Shown here in pieces: positions 1-64,000 of a DNA stretch of 64,000 bases (positions are counted from its first letter, which is position 1; each line of letters starts with the position of its first letter). The stretch is taken from positions 17,052,001 through 17,116,000 of the forward strand of contig OZ076409.1 of assembly GCA_964187785.1 (NCBI GenBank), written 5' to 3'. Below the pieces are notes generated by a model. That model was not told where the DNA came from. It was given only the letters and a program-made list of their open reading frames with translations, and searched no databases. The position numbers and the translations under genes were made by a program. The stretch comes from Amphiscolops sp. MND2022. Lineage: Eukaryota.

Positions 1-531
1 CTTTGGCAAAAGAGATCAAGAATATCAGGGAGTCGGTATTCACACCATCAAGGCCGGCGAAAATGACACCTGAGAAACAAGTCCTCTTTGACGGATTCAA
101 TGTAATGACATTGTATGGTGAAACGCATGCAAAGTTTGGCTTGCAACTAGCTCGCAAAATTTGTGGCGAGGATGCTTTGGTGACACATATGATGGAACCA
201 ACAGGAGGCGCTGGTCGCCGATCACTGGATCAATCCAAAGTTGCGATTATTAAAGGTAAAGATCCAGTGTGTTTCAATAAATTCCTGACAAAACTCAACT
301 GTTCACTGTGTCGAATAACTCACCTCACGTTTTGACAGTTAATTTGTTTCTACTTCAGAAGCACTAGTTGCACGCTTCGGGAGCACCGCTGTGGTAATCG
401 ACCAAGCTCGAAGATCAATTAATCAATGGGGAATAGACGAAAAGGAACGTCGAGAAAGAAAAGCAGCAGAGGAAGTGGAAGAACAAATTCGAAATGCCCT
501 CGAAGCCGAACGAGATACCCGAAACCAATGA
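1..531 (+). CDS. 3' part of a spliced gene encoding a BEN-domain-like protein (exons <1-255 and 359-531), probably TE-borne
   Basis: The GT-AG intron 256-358 (AAAG|GTAAAG...TTCTACTTCAG|) restores the frame: LARKICGEDALVTHMMEPTGGAGRRSLDQSKVAIIK-EALVARFG...ARRSINQ, stop TGA 529-531. This resembles the BEN pattern 'L.R.LF..E.L.....G......LD..K...IK......F.......IN'. Confidence 0.6.
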
Positions 532-884
532 ATGAAACTTTCCATAGGACTGGAACCTATAATCAATCATAGCTGCTATGATGTTTTATTTTAGTTTTCG
601 AAAAGTTATTCTCGTTTGTCAAGAAGTCCACTTGTTTTTCATTCATCCACAAAAATCAAGGCTTCCATGGTGAAGTGCAGGCTTTTTTCGTTTCCGGGGA
701 AAAATCGTATATGCTGTTATGAAAGCCTATCATGTTCGACATTACCGGTTCAAAAAGTCTATGGTGGACAGGATGAAAATTAAGTTTGTTAATGGTTTCT
801 CCCTTCAAAGATACGAACTTTCGATAATCAATGGCTCTTTTATCGTGTTTGTCGTTATGAGTCTTTAATTAGCTGTTTTTTCTG

Positions 885-1950
885 CTCAGCCAATGCGGAA
901 CAGTCTGTCTGAGTTGATAGCATATGCGAAACAGCTATGCTGGTTTTGTCACCTCATGGAAACTAATTTCGTCATTTTTTTTGCTTTTCACTGTTTCAGT
1001 TATTCCTTATCGATCATTAATCCTTGTAATTGAACTTTTGAAACTAACCATTTTGCATCTAATCTTGGTTTTGCCTAAGTGCTCAATCAGTGCGGAACAG
1101 TCTGATTGTGAAAAAGGATTGTGCGGAACAGCCAATCTTTTAATAGAACTGGTTTTGTTCATCTGAGTATTGAATGCAACCTAATAATGAAATTACATAA
1201 CCGTTTTTTCGCTATTTTCTGTAATTTTTTGCTTTTTACTGTTTCAGTTATTCCTCATCGATCATTAATTCGTGTAATTGAACTTTTAATACTAATCACT
1301 TTTCATCTAATCTTGGTATTGCTTAAGTGCTCAATCAGTGCGGAACAGTCTGATTGTCAAAAAGGATTGTGCGGAACAGCCAATTTTTCAATAGAACTGG
1401 TTATATTCATCTGAGTATTGAATGCAACATAATGTAATTATATGACCGTTTTTCGCTCTTTTCTTTAATTTTTGCTTTTCAATGTTACAATTATTCCTTA
1501 TCGATCATTAATCCATGCATTTGAACATTTAATACTAATCATTTTTCATCTAGCCTTGGCATTGCTCAAGTGCTCAATCAGTGCAGAACAGTCGGATTGT
1601 GAAAAAGGAGTGTGCGGAACAGCCAATCTTCTAATAGAAGTGGTTTTATTATTCTGGGCATTGAATGCAACATAATGAAATTACATAACCGTTTTTTCGC
1701 CCTTTTCTGTAATTTTTTGCTTTTCATTTTCAATTATTCCTTATCGATCATTAATCCATGTATTTCAACATTTGATACTAATCATTTTTCATCTAGTCTT
1801 GGTATTGCTTAAGTGCTCAATCAGTGCGGAACAGTCTGATTGTGAAAAAAGATTGTGCGGAATAGCCAATCTTTTAATAGAAGTGGTTTTATTGTTCTGA
1901 GCATTGAATGCTACCTAATGAAATTACATGACAATTTTCGCTATTTTCTG
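885..1950 (+). repeat. Tandem repeat, ~243-249-bp unit, ~4 copies
   Basis: GCTCAATCAGTGCGGAACAGTCTGATTGTGAAAAAGGATTGTGCGGAACAGCCAAT recurs at ~1081, 1329, 1572 and 1815, with a shorter diverged unit at ~885. Confidence 0.95.
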
Positions 1951-2051
1951 TTAGTAATGTCTTTTGGTGCCAAAGTGACAAAGGTCAAAAAGATCACTGC
2001 CAGGAGTAAGACGGTAGAGGAGAATGCACAACTCAGAGAAGCGGTAAAAGG

Positions 2052-3246
2052 TGTGACATCCTTGAATGTCTTCGAATTAGAGAACCATTCTCTCTCCATC
2101 ACAGGTCGCGGATCCAAAACTCTATGCTTTTGTTTTGTGGCTAACGGCGAGTAGCAATGTCTTCTGCAACGGATCAAGTTTAGTTGAAAGTCACCATTTC
2201 TTAGGCCTTAGATTTTCGTTTAATGCTCTACCATACTTTAAAAAATAGTTGCTTGGTTGCTATAAATTCAATTTGTAGAAAACGTTTTTGTTCGATATCC
2301 AAAACCATGCAAGGGCTAGGTTAAGGCTCTAGTTTCTGGGAATTTTTTTCGATGCATTCCAGAAAGTTGAGCATTCGATATTGTAGACTTGAATACTATC
2401 GAACGAAGCTTTACTATAGGTTTTTACTTTGTTTAAATTTTGTAACCCAATTAGGTCAACGTCATCGTCAATCATTGAATGTCTCCTGTTATGTTTCAGA
2501 AGGTTTTACCTGGAACTAATTCCATTGGGTTAGCATCTGGCACTCAGCTGGTACGAAGCAACCTTGGAAGCTGGCGCTGTTCAATTTCTGGACTTCTCCA
2601 AACTGTCGGAAGCTTCATTGTTGGAATGACATCCTTCAATGTCTTCGAACTAGGTTACTATTCTCTCTTCATTACAGCTCACGGATCCGAAACAAAATTC
2701 TCTTTGTGCTTTTGTTATGTTTTGTGGCTAACGGAGCGCAGCAATAGGCATTTTCTGCAGCGAATCAAAGTTTAGTTGAAATAGTTACCATTTCTTAGGC
2801 CTTAGAGTGTCGTTTTTTTTTGCTCCACCATGCTTTGAAAAAATGGTTGCTTTGTTACGCTATAGATTCAATTTGTAGAAAACGTTTTTGTTCGATATCC
2901 AAAACCATGAAAGGGCTAAGTTAAGGCTCTAGTTTCTGGGAATTTTTTTCGATGCATTTTAGAAAGTTGAGCATTCGATATTGTAGACTTGAATACTATC
3001 GAACGAAGCTTTAGGTTTTTACTTTGTTTCAATTTTGTAACCCAATTAGGTCAACGTCATTGTCAATCATTGAATGTCTCCTGTTATGTTTCGGAAGGTT
3101 TCATCTCGCCCAAATTCCATTGAGTCAGTATCTGGCACTTAGCTGGTACGAAGCAACGGTGGAAGATGGCGCGGTTCAATTTCTGGACTTCTTCAAACTG
3201 TCGGAAGCTCCGTTTTTGGAGTGGCATCCTTCAATGTCATCGAATT
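2052..3246 (+). repeat. Tandem duplication, ~575-595-bp unit, 2 copies
   Basis: GACATCCTT(G/C)AATGTCTTCGAA occurs at ~2055, ~2628 and ~3223. The block 2268-2420 is nearly identical to 2868-3015. Confidence 0.92.
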
Positions 3247-4035
3247 AGTGACATCGTTTCTTCAATACTGCCCACTGTTCCAAAACTGATTTTTTTATTC
3301 TGTATAGTTTCGTCTTTCTTGATTTTATTTTGAATATTTCACCAAAGAACATTATTTCTCCTTTTTTTTCACTTGAGTCGAGAAGTGCTCAGGTACAGGC
3401 TATCAAAATGAATCCAGAATGAAAACGTAAACGCTGCAGAAATCGGTATCGATCTTCAAGATTCAGTGCAACGATCTGTGCAGAACCCTGTACAAAAAAT
3501 CCTGTAGATCTTTACAGATTTGCAAAGATCGAAAACCTGGGCAGTCATCAAATCGCGTTAAAAACTATAAACTTTTACTCTTGTAAATTGATATCTTGCT
3601 AATGTTACTTCAAAAGCTTCGTTTTCTCTAAAATACAAATCTCTTTTATCGTCTTTGTTCCTGGAGTTAATATGAGGAGAGAAGCCCTAAAGCCTCCCAG
3701 AAACTCCTAATGAAAATAAAAAATTCTACCGCTCTGCTAAATTCAGTTGCCATATGACACACTAGCATATCATTTCCCAAGGAAATATTCAATGCTTAAA
3801 GTTGCGCGAACTTTTCCAACAGGACAAAAACAACAACAGGGTTAGGCCAACCTTGGAATTTGGTTTCGCGATAGGTCGAGAGGGTCAAATATTGAGGACA
3901 TCAATGATTCCGGAAAAAAATGTTGACGCCAATTTAAATCTTGGATAAAATCATCACCTTAAAGGTCTCGTGGTTCAGTTGCAAAGCCCGCAAATATGAC
4001 ACAGCCTTTTCAGATGTTGAACTGACATAACTTAC

Positions 4036-4254
4036 AATTCTATTGCGGTCTCCGACAGTGAAGAAATTGTGAACACCTCCCATGTTTCCGATCGCGAACC
4101 TGTCTTTGCGTGCCTCGGTGAAGACAGCAGTGAAGTAGCAGTAAGGGTCTTGCTCGTCCGGGACTGTTTGGGGGAATTCGAAAGGTTCGAAGACACCGGG
4201 CACCCTCTCCCAAAGGGAGCCCAAAAAGCCCCTTTGGGGGACTGTGTCACACTT
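4036..4254 (-). CDS. Anoctamin/TMEM16-family gene, internal exon (KCDTVPQRG...FTAVFTEARKDRFAIG...FFTVGDRNRI); gene continues left of the window
   Basis: Acceptor TTTCAG| at 4255 and donor |GTAAGT at 4035; 219 nt, phase 0. It matches the anoctamin 'FTA.F...K...F.I.....FF....R.RIV' motif. Confidence 0.88.
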
Positions 4255-7200
4255 CTGAAACCAAACTCATTTTAACTAATCACAGAGGACATGGAATAAA
4301 GCATGGAAGCGTCCATGGACTAGCATGAAAACACCTGCGATATTCTATAATATCGAGCTGATCATAGACAACAGAAATTCACACAATACATTCGTGACGA
4401 CTAGATTTCGACATTAGCAGTGGTCTGGTTGCTTCAACGACTTAGAAACAACCATTGTCGTAATTTGTCGCAATTGGAACAAAAGGACGAAATGATTCAG
4501 ACAGTATTTTGGGCAATGACCATTTTTGGTTACTTGACAAAATTCTATTGTCAACGTGGGTCAATTTCGGGCAAATTTCTGCAATGTATGGAGCTAACAA
4601 TCATTTGGGTGTGAATGGAATAAGCATCATGACAGCCATCAAAGCAGGTGTTTTCAAAGCTTATAAAAATGAACTAAAAAGAAACAGAAAAATAATTATC
4701 ACATTTTATAATACAGATAAATAACGCAAAAATTTTCAATCAGTCATTACTTTAACGTCTACATTCTCTCGAACGTGCATTTCTAGAACACTAACGAAAT
4801 ATCACTGCACCACTAATGCAGTGCTTGTTCGCCACAACACCTCCACGAACTAGTATTATTTGCATCTGATCGTAAACTACTTAGTCCTAGATCTAATATA
4901 TCTACACGCCATGCATCTTTAGGGATAGTCGAGTCTTAGAAAATATGTGAAATAGAAATTTTGAATATTACCAAAAATAAAATTTTTTCGCAATAAAACT
5001 GGAAAGTATAAATTTATATTACTCGCCACTTTAGAAACCGTTTAGTGCAAAAAGTGCGAATCTTAGAGAAATTTTCTTCAGCCAACTTTGTCAATGTCTT
5101 TGGTCAATTGAATTGGTCAAAATTTATATTTAACAGCTCAAAGCAGCGACATTTTCCAACTGAACAAAAAGCCTTCAGAGACAAACTGAACAACGCAAAA
5201 CATGGTATACGGCGATGCTCCATCTATTTTTATTGAATTCAAATATCGAATAATTTGTAAATTTATGATGAATAATTCACATTTGTTTCGAACTTTTAAC
5301 AATTTATCTTTTTTCAAGATTTTCCCATTCAAAAAAGGACACAAAATTGAGATAGGTGACAGACACAGATACATGGACAGAAAAGCACTAACACCTTTAT
5401 CGTGATCTTCACACAAACTAAAACATGTAGATAACTTCAGGGTTGAAGTTGCGTTAATTTCTCTCCACTCAGACAAAATGATCATTCGAGATACATACTT
5501 AAAAAACCAAGTTTGACTATGGTTTTTGAACAATTCCAATACATGAATGCCAGTCGATGAGTTTGAATTATCAGCTCAAGATTCGAAATGAGAACATTCG
5601 GCGCCACGTGAAATATAGGGTAGCCGTTCGCATAATCGAACGTGCCTAAGAGCGAACATGAAGCCGATCTCAAATCTGATTGGACGACGAAATAAGCAAC
5701 TGCTATACGAACGGCTACCGAAGCCACCTTGCTGGATTCAGATAACATCCTTGTTCAATTCTGCTCGCCACTGCTAGTAATGAGTACGTAATCTGCAGAT
5801 GTCAGCTGTATAATTTCGGTTTCAAATTCTTTCGCCCTGAAGATCGTTCGGCTAAACATACCATCGAAATGTAGACCAATTGTAGAAATATCTTCTCGCC
5901 GGACCGGACAAAATAGTTGTACGTGCGTTCGGTTCGTTGCTTGTAAATTTCAAGCCGGAGTGTCTAAAGGTTAAAGCGGGTAGTTTCCACATGGGTATCA
6001 GAATAAACCCATTTTACCGCCATGCCGACTTATTCACAACTTTTTATATAATTTTGAAAATTACATTTACGGTTCAAACGTCAATATCAACCGGAAAAAG
6101 TTCCGCAGAAACGAAATGACGTACATGATACAACCGATGAATTTGAGCTTCTTAGATTCATAGAATAGTTGATTTCCGAAAACCAGGAAAATAAAAAAAC
6201 TTCAATATAACGTATCAAACAGATTATCAGATTAGATTATACGTAACCAACCATTTGGGTCGAGTTACCTGAAAATCACTCCCAGTCTTCAAATAGAAGA
6301 TCAGGTTCTCGAAAAGATAAACTTTTACCGAAGTTCGTATTCAAAAAACATCTGCATTTCAAAAGACAAACTGTATCATGATCCAACATGGCTGAGCTAC
6401 TCTCAGAGATTTGTATTCCGGACTAACGATAACTTTTCAACCATTCAACTTGGTCCTTGATGAAAAAATATCATCCTTGTACACTTCAGCACCTTTCACA
6501 ATGTTACAATAAGTTGTCTTTCATGAGTCACAGTCAAAAAACAGTCCTAAATTCTAATCTAACTAAAACTGAAGTAACTTCAGCTGATTGAGTGCAATCG
6601 CTATCCACTAACGTTATCTGACTTTTTCTCACGTTAGCAAAATGCATTCGCTTTCTCGTAATGACAGAATTATCAAATTCGTGCAGCTTGAAATGTTGAA
6701 AGTGTGAAGGAAATTCCATAAAACGATTTCAATTTTCTCGGCTCATACTAAAAACGAATGAAAAAATTGTTAATACTGTACAAAAATTTTCTGTCTCGGA
6801 TTTTAAGAGATAGAGAATACGGTCAATGATTATTCTAAGAACAAACGAGCTCAAAGTCGGCAGCAAGTCATTAAAAGAACAAAACGAGACATGAACGCGA
6901 GTTAGCATTTAATCGTGCAAATTATCAAATCGCGAAGGGCTTCAGCAGAAACCACCGAACTTGAACAGTCAGAATTTAACAAAGACATGTATCCTAGGTG
7001 GTAGGTGGGGGTTGGCGAGGGCAGGGCTTTTAATTAAGGGTGCAAGCTAGGTAGTGATGTACATTTTACCCAGGATTTTTCTTCAGTCTAAAGAATGTTT
7101 CGAAATATTAAAGGAAAACAGAATGAATCAACAATTTTTGACCACATTCAGAATCCATTTATCTTGAAACTTCAGGTCGAAGCTTCAAAAACGGCCGTTA

Positions 7201-8069
7201 CATCGAAATATCGTGTTGCTTTTCTACAAGTGACTTTCACACCGCAAAATCAAAATTTGAGCTTTTTGCTTCCCATCAAAGTTGGCATTCTTTGGCAGAA
7301 CTATTTCAACAAAATTTGGGAATAAAACTATATATTATAAATGACACGTTAAAAATAATCGTATGAATGTACAACACTCGGTCTAGGTATGCAAACAGGT
7401 AATAATATTAATAATCATCATCATCATCAATGACACGACAAGGGGCAACGGAAAAGGTCTGATTACAGCAATGAAAGCAGTATTACCTCCTGCAATGTCA
7501 AAACAAAACATAAATGAGACGAGAATTAGTTAAGATGGCCGTACCTGTACCTGGTTAGGAAAGGTTGATGTGTGTTTTGTTGTGTTCATGATGAAAAATA
7601 GCAAGTAGATAGTTAGGCAATCAGGGAAGAGAGAGTCCAAAGTCAGCATGGGCAAGATACTACGTACACAACAACGTACAATACAAGTCCAGTGGCTCTT
7701 CATCAATTTTAGTTGCCAATTTGGGTCAGAGACTTTTGTAGCCGCACTTAATAAGTAACAAGCCAGGAAGGTCTATAGTCGGCATTCAGAAAATGTCTAT
7801 TGTCGGAAAATGTAGAACAATTATTGGGGAATCCTCAAGGTCTTAGGCAAAAAGTTTGCAAAAAGCGGACCATTCAGATACATTTCGAAGTCAAACTTCT
7901 AAAACTGACGCCCCGAGAAAGACTCAAAAAGCGCTGAGTATTTTAGCTATTCATAGGCAACCTTCAGGCTCCAGAACTGCGTTCCTCAACTTAGAACACG
8001 AACACGAAAAAGTAACCAGAGCCGCATATGCGGTAAAGGAGTCGGCTTAATTCTTTTTCCTTCTAACTC

Positions 8070-8542
8070 GCTTTCGTTCGAATCGTATGAACAGTTTGTG
8101 AGAAAATCGAAACAATCGAAAAATGACTGTTTTTTTGGCCATTTTTGGGCTAAATTTGGCTATGTTTCTCACATCCCAGCCATACGAATTTAATGAAATT
8201 GCACATAAAGGACCATAATATGGGGTAGAATGACGGTAGAAAATTTCGTTCGAATCGTATGGACAGTTTTTGAGAAAATCGAAAAAAAATCGAAAAATGA
8301 CTGTTTTTTGGCAATTTTTGGGCTAATTTTGGCTATGTTTCTCACATCCCAGCCATACGATTTTGATGCCTTTGCACACGCAGGGGCCCCTTTGGGTGTA
8401 GAATGACTGTGCAAAATTTCGTGAAAATCGTATGGACAGTTTTTGAGAAATTTGAAATTTTCATGAAAAGGTCGGGAGAAAAAACAAAAAAAAACAGCAC
8501 GATTGCATAAGTAGTCGAAAATTTTTTCCGAGTCCTAAAAAA
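8070..8542. repeat. Non-autonomous repeat with internal tandem duplication
   Basis: CGTTCGAATCGTAT(G)GACAGTTT...CTCACATCCCAGCCATACGA occurs twice (8075-8188, 8247-8360) plus a partial third copy. The end (TAGTCG...CCGAGTCCTAAAAA) resembles the HINE-like termini elsewhere in the window. Confidence 0.6.
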
Positions 8543-9499
8543 TCAAAACTTGAACTAAAGAAAATTTGATATATCTATACGCTACTGTTAATTCATTATA
8601 TAGCGCACAATTAATCACTGTACCGTCTTTGATTCTTTATACAGAGTATGGCGCTGGAAATTCAATAAACGGATATTCAAAATTTAAACCGCTCGGCAGC
8701 AGCTTGTGATTGGATGATTAAACAAGACGCCCGCTGACCAGCAGGATATTTTCCGTCCAAACTGTTCAAGCAAGGACATATTTTTGAGACTCAAGAGTAG
8801 CCATTACACTATGAAAACGCTTAGAGGTTTGATGGAAAAAGGTTTGACACTTTTTGAATAATGTTAGCCATTTCAGAAGGAAACACTTTAAAAAGACACC
8901 AAACACCTATTTGTTTTTTCGTCAGATTGTGTGTAACCTAACCAATCAAATTTTCTTTAAATTTGCTTGAAGTTGCCAAAAATGTCAAAAATTGTAGATT
9001 TTTGCTTTTCAACAACTTTGCGGTCATTTGAGGAACTTTTATAAGAAACTGTAGATGTCTTCTGAAAAACGCTTTTTGAATAACGGGTCCACTCATTCTT
9101 GAATCACAAAATTATTCGAAACGTTTACATAAAAGTATATCAACATTTCAAAAAAACGGATTTTCGCTAAAGTTCAAATCATTCTGACGAACTTTCTGCA
9201 TACAAAATTGTATATTTCTTCTTTGGACATTCTGCATGCCTACTCAAAAAATTTAGACTTTTAGAATATTACGAAAATTTGGTAAGTTTCAATAGAAATT
9301 CACTAATTTGTCAAACAACTGCCAAAACTTTTTTCGACTATTATGGGGTTTTTTCTAACGTGAAACAGCAATTCACCTGCAAAAAACCTACTGAACAACG
9401 CATTCGTTCGCTTTTGAGGGTTTTTCTTCCAACGATGGAAACTTCTCAAAAAAATCGGAACTTTGTATAAGAAACGTTGAATTTAGACATTTTATATCG

Positions 9500-11350
9500 G
9501 ACTAATCAGGGCCACTTTTGAAGTACTTTTGAAGCTAAATACTGCAACTCTCTTTAAAATAGCATACTGGATAGCTAGTTTCATCGTGTTTGAGTGTTTT
9601 GAACTTTCTTGGTCACAGAAACTTTCAAAAATTGAACACAAACTGCAGGAAAAACGACAAACTTGAAAAATTTCTGATGTAAAAGACTGTAATTTTCTCT
9701 TCAGAATGGAAACTACATACCTGATTCTATCACCTCGGAATGTTTTGAACCATCTAACTTACCATTATTCTCAAAAATGATACTCAAATAACATGAAGAA
9801 CCTACATAAACTGGAATTTTTAGGACTTTTCGACAATTTTTGTGTCAATTTAAAGCTTAATTTTTTATCAGAAACTGGCACATATCCCATCAAAAAGCCT
9901 ACAAGAGAACGCCTTCAGTTGTTTTTGAACCGTTTCAGAGTTTTGATCCATGAAAAGGTTGAAGATTTTACAAAAGTTGCGTTGGAAAATACAAAATTGT
10001 AAAAAAAAGAAAGATTTGTTGACTATTTCGTGGTCCTTGTTGCAATTTTTTTTAAACAAAACTGCATTTATCTCCGCAAACAACCCTATAGGACAACGAA
10101 ATCATTCGCTGTTGATCGTATTCAACGTTTTGATCCACGAAATCTCTAGAAATTTGACAAAAGTTGCATAAAAAGGTGAAAAATTGGTACATTTTGAAGT
10201 TTTCGTCATTTTTGGTCGCAAATTGTGCATTTTTTCATTAAAAAATTTGTGAACTTCTTAACAAAAGCCTCTCTAACAACGAATTTGTTCCTTGTTGAAC
10301 GTCTTTAATTTTTTAAGCCATTAAGTTTTTCGAAAAGTAGTCAAAAGCATGAAATTTTCAAAAACCTGAATTTTTTGGAATTTTTGTCAATTTCGGTCTG
10401 AATTTGATGCATTTTTCCAGAACAAATTGCTTTTACCTCTTCAAAAAAGCACCCGGACAACAAATTGTTTCCTTGTGGAACGTCTGTGGGATTCTAAGCC
10501 ACTAAGTCTTTAGAAAAATACACGAAAATTGAATAAAATTTTCAAAAATCTGAACTTTTTAGTTTTTTTGTCAATTTTGTTGTGAATTTGATGCATTTTT
10601 CCAGCACAAATTGCTTTTACCTCTTCAAAGAAGACTCCCGGACAACGATGTTTTCCTTGTTGAGCGTCTTTCACATTCTAAGCCACCAAGTCTTTCGGAA
10701 AAGACAAAAATTGCATAAAATTTTCAAAAATGTGAATTTTCAAGTATTTTTGTCAATTTCGGTTTGAATTTGATGCATTTTTTCTAGCAGAAATTGCTTT
10801 TATACCTTCAAAGAAGCCTCTCGGGCAACGAATTTTTTCTTGTTTGAACGTCTTTGACAAAGTTTCTGGGATTTTTGTCATTTTCAGTCTGAATTTGAGG
10901 CATTTTTACAAATCAAATTGCATTTATAACTTCGACGACGCCTTTTGGACAACAAAATCTTTCCTTGTTGAATGTTTTTAACTTTCTAAGCTAGCAAGTG
11001 TATCAAAATTTTGACAAAAATTGCATAAAAACGGTAATAATCCGAACTTTTTGGAAGTTTTTTCAATTTCGATCGCAATTTGAGGCATTTTTTCTTTATA
11101 AAGTTGCATTTATTCCTTTGAAAAAGCCTCTTGGATAACGAAATTTTTCTCTTTCAACATTCAAAGCCACAAAATCTATCGAAAATTTGACAACATTTGC
11201 ATAAAAACGGTAAAAATCGGAAAATTTTGCAGTTTTAACTATTTTCGGGTCATTTTTGGGGTCTTCGGGGTCAACCAAAAAAGTCCAAATCTCCACAAAT
11301 ACATACCACATGATGCTAATTTTACATCAACTGAATTCTACGGGTGAAAC
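9500..11350. repeat. Degenerate tandem array (~177-bp unit), probably the interior of a non-autonomous DNA transposon
   Basis: GAATTTGATGCATTTTT...AAATTGCTTTTA...CTTCAAAGAAG...GGACAAC recurs at ~10400, 10585, 10766, 10891 and 11077. Confidence 0.75.
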
Positions 11351-11440
11351 CCTTTAGCTTTGAGATAAATGAATTATTGGCAAATTTATGAACGGAAAAT
11401 AATAAAAATAGATAATAAACTTTTCACAAATAACCATTCA

Positions 11441-11897
11441 GGTTACAGGTCTTAATACCAGAGGTCATAAAATCACAAAGTCAAATTACCAGACGGTCAA
11501 ATTACTAGACGGTCAAAATACCAGATAGAAAAATAAAGTTTTAGTGAAATAAAAATATCGGTATAAAATGATTTCAGTGCTTTCAGGCTCGAAAGTATTA
11601 CAATAACTAGTTATTGACATATCAAGAAAGGGACCATTTACTAATTTATGTTTATCAACTCGTAGACATTAGTTGCAACAATTAGAAATGAATAATCTAG
11701 CTCTAAATGATTCTTTTATTTACGGTATTAGAAAGAAATAATAATCATACTTCACGTGGTACGTTACTTGGTTTCCTAATCCTCTGGTATTTTGACCATG
11801 TGGTAATTTGACCATGTGGTAATTTGACTCTGTGGTTTTATGATCTATGGTTTTTCGACCTCTGGTATTTCGACTTGCGGCATATTGACCTGACACC
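11441..11897. mobile_element. MITE with 9-bp TSD (Mutator-like)
   Basis: TSD AACCATTCA at 11432-11440 and 11898-11906; termini GGTTACAGGTC / GACCTGACACC; inverted arrays of GGTCAAATTACCA subterminal repeats. Confidence 0.85.
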
Positions 11898-12885
11898 AAC
11901 CATTCAAGATTAGCATACCCTTTTATCATGCTACTGGAGAGATAGAAAGAATGAAAATACTATGCGCTGTTTCGCATAGCATAGTGGCGCAAACTTCCAA
12001 CCGTAATTACACGCTGTATGCGATCAGTGTCAGCTGAGAGATTACCAAAATTGAATGTCAATTTTTGGAATTTTGAATGTCTATTTAGAAAATTCAATCT
12101 TTTACCTGATTGCTTCTTAAATTTTGAATTTTCAGCGTCATACACTGTAATTATTAACAAACTAGTTCACATCACCTTTGATTGCAACATTAACACTAAA
12201 ATGAGCAAAAATTCTTTCCGTTTACCAATCCAAAAACATGAAGCAAGATACTGTGTAGGACGTTGAAAATTTGCAAAACGACATTCATGTAATTATGAAC
12301 AGGTATGTTGGACGAATCTTGGACTATAACGTTAAAGTAATTAACACTCATTCGTTTCATCTCAATAAAAGCGGTTATGAAAACAAAACTAGCGGTCCTG
12401 TAGTGACGACAAAATGGAATGATTGAAGTCTGGAAAATTAGCAGGTACGGTTTTTAGAACATTCCAGCCTATGAAAAGTAGAGAAAAATGAACCAACGCG
12501 GGATTCGAGCCGATAAACTCACGTTCCCCAGCGACACATGGTAAACGCTAGGCTAATTGACAGTTCAAGTGAACAAAGTCTATTGAAAAGCACTTTAGTT
12601 TAAACTTTCTATTTTCCTGAATTTAAAGCAACTTTTAAATGCTCTCAGTGATGTATGTCATCGCTGACAAAAGTATTTTCATTGGACAAAACTGTTGTAC
12701 CAGAGTCAATCATACAGAATTTCAAATACTTTTGATTTAGCTGCTGGCACTTTATCGCAACCCGTTTGATCAACATTCGATTGAGTTGCTATCATTCATC
12801 AAAGAACCACTGGACTTAGGGTCATAAGACTACTTTTATTCAGAAAATATTGACCAAAAAGATGAAAGGTACGAAAGGTACGAAC

Positions 12886-12987
12886 TTGAAGTGGCATCTT
12901 CATTCTAAGAATTTCACACCATTTCAGCAGCAGGTCATCGGGTGCATGGCAAAGCGTGAACACCAAATCTGAGGATCCTTTGCCCTT
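12886..12987 (-). CDS. Anoctamin/TMEM16-family gene, internal exon (KGKGSSDLVFTLCHAPDDLLLKWCEILRMKMPLQ)
   Basis: Acceptor TTTCAG| and donor |GTTCGT; 102 nt, phase 0. It matches the anoctamin 'F.K.HAP...L...AE.L..KMP' motif. Confidence 0.9.
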
Positions 12988-14002
12988 CTGAAAACAATAC
13001 AAACTGTTAACAAACAAAATTTCAGAAGAATAGAACGGATTTCTTTCACACGTACATTTGAAACGCTGAAAAAAGAAAACATTTCAGTATTTGGAAGCTT
13101 TGCGCAATCGCATGCATGTTTAGCAATTCATCAAAGCCACAAGAAACAATGCATGAATTATGGCAAGTCGTTAATCAAGTTTCGATTGTAATGATAGCAC
13201 CAAAAAGTGTTGGCAATTTCAATTTAATGGAAAGGTCATTGTTTTACACTTTAGCTGGATATTCAAGCCAGGATTTTCATCAGCACAAGCATTAAATTGA
13301 CACGTTTCATGACTTACGCAAGTGAAAAAAACATTGCCGATAAAAATATTCAATTTGTTTGAGAGAAGACAACATTGAGAAATATCAGGACTACAATTTC
13401 CTTGTAGGAAGCAATAAATATTTGGCTCATAACCCTGAATCATGAACGATGATGTAATTTACGCCCTAATAATGCGGAAAACTAATAAATGTAACCCAAG
13501 TTATTTCATCTGCACAATAAATGTCACTAAATAACTCCGTTCACATTTTGAACTCACTGTCAAATTCAGACTCAAAAGAATGTACACTGACTATTTCTTC
13601 GTTTGTATTTAGCATTTAAGGGTTGCAACTTGAAACCTCATTGTAATTAAACGTAATCCAAAATATCTTAATTCATATTTTCGAGTTCATTTGCAGACAC
13701 TGACGCATGATTAAGAAATTTCCAGACAAAGAACCCTAGCATATATAGTAGTTTGCCCAACGAGTTGATTAGAAAATGGTCATAATCAACACCATATTTT
13801 CGACTAACGTGTACAGGTAGTTTTGAGTAAAATTTAGATTTTGAAAAAAATGTTAGAGCGCAGGAATAACCTTCTTGAAATAGAGGTCTCGTAATGTAGG
13901 GAAATTTATATTTCAACTGAGCTCTGGCTATGTTATGAGGTACCTTTGAACAACCAGTGTTAGTTTCGAACCAACCTCTCTTAAGTTGTCCAGAGTTATA
14001 GG

Positions 14003-14373
14003 AAACAAGCCGGGAACGGCCCAAGTCGGCGCCATATCTAAGGCTCAAAAAGACTCGAAAACCACTTTTTCTACAACTGGAGACAACAAAAGCTCTCAAA
14101 AAACTAAAAATTGAGAAAAAAAATTTCCGATTTTTTTTGAATTTTTTTTCGAAGTTTCCGGTAAGTCGCATAGTGCCGAAAATGTAAAAGGGGGGACGCT
14201 TTTTCTCATGTTAGACGCTTTGGATGTGTTGAAAATGAAGTATTAAGTACATATGGTAAAAGTTGGTAAATGTGCATTATAATGCACGAAAAGTGGACGT
14301 TACGCGTTGAACTGACGAAAAAAAACTAGCCACTGTAAGAGTCGGGATTTTTTTCGAAAACGCCGACTAAAAA
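14003..14373. mobile_element. Helentron-associated (HINE/DINE-1-like) non-autonomous element, family 1
   Basis: One end is AAACAA-GCCG(GGAA)CGGC hairpin plus subterminal AGTCGGCG. The other end is AGTCGG...CGCCGACT-AAAAA (subTIR plus local inverted repeat). There is no TSD and the flanks are A-runs. Further copies at 14795 and 26317. Confidence 0.65.
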
Positions 14374-14794
14374 CACAACCGCCAAAAACGCCCAAACACT
14401 CAAACTTTTCGCCCATTGGAATCATTTTCATATATTGAAACAAACTTTTTGCAATCACATTTTAAATGGGTGGTTGTTCACGCGAACAAAACTAGACTGA
14501 TGGTTGAAAACATGACTGGCAAAAAATCGGTGAACAAACGGTATAGAAATACTGACAGGATGACTTTGAATTTTCAGAACGACCCCGAAAAAATAGTAGA
14601 GATGCGAGGCGGTGATGCTCAGGGAGAGGCTTCATCGATTCATCACAGAACTGATTGTCCTTCTTTGTTCAGCGTATTTGGTTTCATTTATAAAATCTGT
14701 AGCGAAACTTTTCAGCTAGAAGTTGAGGACCGGACGGAATTGAACTTGCACACTTAAATACTCAAACCTGTATGCACGCAGCTGGTCTTAGTTG

Positions 14795-15694
14795 AAACAA
14801 GCCGGGACCGGCCCAAGTCGGCGCCATATCCAAGGCTCAAAAATAGCTAAAAGACTTCCAAGTGTCAAGTATTCTCTTTTACAGTACTCGAAAATCGAAA
14901 ATTTTACGAAAAAAATTTTTTCGAAAAAATTACATATTAAAAAATGAACCGAGTGGCGCGCCGGGGCCCGCTAGCGCGAGCCACTGGCGCGCTGAAAGGG
15001 GGACACTTACAAAATTGTCAACATTTTTGTCGCAGTTGAAGAGGTTTTGTCGCAAAACATCAAAAAATTGAAGGGGGAAAATTTTTATTTTCGGAAAAAA
15101 AGTCTCACAGTGCCGAAAAAAATTGAAAGGGGGAACCTTTTGGGATTTTCCAACATCCATTCTGTCGCAAAACAGCAAAAAAATTGAAGGGGGGACCCTT
15201 TGGGGAAAAAAATTCCGGAAAAAAGTCTCGCAGTGCCGAAAAAAAATTGGAAGCGAGAACCCTTTGGTCTCGCCGGGTATGGTATGTTACGCGGGAAAAC
15301 AAGAAAAACCTTTTTGGTTCAGTTCGCTAGACCAAATAGTGCAATTTGGTGAAAGAATATTTTGTAGAACTTTTGTAGAACTATTTTGGTCAGTTCGTGT
15401 TGTCATGATTCAAGAATCATGTACAAAATTTCGTTCAAGTATTCACAGGACAGACGTGGACTAATCAGATGTGGCAGCCAATCACAGACCAACACGCATA
15501 CGATGAGAAAGCCTCGGTAGCACTGGAAGTGGACCCGATACACAACTGAGAGAACTAGCGAACTATAAACACGTTCAACCAGAACCTCTATCATTTTCTT
15601 TTCGCTATTTTTCTGATCTATGACACGTGTGGATTGAAAAAAAGAAAAGCCACTATAATAGTCGCGTTTCACTTCAGGAAGCGCCGACTAAAAA
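14795..15694. mobile_element. HINE-like element, family 1 (longer copy with internal AAAAATTGAAGGGGG repeats)
   Basis: Same start (AAACAAGCCGGGACCGGCCCAAGTCGGCGCCATATC) and end (GCGCCGACTAAAAA) as the 14003 copy. Confidence 0.65.
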
Positions 15695-16749
15695 CAGACC
15701 ATATCAACTTTTAGTATCAACCAGACTCGCATTTCGGGGATCGGTTTAGAATTCAGGGAAGTGGACAGATTAAGATTAGAAACTGGTATACGCTATCAAT
15801 TAGAAATAAACAATGTTTATAAGAAAATTGATCAACACATTTTTAGCTATTTAACTATGCGAGATAGTAGTTATAATAACAGATATTTAGTTTATCCAAC
15901 TATAACTACTATGTTCAAGCATAAGGGCAAAAACCATGCCAGACCGTTTGTCTTAAAAAAAGAATCTCCAATGAATTCATCGTCCAACTTATCTGCAGAT
16001 GAATGTTTTTACGTAGATCAAAACCGGTACTTTCGGCACCTCTTATTGCATGGTTCCCTTATAAAAGATCTAAAAAATGTTTATATTGTTTATATTTAAA
16101 TAACAGAACGATATGAATCAAGTCATCAAAAAAGATCCATTGAAGACGTATAGAGGACGTATGAAGGATAAGGGCAACTCAAGAGTTAAAGCATTCAACT
16201 CATTGAAGTTCTGACTTACAAAATAACAAAAATAGTTGATGCTTGAACTTTAGATTTGACTGGAACAAAATTTGCAAAATCAAATGCAAAAACGTAGCTG
16301 ACAATTATTTCTACAGGACCACTTAAAAATGAAGTTGATGTTAAAACAAACTCAGAAAATAATTCAATTATATTTGAACGCTTCAACCAAATACTGTTGG
16401 GTTTGGTCCAAAATCATACCTGTAGCGTCATAGCAATCGAGTCTCAAGCCAGCTTGTTTGAGTGCAAAATAAGCGAAGCGTACAAAATTTTCACGTACAA
16501 AAGCTCGCATTTGCAAAATTTGCAGATACTTTAGCACAGGCTTGCAGCATAACACAGGTGAAAAGAAGGGGTACAAAAAATCTTACATTTTGGTTTCACA
16601 CTGCTGGAAAAAGTGAAAAAGTTCACTCCGATATTTAGCTTTAAAATAATCTGATAACTTACGAAAAATGATCAACCTACAAAAAAACCGGTCACAAGAA
16701 AGCTGAAAAGACAGAATGCAAACAAGAAAACTTCACACACGAATACCCA

Positions 16750-17300
16750 AAATGACGTATGAAGGATGACACATTTAGACGCCCATACCTCTGTCAAATA
16801 GTTGCTGAGTCTTTCTGGGACCTATAAAGTACTTCGTTTTCATGAATACCACTTCGATAAACTCTTGTTCGGAGACACTCGAAACAACGATAATGTGAAG
16901 AAAACTTTGAAATCTTGCACAAGTCAAGCACCACGCGGTAAATTGTTATCATTTCTAGGTCCACGCATGCAAGCGTGAGTTCTTGGCTCAAAACCAGGGC
17001 TGTCATCATACTGACATGATAATCATTCCAAAATGGCTAGCCTAAGATGGATGTCAAGATGTTCAACAGTTGAAATTAGACGTCACCTTTAAGAAGCTTC
17101 AAAACTGATATTTGGTTCAAGATGTCTCGATGAAAAGTGGAACGAAATATTACATCTCAGAAGACCCTGTTTTCCGTTCGATTTTTTCTGACCGATTAAA
17201 AAAGTTGAAAACGTTCGTGAACTTCAATAACCATTGGACATTCCCAGATGACATTCTTTTAATAAACTTGACAAAAACTTGTAGCATTTTTGAATGACAG
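16750..17300 (-). pseudogene. Highly decayed LINE reverse-transcriptase fragment
   Basis: Frameshifted remnants R-LIS/LLNILTSIL (cf. YRPISLLN..SKI) and VVLDLCK (cf. VFLDLSKAFD) occur in the expected order. Confidence 0.4.
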
Positions 17301-18748
17301 CCCTGTTGAGAATAAGCTTGGTAAGAAAAGATACCATACATGACACCCAAAGTTGACACCCTATCTATCTACTCACCGACCGATTATCAGCTTGGTCTAT
17401 CAAATATTTATTCCTCTTGTGCATAGCCGTGCTTTTTTTGCGGCTTTTCAACACCGACCCACATTCTTTTTCTATGCGTCGTTGTTCATCGCCACATCTC
17501 TACATGAAAAAGGCGAAAGGACTAAAGTTATCCATTTCAAAGATATTAATGACTAACATACATGCTTCTGTTAAAAACATGGAGAATCAAGTTGTGTAGC
17601 ACCAGTCATTTTACAACAAGCAGGATTGTCATAAAAATAGAAAATGGGTCCACATTATTACGTAGTATTTGAATAATTATCTTCCCGTAACATAGCTCAT
17701 ATAGTTTTGATACAAAAGTTCATCTATGATTGAAATAAAAGCATAAATTATACATGAAATTGCGCAGCGTAGAAAAAGCCAGACCAGACTAAAAGGCGAC
17801 ATGCAACTTTGCATAGCAAGCTGGAGCGGATATCGAAATGCAGCGAAATGTAACGTCAGAGAAATTGCCGGGAGTCGGTTTACAGCAATTCTTTTGGAGA
17901 CTACAAAAACAATCAAGGATCCCGTTGAAAAATTGACAATTCCACGTTTCCCATTAAAAGAAGATAAATTTCATGTAAATTTCGGAAGTGCATATCGAAA
18001 CTGTTTTCTCATGCAGCGCTGAAAATGGTTTAGTTTAATTCAAAAAAGTATTATAACCTCACAGTATAATGCTGATACATGAGAACAGAAATGTACTTTC
18101 AACAAGAAGAGCGCCCAGCATGTATGGCCAACCGTATTAGTACATAGAACCATATGATTGTGGAGCGAAATTAGCTTCTGAACACTTCTTAACCAATTTG
18201 AATTATTCATGCAGCGCGTTTTATCCTCCAGAAGATGAACGACTGCAAATGTATTATCCAATTTCGCGATGAATGTTCGGGGTTTCTATTATCTGAAGAT
18301 GTTTACAATATTTCACACCCTAAGCATCGAAGCATCCCGACAAAACCGGGAGCGGAAAAGCCATTCACTTATTTGACATATCGAAGACTTACAGCTTTCC
18401 GCTTCTAAAAACCCGAAGTAATGCAAAACATTGGCGTAAAAGATTCATTCAAGTATCACATACTTCTGAACTGACACCTAAAACTCAAGGAGAAAGAACA
18501 ACAATACACCAGCGTAAGGACAGTAAAAACTGTCCGAGAAGTTACAAAGGTAATTTTATTTTATATAACCGTGAACGCGGAACGACTGTTTTGAAAACTA
18601 ATTCCAAAAGTCGCACTCATAATGGATATGACATTTGAGCAACAAATCAGCAGACCCTTCAAAGAAGGTGCAGAAACGTTCAAAATACTCGGAACAATCA
18701 CCACAGGTTGACTTAGGTAAAAAAAATAACTGGAAATTAGAGACTAAC

Positions 18749-19132
18749 CACAACTTTCAAATGCAGTCCCTTAGCCAACAGATTATCCGTGAAGTATTTT
18801 CTAGATTCCCGCGGAGTGAATTCCCGGTCCTCTTTCTTCTGACCCTCCTCATTCGCCATTTTATGCTCGCCGTTTCCGTCAACTTGGTCATCCTTGTCGT
18901 CTTTCATTTCTTGTTCGTAGTCTTCTTCGGTAGCTTGATGCACGAGAACGAAGTCTATTCGTTTCAGTTCGTCCCCGAAGGCAGGAAACGTCGTGAAACA
19001 CGACATGCGTTCTTCGTCACAAACCGTCATGGTTTCGTTGTTTCCCCCATTTTTCGGCGGTCCCTGATGAACAAAATGATGCACTACACGTCTCATTTTT
19101 TGATTCAGGTAGGGGGAGTTAAAATAAGATGT
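18749..19132 (-). CDS. Anoctamin/TMEM16-family gene, exon encoding the start of the N-terminal cytosolic (dimerisation) domain
   Basis: Acceptor TTGCAG| at 19133 and donor |GTTAGT at 18748; 384 nt = 128 codons. It contains F-GDELKRIDFVLV and SRKYFTDNLLAKGLHL, matching the anoctamin 'F.DG.R.IDFVLV...R..FE.NL...GL.LE' motifs. Confidence 0.9.
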
Positions 19133-19547
19133 CTGCAATTTCAGAGCCCAGACAGTACGGATAAGGGGTGTTAAGTGTTTCAAAAGAACTGCAGAGTACC
19201 CTGGTTCAGAAATTTTGAGCTTCTTCAGGCAATATTTGGGCGAGCGGGGAAACGTCTAAGGAATAATATCTAAATGCAAAACGGGAACAACGTCTGAATC
19301 TGAGTCACGCTCATTCTCTATCGTAATATAGACGTCATTCCTTCAGACGTTATTCTCCAAACACTTTCAGACGTTATTCGCGCCCCTACAATATTTAGCC
19401 AAAGTGGATCATGTTTTTTTTTAAATCACCATGCAGATGCCGTTAAATTCAAGTGAAAGTCGAAAACTTTTGCTCGTGAAACTTGTCAAATGCGCAATGA
19501 AGAAATGCGCTTCAATTTTATCCTGGAAAAATTCCATGGAAAGTCTG

Positions 19548-19737
19548 TCGTTCTCAAACTTCTTGTACTCTACTGTAGTTCAAAATGGTTGAAATAACTA
19601 GAAGCACGTAACGCCGTCATTTTTTCTCTAAAAACAAGGAAAAGGACTAGTGTTTTTAGAAAAAATGACGGCGTTACGTGCTTCTAGTTATTTCAACCAT
19701 TTTGAACTATAGTAGAGTACTAGAAATTTGAGAACGA
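19548..19737. mobile_element. Fold-back/palindromic MITE
   Basis: ~88-bp near-perfect inverted arms (…GTTCAAAATGGTTGAAATAACTAGAAGCACGTAACGCCGTCATTTTTT… and its reverse complement) surround a ~14-nt spacer. Confidence 0.85.
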
Positions 19738-21185
19738 GAATAAGTATACAGTCGGAGAATTGCAGTTCAGTTTCAACGACTATACGAATTAATATTAACA
19801 AAATTTTCCAAAATTCCCAAAGCGATGCACTGCAGTTTCCATCGTTATGTTAATAAAAATTTATAAATGAATTGACTAGTGTGTACATTAGAACGTGCAT
19901 CGTATTTTTCGTATACTTCTACAAAGTGTATCGGTATTGTGTACAAAAAGCTTCACATTGAAGCGTATATAAAAAGTAAATCATTTCAAAATGTTGCTTC
20001 CGTCAGAAGGATTGAATATTCATTTTTTAAAGCAGGTTTTAATCAACTTTACAAAATTCTTTCAGCTCTTTTCCACAGTTTCGAAGGCGAAGTATGCTAG
20101 TTACGGTAGCTATGCTATCGCGTTTTTTTTCTAGAGTATTCTCTGGGAATATATTTAAATCGGTCTTTCATTTAGCGTAACCAGAAATCCCGTAAGTTGA
20201 TGCGAAACACATACAGACGCCAATTAAGTTGAATGCATGAATTAATGTGAGAAACTAGTCTTGAAAAAAATACCAAACCGTTCAAAATCCGCTTTACATA
20301 TCTTTCCGAACTTGTAAAATTTTCTGGGAACCCATGTTTTCGAAAAGAAGAGATGAGAACAGAGTTTTGACACCGCTAATTAGCTTTTGTAACATTTTCG
20401 CTCTTGTAAAATCCAGTATGAAAAAAAAGTCAATTGTTCTTGCAAAAACTAATTTGAGATACATGCATCAATTAATTGTAAAACATACTTGAAGTCAAAC
20501 ATTCAATAGTTAGATAAAATTCTTTTTCAGTGGAATAGCGATTTGAAAATTTTCGGTTTAGCGATTAGCGAAAAAAATTAGCGATGTCAAAACTCCGGAT
20601 GAGAGAAGGATAATAACTTGTATGAATCCGATGCGCCGTAATGCAAACAATTCAGCAATGGAGACTTTCATTTTGAAGCATAGATCCTCAGAGTACTACT
20701 GAAAGCAGCCCATGATTTTGAAAAATTGAAATTACGAATTTAGGCGAGAAATTTTACCAAAAATTTTATTTATATTCATTCAGGAAAACTAATGTTTTTT
20801 TTCACAATTCTATAAAATGTTCCATTCTTTTTCGTACCCTTGGTAGATAGTTTACTAAGAGAGCCTTACAATGGCCAAGGTGGTTCACAAAAATGCACCG
20901 TTTCCAAGGCCTTTAGTAAAATTGGCCATTTTAAAAAAAAACGTCGAAATTTTGATTCATTCTCCAAAACCAGGACTGTTACGAGAAGTGAAAAGTGAAT
21001 GCAGTATATTATGTCTGACCAAAAGCAACATTAATGTATGTCGGAGCAAAAGTAAATGAATGAATCCGGTGGTTGTTTGTTTGTACACCTTAAAAACAAT
21101 GGCTACGACCAATACAATTTGTTGCAATTTGTAAGAGTGAGTATGAAAAGCACTTAGAAAAACAAAAGAATGCCCATTGACTGAC

Positions 21186-21326
21186 CTGATTGTTCACAGC
21201 AGCCGAGTCATTCTGATCCTCTAGTCGCACGTCAGGGGTACCCGGTAGTAGAGGCCTTTCAGGGGCATACGCCGAGACTGTTGATTCGTCTGAAAGTGTA
21301 ATTGTTGAGCCAGGATCCAGAGCCAT
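21186..21326 (-). CDS. Anoctamin/TMEM16-family gene, putative first coding exon (MALDPGS...AAVNNQ, 47 aa)
   Basis: ATG at 21326-21324, open frame, phase-0 donor CAG|GTCAGT at 21185, which joins in frame to the next exon. There is no conserved motif in this exon, so the assignment rests on position and splice phase. Confidence 0.65.
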
Positions 21327-22303
21327 ATTTGTGATCACTGATCATAATTCATCAACATTCAATAAAGATAACTAGTTTATTCGAACAAATGTGCATTCAT
21401 TTCGATTCTTTCATTCAGAGCGAAAGCAAAAACAGCTCACAAAAAACATGAAATATAATAAGTTCTCAATTTTATTCCTAAGAGCTCGTGAATAACGTTT
21501 TCTAAAAGTGTGACTTTAAAACCAAATTTGTGTAATGATCTCTCCACAGTATAGTTAAGAAAAGGCCAGAAACTTGGATAATTATTCGAATGAATGTTGC
21601 ATAAAGGTTTTGCACTTATATGCAAAAGTTCTGTGCTGTACGCTCATTGGACTACTTTTTTGGTCTACCTTAAAAGTTTTCTCAACTTCGAGAGCTTCAA
21701 ACGAATCAGTTTAAAGACTGACTGATAAGCTATAACATAAAATTGGAGCAATGCAAGTTAGACTCCTGTAGAGATGAAACTTTTTTTGCAAAAATATCTG
21801 CAAAAATATCAAGCAAAATGAACAGATTTTTCAATCTACATCATTTTTCAACCTACCGAATAAACAGCAACGGTAATTGTAATCACTAATTAGCGCAAAC
21901 TTTCGAAAATGATAGATGAACTGAGAAAACTCACCAGATCTGAAAAGTCCCATAAACGTACAACACTGCTACCAAATACTACAAGAACGCAAACTACTTT
22001 TCATCTGGATTCGGAAACACTTGTGAATGTAACACTTAGTAGTGTTTAATTATCTTTTGGCAAACAAAAATCAAAATCCAAACGGCTCGATTGGTTTTGA
22101 ATGATTATTGGAGAAATAGAGTTCAATCAATTAATCGAGATGAACTGTACTTAAGAACTGGTATTTTAGTTCCGAACAGAGGAATGCATAAACAGACCGC
22201 GTATATGGTGTATATCCGAGGAAAACGTTCGCAAATTTCGCCGAGTTGTGCATGCGCGAAATACAATGAAACGAAAACATCAAGAATCTCAGCAAGTTCA
22301 CAC

Positions 22304-22586
22304 ACAGAGGCGAAGCGGTGCTTCGCAACACATGACGAAGACATTTTAATATGCGTATATATATTATTTTAATCGCATGCGTATATATTCAACAGTTCAA
22401 CTTTGTTCACTAACGTCCCTATGGCACAGTGGTCAACACTTATGCCGTGCAATCGGGAGGCTGCAGGTTCGAATCTCTCAGGGGTTTTGGCATTTGTCTA
22501 AAAGGCGCTCATTATGAAGTTGACTATTGTGGAAAAAAAAACTTTCTTAGCTGGACTGCAATGCACATTGACTTCGTCATGTGCAA
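22304..22586. mobile_element. HINE-like element, family 2, containing a tRNA-like Pol III promoter segment
   Basis: Hairpin GCGAAGC-GGT-GCTTCGC, subTIRs CACATGACGAAG / CTTCGTCATGTG, internal A box TGGCACAGTGG and B box GGTTCGAATC. A second copy lies at 25962-26255. Confidence 0.7.
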
Positions 22587-22819
22587 TACACCATACACTA
22601 GAGGGAGAGATTATCAAAACTCTGGAATGTGAAATGATTCCCACGAGAATACTTGGGCTAAATATTCAAAAACATAAAAATTCAGGGTAATGCTTATAAG
22701 TTTCCTTGAATTTAATCTTTTTTAATTCGTTGTGCTAATTTGAAACGCTAAAATCAAAATTGAGCTAAAATGAAATTAGCTAAGCTACATATATTAGCTC
22801 AAAATTTTGTCGGACACCT

Positions 22820-23140
22820 ACTTCAATCGCACTTTTTGACATCAAAGTTTCCAATTCGCGCCGATGAACATGGCAAAAAATACAAGTATCATTATGAGAA
22901 AAGCTCAAAAAAGAGTCGCTAATAGTTCAAAACGAACACAACTTCAACCTTTTGATTTTTGGAACATTAGGAGCATTTCCGCCAGCGTCCGTGGAAAGTA
23001 ATGAAGCCACTTGCTTCGAAAAATAGTGAAAAGAAGGGGTGAGTGACTTAGACACAGACGCCATGGGCTACATTAGAACTAAGTCCGCAGCAACATACTG
23101 AAATCTAGGTGCTCTGTATGCCTGGAAAGGTGAAGCACGA
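22820..23140 (+). pseudogene. Decayed C-terminal restriction-like endonuclease region of an RLE non-LTR retrotransposon
   Basis: Frameshifted remnants FFDIKVSN, F.PLIFGTLG and MGYIRTK...ILKS.VLC, typical of CRE-like C-termini. Confidence 0.5.
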
Positions 23141-23584
23141 GAAACAGAAAAATCTTTCAGAGCAATTGTTCAGGAGGTAGACAAATTGACAGAAAAGGCG
23201 CGCAAGTTTTTCTAAATTCCTACTTCATGCCGACGAGCACTCTAAGATCGTGCTACCAATTTCCCTCCACTTGTCGATTTTTATTAAGTGAAGATGAGGT
23301 AAAGAGTTTTCGGACGAATGAAATTTTCACTTTTCAAAGACGCATGTCTAACTTGATGTTAATGTTTCAACTTGCTGTTAATTAAGTATCCATTTCAAGA
23401 ACACGCCGCCTTTGGCCGAATCAACTGTCACTGACGTGATTCATCAGCAACTGAAATACTTTAAAACTGTCAATGTTTTCATGATTGTTCATGCTTCGAG
23501 CTGGATAGTAGTACATTGAACTGAATTGTAGTACGTTGACATAGAACTTTCAATTGAAGTAAAAGAAGTCAATCTTTTACATTT

Positions 23585-23630
23585 TGGCGCTCCTGGGTGG
23601 GCTCGAACCACCAACCTTTCGGTTAACAGC
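23585..23630 (-). pseudogene. 3' part of tRNA-Asn(GTT) including CCA (retrocopied fragment or extended primer-binding site)
   Basis: The minus strand reads GCTGTTAACCGAAAGGTTGGTGGTTCGAGCCCACCCAGGAGCG-CCA, i.e. anticodon GTT, T-arm, acceptor 3' strand and CCA. The 5' half is absent. Confidence 0.88.
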
Positions 23631-24819
23631 AACCTGTTCGGTCAACAGTCAATCTTTTACATCAACAAAGTACGAAACATGGGTGGAAGAAGTCGAAAAG
23701 TGGTCAAAAATCACTGTTGATATGCCCAAAAAGAATCATGGGATTGCTGTATCACTGTCTCTAAGTGGAAAAAGTAAAGACGTAGCCATGGAACTGGCAT
23801 GTGTTGATCTTTATATTGACGAGGGTCTCGATAAGTCACTTAGATGAATGGACGAAAACTTCAAGAGACTCCATGAATAAGCATACGAGTGTTACGAAGA
23901 TTTTGAAAGTCGTATGAGAAAAGATGGCGAAAGTATGTCCGATTACATTCTTGCTTTTGAATGATGCCTCAGCTCATGGATTAACCCTGCCTGACGCCGT
24001 GAAAGCCTACAAATTGCTCAAAAAAGCGTCACTCGAGCAATCTCAACGACAGATGGTTCTATCATCAGTACAGTTGTTAACGTTGGAATATCAGGCAATC
24101 AAAAGCTCTTCGAAACGGAAGTTTGTCACCAACGATGAAAAAACTGGAATGAAAAAGGTTCTCGTCAAAGAAGAACCAATTTTTGCTACAAATGTCCAAA
24201 ACATAAAGGTCAATTTTTGGGGAAAAGAACTTGGTTCTTCGCAGAACGGTATAAATCCAATGAACAAGGATGGATACAGATATCGTTGTACCCTATGTGG
24301 CAGCACGTATCATTTTGCTAAAGATTGTCCTGAGACTCCTCAACTAGCTACTACAAAAGTGAGACTGGATTATGCCGATGGTGAACAAAACGGAACAAGT
24401 GCTGGTTTTGCGACATCTACTATGGAAACCTGTCACACATTATTTTGTGTATTTAGAATTCCGTAAGCCCTTGAAAGAAGCGTTTGGAATGGGGTTGATT
24501 GATACCGGTTGTACAAGAACAACCAGTGAAAATACGTGGATGGAGGCGTATTTGAAGATTCTACCAGCTGAGAAGTGAGAGTTTGTTTCGTTCAAACATA
24601 GTGATCGGAAAGTGTCATTCGGTGACGAAAAAGAGTACAACGAAGTTAAACTGGGAGTTGAGGTGATTCGAGGTAATTTACCATTGTTATTGAGTAAGAC
24701 GACAGTCAAGGCAAAAACCAACAGCTTAACTATATAATAAGAATTAATTAAAAAATTGAGATACGATGACCTATTTTATAAATCATCCTCCACTTGCCGA
24801 TGTTTTCAGAATTTTTTTA

Positions 24820-25845
24820 TGTGACCGTTATTGACACTGACTCGTGAATCTTATGTTTCGCTCATTTTTAGCTCCTTTCGTTCGAACACTTGGTATAAAA
24901 ACTGACGATGAATAGATAAATTGTTTAGATATTTAAAACACCCGATGTTGATGGGTGGACTTGATCAAGTGGAAGCGAACAGATTCACATTTAGAACAAC
25001 AATATTATAAACAAAGGTGTGATAGAATGATGGTTCAGAGTTCAATTCATGATGCAATATTGGAAAGTTCTCATTTTAAATGTCAATATCGTGACACTTC
25101 CACTCTTGAAAAAACTTCCCCATTGGTTGAAAAAAGACGCCGAAAATGCTCCAATCTTTGGTTCTTCCCACAAACAGTATCTCGTTTGCTACTACTTTGC
25201 CTGACCATCTGTGGGTTTCCCAGGCCCAAGATCTTTCAACAGAATGGCGGCGTAACTGGGAGTCATTGAAAAGAACAAATTGGACTACCAAATATTCTTC
25301 CCCGTGTTTTCAAAACTTTTCGCCCATTTTTGAAGTGTCAGCGTCACCATCATCCAAAATGTAATGGTTCTGCTACAGTCCGTCGGTCCCTCAGAAATGA
25401 GTTTGTAGATTTTCCGCTCAATATTTTCATACAGTCAAAGAGGTGACCTTCAAGAATTCGTGATAACTGCCTGCATTCCACAATATGTTGGAGGGAAACG
25501 CCGTCAATTGAAAAAGTAGCGATAGCTCAACTCTAGAATGTTTCATCGCATGTGTGAGTGTCGGCTCTTTGGCACCGCTCCTGGTCACCAACTCGTGAAT
25601 CTAATGTTTCGCTCATTTTTAGCTCCTTCCGTTCGAACACTTGGTATAAAAACTGACGATGAATAGATAAATTGTTTAGATATTTAAAACACCCGATGTT
25701 GATGGGTGGACTTGATCAAGTGGGAGCGAACAGATTCACATTTAGAACAACAATATTATAAACAAAGGTGTGATAGAATGATGGTTCAAACTTCAATTCA
25801 TGATGCAATATTGGAAAGTTCTTTTTAAATGTCAATATCGTGACA
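24820..25845 (-). mobile_element. Small non-autonomous LTR element (TRIM-like or internally deleted), nested in the Copia
   Basis: Direct repeats of ~255 bp at 24840-25096 and 25591-25845, each starting TGTCACGATATTG on the minus strand. PBS-like TGGTGACCAGG follows the upstream repeat and the purine tract AAGAGTGGAAG precedes the downstream repeat. No TSD found. Confidence 0.75.
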
Positions 25846-25961
25846 CACTGCAAGGAGGGAGGCTCTGCAGCGTGCAGCGTTTTGACACGTGTTTTTCTTT
25901 GCTATATCTTTCATTTAGCTTTAACGACACGCCCTCTCTGTACTAAGGGCACAAACAAGCT

Positions 25962-26255
25962 AAACAGAGGCGAAGCGGTGCTTCGCAACACATGACGAAG
26001 ACATCGATTATTTTAATATGCGTATATATATTATTTTAATCGCATGCGTATATATTCAACAGTTCAACTTTGTTCAATAACGTCCCTATGACACAGTGGT
26101 CAACACTTATGCCGTGCAATAGGGAGGCTGCAGGTTCGAAACTCTCTGGGGTTTTGGCTTTTTTCTAAAAGGCGCTCATCATAAAGTTGACTATAGTGGA
26201 AAAAAAATTTACTTAGCTGGACTGCAATGCACATTGACTTCGTCATGTGCAAAAA
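25962..26255. mobile_element. HINE-like element, family 2, second copy
   Basis: Near-identical to 22304-22586, including hairpin, subTIRs and tRNA-like segment. Confidence 0.75.
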
Positions 26256-26316
26256 CTAACTAGTGGTTTCAATACGCGCGGTCCCTTTAGAAAGAGTAAA
26301 GATTAAAAATACTTAT

Positions 26317-26625
26317 AACAAGCCGGGATGGCCCAAGTCGGCGCCATATCTAAGGCTCAAAAATAGCAAAAGGATTTCAAAGTGTCGAGTATTCTCTTCT
26401 ACAGTACCCGCATAAGGAAAAAATGGAAAAACATTTCCGAAATTTTTTGAAGTCTCCGGTAAGTCGCATAGTGCCGGAAAAATGTAAAAAGGAACATCCG
26501 TTTCTTTTGCCAAATAGAAAAATATTGAAGGGGGACCCTTTGGATACAATAAAAAAACTTGCGAGAAAAAGTCTCACAATGCCGAAATATCATGCACAAA
26601 AAAAATTGGTTAAGGGCGAGACTCG
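26317..26625. mobile_element. HINE-like element, family 1, truncated copy
   Basis: Starts AACAAGCCGGGATGGCCCAAGTCGGCGCCATATCTAAGGCTCAAAA, like 14003 and 14795. Confidence 0.7.
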
Positions 26626-29402
26626 AAAGCCCCACAACTCAACCAAGCCACCAACACAGCGATGCTGACCTCTCCACCAAAGCTGAAAGCTAAAGCTCAA
26701 ATCTCCACTGACGAAGGAAAAATACAAAGAAATATTAAGTGAATGTTTTATAGGCTTCCTCTAACAAAGGTTCTAACAAACTTTCTTGATATACCTCCAA
26801 GGGTCGGACCTACAGGGATCAATTTATATTGATCCGCCAAATGAAGTTGAAGAACTGCGCGTATGGCTTGGACGACGCATCACGTCATCGGTACCTTAAA
26901 GTACGTAAATTTAAGGAAAATAATGGATTTAATGTCACCCGACAAGATTCGTGTATCTTCTATTTATCTGTCAATAACAAATTGTGTGGTCTAGTTGCTT
27001 GTCATGTGGACAATTTCTTGTGGGCAGGGAATGAACGAATGGAGGAAGTCATTCTTTTTCAGAAAGAATACCTGGTCGGATCAGAAAGCAGCGTAAAATT
27101 TACATATTCGGGTTCTGAAATTGACAAAACCGATGGAATAAATAAATTATCCCAGAATCAGTTCATAAAGGACAAAATTAGGGAAAACCGATATGGAAGC
27201 CCAAAGACGACACTCAAAATCAGGATATCGAAGCATTAAGATCACTATTAGGTCAATTGTTATGGATAGCTACTCAAGCAAGACCAGATCTGTGTTTTGC
27301 GGTTTCTACCTGGCTCAAAAATCTTGATTCAGATGATACATTGAAGAAAATAAACAAGCTGGTAAAACAGCTGAAGTTTGAGAGTGGGTTTCATATAGTT
27401 TCCCTTGTTTTGATCTAGCAAAATCTCATATTCGTGTATATACAGACGCATCTCTAGCGAATAACTCAGATGGCACAACACAAGGAGGATTCATCATCAA
27501 GATTGTATTAGATGAATAAATGGTTCCAATTGCCTGGCAGTCCGGAAAACTTCACAGAGTAGTTTAGAGAACTCTGGGAGCCGAAACATTAGCACTCGTT
27601 GAAGGCCTGGACGCTTGTCTTTCAGTCGAATTTATAACTGCAATTACCCTTACAGTACTTGCTTTGGTGGACAACAAATCCCTGGTTGATAGTGGAAATC
27701 TCTGAAAATGTAACTGAAAGAAGATTGCGGACAGATGTTACATCCGTAAAGCGTTATCACATGAAAACGTCAGATTAGAGCATATTGGAGATGATAGACA
27801 ACTTGCAAACGTTATGACAAAAGCAGGTGGCAAGACATTAGAAGGAATCAAGAAAATGCTGTTGTCCAAAATTTTCCAGTGTTGATTTCGTTTTCATTGA
27901 ATATTAACTAATACATATACCAAGTTTTTAGATGATTAGACATACTTCTACATGTTTAACAAATAGCCCTCAGTTGTAGTAAAAATGGATGTGGGTTACA
28001 TAATCCGAAATCATCATTGTATGTACTCAGTTTACCTATACTGTAATCTTTAATGAAGATTCTTTATACTTGAAAAATTCAACTTCATACTTGAAGAATT
28101 CTTTATACTTGAAAAACAAGGGGAGACATCTCAATCGCCTGTTCATTCTTTCAGAACAAGTGTAGCTAAATTAAAGAATTAAAGTTCAAAAACTTTCAAA
28201 AAACGCTTTAAAATCTAACCTTTCTCCAATTGAATAGGAGTTGGCTCATATGCTGGATTCTGTTGCACCCCATCTGTTACTGGCAGCTGCCAGCCGATGT
28301 TACCCTCCATGACCGTTTAGTTAAGTAGATAATGCAGCATTAACATCTGAATCACAGTTACATTCAATCAACAATAAACATTCACAGAAAATTTATGTCA
28401 ATCATGATTTTTTTCTCCAGTGCTGAAACATCGTTTTCATGACCCCGCTGCAATTTACAACGTGGATTCTTTTTTACTTTTTTTCAATCTATCAGATATC
28501 ATGGATCTTCGTCATCAATCAAGTGCCATGTGTATCATCATGTTGGGGGGAGAAGACACACAACCGTGGTCTGCAACGAAAGTAAGGAACCCCATACCAG
28601 CCACTATACCAGCAGACCACTAACAAAAAAAACAACCAACAAACTACACAAACCAGCCACTATCCCAGTCGACTGGTAGAAATTTTAAAAGCTGCAATGA
28701 TATAGTTTTTAAAAAAATAAACTATATGTAATAAATTTCTTCGAACGCATCTCTGTCGCTCACAGTTCCCAGAACACAGGCTGCATTGCCAATCTGCAGA
28801 GCCATTGAAATCCGCTGCTTCAAAAAGCTGCCAGTTAGTTGATCGTCGTGCGAACGACAGAGCATTTTACAGAGACGCGTTATGAAAGTTTCATTGCTCT
28901 CGCCTAAACAACTCTGTACTTCCAAGGCCATCGGTTGAAAAAAGTATCTTTTGTCTATTAATTCGCGATACTCAATTTTACGCGCTTCAGCCTCGGTGGC
29001 GGTTTGCATAAAGAGGCTTGATTCAGGCGGATTCCGGACGTTTCCGCAGAAAAAATATGCCGAAACGTCTCAGGCTAAAAACATTTGCCGAAAAGTTTCG
29101 TATGATATGTGGGCATATCCGGTGGATACGGGACAATTTGCCGAAAGACAATTTGCCGAAAATTGACTCAGGGACAATTTGCCGAATTTTTTTCGGCAAA
29201 TTGTCCCTGACATTCGGCAAATTGGGTTTCCTCACCTAATATGGGGTCATATTCGGTGTATGCACGCTTGCCCTCACCGTCGCAAAGACCATCTCACACT
29301 ACGATCGTTTCGCGATCTCCGTTCCCGCTAGAGGTGCGTGGAATCAGGTCTACAGATCTAAGAGAGGGGGCAAAACTGAGATCTAAATAAATTGATCTAA
29401 AT

Positions 29403-29884
29403 CAGTGATTGCAAGTACTTGGTTTACCAGGAATTGGAATTGGTGAGCTACTATGGAATTGTGGGATTGGAATTGACCAATTCCAAGCGCAGGAATTGAA
29501 ATTGGAATTGGAAAGATTTAAGGAATTGGTCTGGAATCGGAAAACAAATTAGCGCGGAAAACTTGTAAATTTATCGCTTAGAAAAATACAAATGAACTAA
29601 AATTGCTTACAGTTTACAAACAAAAGAACCCAAAAATTGTGAATTCAAACTGCAAAAATGTATAACAAACAATGTATAATTAAGATGAACATGTTTGTTT
29701 ACGAACAAAAAGCAAATCAACTGAAAATGACTCAAGTAACCTGAAAATCAAAAATCAATTTAGTAATTGGAATTGGAATTGGGAATTGGAATTGAAATTT
29801 ACCAGGTTATTACTTGGAATTGGAATTGAAATGGGTGGGAATTGGAGTTGGTACCAAGTACTTGGAATTGGATTGAAAACACCG
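29403..29884. mobile_element. hAT-like MITE with GGAATT repeats
   Basis: 8-bp TSD ATCTAAAT at 29395-29402 and 29885-29892; termini CAGTGATT / AAACACCG; GGAATT arrays near both ends. Confidence 0.8.
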
Positions 29885-29904
29885 ATCTAAATATATAAAT
29901 TCTA

Positions 29905-30960
29905 GGAAAGAATGCGTCTATTTGCAGGCCATGATTTTACAAACATATGAAATTTACAAATGATCATGATTTCTTTGCATCAGGTGTTTAAGTTTTCACA
30001 AATTACAGAAACGGGACGTTTTTTTGATGAAGTCCAACAGGTTAATCATATCACTATGGCTTCTTTTTCTTATTAGTTCTTCAAATGACCCAAATTTTAT
30101 GTGCTCCTTTCTCAAGTTATTGTAAAAACTGCAGTGAAAGATAAAATGCGTAGTTGTCTCCTCGTGGTTGCAGATACAGAGTGGTGACGATGTTCTTGAT
30201 AATTGGTATTGAAAGTCTCGTAGGTTGCATTGGTTTGTGAGCATCTCAATTATCAGATCTTGGTATCAAAGGTTCTGTCGATTCTATTTGAGGGAATTCT
30301 GGCGATATATTTCTCAATCGGCGGTTCCATAATTCGATTCTATAGTGTTCACAGATTCGTTTTGAGTATTTTTCACCCGGTGCGATACCTGAAAATCTTG
30401 CAAAACCTCGGAGGCTGGATTGTAGTGACCTCGAAACCTTGCTATCGGAGTCTGATAAGGCTCTTGAACACTGGTCAGAGTCAAAACCGTTTTTATGGGC
30501 AAACTTAGCTTGTGATATTTGAATCTCAAGATCGATTGGAAATTGACTACATATGTATTACATTTTAGTGAGCTCGTGTTTGTGTTTGGTATTTGAAGAT
30601 TTCGATAATATCTTGTACCATAAGCTGCTTGTTCTGAATGCAGTGGGATTGGCCCAAATATGACTCAGGTATATCCACACGGGGATCACCACGCAATTCA
30701 TAAGTTTCAAAATGGTGGAAGGCGTGATGAATTGATTCTGTACAAGAGGTTCCAAAACTCCCATGGCTTTTTCTGCTTTTCTTGAACATTTCTCGAATTG
30801 TGCTGGAAAATTCAATTTGTTATCGATTGTGATACCGAGCGCTGTTGACTCTGTCGCGAACTTTATTGTGTTTCCTTGCAACACTATAATCTTTGTAGGT
30901 TCTCAGATTTCTTCACGGATACTTGAAAAGATGACAACTTCTGTTTTCGGCCCCGAGATT
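29905..30960 (-). mobile_element. 5'-truncated LINE fragment (RT C-terminus plus CCHC zinc finger)
   Basis: KT-EVVIFS, LGITIDNKLNF and CICNHEETTTHFIFHC..Y motifs of APE-type LINE ORF2 C-termini. Confidence 0.85.
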
Positions 30961-31920
30961 TTAATCTAAATTGATCTAAAATAATCAGGTCTAAAAATCT
31001 CTTCTAATTTGATCTAATTTGAGAAAAACAATAAGTCAATGAGGATCTAAAACTAAAAAGTGATATAAAGTATAAAACGTGCCTCGGATATGTCCCCATT
31101 TCCTCTAGTGCCCCGCGGCCCCTTGGGGTCGCCTATATTTTCATCTTGCTAAGCGAGGTCGAACAGGAGCAAAGACCTAGTGGGAACGGATATCGCGAAG
31201 CGATCGTAGTGGGAGCTGGTCTTTGCGACGGTGAGGGCGAGCGTGCATACATCGCACATGCCCCACATTATATTTTCAATTCCAGAACACATATCAGATC
31301 ATAATGGGGTTAGACTAAGTATTTTAGATAAATATAGATCTGAAAGTTAGACCTAAATTTAGACCTGAATTAGATCTGAAGTTTAGATCTAATTCCATTA
31401 GACCTAATGAAAAAGATCAAAGGCGTACACTCCCCCGCTTGGTCTTTGCTCCTGTTCGACCTCGCTTAGCAAGATGGGAATATAAGCGGCCCCAAGGGTC
31501 CACGGGGCACTAGAGGAAATGAGACATATCCGAGGCACGTTTTACGCTTTGCATCAATCCTACATTAATGGTCTTATCGTTTGTCTTCATTTCCAGGATT
31601 TTACAAACTGGTATTGTTCATACTGGGCCTAACCAGTTTGTAGAAAACCAAAAACAAAACCAAGATAATACGGGACGTTTCAGCATGAAGAAGTTTGCCG
31701 AATCGTCTCGAGATTTTTTTTGCCGAAACGTCCTGCTCCCATTCAGGCGACTGGGTGCAAGAGCATCCACAACCGTGACATCCCACACCAACTGTTTACC
31801 CATTTCCCAAGGATACATGGTAAGACCGTCAGGGCGTTTGCCATCGGTTCGGTACAGTCCACGCGGTTCGAGCATTGAAAGCAAGTCGAGAGATTCCAAT
31901 GTCTGCTTTATGAGAGAATT

Positions 31921-32419
31921 GGGTGGGCCGAAATAGGTCGAAGGATCGCTATCGAGAATCAGAGTTAGTCCTCGGGTCGACATACTAAATTTTTGAATGG
32001 GATCGAAACAACTCGGTTCGAAATTTTGATTTTTGGGAAACAAATCGATAGAATTTTCTAGAAAAGTATAAAACGTGTCTCGGATATGTCTCCATTTCCT
32101 CTAGTGCCCAGCGGCCCCTTGGGGCCGCCTATGTTCCCATTTTGCTAAGCAAGGTCGAATAGGAGCAAAGACCTAGCGGGAACGGAGATCGCGAAGCGAA
32201 CGTAGTGGAAGCTGGTCTTTGCGACGGTGAGGGCGAGCGTGTATACACAGCATAAGCCCCACATTATAATAGTCAATCGACTTGAGGCAAACAAAGAACG
32301 TTTTCGACACGAAGGATTCGATCAATTTCGAAGGCACACCATTCGATCCCTGCAATTTGATCAAAAATTTCGACCACTGTCCTTTCGACCAGAAAAAATC
32401 GACCTTTTTACAGCCACCC
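31921..32419. mobile_element. Mutator-like MITE with 9-bp TSD inserted in CRE copy 1
   Basis: TSD GAGAGAATT at 31912-31920 and 32420-32428; TIR GGGTGG...AGGTCGA / TCGACCT...CCACCC; TCGA-rich subterminal repeats. Confidence 0.88.
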
Positions 32420-33582
32420 GAGAGAATTGAGAGTAGCATGACATGAGAAGCGACCAGCATTCTTGGTGCAAAAAAGACCATGTAAATAGTCCCGTTCAAC
32501 TCTTTTACCACAATGGCACGTATGCGCAACGCAGATGTTGGCACCGAGACGCAAACCAATTGAAATTCGAAGTTGCTGATCATCAAGTTTCAGGCCTAGG
32601 TTCTTACAGGGAACAACGTTGAGCCCTTGAGACCCGAATTTACCTTGATGCGCGTTAAAAACTTTTGAACGTTTGTCATCCATTCTGGAAATCAAATCTT
32701 GGGCAGTTTTGACGTAGACAGGTTGTGTCCAAATTTTCTGAGTCCCATGAGGAATTTCCTGTTCACTCATCAAACTCAACCACTTCTCAAGTGCTTTTGT
32801 AAACGAAACATCTTCGAATGTTTCCGAGAAAATCGTCGTGAGAAAGTCACTCACACCAAAAGCTGAGGCTAGAAAGCCGGGAAGCGCTGATAATGATGCG
32901 AATGAAACCCCAAGAGCACCCATCTCAGCAGGCAGAGCCAGCTGAGTACTCGAAATATTGTCGAAGTTCACGTTACACACTTTGGAAAGCCCGTCGCGCA
33001 CGGTTTTGTCATATTTCTCCAAGAGAGCTGGATGATTAAAAAATGTACTGGTTCTCAGGAAGTACAACAACCTTGTCAAACTGAAGTAATTTTTCAACAT
33101 GAAAAAAAACCATAGTGCGCATCTAGTTTTTCAACAATTCCGTTAACTTTTTCCAGTTCATCAAATTTTTTTCCAACAAGTCTGCTTGTTTTTCGGGCTA
33201 AGCTGTGAACCAAGAAGGATAAGTTCATCTTTCTTTGCTGTGTTGATCCCGGGGCAAAGTTTTTGGAAAGATGCTAAAGTTGTCGATCGTCGTTTTTCAG
33301 TGATGTCACCAGGGAAAAAGACTTAACATTTCGTGGGTTTAATTTTGAGTCCCAGCGTTCTTTCCGCTTCAACAACTTTTTGAGATCTTTCACATCATCA
33401 CTTAAAATTCCATTGTCAAAGTACCATAAGTTTATTTTTGACTCCAAACTGTCAATCAGATCCTGAATGGAATCCGAAAACAAAGCTGGAGACTCAGGAT
33501 CTCCTTGCTGGGTCCCTTCACAAGATATTGATTACTGAATCACCGTAAAAACGTGGAATTGAACACAACCATGGTCTCTGGA

Positions 33583-34090
33583 TGCTTGCAGCAATAAAGT
33601 CGCATTTTGACTCGTCGAATGAACAATGTAGATGAATAACGTCGAATGAATAGCGTAGAATTTAGTCGAACAGATTTGAGTCGAATTCGTGTCGAATTTT
33701 TGTCGAATTTGGTCGAATCAAAATTTTAGGTTCAAGAAAGGTTAGGTACTTTTCCCCATCTAATATGTGGTCATATAGTGTGTATGCACGCTCACCCTCA
33801 CCGTCGCAAAGACCAGCTCCCACTACGATCGCTTCGCAATTTCCGTTCCCGCTAGGTCTTTGCTCCTGTTCGACCTCGCATAGCAAGATGGAAATATAGG
33901 CGACCTCAAGGGGCCGCGGGGCCCTAGAGGAAATGGAGCATATCCGAGGGCCAAAACATTATTTGACCATTTCACATTTGCAGTGACATCGACGCAATTA
34001 TTTCGACATAAGTCCGTCGACGATGGTACTTCGACGCTAGTTATACGGTTCAAATTCGACTTCAGTCGTTCGACTTTATTGCTGCACACT
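33583..34090. mobile_element. Mutator-like MITE with 9-bp TSD
   Basis: TSD GTCTCTGGA at 33574-33582 and 34091-34099; TIR TGCAGCAATAAAGTCG / CGACTTTATTGCTGCA; GTCGAA repeats. Confidence 0.88.
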
Positions 34091-34234
34091 GTCTCTGGAC
34101 ACAAGATAGCAATCTATAATTTTAGGATTCTTGACAAAACGAACATGCTCCAGGTAATAGTGGTAACAAGACGGGAATGTCTCAAGTCAGGCCCCTCTTA
34201 AGGCACAAAATTTTTTATTCTGTTCTTTTCTTTC

Positions 34235-35995
34235 CCTCTATCAGTTATCTTGGATCTTCGTCATCAATCAAGTGCCATGTGTATCATCATGTTATGTTGG
34301 GGGGAGAAATCACACACCCGTGGTCTGCAACGAACGTAGGGAACCCCATACTAGCCACTATCCCAGTAGACCAGTAACAAAAATACCAACCAAAATACTA
34401 CTCATAGTACTCTTACTACTCAACCACTATCCCAGTCGAATGGTAGAAATTTAAAAAACTGTAATGATATAGGGTTTTTTTTAAAAAAAATAAATTATAA
34501 GTAATAAATTTCTTCGAGCGCATCTCTGTCGCTCACAGTTCCCAGAACACAAGCTGCATTGCCAATCTGCAGAGCCATTGAAATCCGCTGCTTCAAAAAG
34601 CTGCCAGTTAGTTGATCGTCGTGCGGACGACAGAGCATTTTACAGAGACGCGTGATGAAAGTTTCATTGCTCTCGCCTAAAGAACTCGGTACTTCCAAGG
34701 CCATCGCTTGAAAAATGTATCTTTTGTCTAATAATTCGCGATACTCAATTTTACGCGCTTCAGCTTCGGTGGCGGTGGTTCCCGGGTTGCATAAAGAGCC
34801 TTGATACAGGCGACTGGGTGCAAGAGCATCCCCAACCGTACATCACTCACCAGCTGTTCACGCAATTCCCAAGGAATCATGGTAACACCGTTTGGGCGTT
34901 TGCCATCGGTTCGGTACAGTCCACGCGGTTCGAGCATTGAAGGCAAGTCGAGAGATACCAACGTCTGCTTTATGAGTGAATCGAAAGTAGCATGACGTCA
35001 GAAGCGACCAGTACTCTTGGTGCAAGAAAGACAGTGTAAACCGTCCCGTTCAATTTTTTTACCACAGTGGCACGTATGCGCAGCGCAAATGTTGGCTCTG
35101 AGACGTAAACCATCAGAAATCCGAAGTTCCTGATCATCAAGTTTCAGGCCTAGGTTCTTACATGGAACGACGTTGAGCCCTTGAGACCCGAATATGCCTT
35201 GATGAGCGTTAAAAACTTTCGAACGTTTGCCATCCATTCTAGAATTTGATTTTTGGGCAGTTTTGACGACGACAGGTTGTGTCCAATTTTTCTGGGTTCC
35301 ACCGAGAGGACTTTCTTGTTCATTCGTCAAACTCAACCATTTCTCGAGCGCTTTTGTAAATGAAACACTTTCGAATGTTTCCGAGAAAATCGTCGTGAGA
35401 AAGTCACTCACGCCAAAAGCTGAGGCCAAAAAGGCGGGAAGTGCTAATTATGATGCTGTTGACACCCGAAGATCACCCATTGCAGCAGGCAGAGCCAGCT
35501 GAATACTCGAAATATTATCGAAATTCACGTTCCACAATTCGGAAAGCCTGTCGGGTACGGTTTTGTCATACTTTTCCAAGAGAGCTGTGTGATTAAAACA
35601 TGTAGTGGTTCTCAGGACGTACAACAAATTTGGCAGACTGAAGCAATTTTTCAACATAAAAACCATAGTGCGCATCTAGTTTTTCAACAAATCCGTTAAC
35701 TTTTTCCAGTTCATTAATTTTCTTTTCCAACAAGTCTGCTTGTTATTTCGGGTCGAGCGGTGAACCAAGAATGAAAAGAAAACTTGGTTGACTTTACGCC
35801 GTTTGTGAGTACTTGTTATCTTCAGGATGTATTTCGAAAGTTTTCTCTAGCATGAATTGTCGTTTAATCGAATTGAAAGCGTTTTCAAAGACAATTTTCA
35901 AAATTACGTTTTCTTTGGGCTGGGGGCTTTCTATCAGACAACGGAAAACATGTGAGGCCAATTCAGCGCCCCTTTTGGTGCCTACACCTACTTGT
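34235..35995 (-). mobile_element. Decayed CRE-like non-LTR retrotransposon, copy 2 (5'-truncated, internal deletion near 35780)
   Basis: QVGVGTKRGAE and FENAFNSI (RT), CHCGKK...HCLSC, KRPNG and QRISMALQIGNAACV; highly similar to copy 1. Confidence 0.9.
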
Positions 35996-36072
35996 CGGCT
36001 TCCGCATTGTGCCTGACGTGCACCCGCTATCTCAATCAGGGCTTTGCAATAAATAAGTGCAAGAATTTTTGG

Positions 36073-38590
36073 TCCCCCAGCCCAAAGAAAACGTAATTTC
36101 AAAAATTGACTTAAAAAACGCTTTCAATTCGATAAACCGACCATTCATGCTAGAAAAAATTTTCGAAATACTCCCTGAAGTTTATAGCTACACACACTCG
36201 GCATACAGTTGGCCAAGTTTTCTTTTATACGGTGATTCAGGTATCAAAACTTGTGAAGCAACCCAGCAAGGATTTCCTGAGTTTCCAGCTTTTTTGGATT
36301 CCATTCAAGATCTGATTGGCAGTTTGGAGTCGAAAATAAACTCATGGTATCTCGATGAGGGAAGTTTAAGTGATGATTACAGAACTACCATAAAAAATCT
36401 CGGAAAAATTGATGTAGCGGAAAAAACGCTGGGACTTCTGATTACACCGACGAAAAGCGAATTTGTTCTTATAGTGACATCTTGAAAAATGACCATCGAT
36501 ATTTTCAATATCTGTCTACAAAAGCTGCCCCGAGAAGAAAACAACATCGGATGATGAACTTATTGCTCTTGGTTCACAGCTCGACGAGAAATTGCAGGGT
36601 GACTTTGGACAATATGTTATTGAACTGAAAAAAGTTGATGGACTTGTTTTAAACTGGTTTCGTAAGATGGTTTGAATGTTGAAAAACCACTTCAGTTTGC
36701 CAACATTGTTGTGTTTCTTGAAAGACAGTACTTGCTTTAATCATTGAGCTCTGTTGGAAAAGTATAACAAAACCGAACGCGACTAACTTTGAAAAATGCG
36801 AAACGTCATTTCTGACAAAACTTCCAGTATTCAGTTGGCTGTGCCCGCTGCAATAGGAAACCTTGTGTTTCATCCGCATCAATATAAGCACTTCCCGACT
36901 TCTTGGTCCCAGCTTTTGTGGCGAATGACTTTCTCAAGACCATTTTTTCGGAAGCCTTCGAAGATGTTTTGTTCACTAAAGCGTTTGAGAAATGGTTGAG
37001 TTTGACGAATGAACCCAGAAAAATTGGACACAACCTGTCTTCGTCAAAACCGCACAAGAATTGATTTCTAGAATGGATGACAAATCTTCGAATAATTTCA
37101 ACGCTCATCAAGGGAAATTCGGGTCTCAATGGCTGAACGTTGTTTCTTGCAACAACCTAGGCCTGGAATTTGATGATCAGCAGCTCCGGATTTCAATTGG
37201 TTCACGTCTCGGAGACATCATCCGTGTTGAGCAACGTTCCACTGTGGTAAGAGTTGATCCGGACGGCTGATCGGTGAGGATTAGACAGTCTCTCTTGCAC
37301 CAAGATAACAATTAAAAACCTCCGCTTAAAAACGTCGCTCAAAGAATTTGAAATTTTAATTTCGATTCAGTTGCCGCTCATTGCTTCCATGTCTTTAAGA
37401 AGACCTGTCTGAAGAAATGCAAGAACTAGAATCACATTTCGCCACCATACCAACACCCAGACAGAGCGCGATTTACAAAACTGCAGAAGAGACAAGTGGA
37501 GACTCATTTCGAAGAACTGCTCATAACACCAAGACGGATTATGCACAAACTAGCGCTTCTCTCAGCAAGTTTGCTAGATACGATGATAACTTAGTCAGTC
37601 AGATTGCCTAATCAAACATACAGTGCTTGTGCTCCCCTGCTGATGATTGCCAACGTGCCGTAATATTTTAACTGTGCTGTATATCATCGTTCTCGTGTTG
37701 TACTAGCTCGTGAGCTACGATTTCAAAATGTCTTGCACCCCTTATAAAATGCACGTTTAACACCACTCTACCCTTTTCATCAAGCGCTGTGTATGCGATA
37801 GGTCCAAAGAAAAAGCGTAATTGACAATTCTTCCCTGACGGGGTTGTTTTTACCCTACGGAGGCGATTTGGATCAATGGTTATGGGCGCCTGTCACGGAC
37901 AAACCCCATGCCATGTGTTCCTCCATCTCTTTCAACAGAGAAGCAACGGTGGCATCTTGCCGTTTCAAAGAGTGCTGGTTGCTGCTCACCTCATGCTAAT
38001 CGCAATTATCTCATGAAGCAGACGTTGGACTGTACCGAATTTATGGCAAACGACAAGACGGTGATACCATGATTCCTGTTGAATTTGGTAAGCAGCTGGT
38101 GTGGGATGTCATGGTTGTTCATGCTCTTGCACCCAGTCGCCTGAATCAAGGCTCCTTATCCAACCCGGGATCTACTGCCACCGGGGCTGAAACGAGAAAT
38201 ATTGAGAAGTATTGCGAATCGATAGACAATGGATAACTTTTTCAACCATGGAAATACAGGGTTCTTTCGAAAAAGGCACTGAAGTTTTCATTACGAGTCT
38301 CTGTAGAATGCTTGTTTGTTCTCTCGGTGATTAACGAGCTGGCATTTTTTTGAAGTAACGGATCTCAATGGCTCTTCAGGTCGGCCAAAGTATTGTTTAA
38401 ACCGGTTGATTGGGATAGTTGCTGGTATGGGTAGTTTGTTGGTTGTTTTGTGTTGCTACTTGTCTACTGGGATAGTGGCTGGTTTGCGGTTTCCTTCTTC
38501 CGTTGCAGACCTTGGGTATGTGTCTTCTCTCCTAACATGATGACACACGTGGCACTGGATTGATGATGAAGATCCATGATATCTGATATT
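36073..38590 (+). mobile_element. Decayed CRE-like non-LTR retrotransposon, copy 3 (interrupted ~37303-37960)
   Basis: KIDLKNAFNSI, TQQG, WYLDEG, HQGKFGSQWLNVV and KRQDG...LVWDV; the 3' UTR matches copies 1 and 2 in inverted orientation. Confidence 0.88.
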
Positions 38591-39474
38591 GGAAAATATT
38601 TTCATTTTCTGTCAAACTGTTTGTAAGAAAAGAAAAAACTTCTTCGAAATGCTTTGTTTACAATGGCTACCGAAAAACTACGAACAATGAGAAAAAGTTC
38701 AATTCAACTTACACTACATGATAGAACGATTGCACAGAAAATCTCTTAGAAACCAACACTTTACTAACAGAAAGCGCATCTCGCTGGACCTGGAATTATC
38801 TTATTTATCTTGGACATGGGAAGTGGAGAAAGGTTTGGCTTTCCTGTTGTAGTATCTCAGTTTAGATTGGAGAGGTAGCATTTAGTTTCAGACTTTGGAA
38901 AATGTTGGGGGAAGAATAAATCAAGCTTCTCCTTAAAGATTAGACCAGAGTCTTTTTGTTACGGCGGATTTAACTGACTACGAAGGAACAAAGTCTCTTA
39001 TCAAATATCAACCTTATCTCATTTCTATTTTTATTCCTTATTAGTATCAGTAGTGGCGAGTCCCGTCGTTACCAAGGGTATTTTTTGATTTATTTCACAG
39101 TCCCGCCCGGATACGACAGTTTGTTGTTTCTTCCCGATACATTAATTTCGAATCCTGAGAAATTAACAAAGTTGAACGAACCCCGGAAACCATGTTTTGA
39201 TTTGCTGATAACAAAAGTAATTTTCTCAAAGTATAGATGGCTGAACTTAAGACGTTTCATATTTTTTAAATTTTCGAAAAATCCGTTTAAAAGTTTTCTG
39301 TTTTTCTTTTGCCTAAGCGACAATGACTACACAGAACAGCAAACAAAAATTTTTGTCAGTTTGTATGTTGGTATTGAAATTAGAGTCTGACTCTATTCCT
39401 CCACCATCATAGGTTTCTCGAGCATCTGGACTTGCGAGTATTCTGTGTGTTTATTGAAACATCTCCACGTCTTC

Positions 39475-40178
39475 TTTGTCGGCGTGACTTAGCACAATCA
39501 TTTTCCAAAAATTGGAAGTTGTCAGCTCCGCCGATGCTTCTGCGGGAACCAACAATTTTTGATAGGGGGTGTACCATTGCATTGTTGGTTCCCGCAGAAG
39601 CATCGGCGGAGCTGACAACTTCCAATTTTTGGAAAATGATTGTGCTGTCAACTTTGTCGTTAAGAAGCTGATGTTGTTGCCTTTCCTCTACGAGCGCCTC
39701 AAGGGGCGCGCTCATAGTCATCCTGTAAGCAGTCCACCTGGTGCAATAACATTTCATTTCGATACTGAAGACCTTGATGTGACTTTTTTTGTCCCGCTGC
39801 CTACTCTCTCAACATTTCCACTAGACTCTTTTCAATCAACTTTTAGACCGGAACAAGGCATTTGACGCCAAAAAGTCCAGTTGAATATTTTGTCACAGTG
39901 TGCAGAGGGACACGAAAAGCTAGTTGAAGATCTGCAGCGTCGATATGGAAAGTTGTTGCAGCAATTGAACTGGTTAGAGAACGACTCTGATCAAGACATT
40001 GAGGAACGTTAAGACCAAATGCTGAAGCATCAGCTACCCAAACCCAATTTTGTTAGCTGTGATGCAAAGGGACACCACCATGCCCTCTATCAAAAGTTGT
40101 TGGTTCCCGCAGAAGCATCGGTGGAGCTGATAACTGCCCTATGTGGGAAATTCATTGTGCTGAGTCACGCCGACAAAG
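39475..40178. repeat. Inverted-repeat structure: perfect 66-bp hairpin (39491-39556 / 39581-39646) plus a diverged third copy (40070-40178)
   Basis: Arms read base by base as exact reverse complements with a 24-nt loop. 40070-40178 is a diverged reverse complement of 39475-39580. Confidence 0.9.
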
Positions 40179-41647
40179 TTTACTCAGAACCATCGATCGG
40201 CAGCGCGTAAGTCTCAGCGCCTTGAAATCGTGAAAGCTAGAATCACTGGTACTTCCTCGGGACAGATCGTATTAGCTACAATTGTAATTTCCAGCTTTGT
40301 ACAACTCTGGGTATGTATAGAACTACTCCTGCGCGTTCAATGCGCCGCTTTCATTTCATCTTTCTTCCTAGGAACATGCTGCTGTCTATATTGGAAAAAG
40401 AAATTGTTTTCAACTTCGTTTCCATTCTGTGTATTTGACACTTTTGGAACTCATGTAGATTCCAATTGCTTGTTGTTTCGTTTACAATGCGATTGTAGAG
40501 GAAATCGCATTTGTTTTTCTGAAAGATTTCGTTGTTCATTTTCTACTACTTTCAAATGGGAACTCTGAACCTGGACTGTAGCAAAAGTTTTTTCGACCGA
40601 CGTGAGAACAACAGTTAATTTATCTTTTTATCAGTATGAGAACTGGCAAAGCCGGTTGACAGTTTTTTTTTCATTTTACAACCCCGTTGATCCCCGAAGG
40701 TTTGTTGTTTCTTCAGATAACTTACTGTTAAATTCTTAGTAGGGTATAAATAGATGTAGCAAAGTTGGATAGCTCCAAAACATCTTTTATCTGTATTAGA
40801 TCATTCATCGAGTTGACGAAACCTGATTACAGTCTTTAACATTGACCTGTTGATATGTGAACTTTTTCGGGTTCCGACGTTGAAGCTATAGTTAGTCACT
40901 TGCACTTTGACGTTTCGTCCACTAGATAGTTCCCAACGTTTGCTCCGAAATCATCCGTTAATATTGTTCTTGCCTCTTGATTTCCTAGAATCGAGCCATT
41001 CGGGAAGATTTGATGCTTTTTGGTGTTTCTCTGTGATGACGCTACAAATAAATAGGCGTCCGTTTATCAGCACTGATGCTTCCGTCGTTTCTGTGGGGTG
41101 ATCTACTCTACTAGCGTGGTATATCCTATTCCTTTTCCACTCGCGTTCAACAAAATTACCGAGTACTTGAATTATTTGAATTTGTAGAGACCGAATCATC
41201 CACTTTTTCTAAATTTTATTGTGTGAGACGAAACAAAACGTTTCCTTCCCGAAACCCGGCAACCAAACTTTTTTTCATTCCACATCAGACGGCAGGTCTC
41301 GATTTGCAACTTATGAGATAAAAAGCAGGTATTCTTTCTGACTTCTGGTGGGAATACGAAACGTCGGCATACACTGCCGATTTGTTCATTTACGACATCG
41401 TGCATGGTGCCTGAAAACGACAAGTCTTCATTGATTGTTCCCCTTTGTTCGTGTTGAAGAGCACTGTGCCACGTTTCACTAGCTGCGGTTTCGTGTCACC
41501 GCAAGTACAGTTAGTTTCCTCGGTAAGAGATTGAAACGTGGTACACACGATTTGGTCAAAACCGTAACCATGTCTTTTGATTTGTTTTCTGCAATCTGTT
41601 TCCCTATTTTTACAAGTACAAAACAGATAAAACACTCGCAGTCTTCA

Positions 41648-41720
41648 GGTGTCATCTAGTTTGCTCTTTTCCACCGACCATCAGGTATCATCTAGTTTGC
41701 TCTTTTCCACCGACCATCAA
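41648..41720 (+). repeat. 36-bp tandem duplication
   Basis: GGT(G/A)TCATCTAGTTTGCTCTTTTCCACCGACCATCA occurs twice, just downstream of the Gypsy integrase end. Confidence 0.9.
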
Positions 41721-41779
41721 GTTTTCTTGAAAAAACACCTCGTCGCCGTCGAAACGGGTCATTGACATTTTAAAAAGGT

Positions 41780-44700
41780 AGGCACCAAAACGTTTTGGGA
41801 CTGAGCGTAGGCGACGGCTCGGCTCTCTTGGCAGCGACGTGGGCTTCATTTTTTGTGATTTGGTTTTCAAGCTTCTGTGTGTTTTCTCCACGTTTCGTTG
41901 GCTGGTCCTGTTTGAATAGTTTCCGCTGGTTCGGATATCGTTGACTTTCCAGGACATTCTGTTGAAGGTTTTCACCATGGCTGGTTCCGATTTGTTTTTG
42001 TTGTGTCTTTACAGGATCAGTTAAGTTTTGGATCTCTCGTTTTGCAGAATCTTTATCCTCCTCAATGGATGTTTCAGACTGCCTTTCTTCCGGTACTTTG
42101 TTTCACAGCAAATTTCTGCCCCGATTGGAAATGTCTTCTTGCTTTGGTAATGAACATTTGCTTCCTTCTTTGTTTCACCGGGTTGTACTCGAAAATTGAG
42201 ATTTTTTCTCAGAATGTGTATCGTCCCTTGTATGAAGAAGCCAACTTGTTTGTTTCACCCTTCTTCAAGGTCGAGAAAAATACGAGTTCCGTCGGGAAAA
42301 CTGGCCCATAGGCTCTGTAATCTGAGTAGGTCTTCTGTCGAGTTTGTTCAACTTCAATCTCTTATCCTGCAAGATGTTGTGATTTCTGCAGTTCTTTTAC
42401 CATATTGTGCACGTAATCATTTGATGTTGGCAATAAATTCGTATGACGAGTGTCGCACATACAAACAACCGGCAGCCACAAAAATGGTCAACTTACTAAA
42501 TCATTTAGACACTTCTTAGTAACTGTATAAATTGATGATCTGTAGATCATCATCAGTAGCTGTGTATAACAATTTCAATTATGTTTATGGCCGAGATACA
42601 TGGACAAAATCTCCTCGATGTTTCGATGTGTCCCTTCTATTACTGCATATTCTTTTCCGGATGAAAAGATGTAGCCTGTACTGTGTTTTATCGATGCCCA
42701 GAATATAGCACATTCCATTGAAAATATATGACATAAGAAGTTGTTCCTTTGTCAGAGTGAAGATTTACTGATAATCGAATTTGTAATCTACTCTTCAATT
42801 AGAACATGCGCCGCTGTTTTTGTTATGTGATTTGGCATGGCCACGGTTTCGTATCACTTTGTGAATTGGAATCCAATGAGTAGGATATAACTATTCTTCG
42901 GCAGCGTGCCCACGACATCCAATGAAATTTGCTGTAACGGGTGACTAGGTTTCCAAGTTTTCAAACTATGGCAATGTTTTTGAGGCGTCTCTATTCTTCT
43001 AAGACATTTATAACAGCCTTCGACCAGTCCTTTGACATCTCGAGTCTTTCCAGGCCAGAAACACCGTTCTTTAGCTCTTTGATATGTTTTGTCTACACCG
43101 AAGGTCACTCATGGAGCAACTGTAAAGTTTTTGATACCCGATTCTGATTCTCACCAGCAATGAGTTGAAGTAAGTACTTTCCTGTCTTCTCTAATGTCTT
43201 GACACAATATAATATGTCAACAATTATTTTCAATTTCAAAAACATTTTTGAATTCAACCCAGAATAGGAGTAATTTTTCGAGGCTCACGTCAAGTTACGC
43301 CAATCTGGCCCTTTTTTAACAACCCTATTCAGAACTTGTTTAAGGTTGCTGACCTGTTGCTGACTTATTTTAGTGTTTCACCGAACTGTTTTTTAATATT
43401 TTGCAAAATTGTCCATACATTCGCATCCTCAAGTTCTAGCGGCACTCCTGCTGATAACGCTACAATGAAAGGTACGAACATCTTCTCCTCCGGTAACGCT
43501 CTGGATAGACAACCGGCATGAGTGATTTTCTTGCCATCTTGGTATTGTTTGTCAAATTCAAACATACCTAACTTCTCTATACAGTTAGCGATCATGCTAC
43601 CAGGATCCTAGAAGCTGCATAGTCTTTCCAACGCTTTGTGATCCTGTTACAATCTGACTAGTTTTGCAAGTCAGTGCGATGACTCAAACAAATCCCTCCT
43701 GGTTTTGTTTGCGGATCGGCCCAATTCCCTTGAGTAAAGCGTCTAAAGCGTCGGTTGTCAGCGTGTATGTTCCGTGGTTATAGGGATACACTACAATGGG
43801 CAGTGATCAAAACTTCGCTCTAGGTCTAGTAGAGCAACTCCGAATCCTTTCCTCCACTGCGTTTTCTATTCGTTTTCTAAAAGGTTGTACAATGGCGATT
43901 ACCGGGATAAATTTCCGATAGAAACTACTTTGCCCCGAAACTGCTCTAACCTCCTTCAAGATTGTAGGTGATATTTTCCCAACAGTTTACATTTTTATCT
44001 CGATTGACTTTTACTCTACTTAAAGATATTACATGTCCAACGAAAAATATAGTTTTTTTAAAAAAAAAATGAACTTCAATGCAGTCACTTTCATTACCCT
44101 TTCAGCAAGGCATAGAAAAACGTTTCCCAACCAATGTAGGTGTTTTTGAAAAGTAGTCCCAGAAGCAATGATATCATTAATGTTTATAGAAGCAAGCTAC
44201 AACATACGAAGGCCCGCTGAAAACAGTTTTGGAAAGCTCAAGTTGGTTATGCTAGCCCGATGGGCATGGCTTTTGTTTAATAAAGGCCCATAGGATATGA
44301 AAAACTGCGAGGTTTTGACTTTTTTCTTTGAGAACTGGTCAAAAGTATCCAGTTGATTTGTCAATTCTGGAGAAAAACATCTTGCCTCTAGGCGAAACAG
44401 ACATCATTGATTCTCGGAAACAGCCACAATGTTTGCACATTTAGCTTGCTCAATCTTTTGTAGTCGACCGCCGACTGGTAAGAACCCTTTTGTAGTACTA
44501 GTACACTAGGGACTGTCGAATCTGAATGAGTTGGCGTTACAAGATCAGCTTGTGCTAGACCTTCTACAAATTGTTCGATAGCTCTCTTTTTGTCAAACCT
44601 CAAGTTTCCAAACGCTTCTGTGAATCGTTTGGTATCGGTTCAACTTGAATTGGTGTTCGAGTTGGTGTTCGAATTAGTTGGTAAAATGCAAATGGTTTGA

Positions 44701-47700
44701 ATTTCGTGAAGAAATTTGATGTATTTTTGACAAAGCAGTCTCTCATTGCCAAGTTGCTTTTTCGTCAAACGTTTGTCTTCTGGTTTCACATGTTTATAGA
44801 AGTCAAAACATTTGATAGTTGCAATTGTGTCGTTTTGTTTTAGAAACCGCTGTAACTCGCCCGTATCTAATGGATCCAGCTAGCTACCCGCGGTTTCTGA
44901 TAGACCATTAACTCAGCTTTGATTATATTGAGACGTCTGACACAGCAGGTTCCGTCGTTAACTTGATCAAAGCGTACTCAACCCATGATTCTTGTTGCTC
45001 CCGGGAACGAATTAACTGGAGTAAAAATTCCTTGGAAAAACAATACTTGTGAACCGCTGTTGGTTTTGCATGAAACTCCAACAATCGGTTGATTTTCTTA
45101 CAAAACATTTTCTTCTTTTTCACATACAGTAGAGAAAGTCGATTTCCTACAGAGAGTAGAATAAATCGTTTAAAGAAATCAATCTGGCTACCTAAAACTT
45201 GGGCTCCAATTCTCCCAAACGATCAATAGGTTCAACATTTCTTTTTATTGGCAATGAGCAATTTAGGAGAGGTTAAAATTTTTCCTTCGAAAAGTTCTAT
45301 CGTTTCCATGAAATCCAATGTCTGCAATTTTGACTACCTTATTAGAGAAATAATACTCCCATTATCAACAAAACAAAGGCAGAAGTTTTTGTTCCTTGTA
45401 TTCGAAATGTTGCACATAAAGCCTGTGTGTTTATCTGAGTTATCACCTGTTATTACTTTTTTGAATATCACTTTGTTAGACGAACGTCGACCCACGACCA
45501 CATTAGCTTCTGAACCTTTAGCCTCCCAACATATTATTTTAAAGAAGGGAACCTTTGCTGATAATGCCGAGAGCTAGCACAGCTGTATCAGTTTCTGTAT
45601 TGTCCCGCCTGGTGACCATTTTGATCCCATTAATAGCAGCCATCTTTATAAAACCTCACCTTTCTGTCAGTTGTTCAAACCTTCTCTCGTGAAGGGGATC
45701 TATGTTGCTTCGCAGATAACCTTCCAGGCGTAGGGGGTCTGTAGTTGCTTCATCTCTGGTTCTCAAGACCTCTTCATGGTCAACTTCTAATTGTTTTTAA
45801 CTTTCTTTCGGGCTGCTTCTTAACTGGTTTCCCTCATGGAATTCCTTGCGGTTGGTATTTCGCGATTCCCACGAGAGTGGCAGTGCTTTTGCTAACTGAA
45901 TAATTGACTCAATTTGTTTTCGTTTTTGTCGAGTTGTAGCATTGCTACTCTGGGCTCTTTCTCCTTATCCCCAATTCTTTTGAGATCTTCCCTACGTAAT
46001 GCCGTTTCCAGAAGCCTCTTGGTGTTCATTTCTGCAAACCCATTCATTTTTCTTGTCCCCCAATGTACATGGCTACTTCTAATTCCCTCTAGCCATCTAG
46101 CCAGCCGCGCACTCCTAAAGGGTCTTTAATCTTTTAGAACTCCCCCTGGAATGCTTTTATTTGCTAAGCACTGTAAATCTCCCCAAAAATCTGTTAACTT
46201 TTTCTCGGTTGTCGTACTCTTCCTGCCAGCCGAGCCCGAAACACCACTGGTTTCTCAATTTAAAGCATTCGGAAAGCCTGTTTTGACTTTTCACACTTCT
46301 TCTTTTGCGTTCATCCGTATGCATTCAGTAAAAATTTATCGCTGACATTTCAAGAGGTAGCACAAAGTTGTGCGGCCCGCTGAAAATCAGTTTCGGAATG
46401 CTCAAGTTGTTTATTCGAGCCCGATGGGCATGGTTTTTGTTTAAAAAAGGCCCATAGGAATTGAAAAACTGCGAGGTTCTGACTTTTTTCTTTGAGAACT
46501 GGTCAAAAGTATCCAGATGATAAGTCAATTCTGGAGAAAAACATCTTGCTTCTAGGCGAAACAAAGACATCATTGATTCTCGGTAAGGGCCACAATGTTT
46601 GCACATTTAGCTTGCTCAATCTTTTGTAGTCGACCGCCAACTGGTAAGAACCCTTTTGTAGTACTAGTACACTAGGGACTGTCGAATCGGAATGAGTTGG
46701 TGTTACAAGATCAGCTTGTGCTAGACCTTCTACAAATTGTTCGATAGCTCTCTTTTTGTCAAACCTCAAGTTTCCAAACGCTTCTGTGAATCGTTTGGTA
46801 TCGATTCAACTTGAATTGGTGTTCGAGTTGGTGTTCGAATTAGTTGGTAAAATGCAAATGGTTTGAATTTCGTGAAGAAATTTGATGTATTTTTGACAAA
46901 GCAGTCTCTCATTGCCAAGTTGCTTTTTCGTCAAACGTTTGTCTTCTGGTTTCACTTGTTTATAGAAGTCAAAACATTTGATAGTTGCAATTGTGTCGTT
47001 TTGTTTTAGAAGCCGCTGTAACTCGCCCGTATCTAATGGATCCAGCTAGCTACCCGCGGTTTCTGATAGGGCATTAACTCAGCTTTGATTATATTGAGAC
47101 GTCTGACACAGCAGGTTCCGTCGTTAACTTGATCAAAGCGTACTCAACCCATGATTCTTGTTGCTCCCGGGAACGAATTAACTGGAGTAAAAATTCCTTG
47201 GAAAAACAATACTTGTGAACCGCTGTTGGTTTCGCATGAAACTCCAACAATTGGTTGATTTTCCTACAAAACAGTTTCTTCTTTTTCACATACAGTAGAG
47301 AAAGTCGATTTCCTACAGAGAGTAGAATAAATCGTTTAAAGAAATCAATCTGGCTACCTAAAACTTGGGCTCCAATTCTCCCAAACGATCAATAGGTTCA
47401 ACATTTCTTTTTATTGGCAATGAGCAATTTAGGAAAGGATAAAATTTTTCCTTCGAAAAATTCTATCGTTTCCATGAACTCCAATGTCTGCAAATTTGAC
47501 TACCTTATTAGAGAAATAATACTCCCATTATCAACAAAACAAAGGCAGTAGTTTTTGTTTCTTGTATTCGAAATGTTGCACATAAAGCCTGTGTGTTTAT
47601 CTGTGTTATCACCTGTTATTACTTTTTTGAATATCACTTTGTTAGACGAACGTCGACCCACAACCACATTAGCTTCTGAAACTTTAGCCTCCCAACATAT

Positions 47701-50700
47701 TATTTTAAAGAAGGGAACCTTTGCTGATAATGCCGAGAGCTAGCACAGCTGTATCAGTTTCGGTATTGTCCCGCCTGGTGACCATCTTGATCCCATTAAT
47801 AGCAGCCATCTTTATAAAACCTCACCTTTCGGTCAGTTGTTCAAACCTTCTCCCGTGAAGGGGATCTATGTTGCTTCGCAGATAACCTTCCAGGCGTAGG
47901 GGGTCTGTAGTTGCTTCATCTCTGGTTCTCAAGACCTCTTCATGGTCAACTTCTAATTGTTTTTAACTTTCTCTCGGGCTGCTTCTTAACTGGTTTCCCT
48001 CATGGAATTCCTTGCGGTTAGTATTTCGCGATTCCCACGAGAGTGGCAGTGCTTTTGCTAACTGAATAATTGACTCAATTTGTTTTCGTTTTTGTCGAGT
48101 TGTTCATTGCTACTCTGGGCTCTTTCTCCTTATCCCCAATTCTTGTGAGATCTTCCCTACGTAATGCCGTTTCCAGAAGCCTCTTGGTGTTCATTTCTGC
48201 AAACCCATTCATTTTTCTCGTCCCCCAACGTACATGGCTACTTCTAATTCCCTCTAGCCATCTAGCCAGCCGCGCACTCCTAAAGGGTCTTTAATCTTTT
48301 AGAACTCCCCCTGGTATGCTTTTATTTGCTAAGCACTGTAAATCTCCCCAAAAATCTGGTAACTTTTTCTCGGTTGTCGTACTCTTCTTGCCAGCTGAGC
48401 CCGAAACACCACTGGTTTCTCAATTTAAAGCATTCGGAAAGCCTGTTTTGACTTTTCACACTTCTTTTTTGCGTTCATCCGTATGCATTCAGTAAAAAGT
48501 TATCGCTGACATTTCAAGAGGTAGCACAAAGTTGTGCGGCCCGCTGAAAACTAGTTTCGGAATGCTCAAGTTGTTTATTCGAGCCCGATGGGCATGGTTT
48601 TTGTTTTAAAAAGGCCCATAGGAATTGAAAAACTGCGAGGTTCTGACTTTTTTCTTTGAGAACTGGTCAAAAGTATCCAGATGATAAGTCAATTCTGGAG
48701 AAAAACATCTTGCTTCTAGGCGAAACAAAGACATCATTGATTCTCGGTAAGGGCCACAATGTTTGCACATTTAGCTTGCTCAATCTTTTGTAGTCGACCG
48801 CCAACTGGTAAGAACCCTTTTGTAGTACTAGTACACTAGGGACTGTCGAATCGGAATGAGTTGGTGTTACAAGATCAGCTTGTGCTAGACCTTCTACAAA
48901 TTGTTCGATAGCTCTCTTTTTGTCAAACCTCAAGTTTCCAAACGCTTCTGTGAATCGTTTGGTATCGGTTCAACTTGAATTGGTGTTCGAGTTGGTGTTC
49001 GAATTAGTTGGTAAAATGCAAATGGTTTGAATTTCGTGAAGAAATTTGATGTATTTTTGACAAAGCAGTCTCTCATTGCCAAGTTGCTTTTTCGTCAAAC
49101 GTTTGTCTTCTGGTTTCACTTGTTTATAGAAGTCAAAACATTTGATAGTTGCAATTGTGTCGTTTTGTTTTAGAAGCCGCTGTAACTCGCCCGTATCTAA
49201 TGGATCCAGCTAGCTACCCGCGGTTTCTGATAGGGCATTAACTCAGCTTTGATTATATTGAGACGTCTGACACAGCAGGTTCCGTCGTTAACTTGATCAA
49301 AGCGTACTCAACCCATGATTCTTGTTGCTCCCGGGAACGAATTAACTGGAGTAAAATTTCCTTGGAAAAACAATACTTGTGAACCGCTGTTGGTTTTGCA
49401 TGAAACTCCAACAATCGGTTGATTTTCCTACAAAACAGTTTCTTCTTTTTCACATACAGTAGAGAAAGTCGATTTCCTACAGAGAGTAGAATAAATCGTT
49501 TAAAGAAATCAATCTGGCTACCTAAAACTTGGGCTCCAATTCTCCCAAACGATCAATAGGTTCAACATTTCTTTTTATTGGCAATGAGCAATTTAGGAAA
49601 GGATAAAATTTTTCCTTCGAAAAATTCTATCGTTTCCATGAATTCCAATGTCTGCAAATTTGACTACCTTATTAGAGAAATAATACTCCCATTATCAACA
49701 AAACAAAGGCAGTAGTTTTTGTTTCTTGTATTCGAAATGTTGCACATAAAGCCTGTGTGTTTATCTGTGTTATCACCTGTTATTACTTTTTTGAATATCA
49801 CTTTGTTAGACGAACGTCGACCCACAACCACATTAGCTTCTGAAACTTTAGCCTCCCAACATATTATTTTAAAGAAGGGAACCTTTGCTGATAATGCCGA
49901 GAGCTAGCACAGCTGTATCAGTTTCGGTATTGTCCCGCCTGGTGACCATCTTGATCCCATTAATAGCAGCCATCTTTATAAAACCTCACCTTTCGGTCAG
50001 TTGTTCAAACCTTCTCTCGTGAAGCGGATCTATGTTGCTTCGCAGATAACCTTCCAGGCGTAGGGGGTCTGTAGTTGCTTCATCTCTGGTTCTCAAGACC
50101 TCTTCATGGTCAACTTCTAATTGTTTTTAACTTTCTCTCGGGCTGCTTCTTAACTGGTTTCCCTCATGGAATTCCTTGCGGTTAGTATTTCGCGATTCCC
50201 ACGAGAGTGGCAGTGCTTTTGCTAACTGAATAACTGACTCAATTTGTTTTCGTTTTTGTCGAGTTGTTCATTGCTACTCTGGGCTCTTTCTCCTTATCCC
50301 CAATTCTTGTGAGATCTTCCCTACGTAATGCCGTTTCCAGAAGCCTCTTGGTGTTCATTTCTGCAAACCCATTCATTTTTCTCGTCCCCCAACGTACATG
50401 GCTACTTCTAATTCCCTCTAGCCATCTAGCCAGCCGCGCACTCCTAAAGGGTCTTTAATCTTTTAGAACTCCCCCTGGTATGCTTTTATTTGCTAAGCAC
50501 TGTAAATCTCCCCAAAAATCTGGTAACTTTTTCTCGGTTGTCGTACTCTTCTTGCCAGCTGAGCCCGAAACACCACTGGTTTCTCAATTTAAAGCATTCG
50601 GAAAGCCTGTTTTGACTTTTCACACTTCTTTTTTGCGTTCATCCGTATGCATTCAGTAAAAAGTTATCGCTGACATTTCAAGAGGTAGCACAAAGTTGTG

Positions 50701-53700
50701 CGGCCCGCTGAAAACTAGTTTCGGAATGCTCAAGTTGTTTATTCGAGCCCAATGGGCATGGTTTTTGTTTAAAAAAGGCCCATAGGAATTGAAAAACTGC
50801 GAGGTTCTGACTTTTTACTTTGAAAACTGGTCAAAAGTATCCAGATGATAAATCAATTCTGGAGAATAACATCTTGCTTCTAGGCGAAACAAAGACATCA
50901 TTGATTCTCGGTAAGGGCCACAATGTTTGCACATTTAGCTTGCTCAATCTTTTGTAGTCGACCGCCAACTGGTAAGAACCCTTTTGTAGTACTAGTACAC
51001 TAGGGACTGTCGAATCGGAATGAGTTGTTGTTACAAGATCAGCTTGTGCTAGACCTTCTACAAATTGTTCGATAGCTCTCTTTTTGTCAAACCTCAAGTT
51101 TCCAAACGCTTCTGTGAATCGTTTGGTATCGATTCAACTTGAATTGGTGTTCGAGTTGGTGTTCGAATTAGTTGGTAAAATGCAAATGGTTTGAATTTCG
51201 TGAAGAAATTTGATGTATTTTTGACAAAGCAGTCTCTCATTGCCAAGTTGCTTTTTCGTCAAACGTTTGTCTTCTGGTTTCACTTGTTTATAGAAGTCAA
51301 AACATTTGATAGTTGCAATTGTGTCGTTTTGTTTTAGAAGCCGCTGTAACTCGCCCGTATCTAATGGATCCAGCTAGCTACCCGCGGTTTCTGATAGGGC
51401 ATTAACTCAGCTTTGATTATATTGAGACGTCTGACACAGCAGGTTCCGTCGTTAACTTGATCAAAGCGTACTCAACCCATGATTCTTGTTGCTCCCGAGA
51501 ACGAATTAACTGGAGTAAAAATTCCTTGGAAAAACAATACTTGTGAACCGCTGTTGGTTTTGCATGAAACTCCAACAATCGGTTGATTTTCCTACAAAAC
51601 ATTTTCTTCTTTTTCACATACAGTAGAGAAAGTCGATTTCCTACAGAGTAGAATAAATCGTTTAAAGAAATCAATCTGGCTACCTAAAACTTGGGCTCCA
51701 ATTCTCCCAAACGATCAATAGGTTCAACATTTCTTTTTATTGGCAATGAGCAATTTGAAGAGGTTAAAATTTTTCCTTCGAAAAGTTCTATCGTTTCCAT
51801 GAAATCCAATGTCTGCAATTTTGACTACCTTATTAGAGAAATAATACTCCCATTATCAACAAAACAAAGGCAGTAGTTTTTGTTCCTTGTATTCGAAATG
51901 TTGCACATAAAGCCTGTGTGTTTATCTGAGTTATCACCTGTTATTACTTTTTTGAATATCACTTTGTTAGACGAACGTCGACCCACGACCACATTAGCTT
52001 CTGAAACTTTAGCCTCCCAACATATTATTTTAAAGAAGGGAACCTTTGCTGATAATGCCGAGAGCTAGCACAGCTGTATCAGTTTCGGTATTGTCCCGCC
52101 TGGTGACCATCTTGATCCCAGTAATAGCAGCCATCTTTATAAAACCTCACCTTTCGGTCAGTTGTTCAAACCTTCTCTCGTGAAGGGGATCTATGTTGCT
52201 TTGCAGACAACCTTCCAGGCGTAGGGGGTCTGTAGTTGCTGCATCTCTGGTTCTCAAGACCTCTTCATGGTCAACTTCTAATTGTTTTTAACTTTCTCTC
52301 GGGCTGATTCTTAACTGGTTTCCCTCATGGAATTCCTTGCGGTTGGTATTTCGCGATTCCCACGAGAGTGGCAGTGCTTTTGGTAACTGAATAATTGACT
52401 CAATTTGTTTTTGTTTTTGTCGAGTTGTAGCATTGCTACTCTGGGCTCTTTCTCCTTATCCCCAGTTCTTGTGAGATCTTCCCTACGTAATGCCGTTTCC
52501 AGAAGCCTCTTGGTGTTCATTTCTGCAAACCCATTTATTTTTCTCGTCCCCCAACGTACATGGCTACTTCTAATTCCCTCTAGCCATCTAGCCAGCCGCG
52601 CACACCTAAAGGGTCTTTAATCTTTTAGAACTCCCCCTGGTATGCTTTTATTTGCTAAGCACTGTAAATCTCCCCAAAAATCTGTAAACTTTTTCTCGGT
52701 TGTCGTACTCTTCTTGCCAGCCGAGCCCGAAACACCACTGGTTTCTCAATTTAAAGCATTCGGAAAGCCTGTTTTGACTTTTCACACTTCTTCTTTTGCG
52801 TTCATCCGTAAGCATTCAGTAAAAATTTATCGCTGACATTTCAAGACGTAGCACAAAGTTGTGCGGCCCGCTGAAAACCAGTTTCGGAATGCTCAAGTTG
52901 TTTATTCGAACCCGATGGGCATGGTTTTTGTTTAAAAAAGGCCCATAGGAATTGAAAAACTGCGAGGTTCTGACTTTTTTCTTTGAGAACTGGTCAAAAG
53001 TATCCAGATGATAAGTCAATTCTGGAGAAAAACATCTTGCTTCTAGGCGAAACAAAGACATCATTGATTCTCGGTAAGGGCCACAATGTTTGCACATTTA
53101 GCTTGCTCAATCTTTTGTAGTCGACCGCCAACTGGTAAGAACCCTTTTGTAGTACTAGTACACTAGGTACTGTCGAATCTGAATGAGTTGGTGTTACAAG
53201 ATCAGCTTGTGCTAGACCTTCTACAAATTGTTCGATAGCTCTCTTTTTGTCAAACCTCAAGTTTCCAAACGCTTCTGTGAATCGTTTGGTATCGGTTCAA
53301 CTTGAATTGGTGTTCGAGTTGGTGTTCGAATTAGTTGGTAAAATGCAAATGGTTTGAATTTCGTGAAGAAATTTGATGTATTTTTGACAAAGCAGTCTCT
53401 CATTGCCAATATGCTTTTTCGTCAAACGTTTGTCGTCTGATTTCACATGTTTATAGAAGTCAAAACATTTGATAGTTGCAAATGTGTCGTTTTGTTTTAG
53501 AAGCCGCTGTAATTCTCCCGTATCTAATGGATCCAGCTAGCTACCCGCGGTTTCTGATAGGCGATTAACTCAGCTTTGATTATATTGAGACGTCTGACAC
53601 AGCAGGTTCCGTCGTTAACTTGATCAAAGCGTACTCAATCCTTAATTCTTGTTGCTCCCGGGAACGAATTAACTGGAGTAAAAATTCCTTGGAAAAACAA

Positions 53701-56700
53701 TACTTGTGAACCGCTGTTGGTTTTGCATGAAGCTCCAACAATCGGTTGATTTTCCTACAAAACATTTTCTTCTTTTTCACATACAGTAGAGAAAGTCGAT
53801 TTCCTACAGAGAGTAGAATAAATTGTTTAAAGAAATCAATCTGGCTACCTAAAACTTGGGCTCCAATTCTCCCAAACGATCAATAGGTTCAACATTTCTT
53901 TTTATTGGCAATGAGCAATTTAAGAGTGGTCAAAATTTTTCCTTCGAAAAGTTCTATCGTTTCCATGAAATCCAATGTCTGCAATTTCGACTATCTTATT
54001 AGAGAAATAATACTCCCATTATCAACAAAACAAAGGCAGTAGTTTTTGTTTCTTGTATTCGAAATGTTGCACATAAAGCCTGTGTGTTTATCTGAGTTAT
54101 CACCTGTTATTACTTTTTTGAATATCACTTTGTTAGACGAACGTCGACCCACGACCACATTAGCTTCTGAAACTTTAGCCTCCCAACATATTATTTTAAA
54201 GAAGGGAACCTTTGCTGATAATGCCGAGAGCTAGCACAGCTGTATCAGTTTCTGTATTGTCCCGCCTGGTGACCATCTTGATCCCATTAATAGCAGCCAT
54301 CTTTATAAAACCTCACCTTTCGGTCAGTTGTTCAAACCTTCTCTCGTGAAGGGGATCTATGTTGCTTCGCAGATAACCTTCCAGGCGTAGGGGGTCTGTA
54401 GTTGCTTCATCTCTGGTTCTCAAGACCTCTTCATGGTCAACTTCTAATTGTTTTTAACTATCTCTCGGGCTGCTTCTTGACTGGTTTCCCTCATGGAATT
54501 CCTTGCGGTTGGTATTTCGCGATTCCCACGAGAGTGGCAGTGCTTTTGCTAACTGAATAATTGACTCAATTTGTTTTCGTTTTTGTCGAGTTGTAGCATT
54601 GCTACTCTGGGCTCTTTCTCCTTATCCCCAATTCTTGTGAGATCTTCCCTACGTAATGCCGTTTCCAGAAGCCTCTTGGTGTTCATTTCTGCAAACCCAT
54701 TCATTTTTCTCGTCCCACAACGTACATGGCTACTTCTAATTCCCTCTAGCTATCTAGCCAGCCGCGCACTCCCAAAGGGTCTTTAATCTTTTAGAACTCC
54801 CCCTGGTATGCTTTTATTTGCTAAGCACTGTAAATCTCCCCAAAAATCTGTTAACTTTTTCTCGGTTGTCGTACTCTTCTTGCCAGCCGAGCCCGAAACA
54901 CCACTGGTTTCTCAATTTAAAGCATTCGGAAAGCCTGTTTTGACTTTTCACACTTCTTCTTTTGCGTTCATCCGTAAGCATTCAGTAAAAATTTATCGCT
55001 GACATTTCAAGAGGTAGCACAAAGTTGTGCGGCCCGCTGAAAACCAGTTTCGGAATGCTCAAGTTGTTTATTCGAGCCCGATGGGCATGGTTTTTGTTTA
55101 AAAAAGGCCCATAAGAATTGAAAAACTGCGAGGTTCTGACTTTTTTTTGAGAACTGGTCAAAAGTATCCAGATGATAAGTCAATTCTGGAGAAAAACATC
55201 TTGCTTCTAGGCGAAACAAAGACATCATTGATTCTCGGTAAGGGCCACAATGTTTTCACATTTAGCTTGCTCAATCTTTTGTAGTCGACCGCCAACTGGT
55301 AAGAACCCTTTTGTAGTACTAGTACACTAGGGACTGTCGAAACTGAATGAGTTGGTGTTACAAGATCAGCTTGTGCTAGACCTTCTACAATATGTTCGAT
55401 AGCTCTCTTTTTGTCAAACCTCAAGTTTCCGAACGCTTCTGTGAATCGTTTGGTATCGGTTCAACTTGAATTGGTGTTCGAGTTGGTGTTCGAATTAGTT
55501 GGTAAAATGCAAATGGTTTGATTTTCGTGAAGAAATTTGATGTATTTTTGACAAAGCAGTCTCTCATTGCCAAGTTGCTTTTTCGTCAAACGTTTGTCTT
55601 CTGGTTTCACATGTTTATAGAAGTCAAAACATTTGTTAGTTGCAATTGTGTCGTTTTGTTTTAGAAACCGCTGTAACTCGCCCGTATCTAATGGATCCAG
55701 CTAGCTACCCGCGGTTTCTGATAGACCATTAACTCAGCTTTGATTATATTGAGACGTCTGACACAGCAGGTTCCGTCGTTAACTTGATCAAAGCGTACTC
55801 AACCCATGATTCTTGTTGCTCCCGGGAACGAATTAACTGGAGTAAAAATTCCTTGGAAAAACAATACTTGTGAACCGCTGTTGGTTTTGCATGAAACTCC
55901 AACAATCGGTTGATTTTCTTACAAAACATTTTCTTCTTTTTCACATACAGTAGAGAAAGTCGATTTCCTACAGAGAGTAGAATAAATCGTTTAAAGAAAT
56001 CAATCTGGCTACCTAAAACTTGGGCTCCAATTCTCCCAAACGATCAATAGGTTCAACATTTCTTTTTATTGGCAATGAGCAATTTAGGAGAGGTTAAAAT
56101 TTTTCCTTCGAAAAGTTCTATCGTTTCCATGAAATCCAATGTCTGCAATTTTGACTACCTTATTAGAGAAATAATACTCCCATTATCAACAAAACAAAGG
56201 CAGTAGTTTTTGTTCCTTGTATTCGAAATGTTGCACATAAAGCCTGTGTGTTTATCTGAGTTATCACCTGTTATTACTTTTTTGAATATCACTTTGTTAG
56301 ACGAACGTCGACCCACGACCACATTAGCTTCTGAACCTTTAGCCTCCCAACATATTATTTTAAAGAAGGGAACCTTTGCTGATAATGCCGAGAGCTAGCA
56401 CAGCTGCATCAGTTTCTGTATTGTCCCGCCTGGTGACAATTTTGATCCCATTAATAGCAGCCATCTTTATAAAACCTCACCTTTCGGTCAGTTGTTCAAA
56501 CCTTCTCTCGTGAAGGGGATCTATGTTGCTTCGCAGATAACCTTCCAGGCGTAGGGGGTCTGTAGTTGCTTCATCTCTGGTTCTCAAGACCTCTTCATGG
56601 TCAACTTCTAATTGTTTTTAACTTTCTTTCGGGCTGCTTCTTAACTGGTTTCCCTCATGGAATTCCTTGCGGTTGGTATTTCGCGATTCCTACGAGAGTG

Positions 56701-59700
56701 GCAGTGCTTTTGCTAACTGAATAATTGACTCATTTTGTTTTCGTTTTTGTCGAGTTGTAGCATTGCTACTCTGGGCTCTTTCTCCTTATCCCCAATTCTT
56801 GTGAGATCTTCCCTACGTAATGCCGTTTCCAGAAGCCTCTTGGTGTTCATTTCTGCAAACCCATTCATTTTTCTCGTCCCCCAACGTACATGGCTACTTC
56901 TAATTCCCTCTAGCCATCTAGCCAGCCTCGCACTCCTAAAGGGTCTTTAATCTTTTAGAACTCCCCCTGGTATGCTTTTATTTGCTAAGCACTGTAAATC
57001 TCCCCAAAAATCTGTTAACTTTTTCTCGGTTGTCGTACTCTTCTTGCCAGCCGAGCCCGAAACACCACTGGTTTCTCAATTTAAAGCAATCGGAAAGCCT
57101 GTTTTGACTTTTCACACTTCTTCTTTTGCGTTCATCCGTATGCATTCAGTAAAAATTTATCGCTGACATTTCAAGAGGTAGCACAAAGTTGTGCGGCCCG
57201 CTGAAAACCAGTTTCGGAATGCTCAAGTTGTTTATTCGAGCCCGATGGGCATGGTTTTTGTTTAAAAAAGGCCCATAGGAATTGAAAAACTGCGAGGTTC
57301 TGTCTTTTTTCTTTGAGAACTGGTCAAAAGTATCCAGATGATAAGTCAATTCAGGAGAAAAACATCTTGCTTCTAGGCGAAACAAAGACATCATTGATTC
57401 TCGGTAAGGGCCACAATGTTTGCACATTTAGCTTGCTCAATCTTTTGTAGTCGACCGCCGACTGGTCAGAACCCTTTTGTAGTACTAGTACACTAGGGAC
57501 TGTCGAATCTGAATGAGTTGGTGTTACAAGATCAGCTTGTGCTAGACCTTCTACAAATTGTTCGATAGCTCTCTTTTTGTCAAACCTCAAGTTTCCAAAC
57601 GCTTCTGTGAATCGTTTGGTATCGGGTCAACTTGAATTGGTGTTCGAGTTGGTGTTCGAATTAGTTGGTAAAATGCAAATGGTTTGAATTTTGTGAAGAA
57701 ATTTGATGTATTTTTGACAAAGCAGTCTCTCATTGCCAAGTTGCTTTTTCGTCAAATGTTTGTCTTCTGGTTTCACATGTTTATAGAAACATTTGATAGT
57801 TGCAATTGTGTCTTTTTTGTTTTAGAAGCCGCTGTAACTCGCCCGTATCTAATGGATCCAGCATAGCTACCCGCGGTTTCTGATAGACCATTAACTCAGC
57901 TTTGATTATATTGAGACGTCTGACACAGCTGGTTCCGTCGTTAACTTGATCAAAGCGTACTCAACCCATGATTCTTGTTGCTCCCGGGAACGAATTAACT
58001 GGAGTAAAAATTCTTTGGAGAAACAATACTTTTTAACCGCTGTTGGTTTTGCATGAAACTCCAACAATCGGTTGATTTTCTTACAAAACATTTTCTTCTT
58101 TTTCACATACAGTAGAGAAAGTCGATTTCCTACAGAGAGTAGAATAAATCGTTTAAAGAAATCAATCTGGCTACCTAAAACTTGGGCTCCAATTCTCCCA
58201 AACGATCAATAGGTTCAACATTTCTTTTTATTGGCAATGAGCAATTTAGGAGAGGTTAAAATTTTTCCTTCGAAAAGTTCTATCGTTTCCATGAAATCCA
58301 ATGTCTGCAATTTTGACTACCTTATTAGAGAAATAATACTCCCGTTATCAACAAAACAAAGGCAGTAGTTTTTGTTCCTTGTATTCGAAATGTTGCACAT
58401 AAAGCCTGTGTGTTTATCTGAGTTATCACCTGTTATTACTTTTTTGAATATCACTTTGTTAGACGAACGTCGACCCACGACCACATTAGCTTCTGAACCT
58501 TTAGCCTCCCAACATATTATTTTAAAGAAGGGAACCTTTGCTGATAATGCCGAGAGCTAGCACAGCTGTATCAGTTTCTGTATTGTCCCGCCTGGTGACC
58601 ATTTTGATCCCATTAATAGCAGCCATCTTTATAAAACCTCACCTTTCGGTCAGTTGTTCAAACCTTCTCTCGTGAAGGGGATCTATGTTGCTTCGCAGAT
58701 AACCTTCCAGGCGTAGGGGGTCTGTAGTTGCTTCATCTCTGGTTCTCAAGACCTCTTCATGGTCAACTTCTAATTGTTTTTAACTTTCTTTCGGGCTGCT
58801 TCTTAACTGGTTTCCCTCATGGAATTCCTTGCGGTTGGTATTTCGCGATTCCCACGAGAGTGGCAGTGCTTTTGCTAACTGAATAATTGACTCAATTTGT
58901 TTTCGTTTTTGTCGAGTTGTAGCATTGCTACTCTGGGCTCTTTCTCCTTATCCCCAATTCTTGTGAGATCTTCCCTACGTAATGCTGTTTCCAGAAGCCT
59001 CTTGGTGTTCATTTCTGCAAACCCATTCATTTTTCTCGTCCCCCAACGTACATGGCTACTTCTAATTCCCTCTAGCCATCTAGCCAGCCTCGCACTCCTA
59101 AAGGGTCTTTAATCTTTTAGAACTCCCCCTGGTATGCTTTTATTTGCTAAGCACTGTAAATCTCCCCAAAAATCTGTTAACTTTTTCTCGGTTGTCGTAC
59201 TCTTCTTGCCAGCCGAGCCCGAAACACCACTGGTTTCTCAATTTAAAGCAATCGGAAAGCCTGTTTTGACTTTTCACACTTCTTCTTTTGCGTTCATCCG
59301 TATGCATTCAGTAAAAATTTATCGCTGACATTTCAAGAGGTAGCACAAAGTTGTGCGGCCCGCTGAAAACCAGTTTCGGAATGCTCAAGTTGTTTATTCG
59401 AGCCCGATGGGCATGGTTTTTGTTTAAAAAAGGCCCATAGGAATTGAAAAACTGCGAGGTTCTGACTTTTTTCTTTGAGAACTGGTCAAAAGTATCCAGA
59501 TGATAAGTCAATTCTGGAGAAAAACTTCTTGCTTCTAGGCGAAACAAAGACATCATTGATTCTCGGTAAGGGCCACAATGTTTGCACGATTAGCTTGCTC
59601 AATCTTTTGTAGTCGACCGCCGACTGGTCAGAACCCTTTTGTAGTACTAGTACACTAGGGACTGTCGAATCTGAATGAGTTGGTGTTACAAGATCAGCTT

Positions 59701-62700
59701 GTGCTAGACCTTCTACAAATTGTTCGATAGCTCTCTTTTTGTCAAACCTCAAGTTTCCAAACGCTTCTGTGAATCGTTTGGTATCGGTTCAACTTGAATT
59801 GGTGTTCGAGTTGGTGTTCGAATTAGTTGGTAAAATGCAAATGGTTTGAATTTCGTGAAGAAATTTGATGTATTTTTGACAAAGCAGTCTCTCATTGCCA
59901 AGTTGCTTTTTCGTCAAATGTTTGTCTTCTGGTTTCACATGTTTATAGAAACAATTGATAGTTGCAATTGTGTCTTTTTTGTTTTAGAAGCTGCTGTAAC
60001 TCGCCCGTATCTAATGGATCCAGCATAGCTACCCGCGGTTTCTGATAGACCATTAACTCAGCTTTGATTATATTGAGACGTCTGACACAGCAGGTTCCGT
60101 CGTTAACTTGATCAAAGCGTACTCAACCCATGATTCTTGTTGCTCCCGGGAACGAATTAACTGGAGTAAAAATTCCTTGGAAAAACAATACTTGTGAACC
60201 GCTGTTGGTTTTGCATGAAACTCCAACAATCGGTTGATTTTCTTACAAAACATTTTCTTCTTTTTCACATACAGTAGAGAAAGTCGATTTCCTACAGAGA
60301 GTAGAATAAATCGTTTAAAGAAATCAATCTGGCTACCTAAAACTTGGGCTCCAATTCTCCCAAACGATCAATAGGTTCAACATTTCTTTTTATTGGCAAT
60401 GAGCAATTTAGGAGAGGTTAAAATTTTTCCTTCGAAAAGTTCTATCGTTTCCATGAAATCCAATGTCTGCAATTTTGACTACCTTATTAGAGAAATAATA
60501 CTCCCGTTATCAACAAAACAAAGGCAGTAGTTTTTGTTCCTTGTATTCGAAATGTTGCACATAAAGCCTGTGTGTTTATCTGAGTTATCACCTGTTATTA
60601 CTTTTTTGAATATCACTTTGTTAGACGAACGTCGACCCACGACCACATTAGCTTCTGAACCTTTAGCCTCCCAACATATTATTTTAAAGAAGGGAACCTT
60701 TGCTGATAATGCCGAGAGCTAGCACAGCTGTATCAGTTTCTGTATTGTCCCGCCTGGTGACCATTTTGATCCCATTAATAGCAGCCATCTTTATAAAACC
60801 TCACCTTTCGGTCAGTTGTTCAAACCTTCTCTCGTGAAGGGGATCTATGTTGCTTCGCAGATAACCTTCCAGGCGTAGGGGGTCTGTAGTTGCTTCATCT
60901 CTGGTTCTCAAGACCTCTTCATGGTCAACTTCTAATTGTTTTTAACTTTCTTTCGGGCTGCTTCTTAACTGGTTTCCCTCATGGAATTCCTTGCGGTTGG
61001 TATTTCGCGATTCCCACGAGAGTGGCAGTGCTTTTGCTAACTGAATAATTGACTCAATTTGTTTTCGTTTTTGTCGAGTTGTAGCATTGCTACTCTGGGC
61101 TCTTTCTCCTTATCCCCAATTCTTGTGAGATCTTCCCTACGTAATGCTGTTTCCAGAAGCCTCTTGGTGTTCATTTCTGCAAACCCATTCATTTTTCTCG
61201 TCCCCCAACGTACATGGCTACTTCTAATTCCCTCTAGCCATCTAGCCAGCCTCGCACTCCTAAAGGGTCTTTAATCTTTTAGAACTCCCCCTGGTATGCT
61301 TTTATTTGCTAAGCACTGTAAATCTCCCCAAAAATCTGTTAACTTTTTCTCGGTTGTCGTACTCTTCTTGCCAGCCGAGCCCGAAACACCACTGGTTTCT
61401 CAATTTAAAGCAATCGGAAAGCCTGTTTTGACTTTTCACACTTCTTCTTTTGCGTTCATCCGTATGCATTCAGTAAAAATTTATCGCTGACATTTCAAGA
61501 GGTAGCACAAAGTTGTGCGGCCCGCTGAAAACCAGTTTCGGAATGCTCAAGTTGTTTATTCGAGCCCGATGGGCATGGTTTTCGTTTAAAAAAGGCCCAT
61601 AGGAATTGAAAAACTGCGAGGTTCTGACTTTTTTCTTTGAGAACTGGTCAAAAGTATCCAGATGATAGGTCAATTCTGGAGAAAAACATCTTGCTTCTAG
61701 GCGAAACAAAGACATCATTGATTCTAGGTAAGGGCCACAATGTTTGCACGATTAGCTTGCTCAATCTTTTGTAGTCGACCGCCGACTGGTCAGAACCCTT
61801 TTGTAGTACTAGTACACTAGGGACTATCGAATCTGAATGAGTTGGTGTTACAAGATCAGCTTGTGCTAGACCTTCTACAAATTGTTCGATAGCTCTCTTT
61901 TTGTCAAACCTCAAGTTTCCAAACGCTTCTGTGAATCGTTTGGTATCGGTTCAACTTGAATTGGTGTTCGAGTTGGTGTTCGAATTAGTTGGTAAAATGC
62001 AAATGGTTTGAATTTCGTGAAGAAATTTGATGTATTTTTGACAAAGCAGTCTCTCATTGCCAAGTTGCTTTTTCGTCAAATGTTTGTCTTCTGGTTTCAC
62101 ATGTTTATAGAAACATTTGATAGTTGCAATTGTGTCTTTTTTGTTTTAGAAGACGCTGTAACTCGCCCGTATCTAATGGATCCAGCATAGCTACCCGCGG
62201 TTTCTGATAGACCATTAACTCAGCTTTGATTATATTGAGACGTCTGACACAGCAGGTTCCGTCGTTAACTTGATCAGAGCGTGCTCAACCCATGATTTTT
62301 GTTGCTCCCGGGAACGAATTATCTGGAGTAAAAATTCCTTGGAAAGACAATACTTGTGACCGCTGTTGGTTTTGCATGAAACTCCAACAATCAGTTGATT
62401 TTCCCACAAAACATTTTCTTCTTTTTCACATACAGTAGAGAAAGTCGATTTCCTACAGAGAGTAGAATAAATCGTTTAAAGAAATCAATCTGGCCACCTA
62501 TAACTTGGGCTCCAATTCTCCCAAATGATCAATAGGTTAAACATTTCTTTTTATTGGCAATGAGCAATTTAGGAGCGGTTAAACTTTTTCCTTTGAATAG
62601 TTCTATCGTTCCCGTGAAATCCAATGTCTGCAATTTTGACTACCTTATTAGAGAAATATTACTCCCATTATCAACAAAACAAAGGCAGTAGTTTTTCTTC

Positions 62701-64000
62701 CTTGTATCCGAAATGTTGCACACAAAGCCTGTGTGTTTATCTGAGTTATCACCTGTTATTTCCTTTTTGAATATCACTTTGTTAGACGAACATCGAGCCA
62801 CGACCACATTAGCTTCTGAAATTTTAGCCTCCTAACATATTATTTTAAAGAAGGGAACCTTTGCTGATAATGCCGAGAGCTCGCACAGCTGTATCAGTTT
62901 CTACATTGTCCCGCCTGGTGACATTCCTGATCCCATTAATAGCAGCCATCTTTATAAAACCTCACCTTTTGATCAGTTGTTCATACCTTCTTTCGTGAAA
63001 GGGATCTATGTTGCTTCGCAGATAACCTTCCAGGCGTAGGGGGTCTGTAGTTGCTTCATCTCTGGTTCTCAAGACCTCTTCCTGGTCAACTTCTAGTTCT
63101 TTTTTACTTTCTCTCGAGCTGCTTCCTAACTGGTTTCCCTCATGGAATTCCTTGCGGTTGGTATTTCGCGATTCCCACGAGAGTGGCAGTGCTTTTGCTA
63201 ACTGAATAATTGACTCAATTTGTTTTCGTTTTTGTCGAGTTGTAGCATTGCTACTCTGGGCTCTTTCTCCTTATCCCCAATTCTTGTGAGATCTTCCCTA
63301 CGTAATGCTGTTTCCAGAAGCCTCTTGGTGTTCACTTCTGCAAACCCATTCATTTTTCTCGTCCCCCAACGTACATGGCTATTTCTAGTTCCCTCTAGCC
63401 AGCCGCGCACTCCAAAAGGGTCTTTAATCTTTAAGAACTCCCGGTGGCATGCTTTTATTTGCTAAGCACTGTAAATCTCCCCAAAAATCTGTTAACTTTT
63501 TCTCGGTTGTCGTACTCTTCTTGCCAGCCGAGCCCGAAACACCACTGGTTTCTCGATTTAAAGCATTCGGAAAGCCTGTTTTGTCTTTTCACACTTCCTC
63601 GTTTGCGTTCATCCGTTAGCATTCAGTAAAAATTTATCGCTGACATTTCAAGAAGTAGCACAAAGTTTTCAGGCCTATCAAACTACATCCACTTCGTTTT
63701 CTTCGAGATTCACTGTTCCACCCCAGTTATGGATATTAGTTAACAGTTCAGAACGGGTTATGTAGCTTTCAATGTCATTGTAGCGAGTGAATAAGTCGAG
63801 TAATAACATTTTGTATTTACCCGTAGCTATCTTAGTATCAACACGATGGTTTAGTTGTTCTTGTTGTGTTACTTTCTTTTTTGGGCTTTCAACTAGCTCG
63901 ACGAGAATGACTCACTAACAAGAGCTAGTTGATTTTTATGGAATCAATGAAACCCAGTGATATTTCTTTCGAGAAAGAAGTTCAATAAACTTTTATTGTT
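41780..64000 (-). mobile_element. Decayed Ty3/Gypsy LTR retrotransposon internal region (gag-PR-RT-RNaseH-integrase order)
   Basis: RT motifs VDYKRL, WPLPRINDV and FSRIDLSSGY; RNase H motifs YTLTTDAL and DHKAL (~43.6-43.8 kb); integrase motifs GVDKTYQR..ERCFWPG...C..C, ISLDVVG and HSDKG (42.7-43.1 kb); C-terminal RRLRSVPKRF. LTRs not identified. Confidence 0.9.
44211..63675 (-). repeat. Tandem array of nine ~2,163-bp units derived from the Gypsy gag-protease-5'RT segment
   Basis: Unit start GGCCCGCTGAAAA at 44211, 46374, 48538, 50702, 52865, 55031, 57195, 59357 and 61519; the array exits at ~63672. The same small ORFs recur with this period in the ORF track. Confidence 0.98.

Follow-up and report, generated by a model that had tools for sequence, protein, structure and literature searches.

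Satellite repeats can arise from LTR, gag, or pol segments of retroelements, and any part of an element can serve as their source in the cases covered by two reviews (PMC12628747, PMC9659126). Among the closest described systems are the internal-to-internal tandems of LTR elements in Drosophila (McGurk and Barbash, PMC5932611), in which, as at the locus studied here, the junction unites two internal sites and expansion is attributed to unequal exchange; as that paper portrays them, these tandems are common but low in copy number and known from short-read junctions only, whereas the present array has nine units, with its native ends and the order of its variants visible. Human megasatellites built from transposon pieces include 3.5-kb MaLR "LTR arrays" of 4 to 25 units, a 1.7-kb HERVE repeat present in 5 units, and Mer20 (Warburton et al., PMC2588610). 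In the account given there, they share kilobase-sized units, internal retroelement sequence, and unequal crossing over with our array, and the Mer20 array starts with its full-length parent; MaLR units, however, contain LTR pieces in both orientations and occur on many chromosomes, while the unit described here has no LTR and one known locus. Ty3/Gypsy gag coding sequence is found, as here, in the monomers of the rye E3900 and wheat/Aegilops Cereba repeats, which are summarized as high-copy, chromosome-scale repeats with rearranged or short monomers (PMC3648361, PMC9659126), in contrast to the contiguous gag-protease-RT segment that still lies within its parent at our locus. Maize CRM1TR and CRM4TR likewise form local tandem arrays of mosaic monomers from a Gypsy element but, unlike the present case, are described as LTR/UTR derived, centromeric, and attributed mainly to gene conversion (PMC3648361).

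The window analyzed here is a 64,000-nucleotide stretch of contig OZ076409.1 of Amphiscolops sp. MND2022 (assembly GCA_964187785.1). The original prediction, made from its letters alone, presented the array as a macrosatellite and as satellite birth caught in situ. Its novelty was overstated, since the literature, as far as the sources cited here go, already contains gag- or pol-derived satellites as well as arrays still joined to their parent (PMC3648361, PMC12628747, PMC9659126, PMC2588610, PMC5932611), and both labels go beyond what nine copies at one known locus can carry. A literature search, for most hits at the level of listings, yielded no LTR-free gag-protease-RT array with both native ends, which is weak evidence of absence. 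The locus is a clean example of a known route of repeat origin and suggests neither a new mechanism nor a function.

A nine-unit array on a degraded Ty3/Gypsy copy

Self-blastn of the window gave eight off-diagonals across positions 44211 to 63675 (94.4 to 97.9% identity), and this stretch consists of nine head-to-tail units of 2,157 to 2,166 bp each (2.16 kb x 9, about 19.5 kb), which belong to a degraded Ty3/Gypsy copy in minus-strand orientation (Table 1). Pairs of units differ by 11 to 100 substitutions. A 22-nt junction occurs in eight exact copies within the window and in none of 100 shuffles. The self-comparison, the unit borders, and these junctions bear out the nine units of about 2,163 bp that had been predicted. 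The array was missed by Tandem Repeats Finder because the period limit was 500. Each unit covers Gag residues ~52 to 330 of 330 (about 85% of gag), the protease, and the RT as far as a point some ten residues short of YxDD; the predicted protease and 5' RT content is correct, whereas the "late gag" of the prediction is in fact nearly all of gag. The array is thus a tandem repeat whose head-to-tail units are homologous to part of a transposable element, and its multikilobase unit and length above 10 kb are those of a macrosatellite. Judged by its sequence, it would behave like a young macrosatellite and is a candidate member of that class.

Table 1. Features of the array and of its parent element (positions in the window)
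Feature	Positions	Strand	Remarks
C-terminal pol tail	41793..42181	-	weak alignment, low similarity
Rest of pol, single copy	42182..44210	-	YxDD region of RT, RNase H, integrase
Native RT-side GGCC, array left end	44211..44214	+	
Unit 1	44211..46373	-	Gag ~52-330 with zinc knuckles, protease, RT to about residue 484 of P0002
Unit 1, outer 215 bp			~8% from every other unit
Unit 2	46374..48537	-	starts at first of eight gag/RT junctions
Unit 3	48538..50701	-	11 substitutions vs unit 2
Unit 4	50702..52864	-	columns 216-760: 0.2-0.4% from units 2 and 3; remainder 2.3%
Unit 5	52865..55030	-	separate lineage within ~2% layer
Unit 6	55031..57194	-	columns 761-2160: 0.4-0.9% from units 1, 7, 8
Unit 7	57195..59356	-	mosaic: columns 216-760 unit 9-like, beyond unit 6-like
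Unit 8	59357..61518	-	14 substitutions vs unit 7
Unit 9	61519..63675	-	outer ~1,400 bp 4.7-5.6% from other units; inner ~760 bp groups with units 7 and 8
Native gag-side GGCC, array right end	63672..63675	+	
Gag start, single copy	63676..63830	-	residues 1-51 of P0166, 31/51 identical, best match in window
Upstream of gag start	63831..64000	-	presumed leader, by position; any 5' LTR mostly past window end

Both flanks continue the parent element

Integrase_H2C2 was found directly in the integrase region (E = 9e-8), and a query with this region retrieved one protein among 1,100 candidates, P0001 (E = 3e-69), whose cluster also contains P0002, a protein in which protease, RVT_1, RNase H, and integrase domains follow each other as in Gypsy elements. 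A frameshift-aware alignment to P0002 starts with residue 60 at 45369, extends as far as the integrase tail with 487 identities over 1,143 aligned residues, and passes 44211 without rearrangement into RT-RNase H-integrase. The gag region likewise retrieved one protein, among 1,193 candidates: P0166, with 330 residues and CCHC knuckles, aligned from 63830 to 62846 (194 of 329 residues identical). Its residues 1 to 51 lie outside the array, the alignment of unit 8 begins at residue 53, i.e., at the junction, and the P0166 N terminus scores 138 at the right flank versus at most 38 anywhere else in the window. Because P0002 crosses 44211 collinearly and P0166 residues 1 to 51 adjoin the right end, both flanks are the native continuation of one Ty3/Gypsy element. 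The two alignments place gag, protease, RT, RNase H, and integrase in this order on the minus strand, as in Ty3/Gypsy elements, and the further Gypsy-type domains RVT_1, RT_RNaseH, rve, Integrase_p58_C, and CCHC gag were recognized via homologues. The anticipated collinearity to the left of the array and the merely presumed gag to its right are both confirmed, and these flanks support an origin in place, inside one Gypsy copy.

None of 150 listed Gypsy-like representative proteins matched the gag flank; P0166 alone did. For the 170 bp upstream of gag, a very short query, the best LTR-like partner within the window was a 20-bp match that is not credible (E = 0.029), and in the search for an env reading frame after integrase, as in errantivirus-like Gypsy elements, no Pfam family was matched in three frames of 38500 to 42200, itself degraded sequence. 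Among metagenome contigs, 29 pattern matches to loci related to P0002 were obtained, none of which was confirmed.

The two native ends have only GGCC in common, as predicted, and a match of at least four bases turns up in 2.2% of random breakpoint pairs drawn from this region. One correction is needed: in the four bases that precede GGCC, the outer right copy differs from the junctions at three of four positions. Because P0166 has the residues of the junction version (Pro-His), it is the outer right copy that likely changed later. Three substitutions and one extra base crowd together no more than about 12 bp from the GGCC at the outer gag side (63668 to 63680). The first join was likely of the microhomology type, as far as these short sequences tell, and the predicted microhomology-initiated duplication is plausible. 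A point against it is that GGCC comprises only 4 bp, with the above frequency by chance, and that 5 to 8% of later divergence blurs the original join. The junction motif gave 0 matches in metagenome contigs, an uninformative result given that the host may be absent there.

Decay of the element preceded copying

Ten stop positions in Gag are found in any unit; five are present in all nine units, two in eight units including unit 9, two in units 1 to 8 only, and one in unit 6 only. In the 5' RT, four stops and two frameshifts are common to all nine units (such alignments locate frameshifts only approximately, and least exactly in the protease region, where the match is poor). Over the 1,386 columns to which a frame was assigned, variable sites are spread over codon positions 1, 2, and 3 as 34, 36, and 47 (chi-square p = 0.28); for sites private to the outer ends, the counts are 13, 16, and 19 (p = 0.57). 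Because most stops and frameshifts are common to all units and the differences show no codon-position bias, copying began after the death of the element, which had accumulated many stops and frameshifts before any copying; the Gag and RT lesions agree with the earlier claim that amplification followed pseudogenization. In the single-copy pol flank (42182 to 44210), the 665 aligned codons are interrupted by 11 stops and 13 frameshifts. On a crude clock, its stop density corresponds to about 0.11 (0.05 to 0.19) changes per site since death, versus a rough 2.4 to 4% per lineage since the first duplication.

Copying while the element was active is rejected, the outer lineages sharing most stops and frameshifts and showing no third-position excess. 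A coding function of the array is likewise rejected; its longest stop-free frame has 115 codons. Rfam gave no match at gathering score in 38000 to 64000, and a tRNA scan found nothing; the array shows no sign of function that could be read from its sequence.

Divergence layers and mosaic units

Divergence among the units falls into three non-overlapping age layers of 4.7% (3.7 to 6.0), 1.9 to 2.3% (1.3 to 3.2), and 0.4 to 0.65% (0.16 to 1.1). At the left edge of the array, 215 bp of unit 1 are 7.9 to 10.7% from all other units, and at its right edge 1,400 bp of unit 9 are 4.7 to 5.6% from them, so that the two ends are unequal in divergence (8.0% versus 4.7%, Fisher p = 0.05); between columns 216 and 760, both units are ordinary members. 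The layer at about 2% comprises four lineages (units 2/3, unit 4, unit 5, and units 1/6/7/8), which are 1.7 to 2.4% apart, share hardly any derived sites, and form an unresolved star with an open fork. The recent layer, with copies 0.4 to 0.8% apart, includes units 2/3, 7/8, and 6/8, at 0.4 to 0.65%. The 189 two-state variable columns include 46 A/T changes, and transitions are about as frequent as transversions (95 to 94).

Different parts of the unit give different trees. Columns 216 to 760 group units 2, 3, and 4 and units 7, 8, and 9, whereas columns 761 to 2160 group units 2 and 3 and units 1, 6, 7, and 8, with unit 9 outside and unit 1 as sister to units 6 to 8 (0.8 to 1.1%). Three of four AU tests reject the clade of the other segment (p = 0.013, 0.0007, and 0.0004; the fourth, p = 0.49). 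These p-values, like those of the breakpoint tests below, are optimistic in that the segments were picked post hoc from the data. Incompatible pairs make up 108 of 666 pairs of informative sites. Permutation tests place breakpoints inside units for 1/2 at about 212 (p = 0.0005), 8/9 at about 758 (p = 0.0025), and 6/7 at about 836 (p = 0.0085), with four of six pairwise tests significant; units 3/4 (p = 0.16) and 4/5 (p = 0.66) gave no significant breakpoint. Units 7 and 8 can be read as hybrids of the right part of unit 6 and the left part of unit 9, which would be the expected product of out-of-register exchange between neighbors. The combination of diverged ends and mosaic inner units is the pattern of concerted evolution, and the diverged ends match the Rsp satellite, for which variant repeats are reported to be commoner at array ends (PMC5411766). 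The age layers, the breakpoints within units, and the conflicting trees together support unequal exchange as the expanding process.

Probable stepwise origin of the array

A 2.16-kb internal segment of a dead Ty3/Gypsy element is repeated nine times in place, probably through a break-repair join between two GGCC sites followed by stepwise unequal exchange and conversion as neutral DNA. After the decay described above, the RT-side GGCC would have been joined once to the gag-side GGCC, giving a dimer whose two copies drifted 5 to 8% apart; of this first dimer, nothing would remain but 215 bp at the outer side of unit 1 and ~1,400 bp at that of unit 9. Misaligned exchange between the copies would then have turned the hybrid unit with its junction into four or more lineages separated by about 2%, and later single-unit slips would have given units 2/3 and 6/7/8, with breakpoints inside units. 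That unit 1 is closer to units 6 to 8 than to its neighbor may reflect a longer-offset event, which could be an exchange of two differently expanded haplotypes, a conversion tract, or an array that first grew and then contracted. A single haplotype does not distinguish crossing over from gene conversion; population long reads on the array locus could separate unequal exchange, conversion, and circle reinsertion.

For the middle layer, there is a modest chance of a single burst, in which recombination of the two initial copies excised a junction-bearing circle that was amplified by rolling circle and reinserted, only the later slips being due to unequal exchange. The four nearly equidistant lineages, with their open fork, would fit such a burst; however, quick successive exchanges produce an equal star, and a burst alone cannot yield three age layers, breakpoints within units, and conflicting trees. 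Rolling-circle reinsertion, which had been offered beside unequal exchange, is excluded in the form of a single event as the sole origin by the age layers and the mosaic units and retains its chance for the middle layer only.

The first join could also have come from LTR-LTR unequal exchange: in the resulting full tandem dimer, a deletion that spanned the shared LTR would have brought the RT-side and gag-side GGCC together, with later expansion unchanged. The junction and the final anatomy would be exactly identical, and the Drosophila internal-to-internal tandems are read in that study as consistent with deletions across head-to-tail junctions (PMC5932611). We nevertheless hold this route to be rather unlikely: it requires two events, the LTRs of an element decayed by about 0.11 changes per site would be poor exchange partners, and no LTR pair was identified with the query of only 170 bp upstream of gag.

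A more far-reaching reading, in which the array is actively expanding and variable in copy number, its full history is readable at the locus, and its unit seeds other loci, would make it a satellite at the step from local array to family. We regard this as unlikely; the history that forms part of it runs from element death, first join, and burst to recent slips and an exchange between two differently expanded haplotypes.

It is very unlikely that the array is partly a product of assembly, either through an inflated copy number or through two haplotypes (units 1 to 5 and 6 to 9) joined in tandem. The sister position of unit 1 to units 6 to 8 in columns 761 to 2160 is what alleles would show, but real exchange between homologues yields an equal outcome. 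Every unit has private substitutions (3 to 59), which upholds the earlier argument from unit-specific variants, and the differences are mostly substitutions in a nested pattern (226 variable columns, 13 indel events). In register, identity between units is unbroken for at most 1,390 bp (units 7/8), and for 569 bp at offset 5; expansion of the copy number by the assembler is unlikely, because long reads would resolve such lengths. Maintenance of the array by selection, as a source of silencing small RNA against Gypsy elements or as a heterochromatin seed, is most improbable, for repeated recent expansion is the only point in its favor, against which stand the short stop-free frames, the negative Rfam result, and several further tandem duplications in the window that make a special cause unneeded. 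Duplication during retrotransposition, by template switching of reverse transcriptase (a process that short microhomology joins would fit) or by recombination of two family members active independently of each other, could account for outer ends that differ by 5 to 8% but is scarcely credible in view of the stops and frameshifts that the outer lineages share and of their differences without third-position excess.

Most transposon-derived satellites have lost their starting point, whereas the present one has kept both native ends, its junction, and three dated layers. It thus illustrates the start of an array without a pre-existing repeat, the lag of a dimer before expansion, and the escape of array ends from homogenization.

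Other repeats in the window

Transposon debris makes up the window, which also has further local tandem duplications and pieces of other retroelements. A Pfam scan covered the 20 ORFs of at least 120 codons and two regions. Positions 22304 to 27236 contain the direct repeat pairs 22304-22586/25964-26252 (93%) and 24840-25097/25591-25846 (97%), a zinc-knuckle ORF at 23918 to 24463 (E = 0.004), and a Copia-type RT fragment at 26790 to 27236 (RVT_2, E = 8e-5); this region is likely a degraded Copia-like element with nested insertions, as its repeats and domains suggest. A homologue search with the zinc-knuckle ORF retrieved none of 320 candidates. The RVT_1 fragment at 36057 to 36482 (E = 4e-6) had no match to 166 Gypsy-related proteins at E = 1e-5 and likely represents another retroelement class. 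A weak match to the Anoctamin dimerization domain at 18740 to 19255 (E = 4e-4) is under the curated cutoff and probably due to chance.

Dispersed repeats of 100 to 1,000 bp, 72 to 94% alike and in both orientations, are jumbled between 28466 and 38596. Two short arrays of 16-bp units, 85% alike and inverted relative to each other, lie at 11447 to 11892, and a sequence of about 96 bp occurs three times, twice inverted, at 39474 to 39647 and 40083 to 40178 in a local hairpin-like arrangement. Tandem copying is not peculiar to the array locus, because the window has other local tandem duplications: a 243-bp unit in four copies (977 to 1951), a dimer of about 573 bp (85%; 2054 to 3286), a 173-bp unit in two copies (8072 to 8457), an array of ~185-bp units (9861 to 11244), and, just past the pol tail, a 36-bp unit in two copies (41645 to 41719).
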